Shown: one piece after another, positions 1 to 64,000 of the stretch | Layout: every line of letters begins with the position of its first letter | Numbering within the stretch: position 1 is the stretch's first letter | Origin: an uncultured Candidatus Saccharibacteria bacterium | GTDB taxonomy: Bacteria > Patescibacteriota > Minisyncoccia > Phycocordibacterales > SBAW01 | DNA length: 64,000 bases | Direction: 5' to 3' | Assembly (NCBI GenBank): GCA_964424235.1 | Contig: CAYRHY010000001.1 | Location: 2,830-66,829, forward strand | Notes under the pieces: generated by a model | The model's input: only the letters and a program-made list of their open reading frames with translations | Databases searched by the model: none | What the model was told of the DNA's origin: nothing | Position numbers and translations under genes: made by a program

Positions 1-497
1 AGAAGACGACGACAAGGATGAAGGAGGAAAGGCCGCCGAAAAATGCAGAGAGGGTCGAAAAGACTCCTCCAGTGGATGAGCCGAGTGTTGAGGAGATGCT
101 GCGTAACACATCAGCTGAGGTGATTGAATTGAATCCGCTCCATGGCAAGAGTCCATGCGTCACATCGGCCACACTGATGTTGGAAAGCGTATTTGGGAGT
201 TGACTCAAGAAGTTAGCCGCGTCATTTAAGAGCGGTGGCATGAAAATGAGGAGAACACCAAAAAATACTACCGCAATTATCGCGTACATGAGGATAACCG
301 CCACCAGTCGAGAAACTTTGAGCACTCGCCTGAGGCTGCGCACTCCTGGCTCGATCGACGAGGCAATGACTATCGCAGTAAGGAGGATGAGGACAATCTC
401 GCGCAAGTACCACAGAGCAGCAAAAAGCACCAAAAAAAGAATCGTGGTGATAATAGTACCCGAGGTGAGGTTTACCTGTATATCGCGGTCCTTCATA
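1..497 (-). CDS. AI-2E (PerM/UPF0118) family transporter, N-terminal part; the gene runs off the window start
   Basis: Own translation of the minus strand from ATG at 497 gives MKDRDIQVNLTSGTIITTILFLVLFAALWYLREIVLILLTAIVIASSIEPGVRSLRR... with no stop before position 1; hydrophobic TM pattern typical of AI-2E family. Absent from the ORF track because no stop codon lies in the window. Confidence 0.5.
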
Positions 498-500
498 GCC

Positions 501-1925
501 CTATCCTAGCATAGGCGCTATGTGTTTTTTGAGGAATGCGACGAGCTCTGCTATTGATATACGCTCCTGCTCACCCGTATCGCGATTGCGCAGCGTAACA
601 GTGTCCTTATATTCAGGCTTCTCGCCAAGTGTGTCGAAGTCGATAGTGATGCAGTACGGGGTGCCGATTTCATCTTGGCGGCGATAGCGCTTCCCTATAT
701 TGCCGTTGTCATCCCACACAATTTGCGGGATCTCCTTCTTAAGATTGCTGTATACCTCGCGCGCCTTCTCTACCAACTCGGGCTTGTTTTTCAGAAGTGG
801 GAACACCGCGGCTTTAATAGGCGCTACACTCGGCTTAAATTTCAGATATACGCGCTTCTCTCCACCAAGATCGTCTTCTGTATACGCAGAGGCTAAAACC
901 GCCAACAAGGCACGCTCAACACCAAAAGACGGTTCGATAACGTGTGGAATAAATGGCTCCTCCCCTTCTTCTCGATAGGAAAGATCAGCGGTAGAGCCTG
1001 TTTGGTGCGCTGTAAGATCGAAGTTGGTGCGGTATGCCAACCCAAAAAGTTCCTTGCGACCAAATGGAAAATCAAATTCAAAATCTATGGTGCGCTTTGA
1101 GTAATGGGCTCTATCTTCTGCGGCTACTTCAAGCTCATGTACACCCTCCTGTTGTATGCCGATTGCTTGTATAAACTCGTGCACATCCTTGCGCCAGTTT
1201 TCAAAATGTTTTTCCCAACTATCCGGTCGAACAAAGTACTCGACTTCCATCTGTGAAAATTCGCGGGAACGGAATATAAAATCACGTGGCGCAATTTCAT
1301 TGCGAAACGCCTTACCTATCTGGGCGACACCGAACGGCAGCTTTGGGTGAAGCGAATCCAGCACATTCTTAAAGTTCACAAAAATACCTCCTGCTGTTTC
1401 TGGGCGAAGATAGGAGATGGAACCTTCAACCGCTCCGATCTGAGTTTGAAACATCATGTTAAATTGTCGTGGCTGCGTCCAATTATGATGCCCACCAGAA
1501 GGACATTTTATCTTGAGATCATTCAGTATGATTCTTTGCGCTTCTGGATCGGCAGGAAGCACAGAATCACCCTTTACTCGAGCAATAAGAATATCTGCTC
1601 GATCCTTTTGGTGACATTTTTCGCACTCCACAAGCGGGTCAGCAAACCCAGCTACATGACCTGATGATTCCCAAACCTTAGGATGCATGAGGATGGCGGC
1701 GTCTACGCCATACATATCATCACGACTCTCAACAAACATGCGCCACCAGAGGTTTTCAATATTTTTCTTCAGTGCTACGCCAAGCGGACCATAGTCCCAC
1801 GTACCGGCCAGGCCGCCATAAATTTCAGATCCTTGAAATATAAAGCCGCGGCGCTTAGAAAGCGCGACTATTTTCTCCATAGTGTCGTTAGCTGCCATAT
1901 GTGCTACTTTACTGCTTCGGCGCAA
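501..1925 (-). CDS. glyQS: Glycyl-tRNA synthetase, class II homodimeric (alpha2) type
   Basis: 474 aa; MEKIVALSKRRGFIFQGSEIYGG N-terminus, class II motifs and C-terminal anticodon-binding domain typical of archaeal/eukaryal-type GlyRS. True start may be the internal MAANDTMEKIV. Confidence 0.9.
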   Translation of the reverse strand: MRRSSKVAHMAANDTMEKIVALSKRRGFIFQGSEIYGGLAGTWDYGPLGVALKKNIENLWWRMFVESRDDMYGVDAAILMHPKVWESSGHVAGFADPLVECEKCHQKDRADILIARVKGDSVLPADPEAQRIILNDLKIKCPSGGHHNWTQPRQFNMMFQTQIGAVEGSISYLRPETAGGIFVNFKNVLDSLHPKLPFGVAQIGKAFRNEIAPRDFIFRSREFSQMEVEYFVRPDSWEKHFENWRKDVHEFIQAIGIQQEGVHELEVAAEDRAHYSKRTIDFEFDFPFGRKELFGLAYRTNFDLTAHQTGSTADLSYREEGEEPFIPHVIEPSFGVERALLAVLASAYTEDDLGGEKRVYLKFKPSVAPIKAAVFPLLKNKPELVEKAREVYSNLKKEIPQIVWDDNGNIGKRYRRQDEIGTPYCITIDFDTLGEKPEYKDTVTLRNRDTGEQERISIAELVAFLKKHIAPMLG

Positions 1926-3888
1926 TATTTGCCATATTAGCTGTGTAACTTGCAGAGTCTCCTGAAAGCGCAGTGGTTGGTGCAGGCGCGCTCGCAGTGA
2001 TGCCGACTTGTGCGAAACGATCTTGCCCAGTGAACCCCGTTGCGTTCATGAGCACAGGTGTGCCGCCTACCTGTGACGTACTTGGGGTGATAGCAACTTG
2101 GAATGCAGCGCTCTTAGCCGCGGCGCTATAGCCGGTACCCGCCTTAAGGTCTCCCAGGCTCCAGGTCACCGTGCGCGTGCCAGAGTCATAGGTAATACCA
2201 CTTCCCTGCGCTGCCGCAACAAATTGCACATACGGAGGTAGTGTCGCCTGTGCTACTGCGTTTGCAATAGTGTTTGATGAATTTTTTACTGTCCATTGGA
2301 TGGTGTACGTAGTCGTTTTTTCAGCCACCGGCGGCATGGGGCCCGCGTTTTGGAATGGGCCCGAAAAGTGGAGCGCCTGTGCGGTGATACTAGCAGCCGA
2401 AGCGATAGAGGCTTCTATGGTCGCAGCTGAAGAGACTGTTTCGGGCACCCCAGACTGACCTTCGCGCACACCCGACACACCAACATTCAGGCTCACGGTT
2501 GGGTTTACATACACCGTCCCACCCGCACCAGGCGCGAGAGTGGAGAACGTAAACTGCTCAGTGCCCGAGCCTCCCGGCGGGATAGTCGCAAGATTTTGGT
2601 CTTGGTCCTTCGACCAGATGATAGTTTGATTTTGGGATTGATAAAATCCGTTTGCCGCATTTATAGAGTTTGTATCGATCATGGGGCCGGCGAATGAGAG
2701 GTGCAGCTCGAGGTTAGAGACGGGCACCGAAAGATTGTTCTGCCACGTGACGGTACCTTGTACGGTTTGTTGCCCTGCGATAGATACAGACTTCCCTGTC
2801 TTCCCATTGAGCGCGATACTGGTGGTTACGAATGGGCGGTGCACAGTGAGCGTCTGTGGCACAGTAATAAATGGCACTTTGATAGTGGTATCTGTCGCAT
2901 CCGCGACCGGTCCCGTCACAAAACGAAATACGCGCTCCTCACCATCTTGTCCATCAATAGTGCCGGTGAGATGTATTGTTTTGGTATCACCAGGTTGTAG
3001 AGTGCCCAGGCGCCACATAGTGCCACCTGTGTCTGCCGCTGGGTTGGTAGCAATAACAGAGAATCCAAATGGATACTGCCCTTGGAGCACCACATCAGCT
3101 ATAGGCGAGGTTGCGTTACTGGTTACCGTAACGTCCATGCTAAATTGCTCGCCGGAGATAGCCTCAGCGGGTGCATCAACTGAAATTGATACAGGCGAAG
3201 AGCCTAGCGTGAAATTTGCTTCGGCCGGTTTTTGAAAAATAGAGTTAGAGCCAGGCACCGTGTACGAAAGGTTTACACTCAATTTTTGTGATGAACCTTC
3301 TTTGCCATAAAACACAGCAGTTGCCGTGCGCTTAATTTGTTGACCTGGTGATAGTGCGCCGATTGAAATCTTGTCGTGGTTAAGTGGTTTTGACTGGTCG
3401 TTTGGGTCACGCGTACCCTCTGGATAGTCAATAGAAAGCTCAGCCGTCTGCAGCGGTGACTGGTTACGATTATCGATAATAATTTCAAAGGTCGCCGGCT
3501 TCCCACCATCGATAATCGAAGAGGAGATAACTTGCACATCAATATTTTTTGGTGAAATAGTGTTTCCTCCATAAAAAATGATATACCCCGCGGCTCCACA
3601 GGCAGTCAAAAAGAAGAGGAGTGACGTAATGAAGAACTTCACCGCAAATGACATACCTTTCTTTTTCATATCAACGGGGCGCAGCGTGTCGACATCAATC
3701 GGCCGCGAGCCTGCACTCTCTATTGTAGTATCCTTCCAAGCTACCGGCGGATGAATATCTTGCATCGGTGAGAGCGGCGAGCGTTCATCAGGGTTTGCCG
3801 CAGCAGGTTTTTCACGCGAATAGAGAGCGTCTTTAAGCTCCTCTATTGAGTCTTTCTTCTTGTCCCCCTTACCTGGCGCCATACACAA
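1909..3888 (-). CDS. Large membrane-anchored surface protein with repeated beta-rich extracellular domains (hypothetical)
   Basis: 659 aa; N-terminal cytoplasmic tail then one TM helix (FFITSLLFFLTACGAAGYIIF), followed by long Thr/Ser/Gly-rich repeated segments; no catalytic motif recognised. Confidence 0.45.
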   Translation of the reverse strand: MCMAPGKGDKKKDSIEELKDALYSREKPAAANPDERSPLSPMQDIHPPVAWKDTTIESAGSRPIDVDTLRPVDMKKKGMSFAVKFFITSLLFFLTACGAAGYIIFYGGNTISPKNIDVQVISSSIIDGGKPATFEIIIDNRNQSPLQTAELSIDYPEGTRDPNDQSKPLNHDKISIGALSPGQQIKRTATAVFYGKEGSSQKLSVNLSYTVPGSNSIFQKPAEANFTLGSSPVSISVDAPAEAISGEQFSMDVTVTSNATSPIADVVLQGQYPFGFSVIATNPAADTGGTMWRLGTLQPGDTKTIHLTGTIDGQDGEERVFRFVTGPVADATDTTIKVPFITVPQTLTVHRPFVTTSIALNGKTGKSVSIAGQQTVQGTVTWQNNLSVPVSNLELHLSFAGPMIDTNSINAANGFYQSQNQTIIWSKDQDQNLATIPPGGSGTEQFTFSTLAPGAGGTVYVNPTVSLNVGVSGVREGQSGVPETVSSAATIEASIASAASITAQALHFSGPFQNAGPMPPVAEKTTTYTIQWTVKNSSNTIANAVAQATLPPYVQFVAAAQGSGITYDSGTRTVTWSLGDLKAGTGYSAAAKSAAFQVAITPSTSQVGGTPVLMNATGFTGQDRFAQVGITASAPAPTTALSGDSASYTANMANIAPKQ

Positions 3889-3900
3889 AAGTATACACGA

Positions 3901-4473
3901 CTAGAGCCCTGTAGCGCTCAGAGAAGCATTGATGATGCGCACGAGCGCGCTGCGCGTAGCATGCGCCTGCGAGAGCGTCTCTAAGGAGTAACTATCTTCA
4001 AGCAAAAATGGTGCTAATTCTGCAGAGTGCGGCACATACCCCAGACTAGCAAGAAGACGAAGCACGAGTACACACTCAAGTGCCTGAAGATCTTCAGGGG
4101 GAGCTTTTGCGAGTGCTAAAAACCCATTAACAGTGAGTGCGAAAAGTTCTGGAGACTGCTCTTCCCCACGTACCAAGCGCAAGAGCAACCGCGCAACCTT
4201 TCCCTGCCCCGCAGTAGCACCCCCCACAGCTGCAATGTGTTCGATATGCTCAACACCAGTGAGTTTCCAGTCGTGTTTACCGCGAACCAAACTATAACGC
4301 GCGAGTGTAAGCGGCTCGAGTCCATAGCGCAATTTCGACACCTCTTTGCGCGCGGAGCGCGCGGAGGCACGCACAAGCCCCAACTCCTCGGTCAGAAGTG
4401 CAATCTGTGTATTAGATTCTCCTGCGCCGCGCTTTCCTAACACCACCCCACGCGTCACGTGTATCTTATGCAT
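3901..4473 (-). CDS. recO: DNA repair protein RecO-like (short form)
   Basis: 190 aa; N-terminal OB-fold signature GVVLGKRGAGESNTQIALLTEELGLVRASARSARK resembles RecO N-terminal domain; stop overlaps ileS start region. Confidence 0.5.
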   Translation of the reverse strand: MHKIHVTRGVVLGKRGAGESNTQIALLTEELGLVRASARSARKEVSKLRYGLEPLTLARYSLVRGKHDWKLTGVEHIEHIAAVGGATAGQGKVARLLLRLVRGEEQSPELFALTVNGFLALAKAPPEDLQALECVLVLRLLASLGYVPHSAELAPFLLEDSYSLETLSQAHATRSALVRIINASLSATGL

Positions 4474-7400
4474 CCTTCTCCAGAGTCAGCGTGAAGGGAA
4501 ACGGCGCAAATGTTTTTTCACCACCCGCTTCAACCGAGATACTGTCGAGATTCGTCTCTTCAACAATAATATTCTCAAACTTCTCAAAAAACTGCTCTCC
4601 CTCTAGCGTGGTTGCGACGGTGAGGCGCGGGCGGTCAGCAATCGTGAGTTTTTCTTGCTTGCGTAAATCTTGAATAGCGCGGATAAGGTCACGCAGCAAC
4701 CCCTCTTCACGCAACTCATCGGTGAGCGTAGTGTCGAGCAGTACTTCTTCCTTCCCTGTTTTTGTATCAACACACACCTCTTTAACATTCACTTCGTCAG
4801 ACAAAATATCCAGTAGTGTGTCTTTGCTGGTGAATGATTGCTCGCCAATAGTAAGTGTCGCGAGTGGCTGGCGGATCTTTATACTTGCTTTCTCCCGCAA
4901 CTGCAGTGCTTGTGATGCTATGATGCGCACCTTTTTCATATCTTCCAGCAGTGTGCTATCTATTTTTGATGCCTCAGGCCACTGCGTCAGGTGCACACTC
5001 ACTGGGTCTTGTGAATCCTTCATGCGCTGATATAAATCTTCCGCATAAAACGGCATGACTGGAGCCATCACACGAGCGACTGTACAGAGTACATAGCGTA
5101 GTGTTGCAAGTGCTTCGTCTTTTTCCTTCCCTTCGTCTTTGAAACGATCGCGTGAACGGCGTAGATACCAGGTCGAAAGATCATCAACAAATTGCATGAG
5201 TGGTCGCGTCGCCACATCAAGTTCATACGCTTCAAACCCTGCAGTGGTATCACGGATCAACTCACCCAAACGCGAGAGCACCCAACGGTCGAGCGTATTT
5301 TCGGAAGGAGAAGATTCTACTTCCTTTTTTGAAGCATACAGCTCATAAAAGCTGCGTACATTATCAAGACGCATGAGGAGTTTTTTAGACACTTCCTCTA
5401 CCCCGCGCGCCGAGAAACGCAGATCCTCACCACGAATAACCGCTGATGAGAGGAGATAGTAGCGCATGGAGTCTGCCCCGAAGCGCTCAACCAACTCCAT
5501 AGGGTCAGGATAATTTTTTAATCGCTTACTCATTTTTTGACCATCCTCGGCGAGCACCAAACCATTCGTGACCACCGCCTTGTATGGGCTCTTTCCAAAC
5601 AATGCCACGCCAAGCACGATGAGCGAATAGAACCAACCGCGCGTTTGATCGATCGACTCAGCAATGAAGTTCGCTGGATATCCTTTCGCAAACAATCCGA
5701 AACCTCTCTTTGGGTTAAACTCATCGGTAGTGTGTGGATAGTGATGCGACGCAAATGGCATCGACCCACTTTCAAACCAGCAGTCAAACACATCAAGCAC
5801 CCGCTTCCATTCACCGCCAATAGCATCACCCAAAGGCACCTCATCAATGTACGGTCGGTGCAAATCAAGCTCAAACTTATCATTGCGCGGATAGGAAATG
5901 AATTCCAGTTCACGCCATGACGCTGGATCGAGTTTAGCCTCGTGCTTGATCTTGTGATGCGGGGTGCGGGTCGCGACCTTCTCCATTAGCCATGTCGGTA
6001 CCCCGTGCGAGACGATGAGAATATTTTTTGCAGTGTAGCGACGCTCAATGTCAAAAAGGAAATCACCCACCCGTGCATAGACCTGCGCATACGTCTCACC
6101 GCCAACCGCAGCCTTATTAAATTTGTCCGACAGTGTTGCAAAAATAGCTTGCCACTGTGCTATCGGTGCGCCATTCTTCTCGCCAAAGTGCACCTCCGCC
6201 AGGCGTGTATCGGTCATGATAGCTGACGACGCGAGCCCCAACTCTTTTGCTACGAGCTTTGCTGTTTCTTGCGCACGCGCGATAGGAGACGCAACGATCA
6301 TCGTGATGCCCGCGCCTTTAAGCTCACCTGCTGTTTTACGCACCATCTCTTTTCCTTTTTCGGTAAGATGATTTTCAATATCATTAGTCGAATTTACAAA
6401 TCCTTCGACATTACTGCGCGCTTCACCGTGACGCATCATGAAGTAGCGATTCCCGGAGCGGCGCACCATAGAGAGGAGCTCATCAACCGAGCCCACCGCT
6501 TTTACCTCTTTCGTTTTAGTGTTGCGCCACACCGGGATAGGTGCGCCCCAATAGCGGCTGCGCGAAATGGCCCAATCCGGAGCGCTCTGTAGACCATTAT
6601 TGAAACGGCCGCGCCCAATATGCTCAGGCACCCAATGGACTTTTGCGTTTTCATCAATGAGATCTTTTTTGATTTTCTGTACATCAACAAACCACGAGTT
6701 TGCTGCCCAATTTAAGAGCGGTGTGTCGCAGCGCCAACAATGTGGGTAGGAGTGTGTGAGTGTTTCGTGTTTAAAAAGTCGGCCACTGTTCTGGAGATGT
6801 TCGACAATTTTTTGATCGGTCTCTTTGTGACGACCTTTTGGTTTAACCGGAAGCCCCCCAAAATCGGTAACCGCAGGAATAAACTTCCCGTCTTCCCCCA
6901 CATGATGAATGAGCGGGATTTTTTCTTTCTGTGCTAGCTCAAGATCTTCAGCACCATACGCGGGGGCGAGGTGCACCACGCCCGTACCGTCCGTGAGTGT
7001 GACATACGGTGCGGCGTACACCTTCCATGCATGGGTCTTGTGCTTGTGGAGTGCTTCGCGGAAATAGTTAAACGGCGGTTCATACGACATCCCAACCAAC
7101 TCTGAACCCAACACTTCACCCTCTGTCTCTGCTGCATCACCAAACACCTTGGATACCAACTCTTTGGCAACCACTAAAAACTCCTCACCCACCCGCACCT
7201 TCACATACGCAGCATCTTTATTGACCGCGGCGGCAACATTGCCCGGCAAGGTCCATGGTGTCGTCGTCCACACCAACAACGATGTGCCTGGCTCATCAAT
7301 CAGCGGCAATTTTACAAACACCGCAATATCTTCAATGTCTTGATATCCAAGCGCCACCTCAAAGTTTGAAAGAGTCGTGCCGCAACGTGGACACAAGTGC

Positions 7401-8011
7401 ATCGCTTTGAATCCTTCGTATACAAGCTCACGATCATAGAGATTCTTAAACGCCCACCACACCGACTCGGTATAGGAGGCATCCATCGTTTTGTAGTCGT
7501 GTTCCATGTCGGCCCAACGACCCATGCGCGGGATGATGCGGCGCCAATCGGCCACATCTTTCATGATACTTTCGCGCGCAGCAGCATTAAATTTTGCTAT
7601 GCCATACTCTTCGATGTCGCGCTTCGATTTAAATCCAAGCTCTTTCTCAACTAGGTTTTCAACTGGGAGTCCGTGACAATCCCACCCCCACTGGCGTGCA
7701 ACATGATACCCCTGCATGGTGCGGTAGCGCGGGATAGCATCTTTGAGTGCTGACTGCAGCAGGTGGCCATAGTGGGGCAACCCGTTGGCAAATGGTGGGC
7801 CATCATAAAACACATATTCACCTTTGGGCGCCTTTTTTTGGAGCGACTGTTCAAATATCTTCTCACGGTTCCAAAACGCGAGCACTTCCTCCTCACGCGC
7901 TGCAAGCGCCGACTTCGGCTTCTCAGCCTCGTGGTGAAGCTCCTCACCCCCCTGCTTCCTGTCATCTACCATATAAAAAAGACTATACGCGAAATGAGCC
8001 TCCTTATCCAC
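4466..8011 (-). CDS. ileS: Isoleucyl-tRNA synthetase, type 2 (eukaryote-like), with an inserted histidine-phosphatase (PGAM-like) domain
   Basis: 1181 aa; YDGPPFANGLPHYGH (HIGH), WGWDCHGLPVE, editing domain, DWAISRSRYWGAPIPVW, DVFDCWFESGSMP, KMSKR. Between PIPVW (residue ~495) and DVFDCWFESG (residue ~740) lies ~190 aa with RHG (FMMRHGEARSN) and IVSHG motifs of the histidine phosphatase superfamily. Confidence 0.9.
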   Translation of the reverse strand: MDKEAHFAYSLFYMVDDRKQGGEELHHEAEKPKSALAAREEEVLAFWNREKIFEQSLQKKAPKGEYVFYDGPPFANGLPHYGHLLQSALKDAIPRYRTMQGYHVARQWGWDCHGLPVENLVEKELGFKSKRDIEEYGIAKFNAAARESIMKDVADWRRIIPRMGRWADMEHDYKTMDASYTESVWWAFKNLYDRELVYEGFKAMHLCPRCGTTLSNFEVALGYQDIEDIAVFVKLPLIDEPGTSLLVWTTTPWTLPGNVAAAVNKDAAYVKVRVGEEFLVVAKELVSKVFGDAAETEGEVLGSELVGMSYEPPFNYFREALHKHKTHAWKVYAAPYVTLTDGTGVVHLAPAYGAEDLELAQKEKIPLIHHVGEDGKFIPAVTDFGGLPVKPKGRHKETDQKIVEHLQNSGRLFKHETLTHSYPHCWRCDTPLLNWAANSWFVDVQKIKKDLIDENAKVHWVPEHIGRGRFNNGLQSAPDWAISRSRYWGAPIPVWRNTKTKEVKAVGSVDELLSMVRRSGNRYFMMRHGEARSNVEGFVNSTNDIENHLTEKGKEMVRKTAGELKGAGITMIVASPIARAQETAKLVAKELGLASSAIMTDTRLAEVHFGEKNGAPIAQWQAIFATLSDKFNKAAVGGETYAQVYARVGDFLFDIERRYTAKNILIVSHGVPTWLMEKVATRTPHHKIKHEAKLDPASWRELEFISYPRNDKFELDLHRPYIDEVPLGDAIGGEWKRVLDVFDCWFESGSMPFASHHYPHTTDEFNPKRGFGLFAKGYPANFIAESIDQTRGWFYSLIVLGVALFGKSPYKAVVTNGLVLAEDGQKMSKRLKNYPDPMELVERFGADSMRYYLLSSAVIRGEDLRFSARGVEEVSKKLLMRLDNVRSFYELYASKKEVESSPSENTLDRWVLSRLGELIRDTTAGFEAYELDVATRPLMQFVDDLSTWYLRRSRDRFKDEGKEKDEALATLRYVLCTVARVMAPVMPFYAEDLYQRMKDSQDPVSVHLTQWPEASKIDSTLLEDMKKVRIIASQALQLREKASIKIRQPLATLTIGEQSFTSKDTLLDILSDEVNVKEVCVDTKTGKEEVLLDTTLTDELREEGLLRDLIRAIQDLRKQEKLTIADRPRLTVATTLEGEQFFEKFENIIVEETNLDSISVEAGGEKTFAPFPFTLTLEKDA

Positions 8012-8101
8012 TTTTCATTTCCCCTACAGTTTGGTTAGGTGCACACAGTACGACCTTTGATGGGTAGGTCTCTAGCATGCACACATGCTGACCCTGGGTT
8101 T

Positions 8102-8141
8102 CTTTTTTTATAAAAACAATTCCCGCCATTGCGGGCGGGAA
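8102..8141 (-). terminator. Rho-independent terminator downstream of the 8148-8513 gene, upstream of ileS
   Basis: 8-bp GC stem TTCCCGCC/GGCGGGAA (8120-8141) followed on the minus strand by UUGUUUUUAUAAAAAAAGA. Confidence 0.5.
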
Positions 8142-8147
8142 GAGTTA

Positions 8148-8513
8148 TCAGGCTACGCCAACCTGAAGCAACTGGTGCACTTTAGCTGGAGCATAGCGTT
8201 CAAGCCAATACGCGATGAGGGTGTCTAATTCAACCTCGTTAACAAGAAGACACATAGAGCTGCCACAAAAAATCCTCACGAGCGGGACACTGTTAAAACA
8301 TTCAAGCTCGGCACGTATTCTGCCTATTTGCATAGCTTGCTCTAGGGTTTGAGGTAAGGGAAGACCCGACCTGTTGTGTAAACATGCGGCAAGTCCATAC
8401 AGTTCCCCGGGCTGAAATGAAAGAGTGACTTCACGCCGAGCTACATCTATCCACAATGTGCCACCTATATTTTTTTCCGTGTGCGCATAGTTGGCAACCA
8501 CTTTTGGCGTCAT
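8148..8513 (-). CDS. Hypothetical protein
   Basis: 121 aa ORF with plausible composition, terminator immediately downstream; no motif recognised. Confidence 0.35.
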   Translation of the reverse strand: MTPKVVANYAHTEKNIGGTLWIDVARREVTLSFQPGELYGLAACLHNRSGLPLPQTLEQAMQIGRIRAELECFNSVPLVRIFCGSSMCLLVNEVELDTLIAYWLERYAPAKVHQLLQVGVA

Positions 8514-8584
8514 GAATTCCTCCCAGTTTTATCCTCCACTCTTACTTAACTACCGTATCGCTTGAGAGTCAACAAACAGCACCT

Positions 8585-10552
8585 TTACATCTCCTCAGGC
8601 GTGGGGATGCCTAGCAGTGTGAGACCTTTTTGCATAGTTTGCTCAAATGCTTTCGTGAGTAGTACAGCGTACTCTTGCTCGGGACTTCCAATGACACGCT
8701 CAGCCGCATACCATGAGTTAAAAAGCGAAGCGAGCTCAGTGAGGAAGGTCGTAACATAGTGCGGCTCAAGCTCGCGCGCAGCGCGGGCAACCACTTCAGG
8801 GAAATGGATGAGAGTGCGTTCGAGCGAAGAACGCTCCAGCGACTGAGCCGCAGACTCAGAACGCTCGAGACCCGAAGCAGCAAAAGCGGGTGCCGTCGCG
8901 TCCCCTTGTTGACCTGCAGCAGAGGCACCTGTTTTTGCTGCGTCACTTTTTGCTTCAAAACCTTCAGCTTTTCGCAGCAGCGAGCGAGCGCGTGTGAGCG
9001 CATATTGGAGATAGGGCCCCGAGTCGCCTTCAAGAGAGAGCGATTTCTCGGGGTCAAAGACAATATCCTTCCCGCTCCCCTGTTTCAGGACCGCAAATTT
9101 AACCGCACCTACCGCCACCTGCTGTGCGATCTTGTTTGCATCCTTTAATTCACGCCCGTGCATCCTCTCTTTGGACGCTTCGGTTAAATCATTGAGTAAT
9201 GACTCGCCGGTAATCACATTTCCTTTGCGCGACGACATCTTTCCTGACGCAAATCGCATCATGCCGTGAGAAACATGCTGCGTTTTGTTTGCAATATCCT
9301 GTACTTCGGGTAACTCTTTTGCCGCAGCGAGCATAACTTTAAAATAATCATTCTGCTCGTTAGCAGTAATGGTTATTGAAAGGTCAAGACTGGGCTCAGT
9401 TTCTTTTTTTAATTGCAAAAGGCCTAGATCTTTCGCCTCGTAAGTGGGCGTATTATGAGAGGTTATAAATACACGAGTATGCAACCCAACTCTTTCTCCT
9501 TTAAAAACAATAGCACCTTTACTTTCTTCAAAAACATCCCCGATGTGTTTTTTTACGAGCATCAAACCTTCGGGGGTAGATTTACTTTCGAAAAAGAAAT
9601 GTTCGAACTCAGTTCCAAGAATCTTATATAGTTTTTCGAAATGCTCTAAGGAAACATTTCTCCCATCCCTATATATCAACAGAAGCTCCGAGTTACTAAC
9701 CTCTTTATTTTCTTGTTCCTCAGCTAAAACTTTATAGATTTCTCGATTAAGATCATCTATCTCTTTCTTAGCTCCACTATCGGGCATCTCATACCAAGCA
9801 TTGCCAAACTGATAAAAAATATCCCAATTATTTTTTATATATGCATCTGGTGTCTCTCCTAAATGGAAATTGGTGGGTCTATTTTTTAGATCCATCATAT
9901 CCTTGTGCTGGCAACCCCAAATTGCTTTGGCGACATGCAAACCAACATCACCCTGATAGTTCACGCGTATAACGTTTGCCCCAGCAGCTTCAAGTGTTCG
10001 TGCAATAGCCTCGCCAATTGCGTTGCTCATCAAGTGGCCTATGTGAAATTTTTTAAATGGGTTTGGGTCAGTGTATTCCACCATCACCGTTTTGCCAGCA
10101 TAGATAGCATTGTTTGCCCAGTCGTCTTTTGTTGCAGCATCAGCAATCTCTTTTGTAACTGTCTTTTTTGATAGATAAAAATTGATGAAACCAGGGCCTG
10201 CGATTTCTATTTTTTCAATAACGGAGTGAAAAATTTCTTGAGAAAATGTCTGGAAGCCTACAGCGCTGCTTTCTGCGCTGAGGCGGCCCGAGGACTTTTC
10301 GGAAAGAAGTTTTTCACGAAGTTCTTGTGCAAGTTCTTTAGGATTTTTACCTACTTTTTTACTCGCCACGAGCGCAACGTTGGTTGCATAGTCGCCATGA
10401 GAAAGATCACTAGGACGCTCAACCACAAAATCCACCTCAAAGATACCGAGCTCCGCGAGTGCCTGTTTAACTGCTTGGGAAATCTGCTCCTGCATAGTGC
10501 TTACACTATCAGAAACCGGCCCGTATAAAAAGATAGAGGCCAGGTTGTACAA
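8585..10552 (-). CDS. argS: Arginyl-tRNA synthetase
   Basis: 655 aa; PNPFKKFHIGHLMSNAIGEAIAR (HIGH region), class I catalytic core, C-terminal DALR anticodon-binding domain; low-complexity Ala/Ser/Glu insert before the DALR domain. Likely true start MQEQISQAVK near 10495. Confidence 0.9.
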   Translation of the reverse strand: MYNLASIFLYGPVSDSVSTMQEQISQAVKQALAELGIFEVDFVVERPSDLSHGDYATNVALVASKKVGKNPKELAQELREKLLSEKSSGRLSAESSAVGFQTFSQEIFHSVIEKIEIAGPGFINFYLSKKTVTKEIADAATKDDWANNAIYAGKTVMVEYTDPNPFKKFHIGHLMSNAIGEAIARTLEAAGANVIRVNYQGDVGLHVAKAIWGCQHKDMMDLKNRPTNFHLGETPDAYIKNNWDIFYQFGNAWYEMPDSGAKKEIDDLNREIYKVLAEEQENKEVSNSELLLIYRDGRNVSLEHFEKLYKILGTEFEHFFFESKSTPEGLMLVKKHIGDVFEESKGAIVFKGERVGLHTRVFITSHNTPTYEAKDLGLLQLKKETEPSLDLSITITANEQNDYFKVMLAAAKELPEVQDIANKTQHVSHGMMRFASGKMSSRKGNVITGESLLNDLTEASKERMHGRELKDANKIAQQVAVGAVKFAVLKQGSGKDIVFDPEKSLSLEGDSGPYLQYALTRARSLLRKAEGFEAKSDAAKTGASAAGQQGDATAPAFAASGLERSESAAQSLERSSLERTLIHFPEVVARAARELEPHYVTTFLTELASLFNSWYAAERVIGSPEQEYAVLLTKAFEQTMQKGLTLLGIPTPEEM

Positions 10553-10568
10553 CCTGGCCCGAACACGC

Positions 10569-11075
10569 TCATATTGCTTTAACGATCAAGACTTGCCAGA
10601 CAACCAAGACATTCATGCTCAGCATCTGCAGCGTATGAAGCATGCACACCGTGAAGGGTTCGCGCCCATTCTTCTGCGCAACTCTCGTCGCATAGCGCAT
10701 AAGGAACCACACCAGAAGTACCCCACTAAGAAAATCTGCAGCAAGAAGGTACGCAAAGGGTAAAAGCAGCCGAAACACAGCTAGCCACAAGAATAATACG
10801 CCGGTAATAATGCTTATATTCAGAAGAGCAGCTTTCAGTGCTCGACAGGTCGCCACCCAGGGGGCAAGTAGTGCTGCGAAAGTACACAACACTCCTGACA
10901 GTATGCACACCGCCAGCAAGTTATCGGTAATAGCCGCCTTAAAATGTAGCGCATACAAAAGATATAGCGAGACAGCTGCGCCAGTTACCAACACGTAACT
11001 CGCGATAAGCGCTATTTGCGCGTTGTAGATTGCAACACGAAGCCACGCATACGCCCAAGCCATAACACCCCCCAA
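10569..11075 (-). CDS. Hypothetical integral membrane protein
   Basis: 168 aa, 4-5 predicted hydrophobic helices. Confidence 0.35.
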   Translation of the reverse strand: MGGVMAWAYAWLRVAIYNAQIALIASYVLVTGAAVSLYLLYALHFKAAITDNLLAVCILSGVLCTFAALLAPWVATCRALKAALLNISIITGVLFLWLAVFRLLLPFAYLLAADFLSGVLLVWFLMRYATRVAQKNGREPFTVCMLHTLQMLSMNVLVVWQVLIVKAI

Positions 11076-11121
11076 TCAGCCAGTGTTTTCACCCAATAAA
11101 CTTCTAGCGACACTGTACCGC

Positions 11122-12216
11122 TTAGAGATTTGTTGTCGAGAGCTTCGGAGCCCCTTCAACGACAGTGAAAGCTATGCGCCCAATGAGCGCTCCTCGTCCT
11201 GTTTCCACATCACAGCGCCAATCTCCTGGTGTTAGACCCTGCTCGATACTCCAGCCGCGATAACCTTCTTCCCTACCACCACTGATGGGAAATTGTGTGA
11301 GCGCCTGCGTCTCCCATTTTTTTGTTTCTGGATTGTATTTTTCCCAGCGGTGCGCGATAGGGGTGGTGAGTTTACCTGGCGCAAAGACCGCGCTATAGCA
11401 GTAAGCGCTGTCGCCAAGCGTAATGGTGTATGTCGCTGAAGTGTCGCGCCAAAATACTCCCCACGCAGGCCTCTCATACGTCGCGGTGTACAAGTGTTCC
11501 TGTGCATCCGCTGCGGGTAGTGGTGCAAATGAATGATATACACCGATCGATTTCACCGAGAGCGGCACAGGCGGCACAATGTTAAGAAAATACAGTCCGC
11601 TGTAAAGCCCAAAAATAACTGCAATAAGAATGGATACTTCATACGTTTTATGCGGCTCCTTTTTACGAAATACAAATACGTGGAATGCCCACAAGAGGAG
11701 TGCGACAATGCCGAGACTCACCGCGCCACTGAGTAAAAATACCCACGCGCCGATTTGATGCACAACAAATGTCGGTATAGAGATGATGCAGTAGGTAAAA
11801 AGAAGGTAATAGTAGATAGCAAGATTGAAACGCAATTGGTCGTAGCGTGTTTTGAGAAACTCATTCCCCAGCGCGAAACCGGTGAGTATACAGAAGAACA
11901 AAAGACTCCCGCCAAATGTCCCGCTTTTGCCATAGAGAATGAGCATATTCCCTGCCAGACCTCCGAAACAAAACTGGAGGATAAAGATAAGGAGCAGTGG
12001 CCGCAAACTTGGCTTGCGCGCCGAGCGGATATTGATGAGCACAATAAGAAACGCCGAGAGCGTGAGGTAGAAGAGGAGGAGAATATTGTCGAGCACATTG
12101 TCAGGGCTCTTCGCGAGAAAAAGGTCGACCACAAAGCCGCCGATAAGCGACGAGTAGTTGAACGTGCGCTCCCACCGCTGCCAAAATTTAATGAACCGCT
12201 TCTTCAGCCCAAACAT
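11122..12216 (-). CDS. Membrane protein with N-terminal multi-TM region and C-terminal beta-rich domain (DUF2914-like, tentative)
   Basis: 364 aa; ~6 TM helices then soluble C-terminal domain; family assignment from architecture only. Confidence 0.45.
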   Translation of the reverse strand: MFGLKKRFIKFWQRWERTFNYSSLIGGFVVDLFLAKSPDNVLDNILLLFYLTLSAFLIVLINIRSARKPSLRPLLLIFILQFCFGGLAGNMLILYGKSGTFGGSLLFFCILTGFALGNEFLKTRYDQLRFNLAIYYYLLFTYCIISIPTFVVHQIGAWVFLLSGAVSLGIVALLLWAFHVFVFRKKEPHKTYEVSILIAVIFGLYSGLYFLNIVPPVPLSVKSIGVYHSFAPLPAADAQEHLYTATYERPAWGVFWRDTSATYTITLGDSAYCYSAVFAPGKLTTPIAHRWEKYNPETKKWETQALTQFPISGGREEGYRGWSIEQGLTPGDWRCDVETGRGALIGRIAFTVVEGAPKLSTTNL

Positions 12217-12225
12217 CTTCCTATT

Positions 12226-13497
12226 TTACCCTATGAACGACTCGGGGATTGGGAATTGTGCGCACAAAGATTTTATTTCAGTATGGATTGCGTCAAGTTT
12301 CGCTTGGTCTTTCGTGTTTTTGAGCGCATCGATCATGAGCTCGGCCACTTGGGCACTCTCCTTTTCTGTGAATTTGCGCGTCGTGATGGCGGGCGTACCA
12401 AAGCGAATACCCGAAGGATCCATCGGCGAACGAGGATCATCAGCGATCACATTTTTATTAAGCGTGATGCCAACCGAGTCGAGCACCACCTCCGCCTCTT
12501 GTCCGGTGATATTGAGCGAAGAAAAGACATCCGCCAAGATGAGATGGTTGGAAGTGCCACCCCCAAGCATACGAATATGAGTATTGCGAAAGACTTCTTC
12601 CATCGCTTTCGCATTCTTTAAAATTTGCGTCGAGTAATTTTGGAAACTCGGATGGAGTGCCTCGCCAAAGGCGACCGCCTTAGCTGCGATAACATGCATC
12701 AGTGGGCCACCTTGGAGGCCTGGGAACACTGCTTTATCTATCTTCTTCCCTATCTCCTCGCTTTCGCGAGTAAGGATGATGCCGCCGCGCGGGCCCCGCA
12801 GTGTCTTGTGCGTTGTAGAGGTGATCACATCAAAACCAGCGTCAAAGGGATTCTTTACCGCCTTGCCTGCTATAAGCCCGGCGATGTGTGCTGCGTCCAT
12901 GACGGCATACGCCCCCACTTCGCGCGCAATAGCAACAATTTTTTCATAGTCTAATTCGCGCGAATATGCCGAGAAGCCGGCGAGCACAATTTTTGGTCGG
13001 TGCTCTTTGGCAACCTTGAGCATCTCGTCGTAATCAATCTCGCCCGTCTCAACATTCTTCATCTTATAGCGCACAAAGTTGAAGAACTTAGTGATATAGG
13101 TCACGGGGTGGCCGTGCGTGAGGTGGCCACCATGAGAGAGGTCCATACCCAGCACGGTGTCGCCCGGCTGTAGTAGTGCCATGTACATCGCAACATTAGC
13201 GTTGGCGCCCGAGTGTGGCTGCACATTGGCAAATGAGGCCCCAAAGAGCTTCTTTGCTCTCTCGATCGCGATCTCCTCTGCCTTATCTGTAAATGTTTGG
13301 CCACCGTAGTAGCGCTTGCCGGGATAGCCTTCAGAATATTTATTCGTCAAAATCGAACCTTGTGCTTCGCGTACCGCGCGTGACACATAATTCTCCGACG
13401 GGATGAGCTCTAGCCCCTCGCGCTCGCGGGTCTCCTCCCCTTCTAGTACCGAAAAAAGCTCCTGGTCCTGTTTTTGAATATATGAATAATCTTCCAT
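12226..13497 (-). CDS. glyA: Serine hydroxymethyltransferase
   Basis: 423 aa; SENYVSRAV, YSEGYPGKRYYGG, PLP-lysine motif TTHKTLRGPRGG. Confidence 0.95.
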   Translation of the reverse strand: MEDYSYIQKQDQELFSVLEGEETREREGLELIPSENYVSRAVREAQGSILTNKYSEGYPGKRYYGGQTFTDKAEEIAIERAKKLFGASFANVQPHSGANANVAMYMALLQPGDTVLGMDLSHGGHLTHGHPVTYITKFFNFVRYKMKNVETGEIDYDEMLKVAKEHRPKIVLAGFSAYSRELDYEKIVAIAREVGAYAVMDAAHIAGLIAGKAVKNPFDAGFDVITSTTHKTLRGPRGGIILTRESEEIGKKIDKAVFPGLQGGPLMHVIAAKAVAFGEALHPSFQNYSTQILKNAKAMEEVFRNTHIRMLGGGTSNHLILADVFSSLNITGQEAEVVLDSVGITLNKNVIADDPRSPMDPSGIRFGTPAITTRKFTEKESAQVAELMIDALKNTKDQAKLDAIHTEIKSLCAQFPIPESFIG

Positions 13498-13567
13498 ACA
13501 GGGGATTGTAGCACTTTGGGTTTCTCATAAATAGAGTGAGCCGCCCTTAGGCGGCCCAAGTTAAAAC

Positions 13568-14287
13568 TTACTTTAAGGAGCAGATTATACTCATCACCTC
13601 CTCATGAATATCTGCACAAGTACGCATAACATTGTTTGGTGCGCAGTTGACGATGAACCAATCGTCTCTTTCTCGTGCGAGACGTGAATACAAACTAATT
13701 ACATGCTGAAGATACTGCTCGTTTCTCTCATGTTGATCCTTTGCTTTGTCCGCCATAAGTGCACGCGAGACTTCGAGCGGGACGTATAAATATATTACTC
13801 GATCGGGTTTTGGCAGTTGCAATTGTTGATATTCAAGATTTTCCAACCACTGTATATATTCAATTTGCTTCATCGTGGCGGAAAAATGAGTTATTTTCTC
13901 TCCACCAAACTCTGATGACTGCCAGTAAGTATATTTTGCCCCTTGATGTGCAAGGTTACTCGGCACGTACCGATTGCAGATAACTGAACCTAAAGCCAGC
14001 GCTCCTCGTATGGCATCTCTTGCCTCTCGCCGATCCCACGCATACGGAAAGGATGCAATGTACGGATCAAGGTTTACAAAATCACCCCACTTACCCGCAA
14101 GACACTCGCCCACAAGGCGGCCCCCATCTGAAGTTTTGTATTGGGGGAAATCAAAGTAAGAAGTTGCTTGTCCGAATGCTTGCAGCGCTGCCACAGCCAT
14201 TGTTGACTGCGTTTCCTTGCCCGAAGCGTCAGAGCCGTCGATAACAAAAAGCTTGCCTGCCCATGTATCAGTCATAATCACCTCCAT
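13568..14287 (-). CDS. tmk: Thymidylate kinase
   Basis: P-loop KLFVIDGSDASGKETQ; ORF extends to 14368 but likely start is MEVIMTDTW (14287) or MTDTW (14275). Confidence 0.7.
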   Translation of the reverse strand: MEVIMTDTWAGKLFVIDGSDASGKETQSTMAVAALQAFGQATSYFDFPQYKTSDGGRLVGECLAGKWGDFVNLDPYIASFPYAWDRREARDAIRGALALGSVICNRYVPSNLAHQGAKYTYWQSSEFGGEKITHFSATMKQIEYIQWLENLEYQQLQLPKPDRVIYLYVPLEVSRALMADKAKDQHERNEQYLQHVISLYSRLARERDDWFIVNCAPNNVMRTCADIHEEVMSIICSLK

Positions 14288-14364
14288 TGTGCTACCAAGA
14301 CTCAAGTTACCAAACTTGTTGCAAAAGAAAAACCGCGACCCCCTTGCGAGGGTTGCGGCACACA

Positions 14365-15486
14365 TCACGCAGTAGCAAAGTGCTTCGAAAGTGCTGCACC
14401 TTGATTTTGTCCTGCGTAACTTGGTTTGCCAACTTCATAGAGCACCTCAGGGCGAGACTTCATGCGCTCGAACCTGACGCGCGCAATGGTTTGCCGGTGC
14501 TGGATGGTTATGTTCTCGTGAGGGGTTATCTCCAGAGTAATGGGACGCCCTGTGCCCTCCCCTTCAACTCCCCATCCCCACCCAGGGTCAATGAACCCCG
14601 CTGCGTGCGAACGGAGTTCACCAAAACGGGGGTCAATAGCTCGCAGCTCTGCTGAGACAGTTGCCCCAAGGCACAAGTGTTCGTATGTGCTCAGGATGTA
14701 GAAACTGCCTTTGCGCAAATCTATCTCGCCATTTCTAACCTCGATTGGCTGGAAAAAATCAGAAGGTGAATAGTTTAGTTTACCGTAATCGAGTTCAGTA
14801 GTACTGCCCCGACATTCCCATGCAGGCATGCCAGGCTCCACTCGGACAGTCATAAATAGCGAGTCAGAGTGGCGAGCAAATTCGTCCGGCTTGAAACGCT
14901 GTCCATTTGGATGATAGAACAGTCCGTACTGTGCAGCCTCAAGGCTAACCTCAAGACTATCGAGAAAGTTCTTACCATCGAAAAGACGCAGTTGGGTAAC
15001 CGCCTTCCCCGGACGAACAAGGATCGGGAAGCTCTCTGGGCGCAAGAGTGCCCACACTTCCCCTTCATAGCCCTCTGGGACGAGTGCGTCATACATAGGC
15101 ACGCCGTCGGCGACGACGCGACAGAGAAGATTGATGCGTCCTGTCGTTGATTTTGGGTTGAAGTAACCGTATACCTCTGGCGGCAAGCGAAACTCAGCCT
15201 GTATACGCACAAGATATGGCACACCGACCTCAAGCCGGTTGTTCAGGTCGAAGCGAGTGCCGTAACGTTCCAGATACGAACGTACGGTTCTGCCTGCTTG
15301 CGGAAGAAATACTCGGTTGAGGCGATAGGCTTCTGTACCAAGCGGTAAGTCAATCGATGCGGGGTTTACAAACTCCTCATCGATACCAACGATATGCCCT
15401 CGCAGAATTCGCTTGAGCACATGATCAGGCAAAACACCTTTCACAGATACCTCCACACATGGTGCAACTGCACGAGACAATACCAC
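14365..15486 (-). CDS. dCTP deaminase-like protein, long (~370 aa) form
   Basis: 373 aa; dUTPase/dCTP-deaminase fold motifs SIDLPLG and GFIDPGWGWG, about double the length of canonical Dcd. Confidence 0.55.
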   Translation of the reverse strand: MVLSRAVAPCVEVSVKGVLPDHVLKRILRGHIVGIDEEFVNPASIDLPLGTEAYRLNRVFLPQAGRTVRSYLERYGTRFDLNNRLEVGVPYLVRIQAEFRLPPEVYGYFNPKSTTGRINLLCRVVADGVPMYDALVPEGYEGEVWALLRPESFPILVRPGKAVTQLRLFDGKNFLDSLEVSLEAAQYGLFYHPNGQRFKPDEFARHSDSLFMTVRVEPGMPAWECRGSTTELDYGKLNYSPSDFFQPIEVRNGEIDLRKGSFYILSTYEHLCLGATVSAELRAIDPRFGELRSHAAGFIDPGWGWGVEGEGTGRPITLEITPHENITIQHRQTIARVRFERMKSRPEVLYEVGKPSYAGQNQGAALSKHFATA

Positions 15487-15571
15487 ACAAAGTAACCCGT
15501 GCCTATTTTGACGACTCCCCTTTCGCCTCGTACTATAGCGAAGGACTGAACTTAACAGGAAGGATATACAG

Positions 15572-16939
15572 ATGTCGGTTCAAGAACTTCGCCATGTTCG
15601 GCGATCACTACCAGGCGGCGGCCAAGTCGTAATCCTGGAAACAGGTGCTCTTATCCGTGCAGATGAAGCGGCGATGCTGCAAGCACTGCACTCCCGCTCG
15701 GTTGGGGGTATCGACGCCCATCTTGTACAACTTGCCAAAACTGGTGCGGGCAAGTTCATGAGTATGTACTATGTGGGCTACGGGCATAAATCCATCGGCG
15801 ACTGCGGAACTGTCACGATATTCATCGAGGGCGTTTCTATGCTTGTCGCGAAAGCCATACAGGATTCTCGGCTATACAATGGCCAAGAGTCTTCGACTCG
15901 ATACATCGACTTTGCCAAACAACGGTTCGTTGATCCAACGAATTCGGATTTGGGGAATACGATTCTCGAGGAATGGCGAGCATTTTATCTTGCCGGCGTC
16001 GAAGAAATGCGCGGTGTTTTACTCAGAGCATACCCGCAGAATGAAGGCGAGAAGGATGATGATTATAAACGCGCCGTTAACGCTCGCACCTTTGATATCA
16101 TGCGTGCGTTTTTGCCAGCTGGCGCCTCAACAAACCTTGCGTGGCATACTGAGATTCGCCATGCGAGCGACCACTTGGTTCGGTTGCGGCATCATCCATT
16201 GATTGAAGTGCGTACTGTTGCGCATGTCATCGAAGACGCTCTTTGTGAAGCTTATCCTGACTCTTTTTCGGATAAGCGTTACGAGGCAACTGAAACATAC
16301 GTCGACCAGTACATGAAAGGTGCCTACTACTTCTTTACCGATGATTATGCCCAGCCAGACTTGGTTGTCCTTCGGGACTCAGTCGATCGTAAACTTTTGG
16401 CTGAAAATGCGGGACTTTTCCGCGACAGACCCGTGCTCACAGAGCTGCCTGGGTTCTTGGGAGAATGTGGCACGTTGCAACTGGGATATCGGATTGATTT
16501 CGGATCATTCCGCGACCTCCAGAGGCATCGTTCAGTTATCCAAAGGATGCCGCTTCTCACAGCCCACTACGGGTTTGGGAAATGGTATCGCTCAGTTCTC
16601 ACTGACGCGCTCGACCAAAAGGCGCAGAAGCTACTTAGGAAACAGCTCCATCGTATTTGCGAACTTAGTGTATCTCGTGAAGTGCAGCAATACTACATGC
16701 CTATGGGTATGGAGGTTGCCTGTCGAGTAACTGGTGATCTGCCTGCCTTGGTGTACATTGCTGAGCGGCGCGCTCGACCGGACGTGCATCCAACCGCTCG
16801 CAAGATCGCCCAACAAAAAGGAGCTGTACTCCTTCAGCGCTTTGGAGAGCTAGGACTCACTGTGCACATGGATATGACTCCCGACAGGTTCTATCGGGAA
16901 CGTGGAAAACAAACCATCCTCCAGAAAGGAGAGGAATGA
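15572..16939 (+). CDS. thyX: ThyX-like flavin-dependent thymidylate synthase, long tandem-domain form
   Basis: 455 aa; N-terminal HKSIGDCGTVTIFIEGVSMLVAKAIQDSRLYNGQESSTRYIDF aligns to the ThyX HxSxxEHxxFTFxIEGxSRxxxxQLxRHRxxSxxQxSQRY core but with RHR replaced by DSR; a second RHR (LQRHRSVIQRM) lies in the C-terminal half. Confidence 0.55.
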   Translation: MSVQELRHVRRSLPGGGQVVILETGALIRADEAAMLQALHSRSVGGIDAHLVQLAKTGAGKFMSMYYVGYGHKSIGDCGTVTIFIEGVSMLVAKAIQDSRLYNGQESSTRYIDFAKQRFVDPTNSDLGNTILEEWRAFYLAGVEEMRGVLLRAYPQNEGEKDDDYKRAVNARTFDIMRAFLPAGASTNLAWHTEIRHASDHLVRLRHHPLIEVRTVAHVIEDALCEAYPDSFSDKRYEATETYVDQYMKGAYYFFTDDYAQPDLVVLRDSVDRKLLAENAGLFRDRPVLTELPGFLGECGTLQLGYRIDFGSFRDLQRHRSVIQRMPLLTAHYGFGKWYRSVLTDALDQKAQKLLRKQLHRICELSVSREVQQYYMPMGMEVACRVTGDLPALVYIAERRARPDVHPTARKIAQQKGAVLLQRFGELGLTVHMDMTPDRFYRERGKQTILQKGEE

Positions 16940-16967
16940 CCATCGTCTACTGACACAAAATACGAAA

Positions 16968-17002
16968 CCGCCGCCCCAGACTACTCGGGGCGGCGGATTT
17001 TT
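16968..17002 (+). terminator. Rho-independent terminator after thyX-like gene
   Basis: 10-bp stem CCGCCGCCCC/GGGGCGGCGG, 9-nt loop, then ATTTTTGA. Confidence 0.6.
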
Positions 17003-17137
17003 GACTTAACGCACCGGATCAAGCAGTACGTGGGCGAAGAGAGGCAAGCATTGCATCCAATTGTTGTTGAGCTGTTGCAACGCCACACAGGATCAGCAGC
17101 TGGTGTGCGTTTACTGCTAGCTTCGCTGCGGCAAGAA

Positions 17138-17368
17138 TCATTGCAGCAAACTGCTCTTGAGTGAAATTGACTTCCCCAGCATGATCCTGTGTGGCGTTGC
17201 AGCAGCAATCGCGCCCCACGCCTTATCCGTATGGTCGCGAATATGGCGAATGGCAAAAAGGATTCTCCCGTCTCTACCAGCCGGCATATTTGGATAGTTG
17301 CCCTGACTGAATGGGTATTGATTTGCAATAGCAGCAAGTAGTCTTTCAAGATCACTTTGTTCAGCCAT
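17138..17368 (-). CDS. Small hypothetical protein (76 aa), possibly the 5' part of a frame-split gene continuing in ORF 17019-17219
   Basis: MAEQSDLERLLAAIANQYPFSQGNYPNMPAGRDGRILFAIRHIRDHTDKAWG...; the +1-frame ORF 17019-17219 overlaps it across a 25-bp inverted repeat (17071-17095 / 17183-17207). Confidence 0.3.
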   Translation of the reverse strand: MAEQSDLERLLAAIANQYPFSQGNYPNMPAGRDGRILFAIRHIRDHTDKAWGAIAAATPHRIMLGKSISLKSSLLQ

Positions 17369-17449
17369 CTTCCAACCCTTTCCCCCAAAAAAGAAAAGCC
17401 TTTTGCAGAGTAATGCAGGTGGCAGTTTTATGCAATTACCTTATGGAGG

Positions 17450-19510
17450 CTATAATCCGGCCGAGGTTTTGATAATGTTCGCTATTTGTTTGCCGTAGTC
17501 GGTGAGGATTGGTTGGCCATACTGGGTGAGTAGGTCGCCCGGATTGTTGGAGGCAAACCAGTGCCAGGCTGCAAAGCCGCTCGTGCCAATAGTGGGGCCG
17601 TAACTGGTAACCGCGCTAATCACTTGGTTGCCATTTGCATCAATTGTGGCGCCGTCAGTGGAGTTGCCAAACTCACCGACAATGACCGGGATGATCCCGT
17701 CTGCGCTGCGTATCGTTTGTGCAGCAGAGACTCCCGCATGACTACTCGGACTACCAAGCAACAGACTATTCATATAGTTTTGGTCGGTGCTCCCGTTGGC
17801 GACCCACCCGTAGAAGTGCAGATCCCAGACAACATTATGCATGGTTGCATAACTCGACTCGGTGAGCCCCGAGCCCGCACCCACCGTCTGCGGATTCCCT
17901 GCGCCCACGCCCGCCTCCAACATAACGATCGCTTGAGAGCCAGTGCCCCGAATTGCGTTATAGACACTCATCTGCTCCGCGGTGATGTTCGCCTCGTCGG
18001 CGCCATAGCCGTTTTGTGGTTCGTTCATGGTGCCAAACCACACATACGGATTATTTTTATATGCCTGCGCAAGTGAAGCGTACCACTGTGCCTCAGCCGC
18101 ATCTGGATATGCGCGAGTGAGTGGCCATGGGTGATATTCAATCTCTACTACCACGTGTTTAGCGGTTAGTGTGTTCACGATATTTTGGAAGTAGGATGGT
18201 GGTTGATAACTACCAATCGCAAAGCGCACAAAGGTGATACCTGGGAACAAGTCGAGCACCGACTGCCCGATATTTGGGTCACCAATATTAATACCTCGTG
18301 CGAAAAAGACAGTACCTTGCGGATCATATATCTTGCCATTCGCTACACGAAAGTTCCCTGTAGCTGTTGGGGTTGGAGTAGTTGGTGTGTTGGTGCTTGT
18401 TGGTGGTGTGGTCGGAGTTGTGGGCAAGTTTGGTGTAGTTGAAGTGGGTGGATTGGTACTACCAGTATTGGGAGTGGTGACTACAGCGAGCAGTGCAAGA
18501 TTTTGAAAGCGCGCTGCGCTCCAACCCAACACACCATTGTCATACTGAACCTTCCACCACGTAAGCCCACCGCGCATTACTGGACCCGCGATTATTGTCC
18601 CTGTTTGTCCCCGCGACACTTTTTTCAGTATTACCCCTTGTGCACTACTGCGCACATTTACCCGGCTCTCTATTACCCGCACCCGAGCGCCAACAGCAAA
18701 GCCTATAGGTAAAGATTGTGGAAGCTGTGGTTGCGATGGAGTTTGAGTTGGGGTTGTTGGATTGGAAGGTGTTGTAGCTGGAGTGTTTGGAATAGAGCCA
18801 GGTTGTGTTGGGTTTGCAGTGGGCTGAGTTGGTATCTGTGGCTGTGCTGGGGTTGGCGTAGTTTGTGGTTGCGAGTTGGTTTGTTGAGCCAAAGGACTTG
18901 TATTTGATCCTACCCAATAGTGACCGTCCCAGATATACCACTGATTTGTTTTTGCATCCTGCCCCCAAACAGTATTTGTTGATGCTATATATACCAGTTG
19001 TGCCGTGCCACCTCCGCCAGGTAGTGCCGATGCGTTTTGCATGACTGAGCCAACAGATGAAAGTTGCCACAGTGCGCCTGTCGCATCGACAAAAGAACCG
19101 CCGCTTGTGGGAGTGAGTACTGTCGTCCCGGTACTTTGAGTTAGTGGGCTTGATTTTGGCCCCATCCAGTAGCGACCATCCCATGTATACCATTGGCCCG
19201 ATGCCGCATCTTTGCCCCATATAGTTTTGCTCTCAGGCACATATACGAGCATCGCGGTACCGCCCCCGCCAGAAACGGGAGAATTATTTTCATAGAGCGA
19301 ACCGGCGGTCGAGAGTTGCCATACAGCACCCGAAGCATCAGTAATGGAGCCGCCGCTCGTTGGCGTCAGTATCACCTGCGATGAAGCGGCTGTCGCAAGC
19401 CGAACCCCCGGTACCGTAAGCAAGAAGAGAGTCATACTCATGCAAGCGAAAATATATGTACGCATAATCATTGAGAGTATTATCGGTAACCCCTTAAGTA
19501 TGCCATACAC
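17450..19510 (-). CDS. Secreted multidomain glycoside hydrolase family 5 enzyme: signal peptide, 2 x ~125-aa repeat domains, Pro/Thr linkers, SH3b domain, GH5 catalytic domain
   Basis: 686 aa; N-terminal signal/TM; internal duplication (VILTPTSGGSITDASGAVWQLS... / VLTPTSGGSFVDATGALWQLS...); PT-rich linkers; SH3b-like VGARVRVIESRVNVRSS...WWKVQYDNGVLGW; GH5 signatures NEP (acid/base) and GEFG (nucleophile). Confidence 0.8.
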   Translation of the reverse strand: MYGILKGLPIILSMIMRTYIFACMSMTLFLLTVPGVRLATAASSQVILTPTSGGSITDASGAVWQLSTAGSLYENNSPVSGGGGTAMLVYVPESKTIWGKDAASGQWYTWDGRYWMGPKSSPLTQSTGTTVLTPTSGGSFVDATGALWQLSSVGSVMQNASALPGGGGTAQLVYIASTNTVWGQDAKTNQWYIWDGHYWVGSNTSPLAQQTNSQPQTTPTPAQPQIPTQPTANPTQPGSIPNTPATTPSNPTTPTQTPSQPQLPQSLPIGFAVGARVRVIESRVNVRSSAQGVILKKVSRGQTGTIIAGPVMRGGLTWWKVQYDNGVLGWSAARFQNLALLAVVTTPNTGSTNPPTSTTPNLPTTPTTPPTSTNTPTTPTPTATGNFRVANGKIYDPQGTVFFARGINIGDPNIGQSVLDLFPGITFVRFAIGSYQPPSYFQNIVNTLTAKHVVVEIEYHPWPLTRAYPDAAEAQWYASLAQAYKNNPYVWFGTMNEPQNGYGADEANITAEQMSVYNAIRGTGSQAIVMLEAGVGAGNPQTVGAGSGLTESSYATMHNVVWDLHFYGWVANGSTDQNYMNSLLLGSPSSHAGVSAAQTIRSADGIIPVIVGEFGNSTDGATIDANGNQVISAVTSYGPTIGTSGFAAWHWFASNNPGDLLTQYGQPILTDYGKQIANIIKTSAGL

Positions 19511-19557
19511 AAAAAGCCGCTCTTCATTAAGCGGCTTTTTGAAATATTTTAAAAAAA

Positions 19558-19980
19558 TTATTTTATATCAACTCCCATCGAGCGTGCGGTACCCATGATG
19601 GTTTGCATGGCGCCTTCAACATCTTTTGCGTTAAGGTCTGACATCTTCTCTTCAGCAATCTTGCGAACTTGCTCTTTGGTGAGCGAACCAATCTTCGAAG
19701 TATTTGGCTTACCTGAACCCTTCTCTTTACCAAGCGCCTTGATGATAAGATTCGAAGCTGGAGGAGTTTTAAGTACGAAGTCGTATGAACGATCCTCGTA
19801 GATGGTGATGACACACGGAATAAGGCTACCAGCCATAGGCGCGGTCGCATCATTGAACCTCTTTACGAACTCACCGATGTTGATACCTGCAGGGCCAAGC
19901 GTGGTGCCCAAAGGAGGCGCCGGCGTGGCTTTGCCTGCGGGAGCGATAATTTTCAGTTTTTTAGTGATTTTCTTTGCCAT
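19558..19980 (-). CDS. rplK: 50S ribosomal protein L11
   Basis: MAKKITKKLKIIAPAGKATPAPPLGTTLGPAGINIGEFVKRFN...; ORF upstream extension to 20010 probably not translated. Confidence 0.9.
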   Translation of the reverse strand: MAKKITKKLKIIAPAGKATPAPPLGTTLGPAGINIGEFVKRFNDATAPMAGSLIPCVITIYEDRSYDFVLKTPPASNLIIKALGKEKGSGKPNTSKIGSLTKEQVRKIAEEKMSDLNAKDVEGAMQTIMGTARSMGVDIK

Positions 19981-20081
19981 ACGTTTGTTGGTGGTTTTGG
20001 CGAGAGGCAAGTGCCCCTGAGCTGACCGTTGCTTTGCTGACTACAGGTCCGAAGGGGTAGCTTGCCGAGAGCCAATGTACT

Positions 20082-20636
20082 CTAAATTCTCTTAATTTGC
20101 AAAAAGTCCAATTCTACTGGCGTCTCGCGACCAAACATCGAGACGAGGACTTTTACTTTACCGCGGGCGTCGTCCACCTCACCCACCTTACCGTCAAGAT
20201 CCTTAAACGGTCCGTCGACAATAACGACCGCGTCGCCCACCGCAAGATCAATCGCGTGCGTGACGCGGCCCTCGGTCTCCTGCATGCGCCCCAGGAGCGT
20301 ATCTACCTCATCTTGGCGCAGTGGCACTGGGTTGACCCCAGAGCCCACGAAGCCGGTGACGCGCGGCGTATTGCGCACAACATACCAAGACTGATCATCC
20401 ACGAGCATGTCGACGAGCACATAGCCCGGATACACCTTCTCTTCTTCCTCAACGCGGCGACCACCCTTAATTTTGACGGTGCGCTCGGTTGGGACGATAA
20501 CGTTGAAAATCTTGTCTTGCAGACCAAGTGACTCTATGCGTTGGCGCAAGTTACGAGCCACCGCGTTTTCATATCCCGCGTAGGTGTGAATGGCATACCA
20601 TGCCCGCCCAACACTGCTGTCTTGTTTTGCCATAAT
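20082..20636 (-). CDS. nusG: Transcription termination/antitermination factor NusG
   Basis: NGN domain (WYAIHTYAGYENAV) and C-terminal KOW (GDAVVIVDGPFKDLDGKVGEVD); start taken at MAKQDSS. Confidence 0.9.
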   Translation of the reverse strand: MMAKQDSSVGRAWYAIHTYAGYENAVARNLRQRIESLGLQDKIFNVIVPTERTVKIKGGRRVEEEEKVYPGYVLVDMLVDDQSWYVVRNTPRVTGFVGSGVNPVPLRQDEVDTLLGRMQETEGRVTHAIDLAVGDAVVIVDGPFKDLDGKVGEVDDARGKVKVLVSMFGRETPVELDFLQIKRI

Positions 20637-20647
20637 ACGTGCGTAGA

Positions 20648-20827
20648 TTAGATAACTTTTTGAATAAGCGCTGAGAAGACATAGTCCCACGCGCCAAGGT
20701 ACAGCGCGGTCGCGAGCGATATACCCAAGACCACCACAGTGTAGGTAATAGCCTGGCTACGGGTTGGCCATGACACATGACGCATCTCCGAGCGGACGTC
20801 CTTAAAATAATTCATCAGTGCGTTCAT
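20648..20827 (-). CDS. secE: Preprotein translocase subunit SecE (short single-TM form, 59 aa)
   Basis: Own translation: MNALMNYFKDVRSEMRHVSWPTRSQAITYTVVVLGISLATALYLGAWDYVFSALIQKVI; canonical secE-nusG-rplK order; below the 60-aa cutoff of the ORF track. Confidence 0.8.
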   Translation of the reverse strand: MNALMNYFKDVRSEMRHVSWPTRSQAITYTVVVLGISLATALYLGAWDYVFSALIQKVI

Positions 20828-20875
20828 AGTGATTTTATTGGCATTTTTAAAAGCCCCGCAGGGCTTTAATGACCC

Positions 20876-20904
20876 TATAATACCTCACCAGGGCCAGTTG
20901 TCAA
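20876..20904 (-). promoter_or_regulatory. Sigma70-like promoter for secE-nusG-rplK (TTGACA-N16-TATTAT), followed by a leader hairpin at 20850-20868
   Basis: Minus-strand TTGACA (20899-20904) and TATTATA (20876-20882); downstream leader hairpin AAGCCC-UGCG-GGGCUU then UUAAAAAU before the secE AUG. Confidence 0.4.
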
Positions 20905-20922
20905 TCGTGCTATATTGAAACC

Positions 20923-21162
20923 ATGTTTAAACCAACACTAGTGAAAGTGGCTCTTTCTTTACTCTTTCTCATACCAGGCATTGTTTTGGCTCGATATGTT
21001 TGCAGTTCTACTTGTAGTTATCATGGGCCAAGTTTGGTACCCGTCTGTCCACCACCACTACTCTGCTCAGATAGTTCGTTTCTTGGAATAGTGCTTACTG
21101 TACCAATAATCTTTTATATTACTTACTCAATCTTGCAAAAATTTATCGGATCTCGTAGGTGA
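20923..21162 (+). CDS. Small hydrophobic hypothetical protein
   Basis: 79 aa ORF, one or two TM helices; weak evidence. Confidence 0.2.
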   Translation: MFKPTLVKVALSLLFLIPGIVLARYVCSSTCSYHGPSLVPVCPPPLLCSDSSFLGIVLTVPIIFYITYSILQKFIGSRR

Positions 21163-21958
21163 TAGTGACGTCGTTGGTCAGCTTATTTTGACCCACGGAG
21201 ATTTCAGGAGCAATCGCTTTGCTGTCTGCGCCAGCGGAGGCATACGAGCGTACCGCATACGGCTCCGGACTATAGCCGTTTTCATTAAACGAGACGATGC
21301 GCACCAGCGACACACCGAGCTCTTTGGAGAGCTTCTTTGCCTTCTCTTTTGCATCTGCTATCGCCTTGTCGCGTGCTTCTTGCTGTGGGACAGTCGGGTC
21401 ATCAAACGTGAAATTGAGCCCGCTGACATTCGTGGCTCCTTTAGAGCCAACCCCCGCGAGTAGATCCCCTGCCTTGCTGGTGTCACGTACTTTGATCGTG
21501 GTTGATTGAGAAACATCGTAGCCAGTGAGTGTTTGCTTGCCTGGAGGGCAGTATACTGCGGCTGAACCCATTGCAACAGCAGGGCACGCTGCCGATTGGT
21601 ATTCATAATGCGGCTGGATAGAGTAATCGGTCGTCTTTATATCCTTTGCATCTATACCCTTACTCTTGAGGTACTCCGTGAGAGTGTTTGCTTTAGTAGT
21701 TACTTCGGTTTGCGCGTCAGCAACCGTTGCTTTCATAGCACTAACCGAAAAGCTGAACGTTGCAATATCTGGCACTGCGAGCATTTCACCATGACCGGTC
21801 ACTTGAATAGTGTTGGTCGCCTGCACTCCCGTGCCGATATAGCGCAAGTTCAAAATACCGCTCACCACACCAACTGCTAAAAACGCAACTAGCATCCAAC
21901 CAGCGACGGTTATTGCGCGTGCAAACTGTAACCCGCCCGGACCTTCAAATAACATCAT
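21143..21958 (-). CDS. SIMPL-domain (DUF541) periplasmic protein
   Basis: 271 aa; N-terminal TM anchor, then TGYDVSQSTTIKVRD...GVGSKGATNVSGLNFTFDD...ARDKAIADAKEKAKKLSKELGVSLVRIVSFNE pattern typical of SIMPL / 26-kDa periplasmic immunogenic proteins. Confidence 0.65.
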   Translation of the reverse strand: MMLFEGPGGLQFARAITVAGWMLVAFLAVGVVSGILNLRYIGTGVQATNTIQVTGHGEMLAVPDIATFSFSVSAMKATVADAQTEVTTKANTLTEYLKSKGIDAKDIKTTDYSIQPHYEYQSAACPAVAMGSAAVYCPPGKQTLTGYDVSQSTTIKVRDTSKAGDLLAGVGSKGATNVSGLNFTFDDPTVPQQEARDKAIADAKEKAKKLSKELGVSLVRIVSFNENGYSPEPYAVRSYASAGADSKAIAPEISVGQNKLTNDVTITYEIR

Positions 21959-21963
21959 GATGA

Positions 21964-22665
21964 TTATTTAAGTGAGCTAATAACGCTTTGGAACTGTGCT
22001 TCGGGGAGCGCGCCAGAGACTGGCGCCATTTTACCAGTCTTCGTATTTACCACCACTGTAAATGGGGTGCCACTTCCACCGTTTTGACCTGCCTCGGTAG
22101 TATCTTGATCAATTCTACTTTGGTACGTCTTATTTGTGACGCAGGTTTGATACTTCGCCATGTCAGCACCAAACTGCCCTGCTAACTGCGCGTAGTACGC
22201 ATCTGACATTTTACTTTGATCAGCAAAAATGGCGTCAGCAAATTTCCAGTAGCCATCATTGCCAAGCTGTGCCGCTATGCATTCAGCAGCGTTAGCTGAG
22301 GGGTTTGCATTCGGGTGAATCGAAACGAGCGGGAGTTGGCGCTGCACAAGCGCAATTTGTCCGTTCGACTCAGAGACGATCTTCTTGAGAGTTGGGTACA
22401 CCATCGAGCAGAATGGGCACTGAAAATCAGAATATTCAACAAGGACGATGGGTGCCGTGGGCGACCCAATGATGTGATCTTCAGCAGATGGCGGGCGGAT
22501 ATTAAGGTCGGTAGGGGCTACTACAGCGCCCGCTGCGGCCGCATTCGCAAGCGTAGGCTGTGCTGGTGCACGATTTACCGCGAAAATAGTGGCAGCAATA
22601 ATAACACCCGCGATGATAATAGCTGCTGATGGTGACAGCTCGAACTTCTTTTTTTCCTCAGACAT
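21964..22665 (-). CDS. DsbA-like thiol:disulfide oxidoreductase (thioredoxin fold, CPFC)
   Basis: 233 aa; N-terminal TM anchor; active-site FQCPFCSMVYP. Confidence 0.7.
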   Translation of the reverse strand: MSEEKKKFELSPSAAIIIAGVIIAATIFAVNRAPAQPTLANAAAAGAVVAPTDLNIRPPSAEDHIIGSPTAPIVLVEYSDFQCPFCSMVYPTLKKIVSESNGQIALVQRQLPLVSIHPNANPSANAAECIAAQLGNDGYWKFADAIFADQSKMSDAYYAQLAGQFGADMAKYQTCVTNKTYQSRIDQDTTEAGQNGGSGTPFTVVVNTKTGKMAPVSGALPEAQFQSVISSLK

Positions 22666-22708
22666 GGCAGTAGTATACCACTCCCGTGTCGCTGCACGCG
22701 AGCCAGCG

Positions 22709-23155
22709 CTATCTATTTTTTAGAAGATCGCGGATCTCTTCAAGCAGACGCTCTTGGGCGGGCTTTTGTGCTGCTGGCGTCTCCTCCCCTTCTCGAAAGA
22801 GCTTTTGGCGCATAGATGCAATTATCTTAAAGAATACAAATACTGAGAGTGAGATAACAAAAAAGTTTATGATCGTCTGCAAAAACGAGCCGTAGTGCAA
22901 CAGAAGTGGTTGCGCGCCGGTTATGAATGGGTTTGGTGAATGCAATGTAAGGCTGAGATTTTTTATGTCGGTCGCACCGTTTCCTGTCAGTAGCCCTAGG
23001 AGGGGCGTAATGATATCAGCCACGAGCGAGTTTACTATGGCGCTAAACGCGTTACCAACAATGACGGCGACCGCGAGATCAACCACATTACCTTTAACGG
23101 CAAAGCTTTGAAATTCTTTCCAAAACCCTCGAGCTTTTTGTTGAATAGCTGGCAT
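22709..23155 (-). CDS. mscL: Large-conductance mechanosensitive channel
   Basis: FWKEFQSFAVKGNVVDLAVAVIVGNAFSAIVNSLVADIITPLLG matches MscL TM1 signature. Confidence 0.9.
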   Translation of the reverse strand: MPAIQQKARGFWKEFQSFAVKGNVVDLAVAVIVGNAFSAIVNSLVADIITPLLGLLTGNGATDIKNLSLTLHSPNPFITGAQPLLLHYGSFLQTIINFFVISLSVFVFFKIIASMRQKLFREGEETPAAQKPAQERLLEEIRDLLKNR

Positions 23156-23165
23156 ATAGCATTAC

Positions 23166-23573
23166 TTAAGAAGGAGTGCTGGAATCGCGTTGGTGCATTT
23201 CTTCGACATCCTCTTGAATTTCATCGACATCTTCTTGGATTTCATCCACGTCTTCCTGAATTTCGTCGACATCCTCTTGGATCTCTTCGATATCCTCTTG
23301 GATCTCATCGATGTCCTGCTCGACACTTTCGATAGTGCGCGTGGTGAAGTTTATGGTCATCTGGATGAAGATAGAGAGGTAGATCGCCTCAAGTGAAACT
23401 ACGGTCGTGAGAATAAGCAACATGCGGTCAAATTGCAAGACCCCGAGCGCTACCAGCAAAAAACACGACAAGAATGCAAGCGTGTGTACAACAATAGAAG
23501 GCATCGAACCCACCCAGCGGGTTATCGCGAGCGCGTACTCTTCGAGTGGTACTTTTGGTCCTTTATTCTTCAC
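23166..23573 (-). CDS. DUF1003-like small membrane protein with C-terminal acidic heptad repeats (DEIQEDV)n
   Basis: 135 aa; two TM helices then EQDIDEIQEDIEEIQEDVDEIQEDVDEIQEDVDEIQEDVEEM. Confidence 0.5.
   Translation of the reverse strand: MKNKGPKVPLEEYALAITRWVGSMPSIVVHTLAFLSCFLLVALGVLQFDRMLLILTTVVSLEAIYLSIFIQMTINFTTRTIESVEQDIDEIQEDIEEIQEDVDEIQEDVDEIQEDVDEIQEDVEEMHQRDSSTPS
23190..23320. repeat. Tandem 21-nt repeats (~6 copies) inside the CDS 23166-23573
   Basis: Repeating units ttcatcgacatcttcttggat / ttcatccacgtcttcctgaat etc. seen directly. Confidence 0.75.
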
Positions 23574-23635
23574 GCAAAATCAGTATACCACTCACTCACA
23601 CCAGCAATACACTGCGTGCACGGTACAATGGCGAG

Positions 23636-24109
23636 ATGGTACGACGTTTTGTCTTTAGACGCAGAGACCTCTGGCGTGAAGGAGCGTGGCTCGATTTGTG
23701 GAGCGTCGTCCACCTTCTCTCAGGCCTCTCACTTGGACTTGGGATTTCATATATTAATATTGGTGCGCTTGCCTCGTTTTTACTGGTACTCCTCTTACTT
23801 ATCTCCTACGAGATGTGGGAAGCGATGGTGCGTATTGAAGAGACGCCAGCCAATCGCTGTATGGATGTCGTAGTGGGTATGGTTGGGTTCCTGTTCACTT
23901 TTTTTATTCTTACACCACGACTGACCGAGCCAAACCTATTATTTTCGTTTGAAATAGTACTTACAACAAACGTCATTTTTGCTGCCGTAGGCTGGCGTGC
24001 ATCACAAAAAGCTGCAGCGCTTAAAGCGCGCATGCGCAAACGTTTCTTAGAAAAACGCATGGCCTTGTTGCGCCGTGAATCACACCTTCGAAAAAAGTTT
24101 AAGCGGTAA
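23636..24109 (+). CDS. Hypothetical membrane protein
   Basis: ORF 23546-24109; likely start MVRRFVFRRRDLW; 4 predicted TM helices, basic C-terminus. Confidence 0.4.
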   Translation: MVRRFVFRRRDLWREGAWLDLWSVVHLLSGLSLGLGISYINIGALASFLLVLLLLISYEMWEAMVRIEETPANRCMDVVVGMVGFLFTFFILTPRLTEPNLLFSFEIVLTTNVIFAAVGWRASQKAAALKARMRKRFLEKRMALLRRESHLRKKFKR

Positions 24110-24199
24110 GTAATCTGATCATATATAGCGTAGTCAGCAGAGCACACAAATTATCTCTGTCATCTTGTGACAAGGGGACATTTTTGACATGATGCTGCC

Positions 24200-24757
24200 A
24201 TGTTTACTTTGCCCCCGAGTGCTCCCGCTGAGGTTCGTTCTGTCCCTCAAGTACCCTTTTTCTCACAATTTACTGACATCACCTCACCGCTGTGGCAAAA
24301 GCGCAGCTGTGGTATCGCCAGTCTTTCAATGATAGTTAATTACTATCTCCCAGATGCAACCACTCCAAACAAAGTACTCAGAGAAACACTCGCCGTACCA
24401 GGTGCATATATCAATTCAATTGGCTGGACGTATGCGGGCCTAATTGCAACTGGAGAAAAATATGGCCTACAAGGTGTAGCGTACGATCTCAAAGATACCA
24501 AAGATGCGCTTTCAAAACTCAGCACATCACTCCACGAGGGCCCAGTTATTGCATCGGTGCATTATAAATTTGATCCGAAAAATCCTGTCCCCCACCTAGT
24601 GGTACTCGACGGCATAGACGACGAGTATGTCTATTACAACGACCCTGCCGAGTCAGCAAGTAATAAGAAAATATCCATCGCTAAATTCTCTGCAGCATGG
24701 AAAAAGCGTTTTATTGAGCTGCGCCCCACTGCCTCTCCTGCACTTGCAGAGCGGTAA
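24200..24757 (+). CDS. Peptidase C39-like (papain-fold) domain protein
   Basis: 185 aa; VPFFSQ...SCGIASLSMIVNYY (catalytic Cys context of C39-like domains), downstream His/Asp region. Confidence 0.55.
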   Translation: MFTLPPSAPAEVRSVPQVPFFSQFTDITSPLWQKRSCGIASLSMIVNYYLPDATTPNKVLRETLAVPGAYINSIGWTYAGLIATGEKYGLQGVAYDLKDTKDALSKLSTSLHEGPVIASVHYKFDPKNPVPHLVVLDGIDDEYVYYNDPAESASNKKISIAKFSAAWKKRFIELRPTASPALAER

Positions 24758-24865
24758 TTTCAGTTGGGGTGCCGTCGTAGAGGACGTTCGAACTGTTTTT
24801 GAGAGAAAGAATGACTCAACGGTTTATATTCCTATATTCTACCCTACCATGTAGTTCACTATTTC

Positions 24866-25306
24866 TTACACCTTAATATATCTCACTTCAGGTGAAAGCA
24901 ATTTTCCTGCTTTAAAATCCTCGGCGAGTTTCTTAGGCATAAGCCGTATTTCATCGGTTGGGCTTATCCAGTCAATAGAAGCGATTTCGTGTGCATGTGT
25001 TCGGACTAGACTAGACACATTTCTGTAATCTTCAAAATTCGTAACTTCAAAGAAAAACTCCACGGGCTGTATATTGTTTTTGTCTTCAAATGTATTTATA
25101 TAGAGTAGTCTACCAATCACAGGCTCGATTCCTAACTCTTCAATTATTTCTCTCCGCAAGCATTCCTTAACGTCTTCTCCCCACTCCAAATGTCCTCCAG
25201 GCAGCGCTGCGAAACTGGAATCATGGGCATGTCGAACCACCAGAAGTTTTACCCCATCAAAAATGATTGCTCTACAGCGAATGACAAACTTTTTGTTGTT
25301 ATCCAT
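24866..25306 (-). CDS. NUDIX hydrolase
   Basis: Nudix box GGHLEWGEDVKECLRREIIEELGI. Confidence 0.8.
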   Translation of the reverse strand: MDNNKKFVIRCRAIIFDGVKLLVVRHAHDSSFAALPGGHLEWGEDVKECLRREIIEELGIEPVIGRLLYINTFEDKNNIQPVEFFFEVTNFEDYRNVSSLVRTHAHEIASIDWISPTDEIRLMPKKLAEDFKAGKLLSPEVRYIKV

Positions 25307-25389
25307 TCAAGTACTATATCAAAAGAAACGCTCCACCCAGGTTTGGGGTGGAGCGAGTTGTCTTGAGTCACAAAGTTTTGCAAAGGAGG

Positions 25390-26628
25390 TTACTCTTCCA
25401 AAATTACGACAGTCTTGGTGCCGCCAATGATTCCGTAGAGTGGAACAAGGTCTTCGCGTACCAGTTTTGCTGGGATGCGAAGCGTCTTCTCAGCGTCCAG
25501 TGGGCTACCCCACGGACGACGCCAATATGGACTGCGCCAGTGGGGGCGTATGAAGGCGGGGCCATTTCGATGCCTTGTTTCAGAAGTGGTACCCTTTTGA
25601 GCCTTACCAATCTGCCCCCTACCGATGATGTCGAAGATGTGTTCGGGTTCAGTGATGATGCCAGAAGCGCCGCCACTAATTGCCCTCACGTGGCCCTTCC
25701 TCGACTCCCTTCGTTGAAGGACGGAGGTTTTGGAAAGAGTCTCGAGATACAACATCCAGCCAATGACGATGCGCATTGTGACACTTATCGTTTCGAACAG
25801 AGAGCGAGTAGAGTCGGGGCATTTCTCCCATGGCTCCGGCCCCCAACCATTCTTTCGATAAAGCTCTTCAGGCTCAATCTCGATTCGTTGGTCAATTTCA
25901 GTGTCGATGTCGATGACTCCTCTTTGCGAACCATAGAGAGCTGGAGAACACTCGACCATCTTGTTGCCAGCACCGTCCAGGAGACGAGCAGCTTTGTTGT
26001 ACTCCTTTCGCTTTAACAACTGCTCGAACTGAGCCACTTCCGAAATGCTCAAACCCAAGCGCATTCCAGATTTTTGAGGGACCTGGAACCAACGTATGCA
26101 TACGCCAGGACCATCACCTTCACCCAAATCCGCCTTAGTTACGAGAAGCGTATCGATTAGCTCATAGAAACCACCTGGATGGAGCGTCTGCACAGGCCTT
26201 TCGAGAGTGATGATGAATGATTCGAACGGCCACATCACGTCGCACCAGCGAATTTCTGGGAGCGTAGCTGACGCCAGAAGTGCTTCAAGTTGATGGGGTA
26301 AGTGGTACACGCGCCGCGAGCAACGATTCCACTTGAAGAGTTCGAGAGGAAATGTACCGTAGTGAGTGTAGAGCCTTCCGCCCACGCTATTCTGACGTGC
26401 AAGTCTTTCACTCGGGCGCCATTCTTCAGGCACGAGGGCCTGAACGCGATTATCTAAGATAGCTTGGGCGAGCCGGTGTCCATTCTTGGATACGAGGCTC
26501 TCTTGGTCGGTAGCCTCTCCTTTATTCCGCATCATCGCAACGGCGAACTCGTAAGCAAAGTAATTGTGCTGCCAGTTAGCGAATGCATATGCGAGCCGCT
26601 CTGACACATTTGGTTCGTTAGATGCCAT
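25390..26628 (-). CDS. Hypothetical protein (412 aa), no recognisable domain
   Basis: Long clean ORF with balanced composition; adjacent to tRNA-His and an AT-rich upstream region. Confidence 0.5.
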   Translation of the reverse strand: MASNEPNVSERLAYAFANWQHNYFAYEFAVAMMRNKGEATDQESLVSKNGHRLAQAILDNRVQALVPEEWRPSERLARQNSVGGRLYTHYGTFPLELFKWNRCSRRVYHLPHQLEALLASATLPEIRWCDVMWPFESFIITLERPVQTLHPGGFYELIDTLLVTKADLGEGDGPGVCIRWFQVPQKSGMRLGLSISEVAQFEQLLKRKEYNKAARLLDGAGNKMVECSPALYGSQRGVIDIDTEIDQRIEIEPEELYRKNGWGPEPWEKCPDSTRSLFETISVTMRIVIGWMLYLETLSKTSVLQRRESRKGHVRAISGGASGIITEPEHIFDIIGRGQIGKAQKGTTSETRHRNGPAFIRPHWRSPYWRRPWGSPLDAEKTLRIPAKLVREDLVPLYGIIGGTKTVVILEE

Positions 26629-26821
26629 GTGGCACCTCCTTTCTACAGATTGTATTGAACTAGCTTACTGAGTATTTATATATCACAAAAATATATACTT
26701 GTAAATAGCTTGGCTCGAACTAAATAGTGCCTTACATAAAAGACTTTTTAACCAAAAATTTCTATGGGTGCACCCATGCGGGCACACGCCAAAAATATAG
26801 TCGCTTCGCTCTTTATTTTTG

Positions 26822-26894
26822 GGTGGCTACAGGGAATCGAACCCTGATTGCGAGTTCCACAAACTCGAGTGTTAACCGTTACACCATAGCCACC
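26822..26894 (-). tRNA. tRNA-His (anticodon GUG) with encoded G-1
   Basis: Manual fold: G-1:C73, acceptor GTGGCTA/TAGCCAC, D-stem GTGT/ACAC, anticodon stem CGAGT/ACTCG, loop TTGTGGA, T-arm CAGGG-TTCGATT-CCCTG; no encoded CCA. Confidence 0.85.
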
Positions 26895-26976
26895 ATGAAG
26901 CACCAGAACCCCCTATATATAGCATCCCGAGCGCAAAAACAGAAGCTTTTGACCAGCGAGGAAATAGAGCGCGAAG

Positions 26977-27825
26977 CTACGGTAAAAATGGTGAAAAAGC
27001 GAGTAGGAGCGAGAATCCCACAAGCACCTTGAGGGAGAATTTAAATAACACCCTCCCCCACTGGGCGTCCAAGGGCGCATGTGTCATCGCCTTGTAGAGC
27101 CACCACCCGGTAAGCCCGAGCATCGTCAAAACAAATATCGAACCAAGTTCGCTAAAAACCCAGAGCGCCACCAGCGCGACCATAGTGCCTAAAATGTAGC
27201 CGATGATATGTTGTCGCGTTTTGCGTGCACCATGGCGCACCGCAAACACTGGCACTTTCGCGGCTGTGTACTCATGAGCTCGATAGAGCGATATTGCATA
27301 AAAATGTGCCATCTGCCAGCACACTAGCACCAAAAAAAGGAGTGCGGCGACAATATCAAAACGATTAGTTGCGGCAGTGTACCCCACCACCACAGGCACA
27401 GCGCCCGACACAGAGCCTACTAACGCACCCCAACAGGAGTATCGTTTTATAAACGTATAAAGCCCCACATAAAAAATAAAACCGATTCCCGCCACAACAA
27501 CGCTCAGCATATTTACAAACAGGAACAAAACACCAAATCCGACGACCCCCAAGAGTACTGCGAAAACAAGTGCATTTCGTACCGAAACTTCTCCCCGCAC
27601 GATCGCGCGCTTATTGGTGCGCTCCATGTGCGCATCTATGTCGCGATCAAGAATGTTGTTGCACACACACGCGGAAGCGACCACCAACCCAAGCCCCACA
27701 AGCGTTGCAAGAAAAAGCGGCAATTCGATATGCCAGCGCACCGCAAACAAAAAGCTTGCAACCGTCGTAAAGAGGTTGCCGTAGATCATACGTGGCTTGG
27801 TGAGTTCGTAGTACGCGCGCATCAT
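26977..27825 (-). CDS. cyoE: Protoheme IX farnesyltransferase (heme O synthase)
   Basis: 282 aa UbiA-family; NNILDRDIDAHMERTNKRAIVRG motif. Confidence 0.85.
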   Translation of the reverse strand: MMRAYYELTKPRMIYGNLFTTVASFLFAVRWHIELPLFLATLVGLGLVVASACVCNNILDRDIDAHMERTNKRAIVRGEVSVRNALVFAVLLGVVGFGVLFLFVNMLSVVVAGIGFIFYVGLYTFIKRYSCWGALVGSVSGAVPVVVGYTAATNRFDIVAALLFLVLVCWQMAHFYAISLYRAHEYTAAKVPVFAVRHGARKTRQHIIGYILGTMVALVALWVFSELGSIFVLTMLGLTGWWLYKAMTHAPLDAQWGRVLFKFSLKVLVGFSLLLAFSPFLP

Positions 27826-28178
27826 ATGCCAGTCTGTCTATCCATATATCGATACATCTCCTGCGGCTCGAGCATCATGCGGTTATTCAAATGCATCATA
27901 ATCCATAATGAGCCGACCACAAGCATGAGTATGAGTGCACATGCATAAATAAATAGATAGAGTTTCTCTTTCTCTGCAGGTCGCACCCGGAGGTGTAGGA
28001 AGCAAATCGCTTGGACAATAAATTGCATACACGCTAGCGTGAGCAGCACACCCATCAGTGTGATGTGTGAAAAAGTATGTGCTCCACGCGCAGAAAGCAG
28101 CGTGAGGTCATACGCTGCAAGCGTCGTTATGAGTGAAAGCACAAAACCGATGGTATAAGTGGTACGCGTTAGTTTCAT
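27822..28178 (-). CDS. cyoD: Quinol oxidase subunit IV
   Basis: 118 aa, three TM helices, position in cyoABCDE order. Confidence 0.65.
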   Translation of the reverse strand: MKLTRTTYTIGFVLSLITTLAAYDLTLLSARGAHTFSHITLMGVLLTLACMQFIVQAICFLHLRVRPAEKEKLYLFIYACALILMLVVGSLWIMMHLNNRMMLEPQEMYRYMDRQTGI

Positions 28179-28738
28179 AGAAAGCCAAAGAGATACACGA
28201 TGGTAAAGATAAAGATCCAGATCACATCAAGGAAGTGCCAAAATAGTGCAAACAGTTCTACCTTGCGTGCTGAAGTATTGGTGTATCCTTGGAATGATAC
28301 TGCGAACATGAGTGCAAGCAGCCACAGCAAGCCTATTGTGACATGGAGCCCATGTGTGCCTACGAGTGCGAAGTAGCTCGAGAGAAATCCACTCGTGCTG
28401 GGGCCATACCCCTCAACAATAAGCTTGGCGAACTCGAACACTTCCATACCAACAAACAGCGCGCCGAGCGCAAAGGTTACCACCAAAAAAAGAAGTGTCT
28501 CGCGTACCTTATGTGCTCGTGATGCAAGGAGCGCCAAACCGCAGGTAAAACTACTCGTGAGCAGTGCCATTGTTTCGATGAGTACATAGGACGCACTAAA
28601 AAGAGTTGTTCCTGTGGGACTCACTGTACTTCCCCGAAACACCACATATACCGCAAAGAGTCCTGCGAAGAGGACGAAGTCGGTCATGAGATACACCCAA
28701 AATCCAAAGAGTGTTGTTTTGTCGTCTCGGTGCATCAT
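28175..28738 (-). CDS. cyoC: Quinol oxidase subunit III
   Basis: 187 aa; HGLHVTIGLLWLLALMF, FWHFLDVIW motifs of heme-copper oxidase subunit III. Confidence 0.85.
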   Translation of the reverse strand: MMHRDDKTTLFGFWVYLMTDFVLFAGLFAVYVVFRGSTVSPTGTTLFSASYVLIETMALLTSSFTCGLALLASRAHKVRETLLFLVVTFALGALFVGMEVFEFAKLIVEGYGPSTSGFLSSYFALVGTHGLHVTIGLLWLLALMFAVSFQGYTNTSARKVELFALFWHFLDVIWIFIFTIVYLFGFL

Positions 28739-30672
28739 GGTCGTATCAACATTTCATGTTTGATCTCATTACTAAAGGTGCGCGCGAGTATAGTGCCAAT
28801 ACACAACACGAGACTTAATGCAGCGAGCCACCAGATGTGCCACACCACCGCAAACCCAAAAGCGGTCGCGAGTGCGCCAAGAATGAGACCTACCATAGAT
28901 GGCTTCGGGAGTACGATCTCCTCATCTTTTTCCTGTAGCTTTGTACCCTTTTCTTTCTGCATCCAAAACGCATCACGACCGTACACAACAGGAAGTGTTT
29001 TGAAATTATAGACTGGCGGTGGCGTAGACACAGACCACTCTAGCGTGCGCGCATCCCACGGGTCGCTACCCACGCGTAGTTTTTTCCTATTTTTTATACT
29101 CACCACAAGCTGTATGACCTGGGTGGCAAAACCAAACACGATAAGTGCCGCACCTATTGCCGCCACAATAAAGAGCGGCTGCCAGCCCAGACCAGCGGCA
29201 TAGTGGTCGAGCCGACGTGTCGCGCCCATAAAGCCCAAAATATAGAGTGGGCCAAACGCCAAAATGAATCCCCACAACCAAAGCCAAAATGCTCGCCTCC
29301 CCCATCGCTCATCAAGTGCGAAGCCAAATATTTTTGGGAACCAATACGCGAGCCCTGCAAAATAGCCAAACAAAACACCACTCACAATCATGGTGTGGAA
29401 GTGCGCGACCAAAAAGAGACTGTTGTGCAGCTGATAATCTGCCGGCGGCTCAGAGAGCACCACGCCGGCCACTCCACCCATCGTGAAGCACACCACAAAA
29501 CCCATAAACCACAGCATCGGTGTCGGGAAGCGAATCGACCCGCGATACATAGTAAAGAGCCAGTTGAATATTTTTACACCCGTGGGCACGGCGATAATCA
29601 TCGTCATGATACCGAAAAATGCATTTACCTTAGCGCCTGCACCCATTGTAAAGAAGTGGTGTAGCCACACAATGAATGAGAAAAAAGTTATTGCCGCTAT
29701 CGAATAGACCATGGAGGTATAGCCCGCTAGTTTTTTCTGGGAGAAGACCGGCACGATCTCCGAAAAGATACCGAACGCCGGCAAAATAAGAATATACACC
29801 TCCGGGTGGCCCCACGCCCAAATAAGGTTAACGTACAGCATCATATTGCCACCACCATCGATCGTAAAGAAGTGAAAGCCTACTGTGCGGTCAAGCGCGA
29901 GAAGCGCAAGTGTGAGTGTGAAGATGGGAAACGCAAAAATAACCAACGTCATGGAACCTAATACTGTCCAGACGAACATAGGCATACGCATAAGTGTCAT
30001 GCCGCGGCAGCGCATCTTCAAAATGGTGACAAAAAAGTTTATCCCTGAGATCAAACTTCCAACACCACCAATTTGCAGCGCCCATATCCAATAGTCGACT
30101 CCGGTACCAGGCGAGAATTGTAATTCAGAGAGCGGTGGGTATGAGAGCCAGCCTGCCGCAGAAAAATCACCGAGCATAAGCGAGATATTTACCAAGAGCG
30201 CACCTGCAGCAAACAGCCAGAGGCTAATGTTGTTGAGGAGTGGGAACGCCACGTCGCGCGCACCTATTTGTAGCGGTAGCACCAAATTGATGATGCCAAA
30301 CATGATACCCATCGCGACAAAAAAGATCATGATAGAGCCATGTGCAGTGAAGAGCTCTTGAAAGTGTGCGGCACTTACTATACCTGAGGAATCCCCCACC
30401 GAGAGTGCCTGTTGTAGGCGCATAAGCACCATGTCTGCGCCACCACGCACAAACATAACGAGCGCGATGACGATATACATGACGCCGATGCCCTTATGGT
30501 CAAGCGACATAAGCCACTCTCGCAAAAGTTTCTTCCACCACCCAAAGCGCACCAGCACAAAGAAACAGCCGATGATGAACACAACCTCAACAAGCGCACC
30601 GCCCATCGCAATTGGATTTTGCGGTAGCGCATCAAGCGAGAGTCTGCCAAATACAAAAGAATGCCACGTCAT
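28735..30672 (-). CDS. cyoB: Heme-copper quinol oxidase subunit I
   Basis: 645 aa; 12+ TM helices; WAWGHPEVYILILPAFG, WLHHFFTMGAG, HFHTMIVSG motifs. Confidence 0.9.
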   Translation of the reverse strand: MTWHSFVFGRLSLDALPQNPIAMGGALVEVVFIIGCFFVLVRFGWWKKLLREWLMSLDHKGIGVMYIVIALVMFVRGGADMVLMRLQQALSVGDSSGIVSAAHFQELFTAHGSIMIFFVAMGIMFGIINLVLPLQIGARDVAFPLLNNISLWLFAAGALLVNISLMLGDFSAAGWLSYPPLSELQFSPGTGVDYWIWALQIGGVGSLISGINFFVTILKMRCRGMTLMRMPMFVWTVLGSMTLVIFAFPIFTLTLALLALDRTVGFHFFTIDGGGNMMLYVNLIWAWGHPEVYILILPAFGIFSEIVPVFSQKKLAGYTSMVYSIAAITFFSFIVWLHHFFTMGAGAKVNAFFGIMTMIIAVPTGVKIFNWLFTMYRGSIRFPTPMLWFMGFVVCFTMGGVAGVVLSEPPADYQLHNSLFLVAHFHTMIVSGVLFGYFAGLAYWFPKIFGFALDERWGRRAFWLWLWGFILAFGPLYILGFMGATRRLDHYAAGLGWQPLFIVAAIGAALIVFGFATQVIQLVVSIKNRKKLRVGSDPWDARTLEWSVSTPPPVYNFKTLPVVYGRDAFWMQKEKGTKLQEKDEEIVLPKPSMVGLILGALATAFGFAVVWHIWWLAALSLVLCIGTILARTFSNEIKHEMLIRP

Positions 30673-30676
30673 ATAA

Positions 30677-31495
30677 TTACATCTGTATGTCGTGCATAGG
30701 CATCACCATACCCTTCCCAGCAATTGTAGTATAAAGATCATCCGCCACCGGCGCATAATAGCGCACACGGTCATAGGTACTGGTTGCTGCAAGGAGAGGG
30801 TAGGTTTCGTGTGTAAGGGGCACCGTTGAGGGCGAGAGACGAACCAAACTCGTCCATGCTGCAAAATCATTTTGTGCTACTGCGCGCACCGTAAAGGCCA
30901 TACCAGAGAATCCTTCGCCACTTATGTTTGCTGATGAACCTTGGAAAACGCCTGTGCGTGTCGCCATGAGATTCAATTGCGTCGACATGCCGGGCATAAC
31001 CATAATTTGGCCACCAAGTTGCGGCACCCAAAATGAGTTCATGGGCGCGTCGGCAGTGAGTGAAAAATGTACTGGCACATCTTGCGGAATAACCAACTCA
31101 TTCACACTCGCGATCCCAAGCTCCGGGTAAATAAAAAGCCACTTCCAATTGAGCGCCACCACCTCGACTTCAAGCGGTGTTCCTGGTAGTGGCACATAGG
31201 GATCAAGCTTGTGCGAGCTTTTCCAGGCGAGAATCGATAGACACAGAATAATGAGCGCAGGAATCACCCACCACACAATCTCTGCGATCGTACTGTCATG
31301 ATCCCAATGCGGAGCATGCGCACGTTTCGCGAGCGGCCCCGAAGCGCGATACCGCCACGCAAAGAGAAATAGCATGATAAAAACCGGTAGCACCACGATC
31401 GCACTGAGCGCAAACGTAGTGTATATGACTGAGCGCTCCCCCAAAGCAATGGGCCCAGCAGGATCAAGCAAAGGCATGTGTAACCACGAGAACAT
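30677..31495 (-). CDS. cyoA: Quinol oxidase subunit II (no CuA ligands, ubiquinol/bo3-type)
   Basis: LTADAPMNSFWVPQLGGQIMVMPGM lacks the Cys/His CuA site; ORF-track start 31603 overlaps tRNA-Leu, so start moved to internal Met (MFSWLH, 31495). Confidence 0.8.
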   Translation of the reverse strand: MFSWLHMPLLDPAGPIALGERSVIYTTFALSAIVVLPVFIMLFLFAWRYRASGPLAKRAHAPHWDHDSTIAEIVWWVIPALIILCLSILAWKSSHKLDPYVPLPGTPLEVEVVALNWKWLFIYPELGIASVNELVIPQDVPVHFSLTADAPMNSFWVPQLGGQIMVMPGMSTQLNLMATRTGVFQGSSANISGEGFSGMAFTVRAVAQNDFAAWTSLVRLSPSTVPLTHETYPLLAATSTYDRVRYYAPVADDLYTTIAGKGMVMPMHDIQM

Positions 31496-31511
31496 TAGCA
31501 CTACTATAACC

Positions 31512-31550
31512 GACAAAAAACACCCAACTTTTGGTTGGGTGTTTTTTGTT
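31512..31550 (-). terminator. Palindromic A-run/stem/T-run terminator immediately 3' of tRNA-Leu
   Basis: AACAAAAAACACCCAAC-CAAAA-GUUGGGUGUUUUUUGUC on the minus strand; symmetric so could act bidirectionally. Confidence 0.45.
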
Positions 31551-31635
31551 TGGTGCCCAGGAGAGGACTCGAACCTCCAAGCCTTGCGGCATATGCACCT
31601 CAAGCATACGCGTATACCAATTCCGCCACCTGGGC
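31551..31635 (-). tRNA. tRNA-Leu (anticodon GAG), long variable arm, CCA encoded
   Basis: GCCCAGGTGGCGGAATTGGTA...anticodon stem TATGC/GCATA with loop TTGAGGT...GGTTCGAGTCC...CCTGGGCACCA; 85 nt. Confidence 0.85.
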
Positions 31636-31700
31636 ATCTGTGTAATCAGACAAGCTACAAACCGAACAATACGAACAAGGTGCAGTATACCCTAAAACAA

Positions 31701-31720
31701 AAAAGGCGCTATGGCCTTTT
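31701..31720 (-). terminator. Weak palindromic terminator after rplS
   Basis: AAAAGGC-GCTATG-GCCTTTT; A/T-rich stem with 3 GC pairs flanked by A- and T-runs. Confidence 0.3.
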
Positions 31721-32277
31721 TACTGCGCGGTTGTCTCCGGGGTCTCGTTGGTGAGACCTTCTTCGGTTGGAGTTTCTGCAGAGACAGTCTCTACTGATTC
31801 AGTTGCAGGGACCAAGTCCTCAGCTGCAGGAGCAGCAACTTCAACCTCAGGCTCTGGAGCAAAATCCTCTGTCGAAAGAGAAACTTGCATCGACTTGCGC
31901 ATAGCGCGCTTTTGGTCACGCGACGCCTTCTCGCGGATGAAGTAGAGCTTTGCGCGGCGCACCTTTGCGCGGCGCAACACCTCGATAGAGTCGATCATTG
32001 GCGAGTAAAGTGGGAAGATCTTCTCCACCCCTACTCCACTGGCAACACGGCGCACCGTAAAGGTAGCACCTGGCTCAGTGCCGTGCTTAACCGCAAGGAC
32101 GAGACCTTCAAACGCTTGCTTACGGGTGTTTTTAGTGAGGACCTCCTTCTTGTTGGCAGCCTTACCCTTCTTGAGTTCAACAATGTTTTGCCAGACACGG
32201 ACAGTATCGCCGGTGCGGATACCGACTTCGGCGCGCGCCTTCATGTTGACTGGGGATGTTTTGACTGCAGATTTCAT
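31720..32277 (-). CDS. rplS: 50S ribosomal protein L19 with acidic C-terminal extension
   Basis: [12 protein letters not shown]...[45 protein letters not shown]; ~60-aa E/T/P-rich tail. Confidence 0.85.
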
Positions 32278-32383
32278 ATCCTAGCGAGTGAGTGAATCAA
32301 AGCTTGCTTTTATTCCGAGCGAGCGACGGATATATGAGGGCCGCGAGGCCGCTCTTATGCCAGCACAATCTAACACAAACAGG

Positions 32384-33052
32384 CTACGGACGCAATTTCT
32401 TTTCGGCCTCGATGAAATCGGGGGGTAGTGGGGCGGCAAAGGTCTGCTCAGTACCGCCAGGCAAAGTTAGAGTGAGAGAAAGGGCATGTAGTGCTAGACG
32501 CTCAAATCCCAAGAGTGCTGGGCGATTGGGCGCGTAGAGTTGGTCGCAGAGTATAGGGCGTTGGATGGAGGCTACGTGCACACGGATTTGGTGGGTGCGG
32601 CCGGTTTTGGGCATTACTTCCAAATAAGTTGTATCGTGGCCCCGCTCGAGCACACGAAAAGTCGTGACCGCTTCGCGGGTGGTACCTTGCGGACGCAAGG
32701 CGCTTCGAGGACCCCGTCCACCGCGACTACTACCGATAGGCTTATCGATAATACCGCGTTCATCTTTAATAACGCCGTACACAAACGCGCGATAGGTTTT
32801 ACGCACCAGCCGCTCTTGAAACTGCTCTTTGAGATACGCGTATGCAGCTTCGGTTTTCGCAACAATAAGCACGCCGGAAGTCTCCCGATCGATGCGGTGC
32901 ACTAAGTAGTAGTTCCCTTCCCCATAACGCTCAGCGAGCCAAGAAGTCAGAGCTGGATAGTCATGCTTCTCGTCAGGATGCACAATCATCCCCGACGGTT
33001 TGTCTACAACCACCACCTCGTCGTTTTCAAAAATAATAGCCGGGTCTGGCAT
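32384..33052 (-). CDS. RluA-family pseudouridine synthase
   Basis: Catalytic motif HRIDRETSGVLIVAKT (HRLD..TSG). Confidence 0.85.
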   Translation of the reverse strand: MPDPAIIFENDEVVVVDKPSGMIVHPDEKHDYPALTSWLAERYGEGNYYLVHRIDRETSGVLIVAKTEAAYAYLKEQFQERLVRKTYRAFVYGVIKDERGIIDKPIGSSRGGRGPRSALRPQGTTREAVTTFRVLERGHDTTYLEVMPKTGRTHQIRVHVASIQRPILCDQLYAPNRPALLGFERLALHALSLTLTLPGGTEQTFAAPLPPDFIEAEKKLRP

Positions 33053-33055
33053 TTT

Positions 33056-33131
33056 TGGTGCGCGGTGAGGGACTCGAACCCCCGACCTTCTCAGTGTAAA
33101 TGAGTTGCTCTACCAACTGAGCTAACCGCGC
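33056..33131 (-). tRNA. tRNA-Val (anticodon UAC), CCA encoded
   Basis: GCGCGGTTAGCTCAGTTGGTAGAGCAACTCATTTACACTGAGAAGGTCGGGGGTTCGAGTCCCTCACCGCGCACCA; 76 nt. Confidence 0.85.
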
Positions 33132-33224
33132 GCTTGTCCTCCATAGCCTCAGCAAAGAAGGAATGTTCACACTCTACCCTTCTTTACACTTTTTCTCAAT
33201 ATAGCGAACAAAGGTGGTATTATT

Positions 33225-34013
33225 TTGGTAATGGACGAACAGATGCTCCAATATATACGCACACGAAAAAGTGTGCGCGTACCAGACGACATGATACGCC
33301 AAGAACTCCAGGGCGTTGGGTGGGACGCAGCCTCTATCGATGCAGCATTCGCTTCGCTGGTGCCTGCGCCACCGCCGCAATCGACCCCTCCCCCAGTCAC
33401 AACAACTCCACAACCAACCCCTCAAACCCAAGTGGCTCCCGCAGCGACCGTAAACACTCCTCCAACTTCTACAAACGCAGCGCCTGCGGCGGCAACTCCT
33501 GCAGCGCAACCAATAGCAACACTCGCAACAACTCCTGTGTCAGCACCACAACCCACAACTCCACAGCCAGAGTCGCAGCCAGCAGCACCAACACCTTCCA
33601 CCACCGAACCAACCCCTACCACAGCGCAATCACAAACTGCTCCTAGCGGCGCGAAACGTATCCTATTAGTTGAAGACGAGAAGGCGCTCGCCACAGTCAT
33701 GAGTCTGAAGTTAAAAAATGCAGGTTACGACGTAGTTGTGGTTTACAATGGAGACGATGCTCTGCGCACACTTGGCGGTAGTTACTTCGACCTTATGCTG
33801 GTTGATATCATGATGCCCAAACGCGACGGATTTAGTGTGTTGGAAGAGTTGAAGAAACAGAATAATCAGATCCCCGTCTTTGCCATGTCGAACCTTGGAC
33901 AAGAAGAGGACATAGCACGCGTCAAAAGCATGGGTGTGAAAGAGTACATCGTCAAAGCAGACGCATCCCCCACCGACATTCTTGGGCGTGTCGATGCATT
34001 TCTTAAGCACTAA
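33225..34013 (+). CDS. Single-domain response regulator (CheY-like receiver) with ~130-aa Pro/Thr/Ala-rich N-terminal extension
   Basis: KRILLVEDEKALATVMSLKLKNAGYDVVVVYNGDDAL...DLMLVDIMMPKRDGF receiver motifs; PT-rich low-complexity N-terminus. Confidence 0.75.
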   Translation: MVMDEQMLQYIRTRKSVRVPDDMIRQELQGVGWDAASIDAAFASLVPAPPPQSTPPPVTTTPQPTPQTQVAPAATVNTPPTSTNAAPAAATPAAQPIATLATTPVSAPQPTTPQPESQPAAPTPSTTEPTPTTAQSQTAPSGAKRILLVEDEKALATVMSLKLKNAGYDVVVVYNGDDALRTLGGSYFDLMLVDIMMPKRDGFSVLEELKKQNNQIPVFAMSNLGQEEDIARVKSMGVKEYIVKADASPTDILGRVDAFLKH

Positions 34014-34016
34014 TAT

Positions 34017-35717
34017 ATGACCGACTCTACCGAGCAAAAACCAGAAACGAAAAAACCCGTCACCAAACTGGAAGATGCGTTTATTAAAGATGCTCTCCTG
34101 AAAGGTCAGTATGTGAGCACTGAGGACATGGCGCATGCTGAGGAGTACGCTAAATCGCACCACACCGCCATCACTGAATACCTTTTTAATGCTGAGTTAT
34201 TAAACAAAGGACTCTTGGGGCACGCAGTCGCAGAAGCACTGCATGTAAAATATATCGACCTCTCGCAGAACCCGCCGCAAAAAGCCACGATCGCAAAAAT
34301 TCCTAAAGAGACAGCTGAACAAAATCGTGTCGTTCTGGTTGACGATACTACTGATATTGTTGTTGCAACAGACGCTCTCGATCCCAAGGCAACAAGCGAT
34401 GCTGTTGCACCCCTTTTCTCTGGCAAGAAAATCACAGTATGTTGGGCGTTTAGTGGGGACATGGAGCGTATCTTCCCGCTCTATAAGGAGGCGCTGGCTG
34501 TGCGCTTTACTGAAATCATTAAACGCGAGCAAAAAGTTGCTCCTGAAATTGTTGAGCAAATTGTTGAAGATGCTATTTTGCTGCGTGCTTCAGACATCCA
34601 CCTCGAGCCGCAGGAGAGCGAGGTGCTCGTGCGTTTTCGTATCGACGGCGTGCTTGAAGAAGCAGGCACACTCCCGAAACTCCAATACGAAAATATTCTC
34701 AACCGTATAAAAATAGAGGCACGCCTGCGTATCGACGAACATATGCGCAGCCAAGATGGCGCCATTCGCTACCACAAAGGCACCAACTCTGCTGACCTGC
34801 GCGTCTCGATCGTTCCGACGGTTTCCGGCGAAAAGGTGGTGATGCGTCTTTTGGGTGAATATCTGCGAACTCTCACGCTCGCTGACATTGGCCTTTCTCA
34901 AAAACATCAAGCTCTTCTCACTGAAATTGCTAATAGACCGTACGGTATGATCCTCACTGCGGGTCCCACTGGTTCGGGTAAAACGACTACTCTATATTCT
35001 ATTTTGCGCATGCTCAACGACTCGAGTGTTAACGTCACCACTATTGAAGATCCGGTAGAATATCGCATTGGTCGCATCAACCAAGTGCAGGTGAATGACG
35101 CGACCGGGCTCACCTTCGCTAGCGGATTGCGCACCGTGGTGCGCCAAGACCCTGATGTCATACTCGTGGGAGAAATTCGTGATCTTGAAACCGCGGAGAT
35201 TTCCGTTAACGCTGCGCTCACCGGCCATCTTCTACTTTCAACCTTCCACGCCAATGACGCGTCCACCGTAGTGCCGCGCTTACTCGATATGAAAGTCGAA
35301 TCATTTTTGCTCGCCTCTACCCTCTCGGTGATCATCGCACAACGTCTTATCCGCCGCATTTGCTCGCATTGCAAAGTATCCGAAACGGTTACCGTCGCCT
35401 CTCTTATTGAGGAATTTCCAAAACTCAAACCGTTCCTCACTGGCAACGAGTTGATCGTGTACAAAGGGAAAGGGTGTGATAAGTGCAACAGGACTGGTTT
35501 TAAGGGACAGTCCGGCATTTTCGAATTTATTGAGGTTACCTCAAAGATCGAAGAGACGATCCTCAAAGATCCGTCAGCTGAAGCAATCGAGCGCACCGCA
35601 CGCGAACAAGGAGCAAAAAGTTTCTTTGAAGATGGCCTTGATAAAGTACTTGCTGGCATCACCACATTTGAAGAACTCTTACGTGTAGCATTGCCACCAA
35701 AAATTCTCGAACAATAA
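34017..35717 (+). CDS. pilB: Type IV pilus assembly ATPase PilB (GspE family)
   Basis: 566 aa; N-terminal GspII_E_N-like domain, Walker A ILTAGPTGSGKTTTLYSIL, Asp box, Walker B, His box, tetracysteine CSHC...CDKC. Confidence 0.85.
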   Translation: MTDSTEQKPETKKPVTKLEDAFIKDALLKGQYVSTEDMAHAEEYAKSHHTAITEYLFNAELLNKGLLGHAVAEALHVKYIDLSQNPPQKATIAKIPKETAEQNRVVLVDDTTDIVVATDALDPKATSDAVAPLFSGKKITVCWAFSGDMERIFPLYKEALAVRFTEIIKREQKVAPEIVEQIVEDAILLRASDIHLEPQESEVLVRFRIDGVLEEAGTLPKLQYENILNRIKIEARLRIDEHMRSQDGAIRYHKGTNSADLRVSIVPTVSGEKVVMRLLGEYLRTLTLADIGLSQKHQALLTEIANRPYGMILTAGPTGSGKTTTLYSILRMLNDSSVNVTTIEDPVEYRIGRINQVQVNDATGLTFASGLRTVVRQDPDVILVGEIRDLETAEISVNAALTGHLLLSTFHANDASTVVPRLLDMKVESFLLASTLSVIIAQRLIRRICSHCKVSETVTVASLIEEFPKLKPFLTGNELIVYKGKGCDKCNRTGFKGQSGIFEFIEVTSKIEETILKDPSAEAIERTAREQGAKSFFEDGLDKVLAGITTFEELLRVALPPKILEQ

Positions 35718-35720
35718 TCT

Positions 35721-36761
35721 ATGGCAAAAGAAACTGACTTTTTTCTCGAAAACCTTAGTATCTTGATGCGCTCATCGCTCCCTATCCGAGAAGCGGTTTC
35801 AACGCTTAAGGAAGAGATCCGCGGCAAGAGTATGCGTCGCGCAATCACCGTTATCGAGCAAGAAATAGATGCGGGTGGGAAAATTTCTACCGCACTACAA
35901 AAAAGCAAAATGCTTTCTGAGCGTTATGTGGCGCTGCTACGCCTTGGTGAAGAAACAGGGGAGCTCCAAAAACAGATGGCGCTCGTGGTAGATGAGCAAA
36001 AAAAAGAACAAGCGCTCCATTCGAAAATTCGCGGCGCACTCATCTACCCCGCTATTGTTATTCTCATCACCATATGCGTAGGTATTTTTACCATGTGGTA
36101 TATCTTCCCGCGTCTCACCGCGGTCTTCGCGCAAAGCGGTGGTCAACTCCCCCTTACCACCCGCGTCATTATTGGTATAGGCAATTTCCTAACCGAGTGG
36201 GGCGTCATTGTGGTGCCAGGCGGATTCACTATTGCTGCGCTCCTTATATATTTTTTATTTATTTATTCAAAAACACGTAGCATTGGTGAACGTATCTTAC
36301 TCCACACACCCGTGATGCGCACCATCATCCAAGACCTTGAGCTAGCGCGATTCGGCTACGTGATGGGTTCCCTTTTACACGCAGGCATTACGGTGCCACA
36401 AGCGCTCATTTCCATGCAGGACTCGACCACCTTTGTGCTGTATAAACGGTTTTACACAGAACTCTACAGCAAAGTAACTGAAGGGGCGTCACTCTACAAA
36501 GCAATTACTATGTATCCTGAGTACCAGCAATTCGTGCCTTCATACTTAGCGCGTCTCATTTCAGCGGGAGAAATGTCCGGCTCACTTTCAGAAACACTCA
36601 GTGATATTGGGGAAATGTTTGAAGTAAAGACAGCAAACATAACACAAAATCTCAGTGTCATGCTCGAACCCATCATCATTGTGGTGGTTGGTCTTGTGGT
36701 CGCCTTTCTGGCCGTGGCGATCATCTCCCCTATCTATGGACTCACCACACAAATTAATTAG
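35721..36761 (+). CDS. pilC: Type IV pilus platform protein PilC (GspF family), short form
   Basis: 346 aa; two T2SSF-like repeats with 3 TM helices. Confidence 0.8.
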   Translation: MAKETDFFLENLSILMRSSLPIREAVSTLKEEIRGKSMRRAITVIEQEIDAGGKISTALQKSKMLSERYVALLRLGEETGELQKQMALVVDEQKKEQALHSKIRGALIYPAIVILITICVGIFTMWYIFPRLTAVFAQSGGQLPLTTRVIIGIGNFLTEWGVIVVPGGFTIAALLIYFLFIYSKTRSIGERILLHTPVMRTIIQDLELARFGYVMGSLLHAGITVPQALISMQDSTTFVLYKRFYTELYSKVTEGASLYKAITMYPEYQQFVPSYLARLISAGEMSGSLSETLSDIGEMFEVKTANITQNLSVMLEPIIIVVVGLVVAFLAVAIISPIYGLTTQIN

Positions 36762-36925
36762 CGCCACCTGCGGCGATACCACCCGATCGCAAGTAAGAGC
36801 ACTATAGCGACCACCAAAACTCCCACACACAGCAGCGGTGAGGGAGAACTCTCAGCGCCTTTGGTTTGCAGCGCATGTTCAACGTTGGGACGCACTCCTT
36901 CTGGCATCGGTTGCAACTCCATACG

Positions 36926-38311
36926 TTAATTACTAACCCAATTGATTTGTTGATAGCCGCTTGTTGAAAGTGGGAAATTGGGTGGTGGACTATAGAGTAA
37001 ATTTTTATCGTAGGTGTCATTAGTAATTCCATAACCAGCAGTGGGGTTACCTCCGCTGTCTACCCATGACCACGTCCACTGACCGTACGACATAATAGAA
37101 CCAAAAATAGTGATACTTGTTTTAATATTCCCCGGATAATAGAAAAATTGTGTTGATCCGTTTTGCGCTATGAGCGCAGCATCGATCTCTAGATTGCTCG
37201 GCGCACTGTAGGTGATCACGATATTATTTTGGGCCAATAGTCCCAACACTGAAGATCCATCTTTTGCGGCATAGAGAATATTGTTAGGAATATAAATAGT
37301 AGGAGCACTCCCCACCACATACGGCAACTTAGCCGCAGCGAGCATCACCCGGCCCTGCACCGTACCCTCGACCCACACACTATCTTCAATATAGATAATG
37401 CCATTGCTTGGTATAGTCTGTGTTGAAATCAGGGTGCGCTTCTTATAATCAGTGTCTTCATTATGCGCGACTCCATACACATCCCATCCAGTTGGGTTTG
37501 AGTTGAGACTCGTTACCTTGTATATAGTCACCGTTCCACCACTATTAAACACTAGTGAGTACCCGAGCGCGCTGGATGGCGATAGATAGATGCCGCCGCT
37601 TTGTGCAGCCGCTTTAAAAGTCGAAAGGTTCGCGGTAAGTGCTGAAAAATCGACCGCGGGCACTGGAAATTGCCAAAAGCTTTTTACTGCCGCTGACGCA
37701 CTCCCCCAGACGCCATTTTGTACTGAAGGGCAAGGGGAACCTTGTGATGAGGGGCAGCTATAGGTCGTCTTTGCTGAGGAGATGGGCGCATTGCCTACCC
37801 CATCGAAACGTATACCGTTGTTCGATTGTAATTTACCACTAATAGTTTCACCAGCGCCGATCCATACAATGTCATTACTTAAGAATGAGTATTGCGCGAG
37901 CGATGGGATACCGTACTGCGCAGTAATTGTTCGCTTGTCATTGGGGTTTGCCGTCGTCCAACCAGTAGATTTAATAGTAACAATAGTCGAACCCACGATA
38001 GGTGGCGTGATGGTGAGACTATACTGCCCAATAACCGCACCGGTAGTCAGGTCAGTATACGAATGTACATACGGCCCTGGTGTAGTGGTGCCATCACGAT
38101 AATCGGTTGGAAAGTGTGCGAGGTGCCACTGATAGTAATTAAGACCCGCTTCAGCCACCTGGAATGCTTGTTCGTGATTGATGCGCCCCGGACCCATTTG
38201 TATTTCCTTGCGTACCACATCTAGCAGCGGCACCATCATGAGTGAAAACACGAACAGGAGCATTACCATCCCCACCAACGCATCACCACGCCTATACTGC
38301 CTCGTTCTCAT
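36926..38311 (-). CDS. PilX-like pilus assembly protein (PilX N-terminal domain)
   Basis: 461 aa; hydrophobic N-terminus then QAFQVAEAGLNYYQW typical of PilX_N; last gene of a pilV-pilW-pilX-like arrangement. Confidence 0.5.
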   Translation of the reverse strand: MRTRQYRRGDALVGMVMLLFVFSLMMVPLLDVVRKEIQMGPGRINHEQAFQVAEAGLNYYQWHLAHFPTDYRDGTTTPGPYVHSYTDLTTGAVIGQYSLTITPPIVGSTIVTIKSTGWTTANPNDKRTITAQYGIPSLAQYSFLSNDIVWIGAGETISGKLQSNNGIRFDGVGNAPISSAKTTYSCPSSQGSPCPSVQNGVWGSASAAVKSFWQFPVPAVDFSALTANLSTFKAAAQSGGIYLSPSSALGYSLVFNSGGTVTIYKVTSLNSNPTGWDVYGVAHNEDTDYKKRTLISTQTIPSNGIIYIEDSVWVEGTVQGRVMLAAAKLPYVVGSAPTIYIPNNILYAAKDGSSVLGLLAQNNIVITYSAPSNLEIDAALIAQNGSTQFFYYPGNIKTSITIFGSIMSYGQWTWSWVDSGGNPTAGYGITNDTYDKNLLYSPPPNFPLSTSGYQQINWVSN

Positions 38312-38922
38312 TAATTTCCTAAATTAGTCTTTAAGTTTCGCATCGTCGCACCAGCGGTCATGGTAAATGTAGTGGTTGCCGTACGAGAATCTTTTGTAAA
38401 TACAGTGAGCGCCATCTGCACATACGTCACCTGCGCGATAGATACTGGCTGCGCAAGAGGAAGCGAGGTCGTAGCTCCAACATAATTCCCATCATAGTAC
38501 GTAAAGATGCTCGAGCTAGTAGAGGCAAGAGTCATGAGAGGAGAAATTTTTTCGGATGCAATTGGGTAGGAGGCTGGTGTGCCTATTGGTTTTGTGACCC
38601 CTTTGTAAAGCGTGTTACTTGATATGAAGTACCGGACTCTCAGGGTAGAGCCGTCATAACTACCATAGGGTGTATAAAAAATAATAGCGGAAGAGCTCGC
38701 GAGCGTGAGTGGGTATGACCCGTCACCCGCAGTAGTAGCATCACGAATTTCATTAAGAAACGTATTAGTCACAATACGCGCGGTGTCGATGGTACCGATC
38801 GCGAGCGGCTGCTGTGTGGTCAGAGAAAAAACTTTAGCCACCGTACCCACCACCGTAACCATGAGTAAGAGCCCTATACCCATTGCGACAAGAAACTCTA
38901 TGAGGGTCAGCCCGCGGTTCAT
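38311..38922 (-). CDS. Prepilin-type minor pilin (PilW-like)
   Basis: N-terminal class III signal MNRGLTLIEFLVAMGIGLLLM (GLTLIE cleavage/methylation motif). Confidence 0.65.
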   Translation of the reverse strand: MNRGLTLIEFLVAMGIGLLLMVTVVGTVAKVFSLTTQQPLAIGTIDTARIVTNTFLNEIRDATTAGDGSYPLTLASSSAIIFYTPYGSYDGSTLRVRYFISSNTLYKGVTKPIGTPASYPIASEKISPLMTLASTSSSIFTYYDGNYVGATTSLPLAQPVSIAQVTYVQMALTVFTKDSRTATTTFTMTAGATMRNLKTNLGN

Positions 38923-40691
38923 GGGTTTAATTGTATGCGCAGAGTTTGCTGCCCTGATAGCGAAATATTGTTGATAGTCTGGGTAAGATACCCGGGCATT
39001 TGGATAACCACCTGATATCCCCCACCTTGGGTGAGACCAGCAAACATCGCTTGCCCGGGGGTATAACAGCCAGACATATAGTTAATGGTCACATTACTAA
39101 TAACGGGCGTGGTGCTGGTGCTGCTACTTTGGAGAAACGCTTTATATCGGACATATCGCTTATACGCGAGCGTGCTACTGATGGTTGTACCCGGTACGGT
39201 GTAGTATGTTGCACTCGTACCGTCAGGCCCAACGAAGTCCCACGTAGCGTTATCGTTATTAGCAGCAAGCTGGAATTGCACAGAAGTAGAAGCGCTTTGT
39301 GATTGTGGATTCCAGGCAAGCGTTGAAAAGGTAGTAGATGCGGTACCGGTATCATAGGTCGAGGAGACAAGTGTACCAGAGTTTGTGTACGCTCCACTAA
39401 CGATCTTCAGGCGCAAACCGGTGGGCAGCGTGGTCGTATCAACGCCACCATCGTCGCTGGAGTATTTATTGGTAACAGACATATCTTCTTGCCCCTCACC
39501 TCCTGACCAATTTTCTTGGTACAAAATACTTCCCGCGGTGAGCCTACTAGCACTATAACCCAGTGTTGTGTTCACTAACTGCACTGTAGCGCCTTCGATA
39601 GAGTTACCGGTCGCCGCATCGGTTACCACCACCAAAAGACTGTTTGTTGTTGCAGGTCCAAGCATTAACATAGTCTGCTGTGACGTATTAGGGAGTAAAT
39701 TAATTTGTTGCAGCGGCGAGGACCCGTAGAGCATGTAACTACCTTTGGGTATTGGGGTGTACGTATCCCACTCAATGGGATTGAGAATCGCTAACCCTGA
39801 AACGTTGGTTGTAACTGTTTGATCAAATTTCAATACATTGGGCGTTCCTATCAGTTTCGCACCCTTTAGTTGAATATCTACTCCACTTACAGGCTGGCAT
39901 GATTGGCTCACCGCCTTAAGAGTGAGTGCGCTTACTTGGTCGATAGAAAAACTGACGGACGTACTCTGCCCAGTCACGACCGTAGCGTCAGGTTTGGTTG
40001 GATTCGCATTTTGAGCAGTGCTCGGGTAGCTTTGATCAGTCGAGTAACCACTTTGTGTCGCAACAACATGGTAACTACTCGCGCTACTCTTTACGCCAAC
40101 TTCGGTCCACTTCCCTTGCGCATCGGTGGTACGAAACACATCGAGCGCAGGGGCAATGGCGCTATTAGTGATATGCAGTGTGGCGCCTGGCACCGGCTGG
40201 CCAACGGCGTTGATGACGCTTAGCACCAGGGCACCTCCTGTCGCCATATTTTCAAGACCCTTTGGTACCACCGTGGTTACAAAAGAAGACTGATGGTTGG
40301 TGGTCAGATTTTTTATATACAACTTTACCTGTTTGTAGTCGGTATCTACAGCGCTTGTACCGTCGGCCGGATCATCAATATACGCAACAGAAAAATAAAT
40401 TTGATACGTGTAATTATTGTACGGGATAACAAGCGGGTTCGCCTGGTCTGGTAGCGGCCCCGACGGATTACCGGTTTTAGTACCCACCTGGGCATATGGC
40501 AAATTACGCGCAATCTCAATATATGACTGTGAGAGTGCTGCGACTGCGGCGGTATCACGATACGTGCGCAGCCCCCGCACCGCTGCGGTACCTAACTCGT
40601 AGAGCGCAAAAAAAAGGAGGGCAAAAATTGCCACGGCAATGAGTGTTTCGACCAGAGTAAATCCTCGCATCGTTATTCGACGCCTGTACAT
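38919..40691 (-). CDS. Large prepilin-type protein (PilV-like minor pilin, 590 aa)
   Basis: N-terminus MRGFTLVETLIAVAIFALLFFAL (GFTLVE prepilin motif) followed by a long Thr/Ser-rich beta-rich region. Confidence 0.6.
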   Translation of the reverse strand: MYRRRITMRGFTLVETLIAVAIFALLFFALYELGTAAVRGLRTYRDTAAVAALSQSYIEIARNLPYAQVGTKTGNPSGPLPDQANPLVIPYNNYTYQIYFSVAYIDDPADGTSAVDTDYKQVKLYIKNLTTNHQSSFVTTVVPKGLENMATGGALVLSVINAVGQPVPGATLHITNSAIAPALDVFRTTDAQGKWTEVGVKSSASSYHVVATQSGYSTDQSYPSTAQNANPTKPDATVVTGQSTSVSFSIDQVSALTLKAVSQSCQPVSGVDIQLKGAKLIGTPNVLKFDQTVTTNVSGLAILNPIEWDTYTPIPKGSYMLYGSSPLQQINLLPNTSQQTMLMLGPATTNSLLVVVTDAATGNSIEGATVQLVNTTLGYSASRLTAGSILYQENWSGGEGQEDMSVTNKYSSDDGGVDTTTLPTGLRLKIVSGAYTNSGTLVSSTYDTGTASTTFSTLAWNPQSQSASTSVQFQLAANNDNATWDFVGPDGTSATYYTVPGTTISSTLAYKRYVRYKAFLQSSSTSTTPVISNVTINYMSGCYTPGQAMFAGLTQGGGYQVVIQMPGYLTQTINNISLSGQQTLRIQLNP

Positions 40692-40710
40692 AAAAAAATG
40701 ATAGCACGCG

Positions 40711-42354
40711 CTATGCAGTTGGTTGTACCAACAGCGGAATATCTACATAAAACTGCGTACCCTTCCCCACCCCTTCAGATGCGGCGGTGATGGTGCCGTG
40801 GTGTGCCTCTATAAATGTTTTTACAATAAAGAGTCCGAGCCCTGAGCCATTGTTGTTCACCTCCGCAGCATTATCACCACGACTAAACTTACTAAACATA
40901 TGCTTGAGCGTATCCTCACTCATACCAATACCCGTATCACGTATTTCAACGTGTGCCATAGCAGTACCCGGCATTTTGCGTAAGAGCACCGCGATGGATC
41001 CTTGGGGCGTGTACTTGGTCGCATTATCAATAATGTTTCCAAAAATCTGCTTGAGTTTGCCACTGTCTCCCCACACCATGACCTTTTCTTGTGGCACAGA
41101 AATCTCAAGCTTTAGACCTTTCATCTCTACACCAGGACGCAGCTCTGTCCCCACATCATTTAGTAGCACCGTAAGGTCTACTGGTCCAAACTGATACTGC
41201 ATTCTCCCCTGCTCGATACGCGACACATTAAGATAATCGTTGATCATGACCGCCATACCCGAGCTTTCATCAATGAGCGTTTTCATGGCGCTCTTAAGAT
41301 TATCAGGAAGCGGCCCATACGTGCCATCCATAATCGAGTCGATGCTCCAGCGAATAGCGGTAAGTGGTGTGCGCAGCTGATGAGATGCAAAGGAGAGGAA
41401 TTCGCTCTTTTCTTTATCTACTTCACGTAAGCGTGCGTTTGATAACTCAAGCTCATGTTCTTGCTTTTCAATAAGCTCTCGCTGCTTCACTTCCCTATTT
41501 ACGCTACGCACCAGGAAGTACCCAAAAACGAGCATAAAGATCAGAATTAACCCATCCAAGAGTGCGTAATTTATATCTGGCTCTGCAAACAATTTTCCAA
41601 AAAGAACAATATCTATTGTCGCCACTAGAGACTGTGTGAGGAGAATTTTAATGTCGAAGAGATGATACTGTGTGATGGCATACGCTGTCATACCCAAAAA
41701 AACAAGTACATAGAGAGGGGTGAATGGCAAAAACGCTGTTGTGTGGAAAAAAAGTAGTGGAACAAAAATCGTAAGAATAATGAGGGCAAGTAAAAGAAAT
41801 ATCCCGAAAAGCATCGTCCCTAGCTGATGTTTTACCTCATTTTCCGAGCGGAAATATGATCGTCCAAGAAAATAAATAGCTAGAATTGCAAAAATAGTGG
41901 AGAGGATAGCAAACGGTATTATTCCTGGTCCCGCCACGGGTTCACTGACAGAATTTACCCTGTGAACTGCAACAAATGCATACGGTGATACGTTGAGCGC
42001 CATAGAGAAAATAGTGAGACACGCACACACAAGAAAGCTCTTCTTGGGCAAGGTTATCGTGGGAGATGGCATTACATACCCAAGTAAAAAAAGGAAAAAG
42101 CTCATCGGTGCCGCTAAAAAGATACCCAAACGATGCAGTATAAGGGATACGTTATACAATTCTGGGATTCGTACCAAAAAAGTATCGAGCATCCAAAAAG
42201 CTGTAAAAAAAGTGAGAGCAACAAAAATTCTATTAGTAACGCTTTGAGGATTGTTCCTGTACACCAAAAAACCTATCGTCACTGAGCCCACCAACGCCAA
42301 CACAATTGCAACAAGTGAGAGTGGCGAATTGTAAGGGAGCGTGAAATGAATCAT
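40711..42354 (-). CDS. Sensor histidine kinase with N-terminal 7-8 TM sensor domain
   Basis: H-box FLSFASHQLRTPLTAI, N/G1/G2 boxes (IIDNATKYTP, DTGIGM, GSGLGL). Confidence 0.8.
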   Translation of the reverse strand: MIHFTLPYNSPLSLVAIVLALVGSVTIGFLVYRNNPQSVTNRIFVALTFFTAFWMLDTFLVRIPELYNVSLILHRLGIFLAAPMSFFLFLLGYVMPSPTITLPKKSFLVCACLTIFSMALNVSPYAFVAVHRVNSVSEPVAGPGIIPFAILSTIFAILAIYFLGRSYFRSENEVKHQLGTMLFGIFLLLALIILTIFVPLLFFHTTAFLPFTPLYVLVFLGMTAYAITQYHLFDIKILLTQSLVATIDIVLFGKLFAEPDINYALLDGLILIFMLVFGYFLVRSVNREVKQRELIEKQEHELELSNARLREVDKEKSEFLSFASHQLRTPLTAIRWSIDSIMDGTYGPLPDNLKSAMKTLIDESSGMAVMINDYLNVSRIEQGRMQYQFGPVDLTVLLNDVGTELRPGVEMKGLKLEISVPQEKVMVWGDSGKLKQIFGNIIDNATKYTPQGSIAVLLRKMPGTAMAHVEIRDTGIGMSEDTLKHMFSKFSRGDNAAEVNNNGSGLGLFIVKTFIEAHHGTITAASEGVGKGTQFYVDIPLLVQPTA

Positions 42355-42360
42355 ATATTC

Positions 42361-43416
42361 TTATGCTTGAAAATATGGCTGTTTCTTAAAAGAATGCGCT
42401 GTTGGTGGCTCTCCATAGCCAACACGAAACAACATGGCAATGGTCTGTTCTGGAGACACAGTACAAACTTTTTCAATACTTTTTTGTGCGAGCATTATTT
42501 GTTCAAGATGTTTCTGGGAAAAAACCGACCCTTCACCATCTCGAATTCGTTGAGCAAGATATGGGATTGCCACCATTGGCTGCAAGGACAAACCCATACG
42601 TGTCGCAGTAAGCCAAATGTGCTCAAAGACTCGCCCGGCGTTAAAAAAGAACTCGTTATCTTGCTTCGGAATTACTATTACCCCAATTGCACTGCAAGAT
42701 GCATACAAATTTTGCGTTTGCGCAGCTATTATTCGAGGTAAACCTAACAAAGAAAGTGTTCGAGCAATTGGCCACACAGGTAGCACATACTTAAACATCC
42801 CTTCAACAGGCATGGGTAATTCCATCGTTTTTACATATAATCCCGAACGTTTTTCTTCTTCCTCTTTAGTCCATCGAATAAGTCCAAAAAAGAAATCGTG
42901 TAATTCTTTATTTTGGATAAGGAGCTTTTCGTTGAGACTAACTGCGTGAGCGATCTTAGTAATTTCTTCTCGATTTTCTACCCATATTGTATGTATGCCA
43001 TATGTGTTTTCAGCTGCTTTTTTTAATGCATCTTTATGTTCCAGAGCCAGTGAGTTCTTAGCATATGGTTTCCGATTGGTCGTACGCGCTGGAATAGCAG
43101 TAGCCAGAAGCATCTCTTGGGGAAAATGCTGCGAAAATGAGAGTTCTGCAACAGACTTCTTCCCCTCAGGAAAAGGTTTTACACTCACACTGTACCCCTC
43201 GTTCGAGGCATACAGCACAATATTTTCAACAAGAGCGCCGTGTGCCACATATGAGCCTCGTTGTTTGTAATTGTATAAAGTCGCATCTGCACCATCTTGA
43301 TTAAAAATTTCTACTCCATTCGCAGTGTGCCGAAATTCCCACGGCTGTGCATTATCGCCGGAAGGCGCATTCATCGCAATCGCTATTATTTTTTCAAACG
43401 CTTCCCTTAGGACCAT
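42361..43416 (-). CDS. Tandem nitroreductase-fold (SagB/McbC-type dehydrogenase-like) protein
   Basis: 351 aa; N-terminal SGDNAQPWEF motif of the nitroreductase superfamily; second half repeats the fold (GRVFEHIWLTATRMGLSLQPM). Confidence 0.6.
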   Translation of the reverse strand: MVLREAFEKIIAIAMNAPSGDNAQPWEFRHTANGVEIFNQDGADATLYNYKQRGSYVAHGALVENIVLYASNEGYSVSVKPFPEGKKSVAELSFSQHFPQEMLLATAIPARTTNRKPYAKNSLALEHKDALKKAAENTYGIHTIWVENREEITKIAHAVSLNEKLLIQNKELHDFFFGLIRWTKEEEEKRSGLYVKTMELPMPVEGMFKYVLPVWPIARTLSLLGLPRIIAAQTQNLYASCSAIGVIVIPKQDNEFFFNAGRVFEHIWLTATRMGLSLQPMVAIPYLAQRIRDGEGSVFSQKHLEQIMLAQKSIEKVCTVSPEQTIAMLFRVGYGEPPTAHSFKKQPYFQA

Positions 43417-43444
43417 GCCTATATTATACTCTGACTATTCATCA

Positions 43445-44854
43445 ATGAATCATTCCTCTCGAGCCGAGTCGGAAGCAGTCAAATTTTTTAAAGAGACTTC
43501 ATTACGTGTTCCGGCATATAAAGATTTTTTACGTAAAGCAAAAGTCAATCCTGACAAAATTGAGACTTTTGAGGATTTCAAAAAAATACCACCAACAAAC
43601 AAACCTGACTACATAAGCGCTTATTCTCTTAAAGATTTGAGTTGGGATGGGACACTGTGTGACGCGCGGTACATCTCTTCAAGTTCAGGATCAACAGGTA
43701 TACCCTTCTATTGGCCGCGAGGGAACCAACAAAACGAGACGGTGGGTAAAATTTTTAAAAAATTATTCGAAGAATCTTTCGATACAAAAATTGGTTCTAC
43801 ACTTTTTGTTAATCTTTTCGCGCTCGGCACCTGGATCGCCGGGCTTGAATTTTATAATGGTGTCAAATATGTAGCGGACAAGGGAAGTTCGATTACCATA
43901 ATCACTCCTGGTATAGAAAAAACTGTTGCTTTGGATAGTATAAAACGTCTTGCTCCTCTCTTTGACCGCATAGTGCTTGCGGGATATCCACCATTTGTGA
44001 AAGATGTTTTAGATTCTGGAATTGCTGAAGGTATCGATTGGAACAAACACAATACATATTTATTGACTGCAGGCGAATCTTTTAGTGAGCTGTGGAGAGA
44101 ACACATCCTAGAAAAACTCGGTGGATCAAATGGACGGCATAGGGTCATTAATTTATACGGTATGGCTGAAACGGGAGTAATGGGTCATGAAACCCCAGTC
44201 TCCATCAGTATACGAAAAAATATTGCCGTATTACCGGAGCTGTCTGCTCTTCACATACCAGAGTCAGGAGGAATTGCTTTATATAATTATGATCCATTGG
44301 TCCGTTTTCTCGAGACAGAAGAAGATAATTCTCTTCTTCTCACTTCACGCGCTGGTTTACCTCTTATTCGATACAATACTCGCGATCAAGGAGGGTTGTT
44401 GTCTAAAGAAAATGTTCGGGAACTTTCAAAACGACTGCCCCAAATCCAATCCGTAATCACTTCCTGGCCCACCCCTATCGTCTACTTATACGGGAGAAAA
44501 GATTTATCACTTTCTTTTTATGCGTTGAATGTATACGTAGAGAATATAAAGTATTGTTTTGAAACATACCCTAATATAAAAAAACTCTCAGGTTTGTTTA
44601 TTATGCGGATTGAATCCTCGAAAAATTATGATCAAGAGTTCCACATCGTAGTAGAGTTGGCTCGCGGAGTAGCCAACCACAACGACGCAAAAATGGTTGA
44701 GCATGTGGTCAAAACACTGCCTCAAGTTAATAGTGAATACTCAAAATTATTAAGCTCTATTGCACATAGAGCTCATCCAAAAATTCGTTTTGTTCAATAT
44801 GGGACAATAGAAACAATTCCCGGCAAAAAACACCGTTGGGTTAAGCGAGTGTGA
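43445..44854 (+). CDS. PaaK/CapK/F390-synthetase-family adenylate-forming enzyme
   Basis: ORF from 43325 but likely start MNHSS (43445); SSSGSTGIPFYW (AMP-binding core-like), YGMAETGVMG. Confidence 0.55.
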   Translation: MNHSSRAESEAVKFFKETSLRVPAYKDFLRKAKVNPDKIETFEDFKKIPPTNKPDYISAYSLKDLSWDGTLCDARYISSSSGSTGIPFYWPRGNQQNETVGKIFKKLFEESFDTKIGSTLFVNLFALGTWIAGLEFYNGVKYVADKGSSITIITPGIEKTVALDSIKRLAPLFDRIVLAGYPPFVKDVLDSGIAEGIDWNKHNTYLLTAGESFSELWREHILEKLGGSNGRHRVINLYGMAETGVMGHETPVSISIRKNIAVLPELSALHIPESGGIALYNYDPLVRFLETEEDNSLLLTSRAGLPLIRYNTRDQGGLLSKENVRELSKRLPQIQSVITSWPTPIVYLYGRKDLSLSFYALNVYVENIKYCFETYPNIKKLSGLFIMRIESSKNYDQEFHIVVELARGVANHNDAKMVEHVVKTLPQVNSEYSKLLSSIAHRAHPKIRFVQYGTIETIPGKKHRWVKRV

Positions 44855-45905
44855 CTTTTTTAGGTTTCTTGGGGTTGTTTTGGGCTCGCGTTTTTATAAA
44901 AGAATAATCACATCCCATTACATATCTCCCCGAGGGCAAGCTTTGTTTGGTTGTGATGCTTCGCACAGCAAAAGCAACCGCGACACCAGCCAAAGATGCT
45001 GCTGTGCCGAGTTGCGCCACCCCCGCAAGAGTCTTACCTATCTCTTGCACTGAATCCCATTGTCGTTTCGTAAAAAGTTTAGGGTCTATGATCTGATTTG
45101 CTAAAGCAACAAAGCGTTCGCGAGTGAGGTGCCCCGAATTGGAGGGTACTTTTTTAATACGGCCATGGAAAATGGGTTGTCTTTTGTCTAGATCAAACCG
45201 CTCAACATCAAGTATGACACTATCTCCATTATCAGTAGCCATAACAACAGGGATGCCCGCTTTTTTACAAGCGTATCGTACAGCGAATTTCATTTGTATG
45301 TTGTCCATTTCATCTACAAACACGTCGAGGTTTCGTACGAAATGAGCTATTGATGTAGTATCGATACCTTTCTCCCATGACTCTATTTTCAAAAATGGAT
45401 CTATTTCCCATGCGGCGCGTGCGACAATATCCACCTTGTTTAAACCAACATCAAGAACAGTGCCTCGAATACGATTAAGGTTTGTGATTTCTAAAATATC
45501 CGGATCTGCAATTCGTACACTTTGTGGTCCACCCGTAGATACTAACGTCAGCAGCGCTGCAGATCCCACAGAAAGACCGGCTATACCTACCCTACTAGAT
45601 CTATAGGCTACTTGCTCGTTTGGGAAGATAAGATTTCTATTTCGAGCTGTCCGCAAACGGAAATATATTGATTCTTCTGGAATACACACTGCTGTGTTGC
45701 GCCATGGATAATAGACCCATACCCCAGTATTTTTGTGTATGTAATCCTGTACGTATTTTTTTAAAGCTATATGGTCGTGGCGTCCTTTTGCTATGTACGG
45801 ATGCTCAATAAAATATAATTCTGTAAAAGCACTCTGGCGCGTATCGAGTTTTTTACAAGTACGAGGTAGTTTTGAAGGGTTTGTATAAAAAACTGGTTTT
45901 TGCAC
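44841..45905 (-). CDS. E1-like ThiF/MoeB/MccB-family protein with ~100-aa N-terminal extension
   Basis: 354 aa; Rossmann GxGxxG RVGIAGLSVGSAALLTLVSTGG; N-terminal domain preceding it resembles the peptide-binding clamp of MccB/PaaA-type enzymes (architecture-based). Confidence 0.65.
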   Translation of the reverse strand: MQKPVFYTNPSKLPRTCKKLDTRQSAFTELYFIEHPYIAKGRHDHIALKKYVQDYIHKNTGVWVYYPWRNTAVCIPEESIYFRLRTARNRNLIFPNEQVAYRSSRVGIAGLSVGSAALLTLVSTGGPQSVRIADPDILEITNLNRIRGTVLDVGLNKVDIVARAAWEIDPFLKIESWEKGIDTTSIAHFVRNLDVFVDEMDNIQMKFAVRYACKKAGIPVVMATDNGDSVILDVERFDLDKRQPIFHGRIKKVPSNSGHLTRERFVALANQIIDPKLFTKRQWDSVQEIGKTLAGVAQLGTAASLAGVAVAFAVRSITTKQSLPSGRYVMGCDYSFIKTRAQNNPKKPKKVTLA

Positions 45906-45916
45906 GTTCGTAATTT

Positions 45917-46309
45917 TTATGCTGTTTTTTCGAGTGCTTCGCGAATCTTATCAACCACAATAACGGGCGTGGTATCTGCTTTTACTAAATAAAATACTGG
46001 TTCGTATACCTCGATAGCTTTAATTATTTGATCACTATCGGGAGTCAAATTGGTGAGCATAATCACTGGCACATTCGCGCCATAGGGAATATTTTTTCGC
46101 AGCTGCTGGAGCATCGCGAGTCCATCGGTGCCAGGCATCATGATGTCGAGGATCACTACCGCAGGGTGTTTGCGCAGCGCTAACTCAAGCCCTTCGGCAC
46201 CATCCCCTGCTTCAACTGTTTGATATCCTTCATCGCGTATTTTTTGCGAAAGCATAGAACGTAGCGCCTTTTCGTCTTCGACTATAAGAATTGTGTGTGC
46301 CTCAGGCAT
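45917..46309 (-). CDS. Stand-alone response regulator receiver (CheY-like)
   Basis: ILIVEDEKALRSMLSQKIRDEGY...VVILDIMMPGTDGL...NVPVIMLT. Confidence 0.8.
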   Translation of the reverse strand: MPEAHTILIVEDEKALRSMLSQKIRDEGYQTVEAGDGAEGLELALRKHPAVVILDIMMPGTDGLAMLQQLRKNIPYGANVPVIMLTNLTPDSDQIIKAIEVYEPVFYLVKADTTPVIVVDKIREALEKTA

Positions 46310-46337
46310 ATCGAAAAGTATAGCATAGTCCCGCTTG

Positions 46338-46409
46338 TGCCCCCGCGAGGAATCGAACCTCGATAGCCGGCTTAGAAGTCCGGAGTTCTATCCATTAAAC
46401 TACAGGGGC
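46338..46409 (-). tRNA. tRNA-Arg (anticodon UCU)
   Basis: GCCCCTGTAGTTTAATGGATAGAACTCCGGACTTCTAAGCCGGCTATCGAGGTTCGATTCCTCGCGGGGGCA; anticodon loop CTTCTAA; no CCA. Confidence 0.8.
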
Positions 46410-46443
46410 TCGTGCTCGTGTACAATACCATTGAGCCCTACTA

Positions 46444-46968
46444 ATGACTAGGCTATTGAAGCAAAAATATTGGCACGAACTATTTGAAGCCGGCATAGCG
46501 CTAAAGGCTTTTAATAGTGTGTGGGAAACAGCGGGCGGTTTGCTCCTGCTCACTGGGCTACACTCCTGGCTATCGCGTGGTTTTGTCTTTATCACGAGCT
46601 CAGTTTTCTTCGCGGATAGGCATGAGTTTCTTTTTCATATCCTCGACATGCAGCTGCGACATCTCAATGTAGTTTCGACGCGCACCTTTGTCGGAGCATA
46701 TCTCCTATTTCATGGCATCATGAATGCTTTTTTGGCATACAACCTCTACCGCAACCGTCTGTGGGCCTACCCTACTATGATAGGATTCTCATCTATCTTT
46801 CTTATCTATCAACTGTATCGACTCTTGCATACACACTCGCTGGTACTGCTTACTATCAGCGTCTTCGACATTCTCTTTATCGTACTAACGTGGCACGAGT
46901 GGCGCTTCCAAGAGCGCAAACATCAGCGTGCTCTTGAGCCAAGAGGGGCTGAGGATTCGAATAAGTAG
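46444..46968 (+). CDS. DUF2127-like membrane protein
   Basis: 174 aa; four TM helices, conserved-looking N-terminal YWHELFEAGIALKAFNSVWE. Confidence 0.45.
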   Translation: MTRLLKQKYWHELFEAGIALKAFNSVWETAGGLLLLTGLHSWLSRGFVFITSSVFFADRHEFLFHILDMQLRHLNVVSTRTFVGAYLLFHGIMNAFLAYNLYRNRLWAYPTMIGFSSIFLIYQLYRLLHTHSLVLLTISVFDILFIVLTWHEWRFQERKHQRALEPRGAEDSNK

Positions 46969-47273
46969 AGCGGTTCAACGCCCGCCCCATCGGAGGTGGA
47001 GTCACCACCGGTCGCTAGTATCATCGCCTGGCTTTCTAGCCCCATGAGTTTTCTGGGCTCTAAGTTGGTGACAAATGCGCAGCGCTTCCCCACTAATTGG
47101 GTGAGGTCGGGGAAATATTTAACAATACCAGAGACAACTTGGCGCTCTTCGGACCCAAAATCAACTACGAGACGCAGCAACTTTTCTGACCCCTCCACTG
47201 GCTCAGCAGACTTAATTTCGCCAACGCGAATTTCTGTCTTCTTAAAATCATCTATTGAAATGTATTCACTCAT
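46923..47273 (-). CDS. tRNA-binding domain protein (CsaA/Trbp111-like, MetRS C-terminal-like OB fold)
   Basis: FKKTEIRVGEIKSAEPVEGSEKLLRLVVDFGSEERQVVSGI. Confidence 0.7.
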   Translation of the reverse strand: MSEYISIDDFKKTEIRVGEIKSAEPVEGSEKLLRLVVDFGSEERQVVSGIVKYFPDLTQLVGKRCAFVTNLEPRKLMGLESQAMILATGGDSTSDGAGVEPLYLFESSAPLGSRAR

Positions 47274-47282
47274 GGCCGTATC

Positions 47283-47735
47283 CTACCCGTTTTTGCGCCT
47301 GCGGTCGAGGTAGCTCTGGAGAATAAGCGCCGCCGCTGAGGCGTCATGATTCCCCTCAGCTACTTTAGCAGTACTCAGTTCGCGCTGAGTTGGACGCCTT
47401 TGGGTACCCCGCGTTTGCCGAAGAGCCTGCGCACTCGTAAAAAACTCAGGCTCAAACTCAATAACAATCCCGGCGTTTTGCAACTTCTCTGTAAAACTTT
47501 CGATGTTGCGCATGATAGGATTCGGCTTTCCCGATAAATCGTGTGACTCGCCTATCACCGCAATCTTCACCTCATTCTCTTTAATAATATCGAGCACTTC
47601 TGTAAGCGCCGCTTCTTCTTGCATGGCAGATGCGCCATTTTCAACCGTCCCCAGCGGAAAGGCCATGACCGCGCCCTCGTCCGAGACGGCGACTCCTATG
47701 CGCTTTTTGCCATAATCAATACCGAGATATTTCAC
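47283..47735 (-). CDS. ruvX: Holliday junction resolvase-like protein YqgF/RuvX
   Basis: MKYLGIDYGKKRIGVAVSDEGAVMAFPLGTV. Confidence 0.85.
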   Translation of the reverse strand: MKYLGIDYGKKRIGVAVSDEGAVMAFPLGTVENGASAMQEEAALTEVLDIIKENEVKIAVIGESHDLSGKPNPIMRNIESFTEKLQNAGIVIEFEPEFFTSAQALRQTRGTQRRPTQRELSTAKVAEGNHDASAAALILQSYLDRRRKNG

Positions 47736-47781
47736 TCGCCGATTGTACGCGGTTTTCCATAAAATCTCTACCTATAAAATA

Positions 47782-47805
47782 GCGGCCGCTCTTTCGAGCG
47801 GCCGC
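47782..47805 (-). terminator. Terminator hairpin GCGGCCGCTC-TTTC-GAGCGGCCGC (copy 1)
   Basis: Perfect 10-bp GC-rich stem, followed on the minus strand by GCUAUUUUAUAGG; shares a 20-nt core with the hairpin at 48673-48692. Confidence 0.5.
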
Positions 47806-47819
47806 AGTGAACGTTTAAT

Positions 47820-48545
47820 CTACTCGGGCAAAATAAGTTGATACCCACCTCCCTCAATTTTACTTTCTGGTATATGAATTATTTTGGTCCGTGGGTGAAT
47901 CCAGTTCACTAAATTGCCACGGAGCCTGTATATCGAGGTGGTCAAAGTTCGTTCGACTGTTTCAGGGTGTTTGTCTGGCCAGACCACCTTTTTAAGAGTT
48001 GCGGCGGATACACCATCGCAACCTTCTAGTAGTGCAGCGAGTAGCATGAGCGGCTTCTGCTCAATACCTCCAGGGCACTCTCTACCATCAAAAGTTACTC
48101 CGGTCGTAAGCCACTCGAACTGAATAGGCCCAACGACCCACGGCTCGCCAGGGCAAACTTTCGTAGAAATAGTCAACACTTCTTGAAACTCACCAGCGTG
48201 GACAAGTTCTATAAAATAAGCATTAGATCTAAATTCTATAGTTGCTTTCAAATGTCTACTAAGGTCACCGCGAAATCTATGTAAGCAAGTCTGGCAAGCC
48301 CGTTTAGCCTTCTCGCACCGCGAAGCAGGCCACAGCATATCGTGTATACGTTCAAACGGCAATCCTTCATGTTTGTGCAGCAGAAGCAGTCTAAACAAAG
48401 TTGACTCGGTTGATGAAAACGGTGCTACCCTGTCGTTGATTCGAACCTGGTTAAGCTTCTTATATATACGGAACCTACCAACGGGTATACACCAGACACC
48501 ATCAGCTACAGGCAATGACATACCTATCCCAACCATTTGGTCCAT
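47820..48545 (-). CDS. Transcriptional regulator with two OmpR/PhoB-type winged-helix (trans_reg_C-like) domains and no receiver domain
   Basis: 241 aa; STESTLFRLLLLHKHEGLPFERIHDMLWP and MLLAALLEGCDGVSAATLKKVVWPDKHPETVERTLTTSIYRLRGNL both resemble OmpR C-terminal wHTH. Confidence 0.5.
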   Translation of the reverse strand: MDQMVGIGMSLPVADGVWCIPVGRFRIYKKLNQVRINDRVAPFSSTESTLFRLLLLHKHEGLPFERIHDMLWPASRCEKAKRACQTCLHRFRGDLSRHLKATIEFRSNAYFIELVHAGEFQEVLTISTKVCPGEPWVVGPIQFEWLTTGVTFDGRECPGGIEQKPLMLLAALLEGCDGVSAATLKKVVWPDKHPETVERTLTTSIYRLRGNLVNWIHPRTKIIHIPESKIEGGGYQLILPE

Positions 48546-48672
48546 TCTTTTTCCCCTGAACTATGCTCGCGAGACCTCGCAGCGAGGCCGCATCCACCAA
48601 AACCATACTATGGAAAATATAAAAATCAAGTCTTCGAGTAAGAGTGCCGTAAACTCCTTATTTATAAAAACT

Positions 48673-48692
48673 GGCCGCTCTTTCGAGCGGCC
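48673..48692 (-). terminator. Terminator hairpin GGCCGCTC-TTTC-GAGCGGCC (copy 2)
   Basis: 8-bp stem, followed on the minus strand by AGUUUUUAUAAA; downstream of the MarR-like gene. Confidence 0.5.
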
Positions 48693-48721
48693 TTTCCTAT
48701 GTACTTATTTGTATTCCACAC

Positions 48722-49048
48722 TCACGCCTCACTCATTGCTCGGCGAAGCTTCCCAATAAATTCAGTGCCACGTTTGGTCAGCACCGCAATATTGCTGCAT
48801 GGGTTATGGGGATTACGCTTTCGCACCACAATATCCAAAACACGAAGTGCGTCGAGTGCACTCGTTACTCCCGATTGTTGGACACCAACCGCTTTTTCCA
48901 GAGCACCGACAGTGGGTGGCTTTTCACAAGCGCAGCAGGCCAAGAACACTCCGAGGTGCCTGAGTGTTAGATGTGTACTCTCCTTCTCCCTCACAACACA
49001 CAACACTACATTACGAAGCATGCGAAGTCTTGCATCTTCATCCATCAC
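48722..49048 (-). CDS. MarR-family winged-helix transcriptional regulator
   Basis: 108 aa; LTLRHLGVFLACCACEKPPTVGALEKAVGVQQSGVTSALDALRVLDIVVRKRNPHN. Confidence 0.55.
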   Translation of the reverse strand: MMDEDARLRMLRNVVLCVVREKESTHLTLRHLGVFLACCACEKPPTVGALEKAVGVQQSGVTSALDALRVLDIVVRKRNPHNPCSNIAVLTKRGTEFIGKLRRAMSEA

Positions 49049-49132
49049 ATCGTCCCCCCTATTTCTAGTGTACGAAATTTACTCTCACCACCGTGGCGGC
49101 AAACTTTCTGACATAACTATACAAGCAAATTG

Positions 49133-49217
49133 CGGAGAGGGTGAGATTCGAACTCACGGTACCTTGCGGCACGCCTGTTTTCAAGACAGGTGCTTTAGAC
49201 CACTCAGCCACCTCTCC
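49133..49217 (-). tRNA. tRNA-Ser (anticodon UGA), long variable arm
   Basis: GGAGAGGTGGCTGAGTGGTCTAAAGCACCTGTCTTGAAAACAGGCGTGCCGCAAGGTACCGTGAGTTCGAATCTCACCCTCTCCG; 85 nt, no CCA. Confidence 0.85.
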
Positions 49218-49280
49218 AATGCAGCACACAATACACTTTTTCTGCATTTTTAGCTACTTATTGCGTGTATACTTAGTGCT

Positions 49281-49787
49281 ATGCACGAAGGGATTCGGTG
49301 GCAGGTCTTCACCCACGAACAGCGCGATCGTTCAGTAGATTGGTACTGGGGATTTGGTATTTTGGCAGTGGTTGGTATTGGTCTGTGCGTCTATTTTAAT
49401 AATTTCCTTTTTGCGCTCATCCTCGCTCTAGCCTCACTCTCAATTGGGATTTTGCTTGCGCGCGGCCCCCGCGAGCACGAGGTACACGTGCACCCGCGCG
49501 GTGTGACGCTCGATGGCACCCTCTACCCCTACTCCTCTCTACAATCCTTTTGGGTTACGGTTGAAGATCCGTATCAGCTGGGTATCCCCCAGGAGTATCA
49601 CGAAGAATTTGAGCCACGCGCCCACCTCTTGCTTACCACCCACAGTTATATCCACCCTCACGTGACCATTCCACTGGATGATCTAGACCACGCTCAAGAA
49701 GTGCGTGATTATTTAGTCGCATACGTAACCGAAGAGGAGCAGGACCGCCACTTTAGTGAGCATATCGCTGAAGCTCTTGGTTTATAA
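49281..49787 (+). CDS. Hypothetical membrane protein
   Basis: 168 aa; two N-terminal TM helices. Confidence 0.35.
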
Positions 49788-49832
49788 GCAAATCTGGTGT
49801 ACTTTGAGTATGCTCAGCTTTCGTGAGCAGCT

Positions 49833-49904
49833 GCCCTCGTCGTTCAATGGATAGGACGCATCCTTGCGGAGGATGTAATGTGGGTTCGATTCCTGCCGAG
49901 GGCA
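49833..49904 (+). tRNA. tRNA-Arg-like element (anticodon GCG), possibly degenerate
   Basis: GCCCTCG TC GTTC AATGGATA GGAC G CATCC TTGCGGA GGATG TAAT GTGGG TTCGATT CCTGC CGAGGGC A; perfect acceptor and anticodon stems but T-stem has two G·U pairs and the GCG anticodon is unusual. Confidence 0.5.
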
Positions 49905-49993
49905 CTTGTGTAACAAGTGACCGAGCCTGGCGCCCCTTCGTAGCTTTAGCGAAGTGGGGCCGAGGACACTTGAAAGTAGAAAGGGTCTTAAAC

Positions 49994-50018
49994 AAAAATC
50001 CGCCCTAGGCGGATTTTT
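49994..50018 (+). terminator. Palindromic terminator AAAAATCCGCC-CTA-GGCGGATTTTT
   Basis: 11-bp stem flanked by A-run and T-run; downstream of the tRNA-like element on + and near the dinG 3' region on -. Confidence 0.4.
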
Positions 50019-50029
50019 GTTATTTATAA

Positions 50030-50073
50030 TGTTTTATTTATATAAAAATGACGGGTGGATTTCTCCACCCGTC
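50030..50073 (-). terminator. Rho-independent terminator of the dinG-like gene
   Basis: 10-bp stem GACGGGTGGA/TCCACCCGTC (50050-50073) followed on the minus strand by AUUUUUAUAUAAAUAAAAC. Confidence 0.5.
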
Positions 50074-50147
50074 CCGTACTGCGCATTACCGTTCCTGAGT
50101 CAAGTAAACCATACTGCTACTTACCAGGGGGCGCAGAGCCCAACCGT

Positions 50148-51932
50148 TTAGCCCAACAACTTCAGTGCATCACCCTCACACTGCGCGAAGGTCAGGTCAC
50201 CACGGTACGCAGGACGCAACCACTCAGGCAGAGATGCGAAGGCGAAACGCCGGAACTGTTGTGAGATAAGGAAGGTAACCCCGATGTCCGTTTCCGAACG
50301 GATATTCCGCCCACGAACCTGAAGCAGGTCCAGCATCACGCGCCAATTCCACAGCGACCACCGACGGCGACCGAAGCGCCTCTCCTCAAAACCTGCTTGC
50401 GGGTCCGTTGGATTAGGATAACCTGGCCGGAAGCTGAAGATGATCGGAGCAATCTGCTTCGGTAGATCGATACCCTCACCATAGTTAGCGACAGTACCGA
50501 CCAAACAGTCTCCTTCGCCACAGCGGAAGCGCGTTGCGCACTGCCGGGGTGTATGCCCTTTACCATAGGAAATTGCATTAAGCCCTTCCTCGGCCGCAAG
50601 CATGAGGAAATTTTCCCGCTCATCGTTTGAAACTACGATGATAAGCGAGCGATGCCCCTTGTTAGCGAACCGCTTCGCACTCCGAGCAATGAGACGTAGC
50701 ATGCGGGTTTTATCCCGTTTCTGTCGTCCTTTCACCGAAAGATCTGCGGTATCGGTAGGTAGGTAGATGCGCGCGTTCTTGGCGGGGAATGTTGACGGTA
50801 TCGAATGATACGCACCCTTGCTCCCCGTCTCGAACGCAAATACATCTGGGTCGCTTATAGTTGCCGAGTACGCCAGTGTACGCTTGGGGAGCAGCCTGCG
50901 GATAATGGGGACAACGTAGTAGTCCCTCACTACAACGCGATACTGCACCCGTTCCCGCTCACCCATCTCCGTCTTGCCATATGCTATGACGAAGGAGAGA
51001 GGGTAGCCACGTTCAGTCGCGCCCGTGAGAGCGTATTTCAACGCGTGACGAAACCGACGCACGCTTCGCGCGATTTCCTCCAACTGCTTGAGGACTTCAC
51101 GGTCATCGTCCGCATCAAGGTCGCCGCTGCGCAACGCTTTGCGGGTATCAGCTTCGAGCGCTTCAGGGTTAACATTGCTAAGTACGTCATAAAGCCGTTG
51201 CACGTCGTCTTCTTCCAACAGTGTCTCTTGGTCCATTGCGCGGCGTTTGACAAGACTCTTCATGCGCTTGAGGAATTCCCCTAGCGTGTGACACTGCCCT
51301 GAGCCCACAGCGTTGAGTGCCTCGATACCCTTGGCAAGCTTCCAGTCGGTGAGCTCCGTTGAGAGTACTAAGCGGATGGACTGTGCCAACCGATGTGCTT
51401 CGTCTATGACCACCCCTTGCGGTTCGAATTCTTGCGAGAACAAAACCACGAAGAGGTAGAAAGCGCTGGTGCACACCACGATGCCAGTGCTTTGCTTTGC
51501 TTCGTACTTTTGTCGAAGGTACGGGCATGGCAAAGTGCCAACAGTGTGCGTCTCACCGGTCTCCTGATCCACCCGATGTGGGCAGTCAGCGAGTATTGAA
51601 CACGGGATCTCGTCTGCCTTCAACTCTTGGCCGGGGTAGTAGAGACACGGATACTCGTTACGACCGTACACAACGCTCACATCTGGATGCAGGACCTTCA
51701 CCTGCTCAGCGAGAGTTTTGTTTGGCACGACATAGAACAGGCCGTGTTTACCCAGCCGCCCGAGAGCGGTGAGGTAGGTGTAGCCAATCGCGGTCTTGCC
51801 GCTCCCTGTTGGAAGTTCTAGCACAACGACGCCATCTTCCCTGCGGAGAATGGTGAGCGCTGTGATCTGCGCATCCTTCATGGAAGGATACCGATCGATA
51901 GGGAATGACCCAATCAGATCGAGATGTTGCAT
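50148..51932 (-). CDS. dinG: Rad3/XPD-type DinG-like ATP-dependent helicase with Fe-S cluster domain
   Basis: Walker A ELPTGSGKTAIG, four-Cys Fe-S insert (YPCLYYPGQELKADEIPCSILADCPHRV...LPCPY), DEAH box VIDEAHRL, C-terminal helicase motifs; start set at MQHLDLIG with GGAGAAA SD 8 nt upstream (ORF extends to 52046). Confidence 0.8.
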   Translation of the reverse strand: MQHLDLIGSFPIDRYPSMKDAQITALTILRREDGVVVLELPTGSGKTAIGYTYLTALGRLGKHGLFYVVPNKTLAEQVKVLHPDVSVVYGRNEYPCLYYPGQELKADEIPCSILADCPHRVDQETGETHTVGTLPCPYLRQKYEAKQSTGIVVCTSAFYLFVVLFSQEFEPQGVVIDEAHRLAQSIRLVLSTELTDWKLAKGIEALNAVGSGQCHTLGEFLKRMKSLVKRRAMDQETLLEEDDVQRLYDVLSNVNPEALEADTRKALRSGDLDADDDREVLKQLEEIARSVRRFRHALKYALTGATERGYPLSFVIAYGKTEMGERERVQYRVVVRDYYVVPIIRRLLPKRTLAYSATISDPDVFAFETGSKGAYHSIPSTFPAKNARIYLPTDTADLSVKGRQKRDKTRMLRLIARSAKRFANKGHRSLIIVVSNDERENFLMLAAEEGLNAISYGKGHTPRQCATRFRCGEGDCLVGTVANYGEGIDLPKQIAPIIFSFRPGYPNPTDPQAGFEERRFGRRRWSLWNWRVMLDLLQVRGRNIRSETDIGVTFLISQQFRRFAFASLPEWLRPAYRGDLTFAQCEGDALKLLG

Positions 51933-51950
51933 GGTCTGATTTCTCCAAGG

Positions 51951-51992
51951 TGTTGTAGAAAAAGTAGCGAGCGAGACAAATGTCTCGCTCGC
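51951..51992 (-). terminator. Strong hairpin plus U-run between hammerhead A and dinG start (terminator/attenuator candidate)
   Basis: 12-bp stem GCGAGCGAGACA/TGTCTCGCTCGC followed on the minus strand by UACUUUUUCUACAACA, ~20 nt before the dinG SD. Confidence 0.4.
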
Positions 51993-52057
51993 TCCGGACA
52001 CAACGCGAGTGGGCATTAGTGCACCTAATACTGGCCTACTGCACACTTATTAAAGAA

Positions 52058-52112
52058 CTCCCGATTTCGTCCTTTCGGACTCATCAGCCGCGACACACAT
52101 CGCGATATCGGG
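52058..52112 (-). ncRNA. Hammerhead ribozyme, type III (HHR-A)
   Basis: Minus strand: CCCGAU-A|UCGCGA-UGUGUG-UCGCGG-CUGAUGA-GUCC-GAAA-GGAC-GAAA-UCGGGAG. Complete core (C3U4G5A6U7G8A9, G10.1:C11.1, G12A13A14, A15.1:U16.1, H17=A); helices I, II and III all paired. Confidence 0.75.
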
Positions 52113-52203
52113 GTTGTCGGAGAGTCCCGAAGGACTCTCCAGACCCTAACAGTACATGACTGAACACTACCAGAACGCAGATTACTCAGCAGAACAGGAT
52201 TGG

Positions 52204-52560
52204 TTACTCAGAGAAATTTGATTCCCACCGCTCACTGATTTCAACCATAAGGCGTTGGGCAGCTTGTTGACTCTTTGTTGTAATTTGCATTTGCTGAGCT
52301 GCATTGCGAGCTACAAGTACAAGAAAAATTCGTTTACCTGGAATATAGCCAATAGCCCGTGGTGTTAAGGCAGCAGCGCCTGTAAAAATCTTTCCAAACG
52401 CTACCATTGTCACATCTGGGTTATCAACCAACCAATTAGCTAATGGGAGCGCTGCGGTAATAACTGTCCTGTGTTTGTATATCTTTTTATGGCTACACAC
52501 ATGAATGGCGTGCGCACCACGGTACTGATCGTCATTCTTTAGTGGCATCTTACACTCCAT
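52204..52560 (-). CDS. Hypothetical small protein (118 aa) embedded in the structured-RNA array between HHR-B and HHR-A
   Basis: MECKMPLKNDDQYRGAHAIHVCSHKK...; ATG immediately 3' of hairpin 52574-52599; no family recognised; coding status uncertain. Confidence 0.35.
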   Translation of the reverse strand: MECKMPLKNDDQYRGAHAIHVCSHKKIYKHRTVITAALPLANWLVDNPDVTMVAFGKIFTGAAALTPRAIGYIPGKRIFLVLVARNAAQQMQITTKSQQAAQRLMVEISERWESNFSE

Positions 52561-52667
52561 TTAGACAAAGAGTGTTGGGGAGTCTTAAGACTCCCCAACC
52601 CAGACCAGACTGCACGCCACTACACCTTGCGTTTCCTGACGATACGAGAAAAGCGACATCAAAGATC

Positions 52668-52723
52668 ATCTCGATTTCGCCCTTTTGGGCTCATCAGGCC
52701 GGACACACATCCGACTATCGAAA
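52668..52723 (-). ncRNA. Hammerhead ribozyme, type III (HHR-B)
   Basis: Minus strand: UUUCGAU-A|GUCGGA-UGUGUG-UCCGGC-CUGAUGA-GCCC-AAAA-GGGC-GAAA-UCGAGAU. Same core as HHR-A with compensatory changes in helices I (GUCGGA/UCCGGC), II (GCCC/GGGC) and III. Confidence 0.75.
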
Positions 52724-52811
52724 TGTCGGAGAGCACGAAAGCTCTCCGACCCACACGCTACAAGACTGTAGTCCGCAAAAGCGCACCGCGACGCACTCAA
52801 CATTAAAGGTA

Positions 52812-52864
52812 CTTCTGTTTCATCCTTTCGGAATCATCAGGCCGGACACACATCCGACTACAGA
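52812..52864 (-). ncRNA. Hammerhead ribozyme, type III (HHR-C), possibly weakened (U10.1·U11.1)
   Basis: Minus strand: UCUGU-A|GUCGGA-UGUGUG-UCCGGC-CUGAUGA-UUCC-GAAA-GGAU-GAAA-CAGAAG. Full core, but helix II opens with a U·U; helix I identical to HHR-B. Confidence 0.6.
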
Positions 52865-53370
52865 GGCAGAGAAATTTCCCTGCCACACTTACTTAAAAGA
52901 ACGAAGGGATTGGTGGGTGAAGTTTCCAACACCCACCCCAAACTGGGCCAAACGCAACTTAAGTCTACTTAGGCCAACAGAATCAGTTGTCGAGAGACAT
53001 CACGTCTCTCGACCCAAACAGTACCCTAGACTGCTCTAGCAGGCGGGAGCGAGGTGGACTGAGCCCTTCAGTAGTGAACTGCATTAGGTTGTCGGGAGAT
53101 AAAGATTCCCGACCCGAACCGGTCCTGACGCGAGCACACTGTTGTCTGCGCTTGCAATATTGAACCTTTCAGCAACAGCTGTCGGGAAGCCTTACGGCTC
53201 CCCAACCCATAGACCTGCATAACGAAGGGGACGCTGCTGAGCCCTTCTGTACTGGAGCAAACGACTCCTCGGTGCAAAAGTTTGTCGGAGAACTCAGAAA
53301 AGTCCTCCCATCTGAACCGCGGCATTTAGCTCCAGACCACTCGGCACAAAGCCGAGGAAAGCCTGACAGC

Positions 53371-54057
53371 TTAGGCCGCCAGCTTCACCTGCTGCTCCAT
53401 CTCGATGAAGTCAGTCACCCGGAACCGGCCGAACGGGCCGCGCTTACTGGGACGGAAATCTCCGAGACCGGAAAAGCGTCCGGCCGCATTGAACAGCTCC
53501 TGCACCTTCTCGATGGCGATCTGGTCGTGGTCAACCTCGATCGTGACGTCGAATGCCCAGGTCGGGAACTTTGGCCGCACGATGGCGACCGCCGCCCCGT
53601 TTGCTGCCAGCACGCCGCGACGCTTGTCGGCAATCCACTTCACCTCCGACTGGTTGAGGAACGGGATGAACCCGTCGCCCTTGTCGTCGATGAGGTCCGA
53701 CACAATCGAAAGGAATGCCGGTACCAGCGAGGATTCGCGTGTGGACACCTTGGTCTTCTTGTCGAAGATTATGTGCCGACCAGCATCCACGAGTGCAGCA
53801 AACAAATAGTTGGCTGGGAAGCCGAACTCTTTATTTGGTCCGAGACACAGCTTTTCCTTAGCCATGTCTTCTATTGACTGCTCCTTGGGCGGCTTACGCT
53901 TGCCCGCCGAGCCGTAGATCAACTCGTCCAACACTGCGTCGGTCATGGGGTTCTGCAGCATGGGCGAGATGCCCGCGCAGCTTACCAAGTACGTGCCGAT
54001 GCCGCTCTTCACGCTGGACTTCTGGTTGCTATTTGCCGAAGCTAGGGACTTGGCCAT
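53371..54057 (-). CDS. Hypothetical protein (228 aa) with glycine-rich C-terminal loop, first gene of the island
   Basis: Strong SD GGAGG 5 nt before ATG; sequence ...AGRFSGLGDFRPSKRGPFGRFRVTDF near the C-terminus resembles the G-rich loops of RAMP-type RNA-binding proteins. Resemblance only; no confident family. Confidence 0.55.
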   Translation of the reverse strand: MAKSLASANSNQKSSVKSGIGTYLVSCAGISPMLQNPMTDAVLDELIYGSAGKRKPPKEQSIEDMAKEKLCLGPNKEFGFPANYLFAALVDAGRHIIFDKKTKVSTRESSLVPAFLSIVSDLIDDKGDGFIPFLNQSEVKWIADKRRGVLAANGAAVAIVRPKFPTWAFDVTIEVDHDQIAIEKVQELFNAAGRFSGLGDFRPSKRGPFGRFRVTDFIEMEQQVKLAA

Positions 54058-54100
54058 ATGGCCCTCCGTAGGTTAGTTGTTACCGGAACAGCCAAAACAG

Positions 54101-54117
54101 GCCTCCGAAAAGGAGGC
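54101..54117 (-). terminator. Hairpin GCCTCC-GAAAA-GGAGGC between rpsT and the 228-aa gene (rpsT terminator candidate; -35/-10-like TTGACA...TATAGC just upstream on the minus strand)
   Basis: 6-bp GC stem with U-tracts on both sides; minus-strand TTGACA-N15-TATAGC precedes it. Confidence 0.35.
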
Positions 54118-54155
54118 TATATTAAAATTTGTTTTTTGTCAATAAATGTGTCGCT

Positions 54156-54398
54156 TTACGCCTTAAGGAGTTTGGCGATCTTTGCCTTGCGGCGAGCGGC
54201 GGTATTCTTCTTTATAATGCCGCGTTTGAGCGCCTTATCGATCGCCTTGTAGGCAGCGCTCAGTGCCACCTTGTCGCCCTTAGGAGCGAGGCGTGCTGTC
54301 TTGGTTGCTGCGCGCACAGCCTGCTTACGCACTTGATTCATAGTGCGCTTGCGCAGTGACTGGCGGTGAGCCTTTTTTGCACCTTTGGTAATTGCCAT
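54156..54398 (-). CDS. rpsT: 30S ribosomal protein S20
   Basis: 80 aa, Lys/Ala/Arg-rich MAITKGAKKAHRQSLRKRTMNQVRKQAVRAATK... typical S20. Confidence 0.85.
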   Translation of the reverse strand: MAITKGAKKAHRQSLRKRTMNQVRKQAVRAATKTARLAPKGDKVALSAAYKAIDKALKRGIIKKNTAARRKAKIAKLLKA

Positions 54399-54477
54399 AT
54401 GTGCGGGACACTATAGCAACATTTTCCCCATAGCGCAATAACTGGCTACCTTGGGGCGGGCACGGTAAGCTAGAGTC

Positions 54478-55056
54478 ATGATAGGTAAACTCACCGGCAC
54501 CCTCGACTCGCTTGAGGCGGGCCAGGCGCTCATCGACGTCTCGGGGGTGGGATATGTGGTCCGGGTGCCTACGGGATTTCAGAGCCTCCTCCCCCAAGGA
54601 GCTCGGGTGACTCTCTTTATATACACCGCGGTGCGCGAAGACGCGATCGATCTGTATGGCTTTACCAGCACAGAAGAGCTTGGGTTCTTTAAACTCCTGA
54701 TGGGTGTTTCCGGTGTGGGCCCTAAAACAGCGCTCGGCATCATGAGTGTTGCTGACGTGCTCTCGCTCAAACGTGCAATAGCGAAGGGTGACGCCGCAGC
54801 GCTCACCTCTACCTTTGGTATCGGCAAGAAAAGTGCAGAGCGCTTAGTGGTCGAGTTGCGCGATAAAATTAAACTACTGCCAGAGACTACTCCTGAAGCG
54901 ACTTCGGATGCTGACGTGATCGAAGCGCTCCAAGGTCTTGGCTATAGTGCAACTGAAAGCCGCAAGGCGCTGCGCGACATCTCCCCCGCTCTTGTGGGAA
55001 CGCGTGAGCGTTTAGCCGCCGCACTGCGCACTTTAGGAACCAACACAGCAGTATGA
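54478..55056 (+). CDS. ruvA: Holliday junction DNA helicase subunit RuvA
   Basis: MIGKLTGTLDSLEAGQALIDVSGVGYVVRVP, HhH motifs GVSGVGPKTALGI / GIGKKSAERL. Confidence 0.85.
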   Translation: MIGKLTGTLDSLEAGQALIDVSGVGYVVRVPTGFQSLLPQGARVTLFIYTAVREDAIDLYGFTSTEELGFFKLLMGVSGVGPKTALGIMSVADVLSLKRAIAKGDAAALTSTFGIGKKSAERLVVELRDKIKLLPETTPEATSDADVIEALQGLGYSATESRKALRDISPALVGTRERLAAALRTLGTNTAV

Positions 55057-56315
55057 GACGCTTCATCCCCAAGAAAATTCTTTCGCTCTATCATCTTGCC
55101 TACGCGCTTGGGGGCTCATGGTGGTATAGCAACCCTTCAGCAAAACTCTGCGTAATAGGTGTCACCGGCACCAAGGGTAAATCGAGTGTCTCTGAATTGG
55201 TGCGCACCGTACTCGCGAGCGCCGGATACAAGGTGGCGCTCGCTTCAACTATCCACTTTCGCATAGGCGACGACATAGAGCCTAATCTCTACAAAATGAC
55301 TATGCCTGGCCGCGCACGGCTGCAAAAATTTATGCGCAAAGCAGTTGCCGCTGGATGCACCCACGCGGTTATTGAGATGACCTCCGAGGGCGCGAAGCAG
55401 TTTCGCCACAAAGGTATCGCGCTTGATGCACTCATTTTCACCAACCTACAGCCCGAACATATAGAGTCGCATGGCTCTATGGAAGCCTATGCTGCAGCCA
55501 AGTTTTCTCTTGCGAAAGGTTTAGTAGAATCACACAAGCGTCCACGCATTATTGTTGCAAACGCAGACGATGCGTACGGAGAAAAATTTCTTGATATACC
55601 AGTTGAGGTGAAGGTGCCTTTTTCTTTGCGTGAAGCAGAACCGTACAATGTTGATGATACGAGTGTGCGCTTTGTGTATCACAACGAAGTGTTCAGTGTG
55701 CCGCTGCCTGGACTTTTTAATTTACGCAATGTGCTTGCAGTGCTCGGACTCGGGAGTGCTCTTGGTATCGATATCAAAGTGATGAAGAAAGCACTTGAGC
55801 ATGTGGCTCCTATTAAAGGTCGCGCGGAGCGAGTTGAAGCGGGCCAGGATTTTACAGTCATAGTTGATTATGCACACACCCCCGACTCTCTTAAAGCATT
55901 GTTTGAAACATACCGAGGCAACAACCTCGATCGCCGCATTATTGTCCTCATGGGCTCAACTGGTGGCGGACGCGACCAGTGGAAGCGCCCAGAGATGGGT
56001 CGCATCGCCGATGAGTATTGTGACGTTGCAATTCTTGCAAATGAAGATCCTTATGACGAAAACCCGAACAAGATTTTGGGCGCCATAGCAGAAGGGTTTT
56101 CAGTGCATACGCCGCATATTGTTTTTGACAGACGCGAAGCTATCCGCGAAGCGCTGCGCCAAGCCTGCCCAGGAGACGTAGTATTACTCACTGGTAAAGG
56201 CACTGATCCATTCATTATGGGGCCTCATGGTTCTAAAGAGCCCTGGAGTGATAAGGGGGTTGCTGAAGAAGAGCTGCATAAGCTCCTAGGAAAGGTGGAG
56301 AATGCGGTAGAATAA
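55053..56315 (+). CDS. murE: Mur ligase family protein (MurE-like, lacks N-terminal domain)
   Basis: IGVTGTKGKSSVSEL (P-loop), DYAHTPDSL motif, C-terminal Mur ligase domain. Confidence 0.65.
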   Translation: MRRFIPKKILSLYHLAYALGGSWWYSNPSAKLCVIGVTGTKGKSSVSELVRTVLASAGYKVALASTIHFRIGDDIEPNLYKMTMPGRARLQKFMRKAVAAGCTHAVIEMTSEGAKQFRHKGIALDALIFTNLQPEHIESHGSMEAYAAAKFSLAKGLVESHKRPRIIVANADDAYGEKFLDIPVEVKVPFSLREAEPYNVDDTSVRFVYHNEVFSVPLPGLFNLRNVLAVLGLGSALGIDIKVMKKALEHVAPIKGRAERVEAGQDFTVIVDYAHTPDSLKALFETYRGNNLDRRIIVLMGSTGGGRDQWKRPEMGRIADEYCDVAILANEDPYDENPNKILGAIAEGFSVHTPHIVFDRREAIREALRQACPGDVVLLTGKGTDPFIMGPHGSKEPWSDKGVAEEELHKLLGKVENAVE

Positions 56316-56319
56316 AGGA

Positions 56320-56529
56320 GTGTCAGACACACCAAGTGCAGGATCAAGTCCGTGGGAACCAATCATCTTTACTATTGCGGTGATCGGTGTGTTGGTGGCA
56401 CTCATTTGGGTGCGTGGCGGTTTGAGTCAATTGAATACAGACGGGTTTTTTATTAACCCAACCACTCCCCTTATCGAGCAGCCACAAAATGTTCCTCAGC
56501 AAACTATTACTGATACTGCGACCACATAG
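56320..56529 (+). CDS. Small hypothetical membrane protein
   Basis: 69 aa, one TM helix. Confidence 0.25.
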   Translation: MSDTPSAGSSPWEPIIFTIAVIGVLVALIWVRGGLSQLNTDGFFINPTTPLIEQPQNVPQQTITDTATT

Positions 56530-56531
56530 CT

Positions 56532-56933
56532 ATGCTTAACCCCTTTCCTCATTTACTTGATTACGGTTTTTTCGTACCAACACTTATACGACTAGTACTG
56601 GTGGTCACGTCGATCTATGTTGCTCAATTTTTGGTACGTGAGCGTTCAAAACTTATAGGCATCAGGGTGCCTGTGGTGGGGACTATGCGCTCCTGGATGG
56701 TGTGGGCGTCGGTTGTTCTTCCACTCATACTTGCTGCTTGTCTTTTAGTTGGGTGGAACACCCAGTGGGCAGCAATCGTTGCGGCGCTCGTATTCCTCAA
56801 ACATCTTATCGGTACAAAAAATTACCAGGGTGTACTCCCTTTCCCCCCTTCAACGTACATACTTCTTATCATTCTTTCGCTTTCACTACTCCTGAGCGGT
56901 GCGGGCGCCTATGCGTTCGATCTTCCGCTTTAA
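56532..56933 (+). CDS. Hypothetical membrane protein
   Basis: 133 aa, 4 TM helices. Confidence 0.35.
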   Translation: MLNPFPHLLDYGFFVPTLIRLVLVVTSIYVAQFLVRERSKLIGIRVPVVGTMRSWMVWASVVLPLILAACLLVGWNTQWAAIVAALVFLKHLIGTKNYQGVLPFPPSTYILLIILSLSLLLSGAGAYAFDLPL

Positions 56934-56956
56934 GAAATTGCGTGTAGTATGGGCTC

Positions 56957-57442
56957 GTGATTCTTATTCTACACAACATCCGCAGTGTTCATAATGTAGG
57001 CTCAATATTCCGCAGCGCGGATGCGGCTGGCGTGTCAAAGATTATTCTCTCTGGCTATACCCCCACCCCCATCGATCGCTTTGGGCGAGAGCGCAGTGAC
57101 TTCTCAAAAGTGTCGCTCGGAGCTGAAAAAACAGTACCGTGGGTGTATGTAAAAACACTCGGTCACACCCTTAAAAAATTCCGCACTCAAAAGCATTTTA
57201 TCGCTGCCATAGAGCAAGACACCCACTCCCATAATCTTTTTACCTACACTCTTCCGCCCAGCATCACTGATGAAAAACTTATACTTCTCTTAGGCAACGA
57301 GGTGCGCGGTATTTCCAAACCCCTACTCCAGCACTGTGATGCAATTTTAGAGATCCCTATGCACGGGGAAAAAGAGTCACTTAATGTCTCAGTTACTGCC
57401 GGCATCGCCCTTTTTACCCTCAAGAACAAGAGCTCTATATAG
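56957..57442 (+). CDS. SpoU-class (TrmH family) RNA 2'-O-methyltransferase
   Basis: HNIRSVHNVGSIFRSADAAGV, LLGNEVRGISKPLL, IPMHGEKESLNVSVTAGIALF motifs of SPOUT methyltransferases. Confidence 0.75.
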   Translation: MILILHNIRSVHNVGSIFRSADAAGVSKIILSGYTPTPIDRFGRERSDFSKVSLGAEKTVPWVYVKTLGHTLKKFRTQKHFIAAIEQDTHSHNLFTYTLPPSITDEKLILLLGNEVRGISKPLLQHCDAILEIPMHGEKESLNVSVTAGIALFTLKNKSSI

Positions 57443-57515
57443 TCCGCCCAGTAGGATTCGAACCTACGACCGTCTCCTTAAAAGGGAGCTGCTCTACCGA
57501 CTGAGCTATAGGCGG
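57443..57515 (-). tRNA. tRNA-Lys (anticodon UUU)
   Basis: CCGCCTATAGCTCAGTCGGTAGAGCAGCTCCCTTTTAAGGAGACGGTCGTAGGTTCGAATCCTACTGGGCGGA; atypical C1:G72 first pair; anticodon loop CTTTTAA. Confidence 0.7.
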
Positions 57516-57565
57516 AAACATGAACACAGGCACTATACCAAAAACTGGGTATGTTTTGTAGTGAG

Positions 57566-58258
57566 TTATTTTTCTGGAGCAGGAACTGTGTAGATAGTGG
57601 GGCCCGTGAGATCCAGTGGTGTCTTACTAAACCCATTGCCCACCATGATGTGTATGGAGGAACCTGCGGGCAGGTTGAGTACATCACCTTCGTAGAGCGG
57701 CTCATCAATAACAGGCGCCTCACTCGTTGTGGAGCGCTGAAGCATCACTGGGCCAATAAACGACGAAACAGTTGCTACTACCGGATCGTTCACCGGCTCA
57801 AGTTTCTGCAGTGTTATGCTGCCAGCACAATCTACCGAATCCTTCCACTGCAGCGAACCCCCCATACCCACAATACGCCCCGTGAATGTCCCTTTATTCT
57901 GCCCGCCGATTGTAAAGCCTCCTTTGACTGCCCCATCAACAAATACGCTTCCCGTGACACCTGAACTCCCGACAGCACCAACGGTTCCAGATAAATCACC
58001 ATTATGAATGGTGATGGTGCCCACTGAATTAGTGCACTTGGCTATTTGTGACCACGATTGTGACGGATTAAAGGTGGCGCTCCAATGCCCTTCAAATTTC
58101 TCTAGATAGGGCAGATGTGCCTCAGATTTTGCTGTAAAGAACGTGTACACAAACTGACTCAGGTTCGGTGGTAAAAGATTCATCGAAAATGCCGCCATAA
58201 ATGCTATGCCCGCTATCACGAACAAAACGAAGGACATGAAGAAGAGTTTGTGTCCCAT
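57566..58258 (-). CDS. Membrane-anchored protein with bactofilin-like Gly/Val repeat region (polymer-forming cytoskeletal-like, tentative)
   Basis: 230 aa; N-terminal TM; GTVGAVGSSGVTGSVFVDGAVKGGFTIGGQNKGTFTGRIVGMGGSLQ repeat pattern. Confidence 0.35.
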   Translation of the reverse strand: MGHKLFFMSFVLFVIAGIAFMAAFSMNLLPPNLSQFVYTFFTAKSEAHLPYLEKFEGHWSATFNPSQSWSQIAKCTNSVGTITIHNGDLSGTVGAVGSSGVTGSVFVDGAVKGGFTIGGQNKGTFTGRIVGMGGSLQWKDSVDCAGSITLQKLEPVNDPVVATVSSFIGPVMLQRSTTSEAPVIDEPLYEGDVLNLPAGSSIHIMVGNGFSKTPLDLTGPTIYTVPAPEK

Positions 58259-58265
58259 ATGAAAA

Positions 58266-58886
58266 TTATAGCAGTAAAATAAATCGCTCTAAGAGTAGTC
58301 CTAGATCTCCAGCCCCACGGTGTGAGTCGTGATACAGGGAAACAAGTGTGCTTGAAAGATGCCGTAATTCTCCTTCAGTGTATACACCGCCACTGCCTGT
58401 AAAACTGCGTTTACTATAGAGGTCGCGCACTTTCCAATGCATAATCCCAGCCATCGCCTCTGGTACCACTCCTTCGCGCAACGCCTCCATAAACAATAAC
58501 CAGAGTTTCTTTTTATCTCTCGCAGCAAATGCGTAGGTTAACGCGAATATATTAAATGATTCTTTTTCTTCTTTCGCCTCTTTTTTAACTATAATAACTT
58601 CAGCCCCTGCTTTAGTAAGAAGATCTGTCGGCTTTTTTAGGAGCTTCTCTTCAATAAACACGAACAGATGTGGTGATTGCACAAATGGTTTTACGCTCTC
58701 CATAAATTCCTCGCCACGCACACTTCCTAAGGCGCCTGTGAGTTTGTACGCCTGTGTACCACCTAAGAGTGATGCGGTGGTGGCGAGAGAGAGTATTTCT
58801 TCGATCAAGAAGTTTTCCCACTGCAACTCTTCGAGTGGTTGTGGGGTTTTTTTGAGTGTTGCCCCACCAACAAGAACAGACATCAT
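58266..58886 (-). CDS. Hypothetical protein (possible DNA polymerase III delta-like remnant)
   Basis: 206 aa immediately downstream of polA; weak similarity pattern only. Confidence 0.3.
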   Translation of the reverse strand: MMSVLVGGATLKKTPQPLEELQWENFLIEEILSLATTASLLGGTQAYKLTGALGSVRGEEFMESVKPFVQSPHLFVFIEEKLLKKPTDLLTKAGAEVIIVKKEAKEEKESFNIFALTYAFAARDKKKLWLLFMEALREGVVPEAMAGIMHWKVRDLYSKRSFTGSGGVYTEGELRHLSSTLVSLYHDSHRGAGDLGLLLERFILLL

Positions 58887-61378
58887 AGCGGGAATTCTTC
58901 CATATCACCCCAATTAGGACCCTTCTTTCCTTCTGCTTTATAGGGGATGCTATCACGCTCTTCCTCAGAAACAACGTTCTCCATAATTTCTTTAATGTGT
59001 GGTGTATATGTTTTAATCACACTCTCCCTCATTTCAAACACCAGTTCGTCGTGCACTTGCAGTAGCATGTGTATATCTTCTCCCAGCTTTTCTTTTTCTA
59101 TCCACTGCGCAATCTCAACCATAGCAAGCTTCACAATATCTGCTTGGGTACCTTGAATTGGCGCGTTAATCGCCATGCGTTCAGCGGCCGCTTTTACGTA
59201 TGGTATCGATGATTTGATACCATCAAAATAGCGACGACGACCAAAGAATGTTTCGGTGTAACCCTGACGCGCCGCAGTAGCTTTGGTTTCATCAAGATAG
59301 GCGGCCAAGCGCGGGAACGCGGCGAAATATTGGTCATAAAATTCTTGCGCCTCTTTGCGGTTGGTGCCTAGTGCCTGTTGGAGCGAAGTTACGCCCATGC
59401 CGTAGAGGATGCCGAAGTTAATTACCTTTGCGCGGCGGCGCTGCTCATAACTGACCTCTGAGTCTTTGACGTGAAAGACGCGCGCGGCCACTTCGCGGTG
59501 AACGTCTCTGCCGCTGCGGAAAATTTCACTTAACGCCTCATCTCCCGAGAGAAACGCGGCGATGCGCAGCTCAATTTGCGAATAGTCGAAGGAGACCAGC
59601 TGCATACCCTCGCTTGGGACAAACGCGTGGCGAATTGCGCGCCCAAGATCAGTTTTGATAGGAATATTTTGCAAATTTGGATTTTGTGAGGCAAGGCGTC
59701 CGGTAGTAGTACCCGTCTGCACATACGAAGTGTGTAAACGATCTTCACCATCAAGTAGTGTTGGGATGGTATCGATATAGGTTGAAAGGAGTTTGGAGAG
59801 TTCGCGAAAACTTAAGATGTCGCCGATGATCGGGTGCAGCTCGCGCATCTTCTCGAGCTCTGACTCGCGCGTCGAGCGGGCACCGGTCGCTGTCTTCTTT
59901 TGGTTTTTGACCGAAAGGCCGAGCGTATCAAAGAGGATGTCACCCAACTGCTTGGGCGAGTTAATATTAAACTCCTCGCCCGCTGCGTCATAAATACGCT
60001 TCGCGATAGCATCAAGCTCTTTTCTATATTTTTTTGAAAGGTCGCTAAGAAACGCGCGGTCAATTTTCACGCCGCGCGCCTCCATCTTCCGGAGTACCGG
60101 GAACAGCGGCATCTCAATTTTTTCGTACACGAACGAAAGATCGCGCTTTTTAATCTCCGCAAGAATATTCTTTTTCGCTTCCTCAAAACTGTCGCTCTTC
60201 CCTACTCGGTAGATATCATCAAGCGTCGGCTGTGTGATGTTTGAGTCGAGCACCCATACCGCAATGCCGACTTTTTCGATTTCTTCTTTTGAAAGATTTT
60301 CGGTAGTGAACAAACCATCAGCCTCCGCAAACTCTTCCCTCCGAAAAGGTCCCTGCCTGCCGGCAGGCAGGCTCTGGTCCGCTTCATTTTCTTCAGGATG
60401 GAGGCGCTGCGCACTTGAAACCTTTTCAGAAGAAAGTTCCTGCGAAGCGCCCAATACTGTTTTAATTCTTGGAATAAGCGCACGGAACTCAAACTCTGAA
60501 AGTTTATGTACCACCTTTTTCACATCTACCTCTTCGCGCCAGGGTTTTTCTGGCAACTTAAAATCGATCGGTGCGTCGCGGCGGATTTCAGCCAGCCCTT
60601 TTGAAAAGAGCGCCGCCTCCTCGTTATCTAACACTAGCTGCGCGTAGCGCTTTTGAATCCCCGCCTCTTTCGCGACCGTCTCAACTCCTTTTTTCTTCAG
60701 CGCTGCAAAAATTTTTTCAAGCGGCCCGTAGGTTTGAATGAGTTTAATCGCGCTCACCTCACCCACGCCCGGCACGCCAGGGATGTTGTCTGACGCATCG
60801 CCACGTATCCCCTTAAAGTCGGTCACCAACTCTGGGCCAAAGCCATACTTCGCCTGCACGCCCTCTTCGTCATACATGACGATGTCGGTGAGCCCTTTGC
60901 GCTGTGCGAAGACACACACACGCTTCCCCTCAACGAGCTGCAGTGTATCCATGTCGCCTGAGGCGATAATAACGTTCAGATCTTTGTCACCTTTCGTCTC
61001 TTCGACAATAGTGCCAATCACATCGTCGGCCTCAAAACCTTTAGCGGAATAGAGCGGCACCCCTATTGCTTCGAGCACCTCTGGGATGCGCTTAATTTGG
61101 TGGAGGAGCGCCTCATCAATTTCTGCGCGCGTGCCCTTGTAGCCATCAAACGCTTCGTGACGGAAGGTCCCACCCGGCAAATCGTTTGCCGCGACAATAT
61201 AGTCGGGCTTAAGGTCATTGATGCTGCGAATAAGAATTGAAATAAGCCCGTAGAGCCCGCCCGTGGGCTCTCCCTTACTTGAGGAGAGCTCGGGTAGTGC
61301 ATGATACGCACGATGCAAAATAGCGTGCGTGTCGAGTATTACTAACTTTCTTTTCTCTCCCTTCCCCATTGCCCGCAT
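58883..61378 (-). CDS. polA: DNA polymerase I (5'-3' exonuclease + polymerase domains)
   Basis: 831 aa; FEN-like N-terminus (LVILDTHAILHRAYHAL, GFEADDVIGT), motif A DYSQIELRI, motif B RRRAKVINFGILYGMG, motif C LLQVHDELVFE. Confidence 0.9.
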   Translation of the reverse strand: MRAMGKGEKRKLVILDTHAILHRAYHALPELSSSKGEPTGGLYGLISILIRSINDLKPDYIVAANDLPGGTFRHEAFDGYKGTRAEIDEALLHQIKRIPEVLEAIGVPLYSAKGFEADDVIGTIVEETKGDKDLNVIIASGDMDTLQLVEGKRVCVFAQRKGLTDIVMYDEEGVQAKYGFGPELVTDFKGIRGDASDNIPGVPGVGEVSAIKLIQTYGPLEKIFAALKKKGVETVAKEAGIQKRYAQLVLDNEEAALFSKGLAEIRRDAPIDFKLPEKPWREEVDVKKVVHKLSEFEFRALIPRIKTVLGASQELSSEKVSSAQRLHPEENEADQSLPAGRQGPFRREEFAEADGLFTTENLSKEEIEKVGIAVWVLDSNITQPTLDDIYRVGKSDSFEEAKKNILAEIKKRDLSFVYEKIEMPLFPVLRKMEARGVKIDRAFLSDLSKKYRKELDAIAKRIYDAAGEEFNINSPKQLGDILFDTLGLSVKNQKKTATGARSTRESELEKMRELHPIIGDILSFRELSKLLSTYIDTIPTLLDGEDRLHTSYVQTGTTTGRLASQNPNLQNIPIKTDLGRAIRHAFVPSEGMQLVSFDYSQIELRIAAFLSGDEALSEIFRSGRDVHREVAARVFHVKDSEVSYEQRRRAKVINFGILYGMGVTSLQQALGTNRKEAQEFYDQYFAAFPRLAAYLDETKATAARQGYTETFFGRRRYFDGIKSSIPYVKAAAERMAINAPIQGTQADIVKLAMVEIAQWIEKEKLGEDIHMLLQVHDELVFEMRESVIKTYTPHIKEIMENVVSEEERDSIPYKAEGKKGPNWGDMEEFPL

Positions 61379-61403
61379 TCTACCACCCTAGGCTTTTTAG
61401 TGC

Positions 61404-61877
61404 TTACTGTATCTCTATATAGCGCTCATTAGTCTCTGTATTGTCTGCGGAAAAATTGAGGAGCAGGTCGGGGGTTGGGAGCACGCCCTCGACGCGCTCA
61501 GGCCATTCAATAACAACCAACGTGTGTGGATCATTCAAGAAGGTGTCGGGCCTCAGCGCCGCAAACTCTTCGGGTTTTTCAAATCGGTAGGCGTCGATGT
61601 GTACGAGCGAAGTGAAGCGCCCGAAGTTGATGTCGTAGCGCTTCATGATGACATAGGTTGGGCTTTGAATGTTCGCAGTAATACCAAGCTCTGCCCCTAG
61701 TGCCTGCACAAAAGTGGTCTTTCCAGCACCCAAATCACCACAAAGAGCCACAATTGTTGCTCTTTGTGGTGATTTGTCCCGAGCAGAGTCGAGGGATGAT
61801 CCGAGATCAAGAGACTGTATCTTCTCCAACACCCGCTTTGCAAATGTGGGCAGATCAGTTTTCGACACCTTTTCCAT
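61404..61877 (-). CDS. tsaE: tRNA threonylcarbamoyladenosine biosynthesis protein TsaE
   Basis: P-loop ALCGDLGAGKTTFVQALGAELGI, ...TYVIMKRY...LVHIDAYR; start taken at MEKVSKTDLP (ORF extends to 61994). Confidence 0.75.
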   Translation of the reverse strand: MEKVSKTDLPTFAKRVLEKIQSLDLGSSLDSARDKSPQRATIVALCGDLGAGKTTFVQALGAELGITANIQSPTYVIMKRYDINFGRFTSLVHIDAYRFEKPEEFAALRPDTFLNDPHTLVVIEWPERVEGVLPTPDLLLNFSADNTETNERYIEIQ

Positions 61878-61916
61878 ATATATAGAGAGTATCAAACTCG
61901 AGGTAGAATAAAAGTC

Positions 61917-63590
61917 ATGGTTACGTTTGGTGATGCGGAGCAAGAAAAGCGAATAGAGTTTCTCAAAAAGCGCGAGGAAGAAGAATTGGCCCAAGTACTG
62001 TCGCGCAAATATGGGGTCGAGTATGTCGACCTCTCGCTCATAGCGATTAATACCGACGCGCTACGCCTCTTGCCTGAAGCACGCGCAAAAGAGATCGAGG
62101 CTGTCGTTTTTGGCATGGTTGGTAAAAAACTCAGTCTCGCAGTGCGCGCACCTGAAAATCCAAAAGTGAAGGCGCTCGTGCAGGAATATACCGAGCGCGG
62201 CTACATTGTGACCGTCTACATGTGCTCCCAAGAGAGCCTTCAACGCGGCTGGGCGCGCTATGCCGACCTTAGCTACGCGACCGAGAGCAAGGCGGGTGTG
62301 TTTGAAATTTCAAATGAAGAAATTGAAAAACTCCTCGCCGAAGTAAAAAATATAGTTGATATCTCCACTCTTATTAAAGACGCGGTCGAGATGAAGCGCG
62401 CCTACCGCATCACGCGTATTCTTGAGGTCATTCTTGCAGGCGGCCTCTCCACTAGTGCCTCTGACGTCCACTTCGAACCCGAAGAGGCGGAGGTGAAGCT
62501 GCGCTATCGACTCGACGGCGTGTTGGTCGACGTGCTTTCGCTCGACCCTGAGACGTATCGCTTGGTACTCTCGCGCATGAAACTACTCTCCGGCATGAAG
62601 CTCAATATTACCGGCGAGGCGCAAGACGGCCGCTTTAGTATTAAGGTCAAAGGTGATGAGATCGAACTGCGCACCTCAGTTTTACCCGGCAACTACGGCG
62701 AGACGGTCGTATTGCGTATCCTCAATCCAAAATCTATTGCGGTGCCGCTGCAAGAACTTGGATTTGAACCAAAACTGCTGGAGCGACTACAAAAAGAAAT
62801 CGCACGCCCCAACGGTATGATCCTCACCACCGGCCCCACCGGCTCAGGTAAGACGACGACGCTGTATGCATTCTTGCGCCAAGTAAATAACCCGGGCACA
62901 AAAATAATTACCATTGAAGACCCGATCGAATATCACCTCCCTATCGTGCAGACGCAGGTAGAAAAAAATTATTCATTCGCTGAAGGCTTGCGCTCTGCAC
63001 TGCGCGCCGACCCAGACATCATCATGGTGGGTGAAATTCGTGATACTGAAGTAGCAACAACCGCCATTAACGCTGCCCTCACCGGCCACCTGGTATTCTC
63101 GACCCTGCACACCAACAACGCTGCGGGCACCTTCCCCCGGCTTATTGATTTGGGGGTGAGTGAGAAAGTCCTTTCCTCAGCAATTAACGTCGCAATGGCG
63201 CAGCGCTTGGTGCGCAAACTCTGCCAGACCTGTAAGGTGAAGCGCGCCGCGACTGAAGCGGAGCAAAAAATTATTGGTGCAGTACTCGCTGGTGTGGTTG
63301 ATACAACACTCCTCCCGCAAGAAACTCACGAACTATATGATGCTAAGCCTGAGGGTTGTGAGGTGTGTGGTAGTCGTGGCTATAAAGGTCGTGTTGGCAT
63401 CTTCGAGGCAATTTTTATGGATGCAGCAATTGAAGAGTTGTTACGCACCAAACCCTCCGAGCGAGAAATCGCTCACGCAGCAAAACCGCAAGGTATTCCC
63501 ACCATGCAGCAAGATGGTGTACTCAAAATACTCAAAGGCATCACTTCACTTGACGAATTAACACGCGTTATTGATTTAGAAGCGCGCTAA
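61917..63590 (+). CDS. Second PilB/GspE-family secretion ATPase paralogue
   Basis: 557 aa; Walker A ILTTGPTGSGKTTTLYAFL, Asp/His boxes, CQTC...CEVC tetracysteine. Confidence 0.8.
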   Translation: MVTFGDAEQEKRIEFLKKREEEELAQVLSRKYGVEYVDLSLIAINTDALRLLPEARAKEIEAVVFGMVGKKLSLAVRAPENPKVKALVQEYTERGYIVTVYMCSQESLQRGWARYADLSYATESKAGVFEISNEEIEKLLAEVKNIVDISTLIKDAVEMKRAYRITRILEVILAGGLSTSASDVHFEPEEAEVKLRYRLDGVLVDVLSLDPETYRLVLSRMKLLSGMKLNITGEAQDGRFSIKVKGDEIELRTSVLPGNYGETVVLRILNPKSIAVPLQELGFEPKLLERLQKEIARPNGMILTTGPTGSGKTTTLYAFLRQVNNPGTKIITIEDPIEYHLPIVQTQVEKNYSFAEGLRSALRADPDIIMVGEIRDTEVATTAINAALTGHLVFSTLHTNNAAGTFPRLIDLGVSEKVLSSAINVAMAQRLVRKLCQTCKVKRAATEAEQKIIGAVLAGVVDTTLLPQETHELYDAKPEGCEVCGSRGYKGRVGIFEAIFMDAAIEELLRTKPSEREIAHAAKPQGIPTMQQDGVLKILKGITSLDELTRVIDLEAR

Positions 63591-64000
63591 ACATCTTGGA
63601 ATAAAAAAAACGCGCTGCCAATCTTGCGCGTGCTGGGCTTACGTGTAAAGTGAGGAGAGTTGTGCAGCTCAAACGAATGAGTGCAAAAGAGAAATCGAGA
63701 AGACATATCTCTAAGCAATAGTATTTTTGACTTGCAAAAATACGGAGTACCGTCGCTGAGGATAATTTTCGCCGTATGCAAAAAAATGTATAGACCAAAA
63801 TGTCCTTGTAAAGGCTCCAAAACCCCGGATGAGGCTTATTGCTTAGAGGTATGTATGCTCGATAGCTGGTGCAAAAAATAAAACCCGTGCCTAAGCGGCG
63901 ATGGGCTACTAGTACGAGGGTAGCATACTATTATATATATGTCAAGCAATGAACCGGACGCACAATATTTAGACCAAACCCTGCGTCCAGCCTCCTGGGA

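What the first reader, a model, noticed from the sequence alone, without database searches (positions are those of the whole stretch)
52058..52864. Three type-III hammerhead ribozymes with covarying helices, encoded on the minus strand between a 228-aa gene and a DinG-like helicase gene
Reading the minus strand, positions 52058-52112, 52668-52723 and 52812-52864 each contain the full hammerhead catalytic core in canonical order. That order is helix III 5' strand, U16.1, H17(=A), cleavage site, helix I hairpin with a UGUGUG loop, CUGAUGA, helix II hairpin with a GNRA-like loop, GAAA, then helix III 3' strand. Helix sequences differ between copies but stay paired (I: UCGCGA/UCGCGG vs GUCGGA/UCCGGC; II: GUCC/GGAC vs GCCC/GGGC; III: CCCGAU/AUCGGG vs UUUCGAU/AUCGAGA vs UCUGU/ACAGA), which is the signature of a selected RNA structure. 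Several pairs are U·G on the minus strand and would be A·C on the plus strand, which fixes the transcribed strand. Copy C opens helix II with U·U and may be attenuated. Cleavage would cut the transcript just upstream of dinG (HHR-A) and on either side of a ~610-nt segment holding a 118-aa ORF (HHR-B / HHR-A).
Basis: seen in the sequence. Interest (0 to 1): 0.85.

Follow-up and report, generated by a model that had tools for sequence, protein, structure and literature searches.

The report
Hammerhead ribozymes in VIPR guide array
The three self-cleaving hammerhead RNAs are very probably real, but they belong to a larger, recently described RNA-guided system (VIPR) made of a Cas7-like protein gene, about eight guide-like RNAs built from 5-base repeats and a DinG-like helicase gene, so they most likely cut guide RNAs and messenger RNAs apart.

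Summary
Three type III hammerheads lie on the minus strand at 52113-52058, 52725-52667 and 52866-52812, with complete cores. Rfam scores them below its gathering threshold. A covariance model built only from 148 other members of the same subtype scores them 70.6-72.1 bits; the next-best hit in the window scores 13.9. Six syntenic genomes carry intact hammerheads at the same places.

The "228-aa gene" is a homologue of Vipr, the Cas7-like protein of VIPR systems (2026 preprints). Its profile matches PDB SUSP1 Vipr at E=2.8e-10, the residues that read the guide motif are conserved, and the predicted fold is a RAMP fold.

The 1.4 kb between this gene and the helicase gene holds about eight vrRNA-like units. 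Each has 7-12 tandem pentamers (Y-N-N-N-G/C) followed by a tail hairpin. Every hammerhead abuts a hairpin; for two of the three it is a vrRNA tail. The helicase best matches a model of type IV-A CRISPR-associated DinG.

The preprint already describes "hammerhead ribozyme-interspersed" vrRNA arrays and helicase accessory genes. This locus is therefore a new member of a known kind, in a relative of Candidatus Kaiserbacteria. Cleavage, guide function and targets remain untested, and no target was found.

The parts
   Evidence: A profile of 30 homologues hits PDB 36pp_D 'SUSP1 Vipr protein' at E=2.8e-10 over the full length. Thumb R138 aligns with invariant R161, and G-loop D177-W178-R179 aligns with D200-F201-R202. 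The AF2 model has pLDDT 83.8. Foldseek matches Csm3/Cas7 RAMPs at E about 1e-5, probability 1.0. It also matches phrog_4652 at E=3.6e-14.
53181..53271 (-). vrRNA-like unit v1 (degenerate pentamer tract plus tail hairpin 53206-53181)
   Evidence: 9 of 13 pentamers fit Y-N-N-N-S in the register set by the hairpin. The hairpin stem is 11 bp.
53091..53148 (-). vrRNA-like unit v2 (short tract of about 7 units plus tail hairpin 53113-53091)
   Evidence: The weakest of the eight units.
52989..53073 (-). vrRNA-like unit v3 (12 pentamers plus tail hairpin 53013-52989)
   Evidence: 12 of 13 units fit Y-N-N-N-S. It is one of the top period-5 tracts in the window.
52912..52982 (-). vrRNA-like unit v4 (9 pentamers plus tail hairpin 52937-52912)
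52865..52884 (-). Alpha-type hairpin abutting HHR-C, with no pentamer tract of its own
   Evidence: The same hairpin type precedes the CUGU-type hammerheads in relatives.
52812..52866 (-). HHR-C: type III hammerhead that opens helix II with U10.1.U11.1; cleavage at 52859|52858
   Evidence: RF00008, 34.1 bits; 70.9 bits.
52725..52805 (-). vrRNA-like unit v5 (11 pentamers plus tail hairpin 52750-52725), bounded on both sides by hammerheads
   Evidence: The centroid fold of the 143-nt product between cleavage sites C and B shows the ribozyme hairpins, an unstructured tract and the tail hairpin.
52667..52725 (-). HHR-B: type III hammerhead; cleavage at 52716|52715
   Evidence: (72.1 bits).
52574..52649 (-). 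vrRNA-like unit v6 (10 pentamers plus tail hairpin 52599-52574)
   Evidence: It has the strongest 5-nt G periodicity in the whole window on either strand, 10 of 10 pentamers in phase.
52204..52548 (-). Conserved small protein (114 aa from the ATG with a GGAG Shine-Dalgarno sequence; 118 aa from the first ATG at 52560); candidate accessory gene of unknown function
   Evidence: tblastn finds matches of 42-48% identity at the same position in 5 of 6 syntenic loci, partial (58 aa) in L226. It has no Pfam, PHROG, PADLOC, NCBIfam or PDB match.
52115..52199 (-). vrRNA-like unit v7 (11 pentamers plus tail hairpin 52144-52115)
52058..52113 (-). HHR-A: type III hammerhead; cleavage at 52106|52105
   Evidence: (70.6 bits).
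51955..52043 (-). vrRNA-like unit v8 (10 pentamers plus a 12-bp GC-rich hairpin 51993-51966 followed by a T-run; terminator-like)
   Evidence: Relatives have a comparable GC-rich last hairpin before the helicase gene.
50148..51932 (-). DinG/XPD-superfamily helicase (594 aa from the ATG at 51932 with a GGAGA Shine-Dalgarno sequence); candidate vap accessory gene
   Evidence: Pfam Helicase_C_2, DEAD and ResIII. PADLOC typeIV_DinG (CAS-IV-A associated) at E=3.6e-32 over the full length. No NCBIfam family is above its cutoff. It lies next to a vipr homologue in all six syntenic loci and in L172, where the helicase is 49% identical.

Best explanation
The locus 54057-50148 (minus strand) is a VIPR system with a hammerhead-interspersed guide array. 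A vipr gene encodes a Cas7-like RAMP. It is followed by about eight vrRNA-like units, a small conserved gene embedded in the array, and a DinG-like helicase gene.

Each vrRNA-like unit is a single-stranded tract of 7-12 pentamers, Y-N-N-N-G/C. By analogy with the published system, one Vipr protomer binds each pentamer and the variable positions specify a DNA target. Each tract ends in a tail hairpin.

The three type III hammerheads are transcribed as part of this long RNA and cleave themselves after A17. HHR-B and HHR-A cut 9-12 nt downstream of the tail hairpins of v5 and v7. HHR-C cuts 6 nt downstream of a hairpin that has no tract of its own.

Cleavage gives the upstream RNA a defined 3' end with a 2',3'-cyclic phosphate just past its hairpin. 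It gives the downstream RNA (the next guide or the next mRNA) a 5'-hydroxyl end that starts flush with the helix I hairpin. The ribozymes thus separate guides from each other and from the mRNAs of the small gene and the helicase, without a Cas6-like protein.

Shown here: the ribozyme architecture and its conservation, Vipr homology, the pentamer code, the tail hairpins and the gene neighbourhood. Inferred: transcription as one unit, actual self-cleavage, Vipr binding, DNA targeting and the role of the helicase.
For: Hammerheads.
- All three have complete cores and three helices.
- The descriptor finds 3 copies, against 0 in 100 shuffles.
- 231 of 239 pattern matches in viral and prokaryotic collections fold into the same architecture.
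- On 148 distinct family sequences, 96% of cells are paired. The covariation score is 0.91, against 0.21 for shuffled partners and 0.06-0.11 for slid partners.
- The window copies score 70.6-72.1 bits on that model.
- All six syntenic loci carry 2-4 strong (>=40 bits) hammerheads on the same strand between the vipr homologue and the helicase gene. Their helices and loops differ between genomes.

VIPR.
- The Vipr profile hits the solved SUSP1 Vipr at E=2.8e-10. The residues that recognise the GGY motif are conserved.
- The predicted fold is a RAMP fold.
- The pentamer code Y(88%)-N-N-N-S(89%) holds over 49 tails x 12 units in seven genomes. It is in phase in 62% of units, against 0-17% out of phase.
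- The strongest period-5 G signal in the window lies between HHR-B and the next tail hairpin.
- 6 of the 10 best tracts in the window fall in this 1.3-kb locus, each abutting a tail hairpin. Shuffled windows give 2.7 tracts on average.
- The tracts do not align between genomes, whereas the tails and ribozymes do. This fits hypervariable guide positions.

Published description (10.64898/2026.04.26.720920).
- vrRNAs have 9-16 pentamer repeats and a structured 3' tail.
- The methods name a YNNNG repeat variant and require at least four repeat units.
- The text describes "hammerhead ribozyme-interspersed arrays", confirmed by small-RNA sequencing.
- Accessory genes of types III-V encode nucleases or helicases.

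Other support.
- The helicase best matches a type IV-A CRISPR DinG model.
- The centroid fold of the 143-nt product between sites C and B has an unstructured tract and a 3' tail hairpin.
Against: - No experiment on these sequences exists. Self-cleavage, transcription and Vipr binding are all inferred.
- Rfam's curated hammerhead models score all three copies below their gathering scores.
- The pentamer consensus is looser than the canonical YNNGG: position 4 is G in only 37% of units, and position 5 is C in 26%. Units v1 and v2 are degenerate. TRF does not report the tracts.
- Only three of roughly eight unit boundaries carry a hammerhead. The ribozymes therefore cannot be the only maturation activity. 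By themselves they release only v5 as a small RNA, and v8 only if the terminator-like hairpin works.
- A type III ribozyme leaves a 47-nt ribozyme body on the 5' end of the downstream guide.
- No target was found. There were no exact 20/20 matches in viral contigs for v3, v5, v6 and v7.
- The same hammerhead subtype is common in phage and CPR genomes that have no pentamer tracts and no Vipr homologue nearby. The ribozyme is therefore not specific to VIPR.
- The VIPR type could not be assigned, because the preprint's figures and data tables are not held.
Confidence: 0.8

Rival explanations
1. The hammerheads are general-purpose intercistronic processing elements that cut a polycistronic mRNA into the messages for the 228-aa protein, the small protein and the helicase. 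This is essentially the first reader's view. Their position next to guide-like units is incidental.
For: - The same subtype is widespread in viral contigs and CPR genomes. There it is mostly intergenic, co-oriented with the flanking genes, and often about 20 nt upstream of a Shine-Dalgarno sequence and ATG. Those loci have no pentamer tracts and no Vipr homologue.
- In relatives, a hammerhead sits directly upstream of the start codon of the small gene (L226, L227, L231) or of the helicase gene (L226 at 35 nt, L230 at 40 nt).
- Perreault et al. 2011 showed tandem hammerheads flanking single genes and cleaving in vitro.
Against: - In the window, all three ribozymes directly follow a hairpin, and each is followed by another guide-like unit rather than by a start codon.
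- Hairpin type and ribozyme type are inherited together across genomes.
- The preprint reports ribozyme-vrRNA arrays supported by small-RNA sequencing.
- The two roles are not mutually exclusive. Only the claim that the guide context is incidental is disfavoured.
Confidence: 0.12
2. The hairpin-and-pentamer units are not guide RNAs. They would be a lineage-specific repeated element (REP-like, or a series of terminators or attenuators), and the RAMP-like protein would have another role. The hammerheads would then be processing or selfish elements within that repeat.
For: - The pentamer consensus is loose.
- No targets were found.
- Copies within a genome are somewhat more alike than copies at the same position in other genomes (0.80 against 0.71 identity). 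This is what spreading repeats would show.
- The genes flanking the cassette differ in all seven genomes.
Against: - The register, the unit number (about 10-11), the invariant Y and the random positions 2-3 match the published vrRNA design, including a repeat variant named in the preprint.
- The units occur only next to a gene whose product conserves the residues that read that motif.
- The genome's ordinary terminators look different: a GC-rich hairpin followed by a T-run.
Confidence: 0.05
3. Paired hammerheads excise the 610-nt segment between HHR-B and HHR-A (v6, the small gene and v7). Its 5'-OH and cyclic-phosphate ends are then joined into a circular RNA, as happens in viroid-like RNAs and retrozymes.
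For: - HHR-B and HHR-A share the CGAU/AUCG core of helix III, so a hybrid ribozyme could form across the junction.
- In L227 and L229 the two flanking ribozymes are also of the same type.
Against: - In L226, L228 and L231 the flanking ribozymes are of different helix III types, so the feature is not conserved.
- Perreault et al. looked for circular or spliced products of tandem bacterial hammerheads and found none.
- No ligase gene is evident in the locus.
Confidence: 0.02
4. The hammerhead motifs are decaying, non-functional relics.
For: Scores on the curated Rfam models are below threshold. Copy C has a U.U mismatch at the most conserved pair of helix II.
Against: - Among the 25 hammerhead hits in seven genomes (3 window, 22 in relatives), the core departs from consensus only at the variable position 7 in two copies and by an A6a insertion in three L231 copies.
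- Helices keep pairing through compensatory changes.
- U.U is a recurrent, tolerated natural variant.
Confidence: 0.01

Closest known systems
VIPR systems with hammerhead ribozyme-interspersed vrRNA arrays (bioRxiv 10.64898/2026.04.26.720920, fig. S19; structures in 10.64898/2026.04.26.720927)
   Same: - A Vipr homologue with the conserved residues that read the guide motif.
- Guide-like RNAs made of tandem pentamers with two random positions, followed by a structured 3' tail.
- Hammerheads between units.
- An adjacent accessory gene encoding a helicase.
- A compact locus on a single strand.
   Different: - The repeat unit is the looser Y-N-N-N-G/C form rather than YNNGG.
- The tail is a simple hairpin rather than the SUSP1 pseudoknot.
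- Only 3 of about 8 unit boundaries carry a ribozyme.
- A conserved 114-aa gene is embedded inside the array.
- The host is a CPR bacterium related to Kaiserbacteria.
- The VIPR type could not be assigned, and no target was found. Nothing in this locus has been tested experimentally.
Tandem hammerheads flanking single genes in prophage regions of bacteria (Perreault et al. 2011, PMC3088659)
   Same: Several hammerheads lie on one strand a few hundred nucleotides apart and flank a short gene. Natural U10.1.U11.1 variants occur. The proposed role is processing of a long transcript.
   Different: Those examples were mostly type II or pseudoknotted forms in prophages, and no guide-RNA context was known. 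Here the ribozymes are type III with a UGUGUG loop 1 and an NAAA loop 2, and they abut hairpins of a VIPR array.
Rfam RF00008 Hammerhead_3
   Same: The same catalytic core, the same three-helix type III topology and a comparable size of about 55 nt.
   Different: Scores are 34.1 and 17.8 bits against a gathering score of 48.5; copy B hits only HH9, at 23 bits. The cleavage triplet is UA rather than GUC, and the short loops are fixed.
Type IV-A CRISPR-Cas (Cas7-type Csf2 filament, Cas6-type processing, CasDinG/Csf4 helicase); comparison from general knowledge
   Same: A RAMP protein that coats a guide RNA is combined with a DinG-family helicase. The best defence-library match of the helicase is PADLOC typeIV_DinG at E=3.6e-32 over the full length.
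   Different: There are no CRISPR repeats or spacers and no Cas5, Cas6, Cas8-like or adaptation genes. The guides are pentamer repeats. Processing is apparently by ribozymes. NCBIfam Csf4 matches only weakly (E=2.5e-5, 22.7 bits against a cutoff of 400).
Cas6-type crRNA maturation, and synthetic ribozyme insulators such as RiboJ (from general knowledge)
   Same: The logic is the same: cut a multi-unit precursor at fixed sites next to a hairpin, which leaves units with defined ends.
   Different: The cut is made in cis by RNA and not by a protein. The type III geometry leaves the ribozyme body on the downstream product.

Membership tests
Hammerhead ribozyme, type III | Conserved core in canonical order: C3 U4 G5 A6 N7 G8 A9, then G12 A13 A14, an A15.1-U16.1 pair, and H17 not G | tested here: met
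   All three copies have CUGAUGA ... GAAA, U16.1 and A17.
Hammerhead ribozyme, type III | Three helices around the core. Helices I and II are closed by loops and helix III is open, which defines type III | tested here: met
   Helix I has 6 bp. Helix II has 4 bp (3 bp plus U.U in copy C). Helix III has 5-9 bp. The minimum-free-energy folds reproduce this junction.
Hammerhead ribozyme, type III | Helices maintained by compensatory changes among relatives | tested here: met
   On 148 family sequences, 12 of 15 pairs show changes on both sides. The covariation score is 0.91, against 0.21 and 0.06-0.11 in the two controls. Copies at the same position in six genomes differ in their helices but still pair. 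Caveat: the sequences were pre-filtered for helices I and III, but the filter removed only 8 of 239.
Hammerhead ribozyme, type III | Score at or above Rfam's gathering threshold for a hammerhead model | tested here: not met
   34.1, 23.0 and 17.8 bits against gathering scores of 48.5 and 52. This reflects the composition of the Rfam seed alignments. It is not a missing core feature.
Hammerhead ribozyme, type III | Site-specific self-cleavage that yields 2',3'-cyclic phosphate and 5'-OH ends | not testable with these tools
   It needs in vitro transcription or end-specific RNA sequencing.
VIPR system | A Vipr protein: a minimal RAMP with an RRM core, a G-loop and a thumb | tested here: met
   The profile hits SUSP1 Vipr (36pp_D) at E=2.8e-10 over residues 16-203. 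R138, D177, W178 and R179 align with R161, D200, F201 and R202. The predicted fold matches Cas7/Csm3.
VIPR system | vrRNAs made of at least 4 tandem pentamers (YNNGG or a related NNNGG, YNNNG or NNNNG unit) with hypervariable inner positions | tested here: met
   There are eight tracts of 7-12 units in the window. Six are clean and two (v1, v2) are degenerate. The consensus is Y-N-N-N-S with random positions 2-3 over 49 units from seven genomes. The tracts do not align between genomes. The consensus is looser than the canonical unit.
VIPR system | A conserved, structured 3' tail after the repeat tract | tested here: met
   Alpha- and beta-type hairpins of 8-13 bp follow each tract in a fixed register. 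The tail is a plain hairpin. No pseudoknot was tested.
VIPR system | A minimal locus with an accessory vap gene that acts on DNA; in types III-V it encodes a nuclease or a helicase | tested here: met
   A DinG/XPD-type helicase gene lies downstream on the same strand in all seven genomes and in L172. A second conserved small gene is also present.
VIPR system | Assignment to one of the seven types by Vipr phylogeny | not testable with these tools
   The preprint's tree, figures and data tables are not held. From its text, ribozyme arrays are shown for types I and V, and helicases or nucleases occur in types III-V.
VIPR system | vrRNAs are expressed, bound by Vipr and direct DNA recognition by the 1-nt skip rule; natural targets lie in mobile elements | tested here: inconclusive
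   Expression and binding cannot be tested here. The target searches gave nothing above chance. However, only exact matches could be searched in collections, and the pairing rule for the YNNNG variant is not published.
CRISPR-Cas type IV-A | A CRISPR repeat-spacer array with Cas6, Csf1, Csf2 and Csf3 genes alongside the DinG helicase | tested here: not met
   No direct-repeat array was found. No other Cas protein matched in the locus. Only the helicase resembles a type IV-A component.

The most novel reading that the evidence does not exclude
The pairing of a minimal Cas7-like Vipr with a CasDinG-like helicase, kept together as a cassette across a clade of CPR bacteria, would be a sister or precursor of type IV-A CRISPR-Cas. 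In it, cis-acting hammerheads do the job that Cas6 does in CRISPR systems. The embedded 114-aa protein would be a new accessory factor. In addition, the hammerheads may serve chiefly to uncouple guides from the mRNAs of the accessory genes within one transcript. That would give bacterial hammerheads a concrete and testable function.
Probability: 0.2. Interest if true: 0.8.

Novelty: new member of a known kind. Interest (0 to 1): 0.5.

Why it matters
The biological role of genomic hammerheads in bacteria has been open since 2011. A 2019 review (PMC6765202) still calls most of them functional orphans.

This locus puts three hammerheads in a defined job. They sit beside hairpins of an RNA-guide array that belongs to a system first described in 2026. 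The locus therefore offers a compact construct of about 4 kb in which ribozyme-dead mutants can be scored for guide maturation, accessory-gene expression and silencing.

The work also shows three further things:
- A large and coherent hammerhead subtype (UGUGUG loop 1, NAAA loop 2) is missed at Rfam's thresholds. I found it in 106 viral loci and at least 119 prokaryotic loci, mostly Patescibacteria.
- VIPR cassettes with a DinG-like helicase are conserved in relatives of Kaiserbacteria.
- The helicase is closest to type IV-A CRISPR DinG models, which bears on the proposed evolutionary link between VIPR and CRISPR.

Tried and rejected
1. Phage origin. No DNA match was found in the phage collection. 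The window carries cellular housekeeping genes: IleRS, RuvA, a FolC-like ligase and Pol I.

2. My first working model was a conserved housekeeping operon processed by hairpin-ribozyme modules that stabilise mRNA ends. I dropped it once the 228-aa protein proved to be a Vipr homologue and the hairpins proved to be vrRNA tails. The genes flanking the cassette also differ in all seven genomes.

3. Is the ribozyme subtype specific to VIPR? No. The 175 other non-redundant family members tested show no enrichment of pentamer tracts upstream. No Vipr homologue lies near them, except in L172.

4. Other ribozyme classes, or a degenerate fourth hammerhead, in 52850-54500. None was found.

5. The 85-aa ORF at 53325-53068 overlaps units v1 and v2. 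Its only cross-genome match is a 36-nt DNA motif, so I treat it as spurious.

6. Targets. Exact 1-nt-skip patterns for v3, v5, v6 and v7 gave no hit in viral contigs. A search allowing mismatches, under skip rules 0 to 3, over 1.9 Mb including the window gave only chance-level matches and no self-target.

7. TRF does not detect the pentamer tracts.

8. Annotation of the small protein failed. The profile gave no PDB hit, and there was no Pfam, PHROG, PADLOC or NCBIfam hit.

9. Exact look-ups of the window's own proteins found no contig, so the source record and organism name were not obtained. Taxonomy rests on the helicase homologues named Candidatus Kaiserbacteria or Patescibacteria.

10. No sigma-70-like promoter was found in 51700-54500, so the transcription unit is inferred only.
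Full report
1. THE OBSERVATION

Read on the minus strand, positions 52113-52058 (A), 52725-52667 (B) and 52866-52812 (C) each show the same layout. The order is helix III 5' strand, U16.1, A17, a 6-bp helix I closed by UGUGUG, CUGAUGA, a 4-bp helix II closed by GAAA or AAAA, GAAA, then the helix III 3' strand.

The motif is more than chance would give. CTGATGA-N8-30-GAAA occurs three times in both strands of the window, all of them here. A full three-helix descriptor finds these three copies and nothing else, against 0 hits in 100 shuffled windows. Minimum-free-energy folds of the minus strand give the three-way junction for all three copies.

Rfam finds no hammerhead at gathering score. With permissive filters, copy C scores 34.1 bits on RF00008 (threshold 48.5), copy B gives a partial HH9 hit of 23 bits, and copy A scores 17.8 bits and is misaligned. 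The comparative evidence below shows that it is a sensitivity problem.

2. THE RIBOZYME FAMILY

The genome hits are mostly Patescibacteria: Saccharibacteria, Paceibacteria and Kaiserbacteria. Of 239 matches, 231 have a complete helix I and a helix III of at least 3 bp. The 8 failures agree with my estimate of about 17 chance hits in the genome collection.

On 148 distinct 55-mers the alignment is gapless. Ninety-six percent of cells are paired. Twelve of 15 pairs show changes on both sides. The covariation score is 0.91, against 0.21 for shuffled partners and 0.06-0.11 for slid partners. A1.6 is invariant although the pattern did not require it, and loop 2 is NAAA in at least 90% of sequences.

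About 30% of these sequences open helix II with a mismatch, mostly U.U as in copy C. Perreault et al. 2011 had already reported natural U10.1.U11.1 hammerheads, and noted that U.U is the best-tolerated mismatch at that position.

A covariance model built from these non-window sequences scores B, C and A at 72.1, 70.9 and 70.6 bits. The next-best hit in the window scores 13.9 bits. Because the family was collected with a pattern derived from the window copies, the core and loop letters match partly by construction. The helices do not.

Across the wider family the ribozymes are mostly intergenic and co-oriented with their neighbours. They are preceded by a hairpin in about 45% of cases, against 8% for shuffled sequence.

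3. THE GENOME AND ITS RELATIVES

The window is a bacterial chromosome. It carries IleRS, RuvA, a FolC-like ligase, Pol I and seven tRNA genes, and it has no phage DNA match. Homologues of the helicase are named Candidatus Kaiserbacteria or Patescibacteria. Homologues of the 228-aa protein share contigs with them, judged by matching contig lengths.

I retrieved six syntenic loci, L226-L231, in which the helicase is 60-77% identical to the window's. Each has 2-4 strong (>=40 bits) hammerheads on the gene strand between the 228-aa homologue and the helicase gene. Four of the six also have at least one hit downstream of the helicase gene's start: strong in L228 and L231, weak in L229 and L230. Helices and loops differ between genomes.

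The 118-aa ORF is a real gene. tblastn finds matches of 42-48% identity in five of the six loci, partial (58 aa) in L226, always between the same two genes.

The genes flanking this three-gene cassette differ in every genome. In L228 a large serine recombinase lies downstream. The cassette therefore behaves as a unit and not as part of a fixed housekeeping operon.

4. THE TWIST

A profile of the 228-aa family matches one solved structure over its full length: "SUSP1 Vipr protein" (36pp_D, E=2.8e-10). Vipr is the protein of the Viral Interference Programmable Repeat systems, described in two 2026 preprints.

As those preprints describe it:
- Vipr is a minimal Cas7-like RAMP that polymerises on vrRNAs.
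- vrRNAs are about 100 nt long and consist of 9-16 tandem pentamers followed by a structured 3' tail.
- In each pentamer a conserved GGY alternates with two hypervariable bases.
- The variable bases pair with DNA, skipping one target base per unit.

In the alignment to SUSP1 Vipr, the residues that the structure paper shows to read the motif are conserved. Thumb R138 aligns with invariant R161. G-loop D177-W178-R179 aligns with D200-F201-R202. An AlphaFold2 model (pLDDT 83.8) matches Csm3/Cas7 RAMPs by Foldseek at E about 1e-5, probability 1.0.

The preprint also reports three points that bear directly on this locus:
[quoted passage not shown] - Accessory vap genes of types III-V encode nucleases or helicases.
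- Some types use NNNGG, YNNNG or NNNNG units, and a candidate vrRNA needs at least four units.

5. TESTING THE DEFINING RNA FEATURE

An unbiased scan for 5-nt periodicity puts the strongest signal of the whole window, on either strand, at 52576-52670 on the minus strand. Ten of 10 pentamers there have G in phase. That is between HHR-B and the next hairpin.

When the register is anchored on each hairpin of the locus and of the six relatives, the 50-65 nt upstream resolve into tandem pentamers. Over 49 hairpins x 12 units the positions are:

| Position | Content |
|---|---|
| 1 | Y in 88% |
| 2 and 3 | essentially random |
| 4 | G in 37% |
| 5 | G in 63%, C in 26% |

The register is sharp: 62% of units fit YNNNG in phase, against 0-17% out of phase. 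The Y signal fades after about 10-11 units.

In the window, six of the ten tracts with at least 8 of 9 units in phase lie in this 1.3-kb stretch of the minus strand, and each abuts a hairpin. The other four are scattered, in line with 2.7 per shuffled window. The hairpins of this family occur nowhere else in the window and differ from the genome's ordinary terminators. Between genomes only the hairpins and ribozymes align, not the tracts, as expected for hypervariable guide positions.

6. THE MAP (MINUS STRAND; CALL 88)

In 5'-to-3' order:
- vipr, 54057-53371
- v1 (tail 53206-53181), v2 (tail 53113-53091), v3 (tail 53013-52989), v4 (tail 52937-52912)
- a hairpin without a tract, 52884-52865, then HHR-C
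- v5 (tail 52750-52725), then HHR-B
- v6 (tail 52599-52574)
- the small gene, 52548-52204
- v7 (tail 52144-52115), then HHR-A
- v8, whose hairpin 51993-51966 is followed by a T-run
- the helicase gene, 51932-50148

Units v1 and v2 are degenerate.

HHR-B and HHR-A begin 0 and 1 nt after the tails of v5 and v7. Their cleavage sites lie 9 and 12 nt past the tail hairpins. HHR-C overlaps the last two bases of its hairpin and cuts 6 nt past it.

Two linked module types recur across genomes:
- A GGGGCRGRG-type hairpin followed by a CUGU/ACAG helix III. Copy C is of this type.
- A GGUYGGRAG-type hairpin followed by a CGAU/AUCG helix III. Copies A and B are of this type.

Hairpin and ribozyme are therefore inherited as one unit.

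Cleavage alone would release only v5, as a 143-nt RNA. Its centroid fold shows the ribozyme hairpins, an open tract and the tail hairpin. It would also release v8 if the terminator-like hairpin works. The other boundaries need another activity.

In relatives, some hammerheads lie directly upstream of the start codon of the small gene or of the helicase gene. Separating guides from mRNAs is therefore probably part of their role.

7. THE HELICASE

- Pfam sees Helicase_C_2, DEAD and ResIII.
- PADLOC's typeIV_DinG model (CAS-IV-A associated) matches over the full length at E=3.6e-32, far better than any Cas3 model.
- NCBIfam places it in no curated family and gives only weak partial hits, including Csf4.
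- The PDB gives only marginal XPD hits.

It is a divergent DinG/XPD-type helicase. Its resemblance to CasDinG is suggestive but not established.

8. WHAT IS NOT SHOWN

Transcription, self-cleavage, Vipr binding and targeting are all inferences. No promoter was detected. No target was found. There was no exact 20/20 match in viral contigs for four guides. The VIPR type cannot be assigned without the preprint's tree and tables.

The ribozyme subtype is not specific to VIPR. Other family members show no pentamer tracts and have no Vipr gene nearby, L172 excepted.

9. VERDICT

What they belong to is a VIPR system with a hammerhead-interspersed guide array and a DinG-like accessory helicase. That architecture was published in outline in 2026, so this locus is a new member of a known kind.

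It remains a useful one:
- It gives bacterial hammerheads a concrete and testable job.
- It exposes a large hammerhead subtype that Rfam's thresholds miss.
- It pairs a minimal RAMP with a CasDinG-like helicase in CPR bacteria.

Noticed in passing
window 4466-8011 (-): The isoleucyl-tRNA synthetase-like ORF (1181 aa) has a complete histidine-phosphatase domain (Pfam His_Phos_1, residues 524-704, E=5e-33) inserted between the two halves of its class I synthetase domain.
   Followed up: no
L001-L225 (viral and prokaryotic loci): The type III hammerhead subtype with a UGUGUG loop 1, an invariant A1.6-U2.6 pair and an NAAA loop 2 is abundant. I found it in 106 viral loci and at least 119 genome loci, mostly Patescibacteria. 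The window's three copies score below Rfam's gathering thresholds. About half of the viral copies open helix II with U.U or A.A.
   Followed up: partly
window 52057-52046, 52666-52655 and 52811-52800 (-); also after tails and hammerheads in L226-L231: A T-rich box, (G)TTCTTT or CTCTTT, follows each hammerhead within 1-4 nt. It also follows many tail hairpins that have no hammerhead. It may be the conserved first unit or 5' handle of the next vrRNA. CTTT is enriched after CPR hammerheads in general: 33 of 108, against 7 of 108 in controls.
   Followed up: partly
L229 4799-4868 and 7126-7195; L230 4892-4961 and 7165-7234; L231 3726-3781, 6981-7036 and 7744-7799: Variant hammerheads occur in relatives. 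Some carry a long GC-rich insertion in helix I or helix II. Three identical L231 copies have an extra A in the core (CUGAAUGA, an A6a insertion), a variant that Perreault et al. 2011 reported as slow.
   Followed up: no
window 53068-53325 (-): The 85-aa ORF overlaps vrRNA-like units v1 and v2. Its only similarity to relatives is a 36-nt DNA motif around the hairpin at 53122-53109. It is probably not a gene.
   Followed up: partly
L228 7057-8328 and the flanks of L226-L231: The genes flanking the vipr, small-gene and helicase cassette differ in all seven genomes. In L228 a large serine recombinase (Resolvase and Recombinase domains) lies just downstream. This suggests that the cassette moves.
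   Followed up: no
window 27250-27299 (+): A weak hammerhead-like hit (13.9 bits, E=0.059) has a degenerate core, CUCAUGA ... GAUA. It is probably chance.
   Followed up: no
window 49991-50021, 31512-31550 and 19510-19541: Long perfect palindromes with an A-run, a GC-rich stem and a T-run look like bidirectional intrinsic terminators between convergent genes. They differ from the hairpins of the VIPR array.
   Followed up: no

What the first reader, a model, noticed from the sequence alone, without database searches (positions are those of the whole stretch)
52116..53370. Array of divergent but isostructural hairpins, not CRISPR-like, with minus-strand-only G·U pairs and a duplicated 190-nt module
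About eight hairpins spaced 90-160 nt apart share the minus-strand pattern GGGUYGGRGAG-(4-9 nt loop)-CUCYCCGACAAC, with 9-12-bp stems. They sit at 52116-52146, 52574-52599, 52724-52752, 52865-52884, 52989-53013, 53091-53113, 53181-53207 and 53284-53309. Their stems are not identical, as CRISPR repeats would be, but carry compensatory substitutions (GUCGGAGAG/CUCUCCGAC, GUCGAGAGAC/GUCUCUCGAC, GUUGGGGAGUC/GACUCCCCAAC, GUCGGGA/UCCCGAC) and often GNRA/UUCG-type loops. At least four stems have G·U pairs that exist only in the minus-strand RNA. Two adjacent ~190-nt modules (53121-53317 and 52925-53120) each hold two hairpins plus a shared CUGAAGGGCUCAG spacer motif, so the region grew by tandem duplication of structured RNA units. 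Two of the hairpins sit directly 5' of hammerheads, where they would cap the 3' end left by self-cleavage. Possible roles: an array of processed small RNAs, protein-binding sites for the flanking gene products, or 3'-end stabilisers of ribozyme-processed mRNA segments.
Basis: seen in the sequence. Interest (0 to 1): 0.8.

Follow-up and report, generated by a model that had tools for sequence, protein, structure and literature searches.

The report
VIPR guide-RNA array with hammerheads
The hairpins are real and cap the 3' ends of about ten guide RNAs of a VIPR system, a CRISPR-related RNA-guided DNA-binding system first described in 2026 preprints, so this is a clear new example of a just-described kind.

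Summary
Eleven belong to the locus, not eight.

They are the minor part of the feature. Ten of the eleven are preceded, exactly in phase, by 8-18 tandem pentamers of the type Y-N-N-N-G.

The 228-aa gene just upstream (53371-54057) is a homolog of the SUSP1 Vipr protein, a minimal Cas7-like RAMP. A profile of its relatives matches PDB 36pp at E 2.9e-10.

A DinG-family helicase gene (50148-51932) follows the array. Three complete type III hammerheads cut 6-10 nt downstream of three of the hairpins.

This matches the VIPR systems of bioRxiv 10.64898/2026.04.26.720920: a Vipr protein, pentamer-repeat vrRNAs with a structured 3' tail, an accessory helicase, and hammerhead-interspersed arrays.

The same layout recurs in about 25 Patescibacteria loci. 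Their stems are isostructural but differ in sequence.

No DNA target was found, and no expression data exist.

It is a new member of a known, very recent kind.

The parts
53371..54057 (-). vipr gene: 228-aa minimal RAMP (Cas7-like), the presumed vrRNA-binding filament protein
   Evidence: phmmer to PDB 36pp_D 'SUSP1 Vipr protein' gives E 1e-3. A profile of 43 homologs gives E 2.9e-10 over residues 15-201. The AF2 model has pLDDT 86. Foldseek top PDB hits are Csm3 and type VII Cas7. Viral solo RAMPs match at TM 0.67-0.73. phrog_4652 matches at E 3.6e-14.
53287..53366 (-). vrRNA unit a: pentamer tract about 53307-53366 (may reach 53396, overlapping the vipr stop codon) plus hairpin H8 53287-53308
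   Evidence: 12 of 18 pentamers fit [^G]NNNG; fold z -3.0
53181..53271 (-). vrRNA unit b: tract 53207-53271 (interrupted near its 3' end) plus hairpin H7 53181-53206
   Evidence: fold z -5.4
53091..53153 (-). vrRNA unit c: tract 53114-53153 plus hairpin H6 53091-53113
   Evidence: fold z -2.1
52989..53083 (-). vrRNA unit d: tract 53014-53083 plus hairpin H5 52989-53013
   Evidence: fold z -4.6
   Evidence: fold z -2.4
52865..52884 (-). hairpin H4 with no pentamer tract, directly 5' of hammerhead 1; a degenerate unit or a helper stem
   Evidence: 0 of 12 pentamers in phase; fold z -4.4
52813..52865 (-). hammerhead 1 (type III); predicted cleavage between 52859 and 52858
   Evidence: Rfam RF00008 34.1 bits, E 6e-5, below the gathering score of 48.5; core and three helices checked in alignment A2
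52725..52805 (-). vrRNA unit f: tract 52751-52805 plus hairpin H3 52725-52750
   Evidence: fold z -5.6
52670..52722 (-). hammerhead 2 (type III); predicted cleavage between 52716 and 52715
52574..52649 (-). vrRNA unit g: tract 52600-52649 (10 of 10 pentamers fit) plus hairpin H2 52574-52599
   Evidence: fold z -4.7
52204..52548 (-). conserved small ORF (114 aa from the second ATG) embedded in the array; function unknown, candidate additional accessory protein
   Evidence: 33-42% identical homologs sit at the same position in L002, L003, L004, L006 and L048. No hit in Pfam, PADLOC, NCBIfam, PHROGs or PDB.
52116..52199 (-). vrRNA unit h: tract 52145-52199 plus hairpin H1 52116-52144 (one bulge)
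   Evidence: fold z -3.5
52060..52112 (-). hammerhead 3 (type III); predicted cleavage between 52106 and 52105
51966..52048 (-). vrRNA unit i: tract 51994-52048 plus 12-bp hairpin H0 51966-51993 followed by ACUUUUUC (terminator-like), just before the helicase start
   Evidence: fold z -7.2
50148..51932 (-). accessory gene: DinG/XPD-family SF2 helicase (594 aa from the ATG at 51932)
   Evidence: Pfam Helicase_C_2, DEAD and ResIII. PADLOC typeIV_DinG model E 3.6e-32, full length. phrog_2488 DNA helicase E 2e-39. Adjacent to vipr in most Patescibacteria loci.
50050..50143 (-). vrRNA unit j downstream of the helicase: tract 50074-50143 plus hairpin H-1 50050-50073 followed by AUUUUUAU
   Evidence: fold z -5.7

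Best explanation
The region is the guide-RNA array of a chromosomal VIPR (Viral Interference Programmable Repeat) system in a Patescibacteria genome.

Locus order, all on the minus strand: vipr (228-aa minimal RAMP), five vrRNA units, a tract-less hairpin with hammerhead 1, a vrRNA with hammerhead 2, a vrRNA, a conserved 114-aa ORF, a vrRNA with hammerhead 3, a vrRNA, a DinG-family helicase gene, and a last vrRNA.

Each vrRNA unit has three parts:
- a tract of 8-18 pentamers Y-N-N-N-G;
- the dinucleotide GG ending the tract;
- a 7-12-bp hairpin that starts on the very next base, nearly always a G paired to a C, followed by A(A/C).

Proposed mechanism:
1. The locus is transcribed as long minus-strand precursors. 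This is inferred from three points: all parts are co-oriented, no sigma-70-like promoter lies inside the array, and U-tract hairpins occur only at the last two units.
2. The three type III hammerheads self-cleave after UA. Each releases the upstream vrRNA with its hairpin plus a 6-10-nt tail ending in a 2',3'-cyclic phosphate. The sequence and covariation are shown here; the chemistry follows from established hammerhead knowledge.
3. Vipr protomers bind one per pentamer. They sequester the fixed G(G)Y positions and present the variable bases. This is inferred by homology to the SUSP1 cryo-EM structures; the G/Y-contacting residues are conserved.
4. The hairpin is the 3' cap. It plays the role of the SUSP1 3' pseudoknot: it ends the repeat tract in a fixed register, blocks further filament growth, and protects the 3' end. 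Its sequence is free as long as it pairs, which explains why the stems are isostructural yet divergent.
5. The RNP binds double-stranded DNA of an invader through the gapped code, and the helicase acts on the bound target. This step is inferred.
For: **Protein.**
- A single-sequence search hits PDB 36pp_D (SUSP1 Vipr) at E 1e-3.
- A profile of 43 homologs hits it at E 2.9e-10 over nearly the full length.
- Residues that bind GGY in SUSP1 are H17, R138, D177, W178 and R179 (paper 10.64898/2026.04.26.720927). They align to N36, R161, D200, F201 and R202, which are invariant or nearly so in the family.
- The AF2 model (pLDDT 86) matches Csm3/Cas7 and viral solo RAMPs.

**RNA.**
- 86 of 119 pentamers upstream of ten hairpins fit [^G]NNNG in phase.
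- The in-phase count is 71 of 132, against 5-25 in the other four phases. The null is 31 +/- 4.7; excluding the anchor pentamer, z = 8.4.
- Composition: p1 is Y at 0.85 and never G, and p5 is G at 0.68. This is the YNNNG variant named in the VIPR paper's methods.
- Tracts of at least 8 of 10 fitting pentamers occur on the minus strand only in this locus.
- Positive control: the same detector finds exactly four tracts on the vipr strand of phage SUSP1, one upstream and three downstream, as published. There too a stem starts right after GG.

**Hairpin-tract link.** At tract ends defined without looking at pairing, 50 of 83 start a stem of at least 7 bp on the next base. The control rate is 6.2% of 5838 sites. 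There are 38 distinct 5' arms among the 50, with 4-6 pair types per stem position.

**Family.**
- Among the 47 related loci fetched, the helicase lies next to vipr in 24 of 29 Patescibacteria loci.
- Tracts are almost exclusively on the array strand.
- The arrays have the same unit structure in L004, L010, L012 and L048.

**Hammerheads.**
- The only three CUGAUGA..GAAA sites in the window are here, all on the minus strand.
- In a 24-sequence alignment, 94% of cells are paired, 14 of 16 pairs change on both sides, and the core is invariant.

**Literature.** The VIPR paper describes hammerhead-interspersed vrRNA arrays and helicase or nuclease accessory genes in types III-V.
Against: - The repeats are weaker than canonical GGY/NN. 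G at p4 is only 0.36, and several tracts are interrupted (H7, H0, H5).
- H4 has no tract at all.
- No target was found with the 1-nt-skip rule. Three viral-collection scans found nothing, local scans found nothing, and the metagenome scan gave only chance-level hits. The published rule may not hold for YNNNG repeats.
- Similarity to SUSP1 Vipr is remote: about 20% identity, convincing only with a profile.
- Nothing shows how the five units without hammerheads get their ends.
- There are no expression or binding data.
- The reference work is two preprints, and I could not see their figures. The VIPR type (I, IV or V) cannot be assigned.
Confidence: 0.85

Rival explanations
1. A degenerate or atypical CRISPR array of a minimal type IV-like system. 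The Cas7-like protein plus DinG helicase would be the effector, the hairpins would be diverged repeats, and the sequence between them would be spacers.
For: The partner protein has a Cas7/Csm3-like fold. The helicase matches a PADLOC type IV-A DinG model at E 3.6e-32. Type IV and type I crRNAs carry a 3' hairpin handle (own knowledge).
Against: - There are no near-identical direct repeats and no regular spacing.
- The 'spacers' are 5-nt periodic, which CRISPR spacers are not.
- No Cas5, Cas6, Cas8, Cas1 or Cas2 was found among the seven neighbouring ORFs screened against PADLOC.
- The helicase scores 22.7 bits against a cut-off of 400 for the NCBIfam Csf4 equivalog.
- By sequence the protein is closest to Vipr.
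Confidence: 0.05
2. The hairpins are ordinary transcription terminators, attenuators or mRNA 3'-end stabilisers of a ribozyme-processed operon, with no guide function.
For: H0 and H-1 are followed by U tracts and score as terminator-like. In more distant relatives (L018, L013, L017, L027) nearly every hairpin is followed by AUUUUUAU. Three hairpins would end up at the 3' ends left by hammerheads.
Against: - Eight of the eleven window hairpins lack a U tract.
- About 1.1 kb holds nine hairpins but only one short ORF, so there is little mRNA to stabilise.
- This reading does not explain the in-phase pentamer tracts, the fixed GG|G junction, or the constant linkage to a RAMP gene.
- A terminator function in some clades is compatible with the cap role rather than a rival to it.
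Confidence: 0.05
3. A cluster of mobile or selfish repeats, either REP/MITE-like palindromes or a hammerhead-bearing retrozyme or satellite-like element, inserted between two genes.
For: Hammerheads often mark such elements (own knowledge). Hammerheads 1 and 2 are 88% identical over 43 nt. The GC content of 52-53 kb is slightly lower.
Against: - The hairpins occur in one orientation and only in this locus of the 64-kb window.
- The units are not copies of each other.
- The same gene-array-gene layout is kept across Patescibacteria at 40-70% protein identity. One locus (L006) shares flanking synteny: rpsT, ruvA, a murE-like gene and the 168-aa ORF.
Confidence: 0.03

Closest known systems
VIPR type II system of Escherichia phage SUSP1 (bioRxiv 10.64898/2026.04.26.720920 and 10.64898/2026.04.26.720927; PDB 36pp)
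   Same: - A small solo RAMP with the same G-loop motif: GDWRP..FGRF in SUSP1 and GDFRP..FGRF here.
- Arrays of roughly 100-nt units next to the gene on the same strand.
- Each unit is a tract of tandem pentamers, then GG, then a stem that starts with G on the next base.
- An accessory gene sits beside vipr.
   Different: - The repeats here are YNNNG (G1 weakly kept) rather than YNNGG.
- The 3' cap is a plain hairpin of free sequence, not an invariant hairpin-pseudoknot.
- The units are separated by hammerheads or short linkers.
- The accessory gene is a DinG-type helicase rather than a small DNA-binding Vap1.
- The host is a Patescibacteria chromosome, not a phage.
- H17 of SUSP1 is N36 here.
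Hammerhead-interspersed vrRNA arrays of VIPR types I and V; helicase or nuclease accessory genes of types III-V (same preprint, text and legends of figs S19-S22)
   Same: Hammerhead ribozymes lie between adjacent vrRNAs, with cleavage at the vrRNA boundary. A helicase is the accessory gene. The location is chromosomal.
   Different: I cannot say. The figures and data tables were not readable, so I could not assign the type or check whether this very locus is in their set of 667 systems. Here only three of ten junctions carry a hammerhead, and a 114-aa ORF sits inside the array.
Type IV-A CRISPR-Cas (Csf2/Cas7 filament on the crRNA, DinG helicase Csf4, crRNA with a 3' hairpin handle)
   Same: Works alike in outline: a RAMP filament on a guide RNA with a 3' hairpin, plus a DinG-family helicase and no obvious nuclease.
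   Different: - There are no CRISPR repeats, no Cas6/Csf5, no Cas5 and no Cas8-like subunit.
- The guide is 5-nt periodic, not contiguous.
- The helicase fails the Csf4 equivalog cut-off.
- It is not a member of this family.
Type III hammerhead ribozyme (Rfam RF00008)
   Same: The CUGAUGA and GAAA cores are present. Stems I and II are closed and stem III is open. The cleavage site is U-H (UA here; UC or UA in relatives). Covariation is seen in all three stems.
   Different: This is a minimal form: 6-bp stem I with a UGUGUG loop and 4-bp stem II with a GAAA or AAAA loop. All three score below the Rfam gathering threshold (34, 23 and 18 bits).

Membership tests
VIPR system | Vipr protein: a small solo RAMP homologous to characterised Vipr (RRM core, thumb, G-loop) | tested here: met
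   A profile of 43 homologs hits PDB 36pp_D at E 2.9e-10 over residues 15-201 of 213 profile positions. The Cas7/Csm3 fold is the top PDB match. The G-loop GLGDFRPSKRGPFGRF is conserved.
VIPR system | Residues that hold the GGY bases in SUSP1 Vipr (H17, R138, D177, W178, R179) | tested here: met
   They align to N36, R161, D200, F201 and R202. Four of the five are identical or conservative changes, and H17 becomes N. All are invariant or at least 90% conserved in the family.
VIPR system | vrRNA: at least 4 tandem pentanucleotide repeats (YNNGG, or the variants NNNGG, YNNNG, NNNNG) flanking vipr | tested here: met
   Ten tracts of 8-18 pentamers; 86 of 119 fit [^G]NNNG. z = 8.4 against window controls. 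The composition is YNNNG. The same detector recovers the four published SUSP1 vrRNAs.
VIPR system | Structured 3' tail directly after the repeat tract | tested here: met
   A hairpin starts on the base after the terminal GG in 10 units. Family-wide the rate is 60% against 6% in controls. It is a simple hairpin of variable sequence, not the invariant pseudoknot of the SUSP1 clade.
VIPR system | Minimal locus with one accessory (vap) gene and no CRISPR array or cas operon | tested here: met
   The helicase lies next to vipr here and in 24 of 29 Patescibacteria loci. No CRISPR-like repeats exist in the 64 kb. No Cas hit other than helicase-family models among the 7 neighbours. The rest of the window was not screened for cas genes.
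VIPR system | vrRNAs are expressed, processed to about 100 nt and co-purify with Vipr | not testable with these tools
   No RNA-seq or biochemistry is available.
VIPR system | Gapped (1-nt-skip) recognition of natural DNA targets, typically in phages | tested here: inconclusive
   Exact-match scans of the viral collection with three patterns from units g and h found nothing. Local mismatch-tolerant scans gave chance-level scores for skip lengths 0, 1 and 2. The metagenome scan gave 5 hits from 3 independent sequences, with 2-3 of 6 matches in the extension, which is chance.
Hammerhead ribozyme, type III | Conserved catalytic core (CUGAUGA ... GAAA), A15.1-U16.1 pair, and H at position 17 | tested here: met
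   The core columns are invariant in 24 sequences. U9-A51 pairs in 24 of 24. Position 17 is A in the three window copies.
Hammerhead ribozyme, type III | Three helices supported by covariation | tested here: met
   94% of cells are paired, against 72% in shuffles and 30-46% when partners are slid. 14 of 16 pairs change on both sides. Stems I and II were partly used to select the sequences. Stem III was not, and it is 93% paired.
Hammerhead ribozyme, type III | Score above the Rfam gathering threshold | tested here: not met
   34.1, 23.0 and 17.8 bits against cut-offs of 48.5 and 52. There was no hit in gathering mode.
Hammerhead ribozyme, type III | Self-cleavage | not testable with these tools
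   Needs an in vitro transcription and cleavage assay.
CRISPR array | Near-identical direct repeats at regular spacing with unique, non-periodic spacers | tested here: not met
   Apart from the hammerheads (88% and 69-79% identical), the largest direct-repeat family in the region is three 30-nt hairpin copies at 67-83% identity. Tandem Repeats Finder finds nothing. The inter-hairpin sequence is 5-nt periodic.
Type IV CRISPR helicase Csf4 (DinG) | Match to the curated Csf4 family model | tested here: not met
   NCBIfam TIGR03117 scores 22.7 bits against a cut-off of 400. It does resemble one PADLOC typeIV_DinG model (E 3.6e-32) and phrog_2488 (E 2e-39). It is a DinG/XPD-family member, not demonstrably Csf4.
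Intrinsic (Rho-independent) terminator | GC-rich hairpin followed directly by a U tract | tested here: not met
   Only 51966-51993 and 50050-50073 have a clear U tract. 52574-52599 is a weak match. The other eight hairpins are followed by A(A/C)N....

The most novel reading that the evidence does not exclude
The Patescibacteria clade could be a mechanistically distinct VIPR subtype. Four features would set it apart:
- Only one G and the pyrimidine are fixed per pentamer (YNNNG, with H17 replaced by N36). Up to three bases per repeat might then be read, and the published 1-nt-skip code might not apply.
- The 3' cap is a sequence-free hairpin.
- Maturation is partly by hammerheads.
- The effector partner is a DinG-type helicase.

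This would resemble type IV CRISPR interference and could mark a step between VIPR and CRISPR. It would also give bacteria that mostly lack CRISPR a vertically kept RNA-guided defence.
Probability: 0.25. Interest if true: 0.7.

Novelty: new member of a known kind. Interest (0 to 1): 0.42.

Why it matters
[quoted passage not shown] This locus is a compact, fully annotatable example in a Patescibacteria chromosome, with ten guides, three ribozymes, a helicase and an unknown small protein.

It shows three things directly from sequence:
- The 3' cap needs only shape, not sequence.
- The repeat consensus can relax to YNNNG.
- The system is widespread and syntenic in a lineage that rarely carries CRISPR.

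It also gives concrete guide sequences whose targets could reveal which phages or other elements these ultrasmall bacteria fight. It does not establish a new kind of system.

Tried and rejected
**Rfam.** Gathering mode found only tRNAs. The hammerheads appear only in E-value mode. A weak RAGATH-32 hit (14 bits) over hairpin H1 was dismissed as chance.

**Target search, 1-nt-skip patterns.**
- Unit g with 13, 10 and 9 pentamers and unit h with 11 pentamers gave no exact hit in viral contigs.
- Nothing was found in the window with up to 3 mismatches.
- I tested 118 guides from all held loci against all held sequence with skip lengths 0-3. Skips 0, 1 and 2 were indistinguishable (best 14-17 of 20). 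Skip 3 only finds the guide's own gene.
- The metagenome scan gave 5 hits from 3 independent sequences, one in what looks to me like a transporter-type gene (judged from the peptide only; I ran no search on it). The extension matched 2-3 of 6. I rejected these as chance.

**The 114-aa ORF.** No family or PDB match, even with a 6-sequence profile. The big protein search returned only itself. Single-sequence AF2 was useless, with pLDDT 36.

**Other dead ends.**
- The afdb50 fold library was unavailable.
- Contig look-ups for P0089 and P0002 gave no DNA.
- The helicase has no PDB sequence match at E <= 1e-3.
- The 190-nt tandem-duplication idea: the alignment has only about 44% identical columns.
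- I did not build a covariance model of the hairpin. The tract-anchored count answered the question with less selection bias.
Full report
**1. What is in the sequence**

I read 51800-53700 on the minus strand.

Folding each on both strands shows equal stability for the perfectly Watson-Crick stems. The minus strand is clearly more stable for those with G-U pairs: -13.1 against -6.8, -19.8 against -11.8, and -11.8 against -7.9 kcal/mol.

I folded eleven hairpins with 5-nt flanks against 200 dinucleotide shuffles. The z-scores run from -2.1 to -7.2. In every case the stem starts at the sixth base, right after a GG.

- 52912-52937;
- 51966-51993, just before the helicase start;
- 50050-50073, just after the helicase stop.

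On the minus strand of the whole window, 8 of the 11 GG-anchored hairpins lie in this 3.3-kb locus. The plus strand has two.

No CRISPR-like repeat exists anywhere in the 64 kb, and Tandem Repeats Finder sees nothing in the locus.

The two '190-nt modules' align at only about 44% identical columns, with a few shared blocks. An old duplication is possible but not demonstrated.

**2. The hammerheads**

The pattern CUGAUGA...GAAA occurs only three times in the window, all on the minus strand in this locus. Rfam finds them only below the gathering score, at 34, 23 and 18 bits.

I aligned them, without gaps, with 21 copies from related loci. The results:
- The catalytic core is invariant.
- 94% of cells pair, against 72% in shuffles and 30-46% when partners are slid.
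- 14 of 16 pairs show changes on both sides.
- Stem III, which I did not use to pick the sequences, is 93% paired.

They are minimal type III hammerheads. They should cleave after UA at 52859|52858, 52716|52715 and 52106|52105. These sites lie 6, 9 and 10 nt after hairpins H4, H3 and H1.

**3. The neighbours give the identity**

The window is a Patescibacteria-like chromosome: RuvA, S20, PolA, PilB and seven tRNAs.

*The upstream gene.* The 228-aa ORF at 53371-54057, same strand, has no Pfam, PADLOC or NCBIfam hit. It does match one PDB chain, 36pp_D 'SUSP1 Vipr protein', at E 1e-3 over the glycine-rich loop.

A profile of 43 of its 88 database relatives raises this to E 2.9e-10 over almost the whole length. 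Its AlphaFold model (pLDDT 86) is closest to Csm3 and type VII Cas7 among solved structures. Among viral models it is closest to three phage proteins, one of which its source record names a RAMP-superfamily protein. It also matches phrog_4652.

*The downstream gene.* The ORF at 50148-51932 is a DinG/XPD-type helicase.

**4. The literature**

A search for 'Vipr' led to two 2026 preprints. They describe the following:
- VIPR systems consist of a small ancestral RAMP (Vipr), usually one accessory gene, and vrRNAs of about 100 nt.
- Each vrRNA is made of 9-16 tandem YNNGG pentamers followed by a structured 3' tail, which is a pseudoknot in SUSP1.
- One Vipr protomer binds each repeat, hiding GGY and presenting NN.
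- DNA is read with one skipped base per repeat.
- There are seven types. Variant repeats are NNNGG, YNNNG and NNNNG.
- Hammerhead-interspersed arrays are shown for types I and V.
- Helicases or nucleases are the accessory genes in types III-V.

**5. Testing that model here**

*Pentamer tracts.* I read the sequence upstream of each hairpin in steps of five from the GG. Ten of the eleven hairpins are preceded by a tract of pentamers with a non-G first base and a G last base.
- 86 of 119 pentamers fit.
- In the 60 nt before the hairpins, 71 of 132 pentamers fit in phase, against 5-25 in the other four phases.
- Random GG-anchored sites elsewhere on the same strand give 31 +/- 4.7. Leaving out the anchoring pentamer, z is 8.4.
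- p1 is a pyrimidine in 85% and never G. p5 is G in 68% and p4 in 36%. p2 and p3 are unbiased. This is the YNNNG variant.
- Tracts with at least 8 of 10 fitting pentamers occur on the minus strand only in this locus; the plus strand has one chance hit.

*Positive control.* I fetched the SUSP1 locus. The same detector finds exactly four tracts, all on the vipr strand, one upstream and three downstream, as published. There too a stem begins with G on the base after the last GG.

*Residues.* The SUSP1 residues that hold the GGY bases are H17, R138, D177, W178 and R179. They align to N36, R161, D200, F201 and R202, all conserved in the family.

**6. Related loci**

A genome scan returned 47 loci, 29 of them Patescibacteria.
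- The helicase lies beside vipr in 24 of those 29.
- Pentamer tracts are almost entirely on the array strand.
- G frequency upstream of 294 hairpins oscillates between 0.05 and 0.5 with period five. The other strand does not show this.
- The arrays of L004, L010, L012 and L048 (the last at 72% Vipr identity) have the same unit structure, but with unrelated guide tracts and different stems.

To avoid choosing hairpins by their pairing, I defined tract ends from the pentamers alone. Of 83 such ends, 50 start a stem of at least 7 bp on the next base, against 6.2% of 5838 control sites. The 50 stems have 38 different 5' arms and 4-6 pair types at each position. The base after the stem is A in 74%.

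So the structure and its position are conserved, and the sequence is not.

Two further points:
- Hammerheads occur only in the closer relatives. More distant ones follow each hairpin with a U tract or a TTGAC-like box, as if each vrRNA were its own transcription unit.
- L006 shares the flanking genes of the window, which points to long chromosomal residence.

**7. How it most likely works**

- *Shown:* the parts, their order, their strand, the phase relation, the covariation, and the homology of the protein.
- *Inferred from the SUSP1 work:* Vipr polymerises on each tract, one protomer per pentamer. The hairpin caps the 3' end as the SUSP1 pseudoknot does and fixes where the filament ends. The base after GG is a paired G, where the repeat would need a pyrimidine.
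- *Inferred from hammerhead chemistry:* cleavage leaves the upstream vrRNA with its hairpin and a short tail ending in a cyclic phosphate.
- *Unknown:* how the five units without a hammerhead are separated, what the helicase does at the target, what the 114-aa protein does, and what the guides target.

**8. What failed**

Target searches under the published skip rule gave nothing above chance. The paper used an 80% match criterion, so this is a weak negative.

The 114-aa ORF stayed unidentified. I could not read the preprint's figures or data tables. I therefore cannot assign the VIPR type or say whether this contig is already in their catalogue.

**9. Verdict**

It missed the guide tracts and the CRISPR kinship.

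The feature is a hammerhead-interspersed VIPR vrRNA array with a DinG-type accessory helicase. It is a new member of a kind described a few months earlier. Interest is moderate.

Noticed in passing
window 52204-52548 (-): A conserved small ORF sits inside the vrRNA array. It is 114 aa from the second ATG, beginning MPLKNDDQYRGAHA, with a GGAG ribosome-binding site. Homologs of 33-42% identity occupy the same place in L002, L003, L004, L006 and L048. No hit was found in any family or structure library.
   Followed up: partly
window 52796-52806, 52653-52663, 52045-52057, 52893-52903; L001-L004 and L048 after each hammerhead: Every hammerhead of this sub-clade is followed within about 10 nt by a (G)WYCUUU(U)RA motif, for example GUUCUUUAAUAAG. 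It is complementary to the stem II loop plus 3' strand (GAAAGGAC), so it could form an alternative helix. A similar GGUCUUUUAAUAAGG precedes SUSP1 vrRNAs. It may be a switch, a 5' leader or a processing signal.
   Followed up: partly
L010 5140-5190, 5450-5490, 5750-5790, 6350-6390, 6650-6690: In L010, units that lack a hammerhead carry instead a conserved CUCUUUGAUUCAUUAGCUCAUUGCAAAAUGAGC element with a 6-bp hairpin. It may be another boundary, promoter or processing element.
   Followed up: no
L013, L017, L018, L027 (hairpins followed by AUUUUUAU); L020 (hairpins followed by TAATTTGAC): In more distant Patescibacteria VIPR loci the cap hairpins look like intrinsic terminators. In L020 a -35-like box follows each one. 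This suggests one promoter and one terminator per vrRNA instead of ribozyme processing.
   Followed up: no
L006 versus window 49281-56315: L006, a Parcubacteria MAG with 42% Vipr identity, has the same flanking genes around its VIPR locus: a murE-like gene, ruvA and rpsT on one side and the 168-aa ORF on the other. This implies vertical inheritance of a chromosomal system.
   Followed up: partly
window 41000-46000: A low-GC stretch (0.40-0.44 against about 0.50) holds a 509-aa and a 354-aa ORF. The minus strand at 41650-42700 shows raised period-5 G power, but no pentamer tract passes the 8-of-10 test there.
   Followed up: partly
window 23173-23340: A 21-nt tandem repeat of 5.5 copies at 81% match, probably a 7-residue repeat inside a coding region.
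   Followed up: no
L012 7668-7756 and 9928-10016: Two hammerheads carry a 41-nt insertion in stem II (a long GC-rich extended stem) in place of the usual 12-nt stem-loop.
   Followed up: no

What the first reader, a model, noticed from the sequence alone, without database searches (positions are those of the whole stretch)
52148..52723. A ~610-nt segment delimited by two hammerhead cleavage sites carries a 118-aa ORF; candidate excisable or circularisable RNA
HHR-B (cleavage ~52715) and HHR-A (cleavage ~52105) bracket a segment containing hairpin 52574-52599 and the ORF 52204-52560. Self-cleavage would release this RNA with 5'-OH and 2',3'-cyclic phosphate ends, which are substrates for RtcB-type ligases. 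Small HHR-delimited circular RNAs are known in other systems. Alternatively the ribozymes simply split a polycistronic mRNA into separately stable cistrons, as proposed for phage HHR arrays.
Basis: inference. Interest (0 to 1): 0.55.

Follow-up and report, generated by a model that had tools for sequence, protein, structure and literature searches.

The report
Ribozyme-cut guide-RNA array (VIPR)
The two self-cleaving hammerhead ribozymes and the small gene between them are real, but they belong to a VIPR system, a CRISPR-like RNA-guided system first described in 2026 preprints, in which ribozymes cut a long transcript into guide RNAs and messenger RNAs; nothing points to a circular RNA.

Summary
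On the minus strand, two type III hammerheads cleave after A52716 and A52106, which bounds a 610-nt RNA. A third hammerhead cleaves after A52859. The ORF is a real gene of 114 aa (true start 52548).

The context changes the reading. The gene upstream (53371-54057) is a homologue of Vipr, the RAMP protein of VIPR systems. The gene downstream is a DinG-like helicase. The sequence between and after these genes holds nine predicted VIPR guide RNAs (vrRNAs). Each has about ten 5-nt repeats followed by a GGG-initiated hairpin.

"Hairpin 52574-52599" is one such vrRNA tail. The 610-nt segment therefore consists of the ribozyme body, a vrRNA, the small-protein mRNA and a second vrRNA.

The layout recurs in about a dozen Patescibacteria loci. 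The hammerhead stems covary across them, and each ribozyme abuts the 3' end of a vrRNA tail. Hammerhead-interspersed vrRNA arrays are already reported in the VIPR preprint.

Most likely the ribozymes process one operon transcript into vrRNAs and separate mRNAs. Circularisation is chemically possible but has no support. This is a new member of a known kind. The extra points are a conserved small protein always enclosed by two ribozymes and a helicase resembling type IV CRISPR DinG.

The parts
53371..54057 (-). vipr gene (228 aa), a RAMP/Cas7-like protein
   Evidence: A profile of 29 family members matches PDB 36pp_D 'SUSP1 Vipr protein' at E=4e-10, nearly full length, with the G-loop GLGDFRP..FGRF conserved. 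The AF2 model (pLDDT 82.6) matches Csm3 and type VII Cas7 at Foldseek probability 1.0. It also matches phrog_4652.
53179..53258 (-). vrRNA 1 (5-nt repeats plus tail hairpin 53206-53181)
   Evidence: PWM trained on 136 vrRNAs from other loci: score 24.2. Hairpin. Period-5 G signal p=0.05.
53089..53165 (-). vrRNA 2 (tail 53113-53091)
   Evidence: PWM score 16.8. Period-5 G signal p=0.005.
52987..53065 (-). vrRNA 3 (tail 53013-52989)
   Evidence: PWM score 27.9. Period-5 p=0.03.
52910..52989 (-). vrRNA 4 (tail 52937-52912)
   Evidence: PWM score 25.0. Period-5 p=0.02 for G and p=0.001 for pyrimidines.
52812..52866 (-). Hammerhead HHR-C (type III), cleavage between 52859 and 52858; preceded by hairpin 52884-52865
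   Evidence: Rfam RF00008 34.1 bits, E=1e-4. Clade model R1 73.6 bits. It has U.U at 10.1-11.1, a variant also present in four L001 copies.
52723..52802 (-). vrRNA 5 (tail 52750-52725), directly followed by HHR-B
   Evidence: Highest PWM score in the window, 29.8. The tail ends 2 nt before the HHR-B motif as called (52722-52670).
52667..52725 (-). Hammerhead HHR-B (type III), cleavage between 52716 and 52715
   Evidence: Canonical core with a 9-bp stem III. MFE gives the HHR fold at -23.8 kcal/mol, z=-4.0. R1 73.1 bits.
   Evidence: PWM score 29.3. Period-5 G signal p=0.0035.
52204..52548 (-).
   Evidence: 30 homologues at E<=1e-3, the best 53% identical, all aligning from query residue 4 or later and most from residue 5. 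A homologue occupies the same position in 10 related VIPR loci. The ORF shows 3-nt periodicity. AF2 pLDDT 96.
52116..52196 (-). vrRNA 7 (tail 52141-52118), followed by HHR-A
   Evidence: PWM score 24.9. Period-5 G signal p=0.0025.
52060..52112 (-). Hammerhead HHR-A (type III), cleavage between 52106 and 52105
   Evidence: Canonical core. MFE gives the HHR fold. R1 70.4 bits.
51964..52045 (-). vrRNA 8 (tail 51993-51966, a perfect 13-bp hairpin followed by a U-run, so also terminator-like)
   Evidence: PWM score 16.8. Terminator-like site.
50148..51932 (-). DinG/XPD-family helicase; probable start is the ATG at 51932 (the ORF is open from 52046)
   Evidence: PADLOC typeIV_DinG PDLC01439 E=4.4e-32, full length. 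Pfam Helicase_C_2, DEAD and ResIII. phrog_2488 E=2.5e-39. Homologues align from residue 25-39 onward.
50048..50125 (-). vrRNA 9 (tail 50073-50050, followed by a U-run; probable end of the operon)
   Evidence: PWM score 26.1. Terminator-like site.

Best explanation
The segment is the central part of a chromosomal VIPR (Viral Interference Programmable Repeat) locus in a Patescibacteria genome.

Gene order on the minus strand:
- vipr
- four vrRNAs
- HHR-C
- one vrRNA
- HHR-B
- one vrRNA
- a 114-aa accessory gene
- one vrRNA
- HHR-A
- one vrRNA
- a DinG-like helicase
- one vrRNA

Proposed mechanism, with the status of each step:
1. The locus is transcribed as one long precursor. (Inferred.)
2. The three type III hammerheads self-cleave, most likely as they are transcribed, just 3' of a vrRNA tail. 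(Motifs, cores and covariation are shown; activity is inferred.)
3. Cleavage gives the upstream vrRNA a defined 3' end with a 2',3'-cyclic phosphate. The compact ribozyme body stays as a structured 5'-OH leader on the downstream RNA. (Established hammerhead chemistry.)
4. This uncouples guide-RNA blocks from the small-protein and helicase mRNAs. The mRNAs can then be translated and can decay independently. (Inferred.)
5. The 610-nt piece is one such intermediate: HHR-B body, vrRNA 6, small-protein mRNA and vrRNA 7. The vrRNAs not flanked by a ribozyme would still need trimming by other nucleases, or protection by Vipr. (Inferred.)
6. By analogy with the published SUSP1 system, Vipr protomers coat the 5-nt repeats and the hypervariable dinucleotides read double-stranded DNA. 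The DinG-like helicase acts as effector. (Inferred from the preprints; not tested here.)
For: Vipr homology. The family profile matches SUSP1 Vipr at E=4e-10, nearly full length. The AF2 model has a Cas7-like fold.

vrRNAs.
- 142 hairpin-anchored units from 14 loci give a strict 5-nt period, N-[G/C]-[U/C]-N-N repeated about 10 times, followed by YGGG[G/U]CGG and a hairpin.
- A PWM trained without any window sequence puts its nine best hits of the whole 64 kb, on both strands, inside this locus on the minus strand. They score 16.8-29.8. The background 99.9th percentile is -2.8 and the best hit outside the locus scores 11.1.

Hammerheads. Canonical cores plus covariation, with 14 of 17 pairs showing compensatory changes and 0 of 500 shuffles reaching this. 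There are 30 copies over the related loci. Rfam RF00008 reaches 50.5 bits on an orthologue.

Conserved placement.
- In most copies a ribozyme starts within 0-3 nt of the end of a vrRNA tail, with gaps of up to about 20 nt.
- A ribozyme precedes the helicase gene in all 8 loci where that junction is visible.
- The small gene lies between two ribozymes in all 7 loci where both sides are visible.

Synteny. The order vipr, gap, helicase holds in different genomic contexts.

Literature. The VIPR preprint (10.64898/2026.04.26.720920) reports hammerhead-interspersed vrRNA arrays in types I and V, supported by small-RNA sequencing. It also reports variant repeat consensuses such as YNNNG and helicase or nuclease accessory genes.
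Against: - There are no expression or cleavage data for this locus.
- No promoter-like site was found upstream of vipr, so a single precursor is assumed.
- The window's hammerheads score below Rfam gathering thresholds.
- HHR-C carries a U.U mismatch at the normally conserved 10.1-11.1 pair.
- Only three of the nine vrRNAs are followed by a ribozyme, so ribozymes cannot be the general vrRNA-processing route.
- The repeat consensus (NSYNN) departs from the canonical GGY/NN. The window's repeats are more degenerate than those of its relatives.
- Searches for vrRNA targets gave nothing beyond chance.
Confidence: 0.8

Rival explanations
1. Circular RNA. The 610-nt HHR-bounded RNA is ligated into a circle that carries the small ORF, either by an RtcB-type ligase or by reversal of a hybrid hammerhead formed from its two ends.
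For: - Cleavage would leave 5'-OH and 2',3'-cyclic phosphate ends, from known hammerhead chemistry.
- HHR-A and HHR-B share the CGAU/AUCG stem III class. The 3' end (..CCCGAUA) could therefore pair 4-5 bp with the 3' strand of HHR-B stem III.
- The MFE of the fragment closes its ends with 5 bp.
- The small gene is enclosed by two ribozymes in 7 of 7 loci.
- In L017 the 3' strand of the upstream ribozyme's stem III matches the 5' strand of the downstream ribozyme better than it matches its own partner.
Against: - The fold is branched, not rod-like.
- The repeated sequence at the two ends is limited to the ~52-nt ribozyme itself.
- The segment holds two vrRNAs that, by analogy with published VIPR systems, act as short linear RNAs.
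- Enclosing ribozymes belong to different stem III classes in L001.
- Segment length and content vary among loci.
- No RtcB motif was found in the window, though this was a crude check on only 64 kb.
- The shared stem III class is equally explained by common descent of ribozymes at orthologous positions.
Confidence: 0.05
2. Pure mRNA processing. The ribozymes only split a polycistronic mRNA into separately stable cistrons, and the hairpins are ordinary stabilisers or terminators rather than guide RNAs.
For: - Ribozymes lie 20-135 nt upstream of the helicase gene in most loci and of the small gene in several.
- Three of the tails also meet a terminator-like pattern.
Against: - The hairpins are preceded by about ten units of a strict 5-nt repeat with hypervariable positions. 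Terminators or REP-like elements have no reason to carry this.
- That composite motif is confined to this locus within the 64 kb.
- The adjacent gene is a Vipr homologue.
- Many ribozymes in related loci sit between two vrRNAs with no gene nearby.
Confidence: 0.08
3. A degenerate type IV CRISPR-Cas locus. A Cas7-like protein and a DinG helicase flank a decayed CRISPR array, and ribozymes replace Cas6.
For: - The helicase matches a PADLOC type IV-A DinG model at E=4.4e-32.
- The 228-aa protein has a Cas7-like fold.
- Hairpin repeats occur at roughly 75-150-nt spacing.
Against: - There are no identical direct repeats and no spacer-like unique segments. The hairpins differ by compensatory changes.
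- The intervening sequence is itself a 5-nt tandem repeat.
- No PADLOC or NCBIfam Cas model matched the 228-aa, 118-aa or 85-aa ORF products, so no Cas5, Cas6 or Cas8 was recognised among the ORFs tested.
- The NCBIfam csf4 hit is far below cutoff (23 versus 400 bits).
- The protein matches Vipr by sequence but matches Cas7 only by fold.
Confidence: 0.03

Closest known systems
VIPR systems with ribozyme-vrRNA arrays (bioRxiv 10.64898/2026.04.26.720920; structures in 10.64898/2026.04.26.720927)
   Same: - A Vipr RAMP protein.
- Guide RNAs made of about ten 5-nt tandem repeats, with a conserved trinucleotide-like part, hypervariable positions and a structured 3' tail.
- A minimal locus with accessory genes.
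- Hammerheads placed between adjacent vrRNAs.
- Helicase-type accessory genes, which the preprint reports for some types.
   Different: - The repeat consensus is N-[G/C]-[U/C]-N-N rather than GGY/NN. It resembles the preprint's 'YNNNG' variant.
- The tail is a simple GGG-initiated hairpin, not the SUSP1 pseudoknot.
- The locus is chromosomal, sits among housekeeping genes and belongs to Patescibacteria.
- It has two accessory genes: a DinG-like helicase and a 114-aa protein always enclosed by ribozymes.
- Which of the seven published types it belongs to cannot be decided from the text available here.
Type IV-A CRISPR-Cas (Csf2/Cas7 filament plus the DinG helicase Csf4)
   Same: A RAMP backbone protein is paired with a DinG/XPD-family helicase. 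The helicase's best defence-database match is a type IV-A DinG model.
   Different: - No CRISPR array.
- No Cas5, Cas6 or Cas8-like genes.
- The guide is a gapped 5-nt repeat RNA.
- Processing is by ribozymes rather than Cas6.
Hammerhead-bounded circular RNAs (viroids of Avsunviroidae, retrozymes, other HHR small circular RNAs)
   Same: Two type III hammerheads in the same orientation bound a segment of about 600 nt, with ends suited to RtcB or tRNA-ligase joining.
   Different: - The segment encodes a conserved protein and two guide RNAs.
- Its structure is not rod-like.
- There are no extended terminal repeats.
- It is embedded in an operon.
- There is no evidence of circles.
Engineered ribozyme-gRNA-ribozyme cassettes used to release CRISPR guides from long transcripts (own knowledge: Gao and Zhao 2014)
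   Same: Self-cleaving hammerheads excise guide RNAs from a longer transcript that also carries protein-coding sequence.
   Different: - The system here is natural.
- Only hammerheads are used, with no HDV ribozyme.
- The ribozyme sits 3' of the guide and remains on the next RNA.

Membership tests
VIPR system | A Vipr protein: a minimal RAMP with an RRM core, G-loop and thumb | tested here: met
   Profile versus PDB 36pp_D SUSP1 Vipr gives E=4e-10 over positions 16-203 of 216, with the G-loop aligned. The AF2 model matches Cas7/Csm3 structures.
VIPR system | vrRNAs: at least 4 tandem 5-nt repeats with a conserved GGY-like part alternating with hypervariable NN | tested here: met
   Met with a variant consensus, N-S-Y-N-N repeated about 10 times. 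The conserved positions carry 0.6-1.1 bits and the other three about 0 bits. Nine units in the window were found by a PWM trained on other loci. The preprint lists YNNNG, NNNGG and NNNNG variants.
VIPR system | A conserved structured 3' tail after the repeat tract | tested here: met
   Hairpins of 7-13 bp begin with GGG[G/U]YGG and are usually followed by AA. They are preserved through compensatory changes.
VIPR system | A minimal locus: vipr, accessory (vap) gene(s) and long non-coding flanks | tested here: met
   vipr, a 114-aa gene and a DinG-like helicase. The synteny holds in more than 10 loci.
VIPR system | vrRNAs expressed, bound by Vipr, and recognising DNA by the 1-nt-skip rule | not testable with these tools
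   Exact 1-nt-skip pattern searches of IMG/VR gave 0, 1, 0 and 5 hits. This is consistent with chance, and the single 18-base hit lies in an AT-rich contig.
Hammerhead ribozyme, type III | Catalytic core C3-U4-G5-A6-N7-G8-A9, G12-A13-A14, A15.1-U16.1, H17 | tested here: met
   All three copies have CUGAUGA, GAAA and UA at the cleavage site. HHR-C has U.U instead of G10.1-C11.1.
Hammerhead ribozyme, type III | A three-helix junction with stems I and II closed and stem III open, supported by covariation | tested here: met
   97.5% of cells paired; 14 of 17 pairs compensatory; 0 of 500 shuffles reached this; slid controls pair 34-42%. MFE folds agree.
Hammerhead ribozyme, type III | Score at or above the Rfam RF00008 gathering threshold (48.5 bits) | tested here: not met
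   HHR-C scores 34.1 and HHR-A 17.8 bits against RF00008. HHR-B's best Rfam hit is RF02275/HH9 at 23 bits against a threshold of 52. An orthologous copy in L011 scores 50.5 and others score 36-48. The shortfall reflects short stems and loops, not a defective core.
Hammerhead ribozyme, type III | Self-cleavage activity | not testable with these tools
   This needs in-vitro transcription or end mapping.
HHR-derived circular RNA (viroid- or retrozyme-like) | A rod-like or highly self-complementary genome, and terminal repeats that extend beyond the ribozyme | tested here: not met
   The MFE is branched, with only a 5-bp end closure. The repeat is limited to the 52-nt ribozyme at 69-79% identity.
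HHR-derived circular RNA (viroid- or retrozyme-like) | Circular junction molecules | not testable with these tools
   No transcriptome data are available.
Type IV CRISPR-Cas | A CRISPR array of near-identical repeats with unique spacers, plus Cas5 and Cas8-like (Csf1) subunits | tested here: not met
   No identical repeats. No Cas model other than DinG/Cas3-type helicase models hit the four ORF products scanned.

The most novel reading that the evidence does not exclude
The conserved enclosure of the 114-aa gene between two hammerheads (7 of 7 loci) may be functional in its own right.

One version is that the excised RNA is circularised or otherwise stabilised, so that the small protein is expressed independently of the guide array. 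The other is that the small protein is an undescribed VIPR accessory factor that couples the Vipr-vrRNA filament to the DinG-like helicase. It has a confidently predicted fold (pLDDT 96) with no significant match in the PDB, and invariant Arg and His residues.

The second version would make this Patescibacteria clade a mechanistic bridge between VIPR and type IV-A CRISPR-Cas.
Probability: 0.12. Interest if true: 0.7.

Novelty: new member of a known kind. Interest (0 to 1): 0.42.

Why it matters
The result turns an apparently odd "ribozyme-bounded ORF" into a recognisable system. The system is a natural ribozyme-processed guide-RNA operon of the VIPR family, in a reduced-genome Patescibacteria chromosome.

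Three things follow that can be used:
- Exact predicted cleavage sites and nine predicted guide RNAs for experimental testing.
- A clade-specific repeat consensus (NSYNN) that differs from the canonical GGY/NN. This may say something about how Vipr reads its RNA.
- Two consistently associated accessory genes: a DinG-like helicase whose best defence-model match is type IV CRISPR DinG, and a small protein of unknown fold class.

It does not open a new category. Hammerhead-interspersed vrRNA arrays have already been reported.

Tried and rejected
- Rfam at gathering thresholds found only tRNAs. The hammerheads appear only in E-value mode.
- Pfam, NCBIfam and PADLOC gave nothing for the 228-aa and 118-aa proteins. 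PHROGs gave only families of unknown function.
- The word-indexed protein search found no homologue of the ORF. Taken alone, that would have wrongly marked it as an orphan. The exhaustive HMMER search found 30.
- A single-protein scan of IMG/VR for vipr relatives found none. The 29-sequence alignment was too diverse for the genome scan.
- A CRISPR type IV reading was considered after the DinG hit and rejected. There is no array and no other Cas proteins.
- vrRNA target searches with 1-nt-skip patterns in IMG/VR gave chance-level results.
- Weak Rfam hits of RAGATH-32 and RAGATH-21 on vrRNA-like sequence (E=8.9 and E=4.4) are not significant.
- GT-periodic hairpins near 18500 and 15450 lie inside long ORFs and were dismissed as chance.
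- A crude RtcB motif scan of the window found nothing. It is not informative for the whole genome.

Full report
**Observation.** The features lie on the minus strand. Three copies of a ~52-nt repeat (52059-52110, 52669-52720 and 52812-52863) are type III hammerheads. Each has the core CUGAUGA ... GAAA, an A15.1-U16.1 pair and H17 = A. Cleavage is predicted between these positions:
- 52859/52858 (HHR-C)
- 52716/52715 (HHR-B)
- 52106/52105 (HHR-A)

All three motifs adopt the hammerhead junction as their minimum-free-energy fold.

Rfam scores the window copies below threshold (34.1, 23 and 17.8 bits). Homologous copies in related loci reach 50.5 bits against RF00008, which is above its gathering score. 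In an alignment of 23 copies from 12 loci, 97.5% of cells pair and 14 of 17 pairs show compensatory changes. No shuffle out of 500 reached this, and slid controls pair only 34-42%. A covariance model built from that alignment finds exactly three copies in the 64-kb window and 27 further full-scoring copies in related loci.

**Context.** The gene upstream (53371-54057, 228 aa) has no Pfam, NCBIfam or PADLOC match. It has 88 homologues, mostly in Patescibacteria metagenome-assembled genomes. A profile of 29 of them matches PDB 36pp_D, "SUSP1 Vipr protein", at E=4e-10 over nearly its whole length, including the glycine-rich loop. Its AlphaFold model (pLDDT 82.6) resembles Cas7 proteins such as Csm3 and type VII Cas7.

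Vipr is the RAMP protein of VIPR systems, described in two 2026 bioRxiv preprints. It coats guide RNAs (vrRNAs) built from 9-16 five-nucleotide repeats, in which a conserved GGY alternates with a hypervariable NN, followed by a structured 3' tail. The complex recognises double-stranded DNA by a gapped code. The preprint explicitly reports hammerhead ribozyme-interspersed vrRNA arrays (types I and V, with small-RNA-seq support). It also reports variant repeat consensuses such as YNNNG and accessory helicases or nucleases.

The gene downstream (50148-51932/52046) is a DinG/XPD-family helicase. Its best defence-database match is a type IV-A CRISPR DinG model (E=4.4e-32, full length).

**The non-coding sequence is a vrRNA array.** GGG-initiated hairpins recur along the locus. 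I anchored 142 such hairpins from the window and 13 related loci. The 55 nt upstream of them show a strict 5-nt period. One position is G or C, the next is U or C, and three positions are near-equiprobable. This repeats about ten times and then comes YGGG[G/U]CGG and the hairpin.

A weight matrix trained only on the 136 units from other loci was scanned over both strands of the whole window. Its nine best hits are all in this locus on the minus strand. The hairpin 5' bases are at 53206, 53113, 53013, 52937, 52750, 52599, 52144, 51993 and 50073. Scores run from 16.8 to 29.8, against a background 99.9th percentile of -2.8 and a best outside hit of 11.1. Period-5 spectral tests on individual units agree for most of them.

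**The ORF is real.**
- The word-indexed search found only the sequence itself. An exhaustive HMMER search of 1.84 billion representatives found 30 homologues. The best is 53% identical over its full length, and most homologues align from residue 5 of the ORF. The start is therefore the ATG at 52548, preceded by GGAG.
- tblastn places a homologue in ten related VIPR loci. In nine it lies between vipr and the helicase, and in one it lies after the helicase.
- The region shows 3-nt periodicity and no 5-nt periodicity.
- The family has invariant R10, G11, H16, H26, T28 and Q85.
- Distant members sit next to DinG-like helicases even where no Vipr or hammerhead was detected.

**Architecture across loci.**
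- The order vipr, vrRNAs, small gene, vrRNAs, helicase, vrRNAs is conserved, with the small gene after the helicase in one locus (L003). It occurs in different chromosomal contexts. In one locus it sits between rplB and rpsS, and in another between polA and tsaE.
- In most copies a hammerhead begins 0-3 nt after a vrRNA tail, with gaps of up to about 20 nt.
- A hammerhead precedes the helicase gene in all eight loci where that junction is visible.
- The small gene is enclosed by two hammerheads in all seven loci where both sides are visible. Those segments measure 610 to about 1,630 nt and carry 2-11 vrRNAs.
- Two stem III classes exist, CUGU and CGAU. The CGAU class tends to precede protein genes.
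- More distant Vipr clades (38% identity or less) have vrRNAs but no hammerheads.

**Mechanism.** The best-supported reading is that the hammerheads are cis-acting processing elements of a VIPR operon. They cut the precursor at the 3' side of particular vrRNAs. This leaves a 2',3'-cyclic phosphate on the guide and a structured 5'-OH ribozyme leader on the downstream vrRNA or mRNA. Guide blocks are thereby separated from the small-protein and helicase messages.
- Shown here: the motifs, their covariation and their conserved placement.
- Inferred: co-transcription, cleavage and the downstream VIPR mechanism. These rest on hammerhead chemistry and on the preprints.

Only three of the nine vrRNAs are followed by a ribozyme, so other nucleases or Vipr protection must finish the processing.

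**Circularisation.** The ends of the 610-nt fragment could pair for 4-5 bp and rebuild a hybrid stem III, so ligation is chemically conceivable. Against it:
- The fragment is branched, not rod-like.
- It contains a conserved mRNA and two guide units.
- The repeat at its ends is only the ribozyme itself.
- The content of equivalent segments varies between loci.

I put this at about 5%.

**Verdict.** The element is a new member of a recently described kind. The points that go beyond the published description are:
- the NSYNN repeat variant;
- the small protein that is always enclosed by ribozymes;
- a helicase whose best defence-model match is type IV CRISPR DinG;
- the chromosomal Patescibacteria setting.

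Searches for vrRNA targets with the 1-nt-skip rule gave only chance-level hits.

Noticed in passing
window 51966-51993 (minus): A perfect 13-bp hairpin followed by ACUUUUUCU lies between HHR-A and the helicase start. It scores as a vrRNA tail (PWM 16.8) and also as an intrinsic terminator. It may attenuate read-through into the helicase gene.
   Followed up: partly
window 50148-52046 (minus): The VIPR-associated helicase is DinG/XPD-like, with a four-cysteine cluster. Its best defence-database match is a type IV-A CRISPR DinG model (E=4.4e-32). This parallels the Cas7-DinG pairing of type IV CRISPR-Cas. The term 'DinG' does not occur in the text of the main VIPR preprint.
   Followed up: partly
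L005 6001-11021: A related vipr / vrRNA / helicase island is inserted inside the ribosomal-protein S10 operon, between rplB and rpsS. In the window, the island sits between a tRNA gene (49833-49904) and rpsT. These islands appear to be mobile but carry no recognisable integrase. L001 has a serine recombinase nearby.
   Followed up: no
window 52812-52866; L001 2081-2131, 2345-2395, 3975-4025, 6420-6470: A hammerhead variant with U.U in place of the conserved G10.1-C11.1 pair recurs in two loci whose Vipr proteins are only 66% identical in the tblastn alignment. That suggests the variant is tolerated or functional.
   Followed up: no
L003 7644-7694; L017 1472-1523 and 4470-4521: Some related hammerheads have core changes: CCGAUGA (U4 to C) in L003, and a one-base insertion (CUGAAUGA) in L017. 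In L017 1472, the 3' strand of stem III matches the 5' strand of the next ribozyme downstream (2168) better than it matches its own partner.
   Followed up: no
window 52115-52170 (minus); L017 4122-4177: Weak, non-significant Rfam hits of RAGATH-32 and RAGATH-21 fall on vrRNA units. RAGATH motifs were originally catalogued as RNAs found near hammerhead and twister ribozymes (own knowledge). Some RAGATH motifs might be vrRNAs seen before VIPR was known.
   Followed up: partly
window 53287-53308 (minus): A hairpin ending in CUCCGACA lies just after the vipr stop codon. It resembles a vrRNA tail, but its upstream repeats are weak and it did not reach the PWM listing threshold of 8. It may be a decayed vrRNA.
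   Followed up: partly
window 26822-57515: Seven tRNA genes are scattered through the window, and the flanking genes are housekeeping ones (RuvX, RuvA, rpsT, a MurE-like ligase, a SpoU methylase). This fits a small Patescibacteria chromosome rather than a prophage.
   Followed up: partly
L024 8482-8507: This is the only exact IMG/VR match to an 18-base 1-nt-skip pattern, the one derived from the vrRNA with tail 52937-52912. It lies in an AT-rich viral contig with no ORF of 80 aa or more at the site, and is most likely a chance hit.
   Followed up: partly
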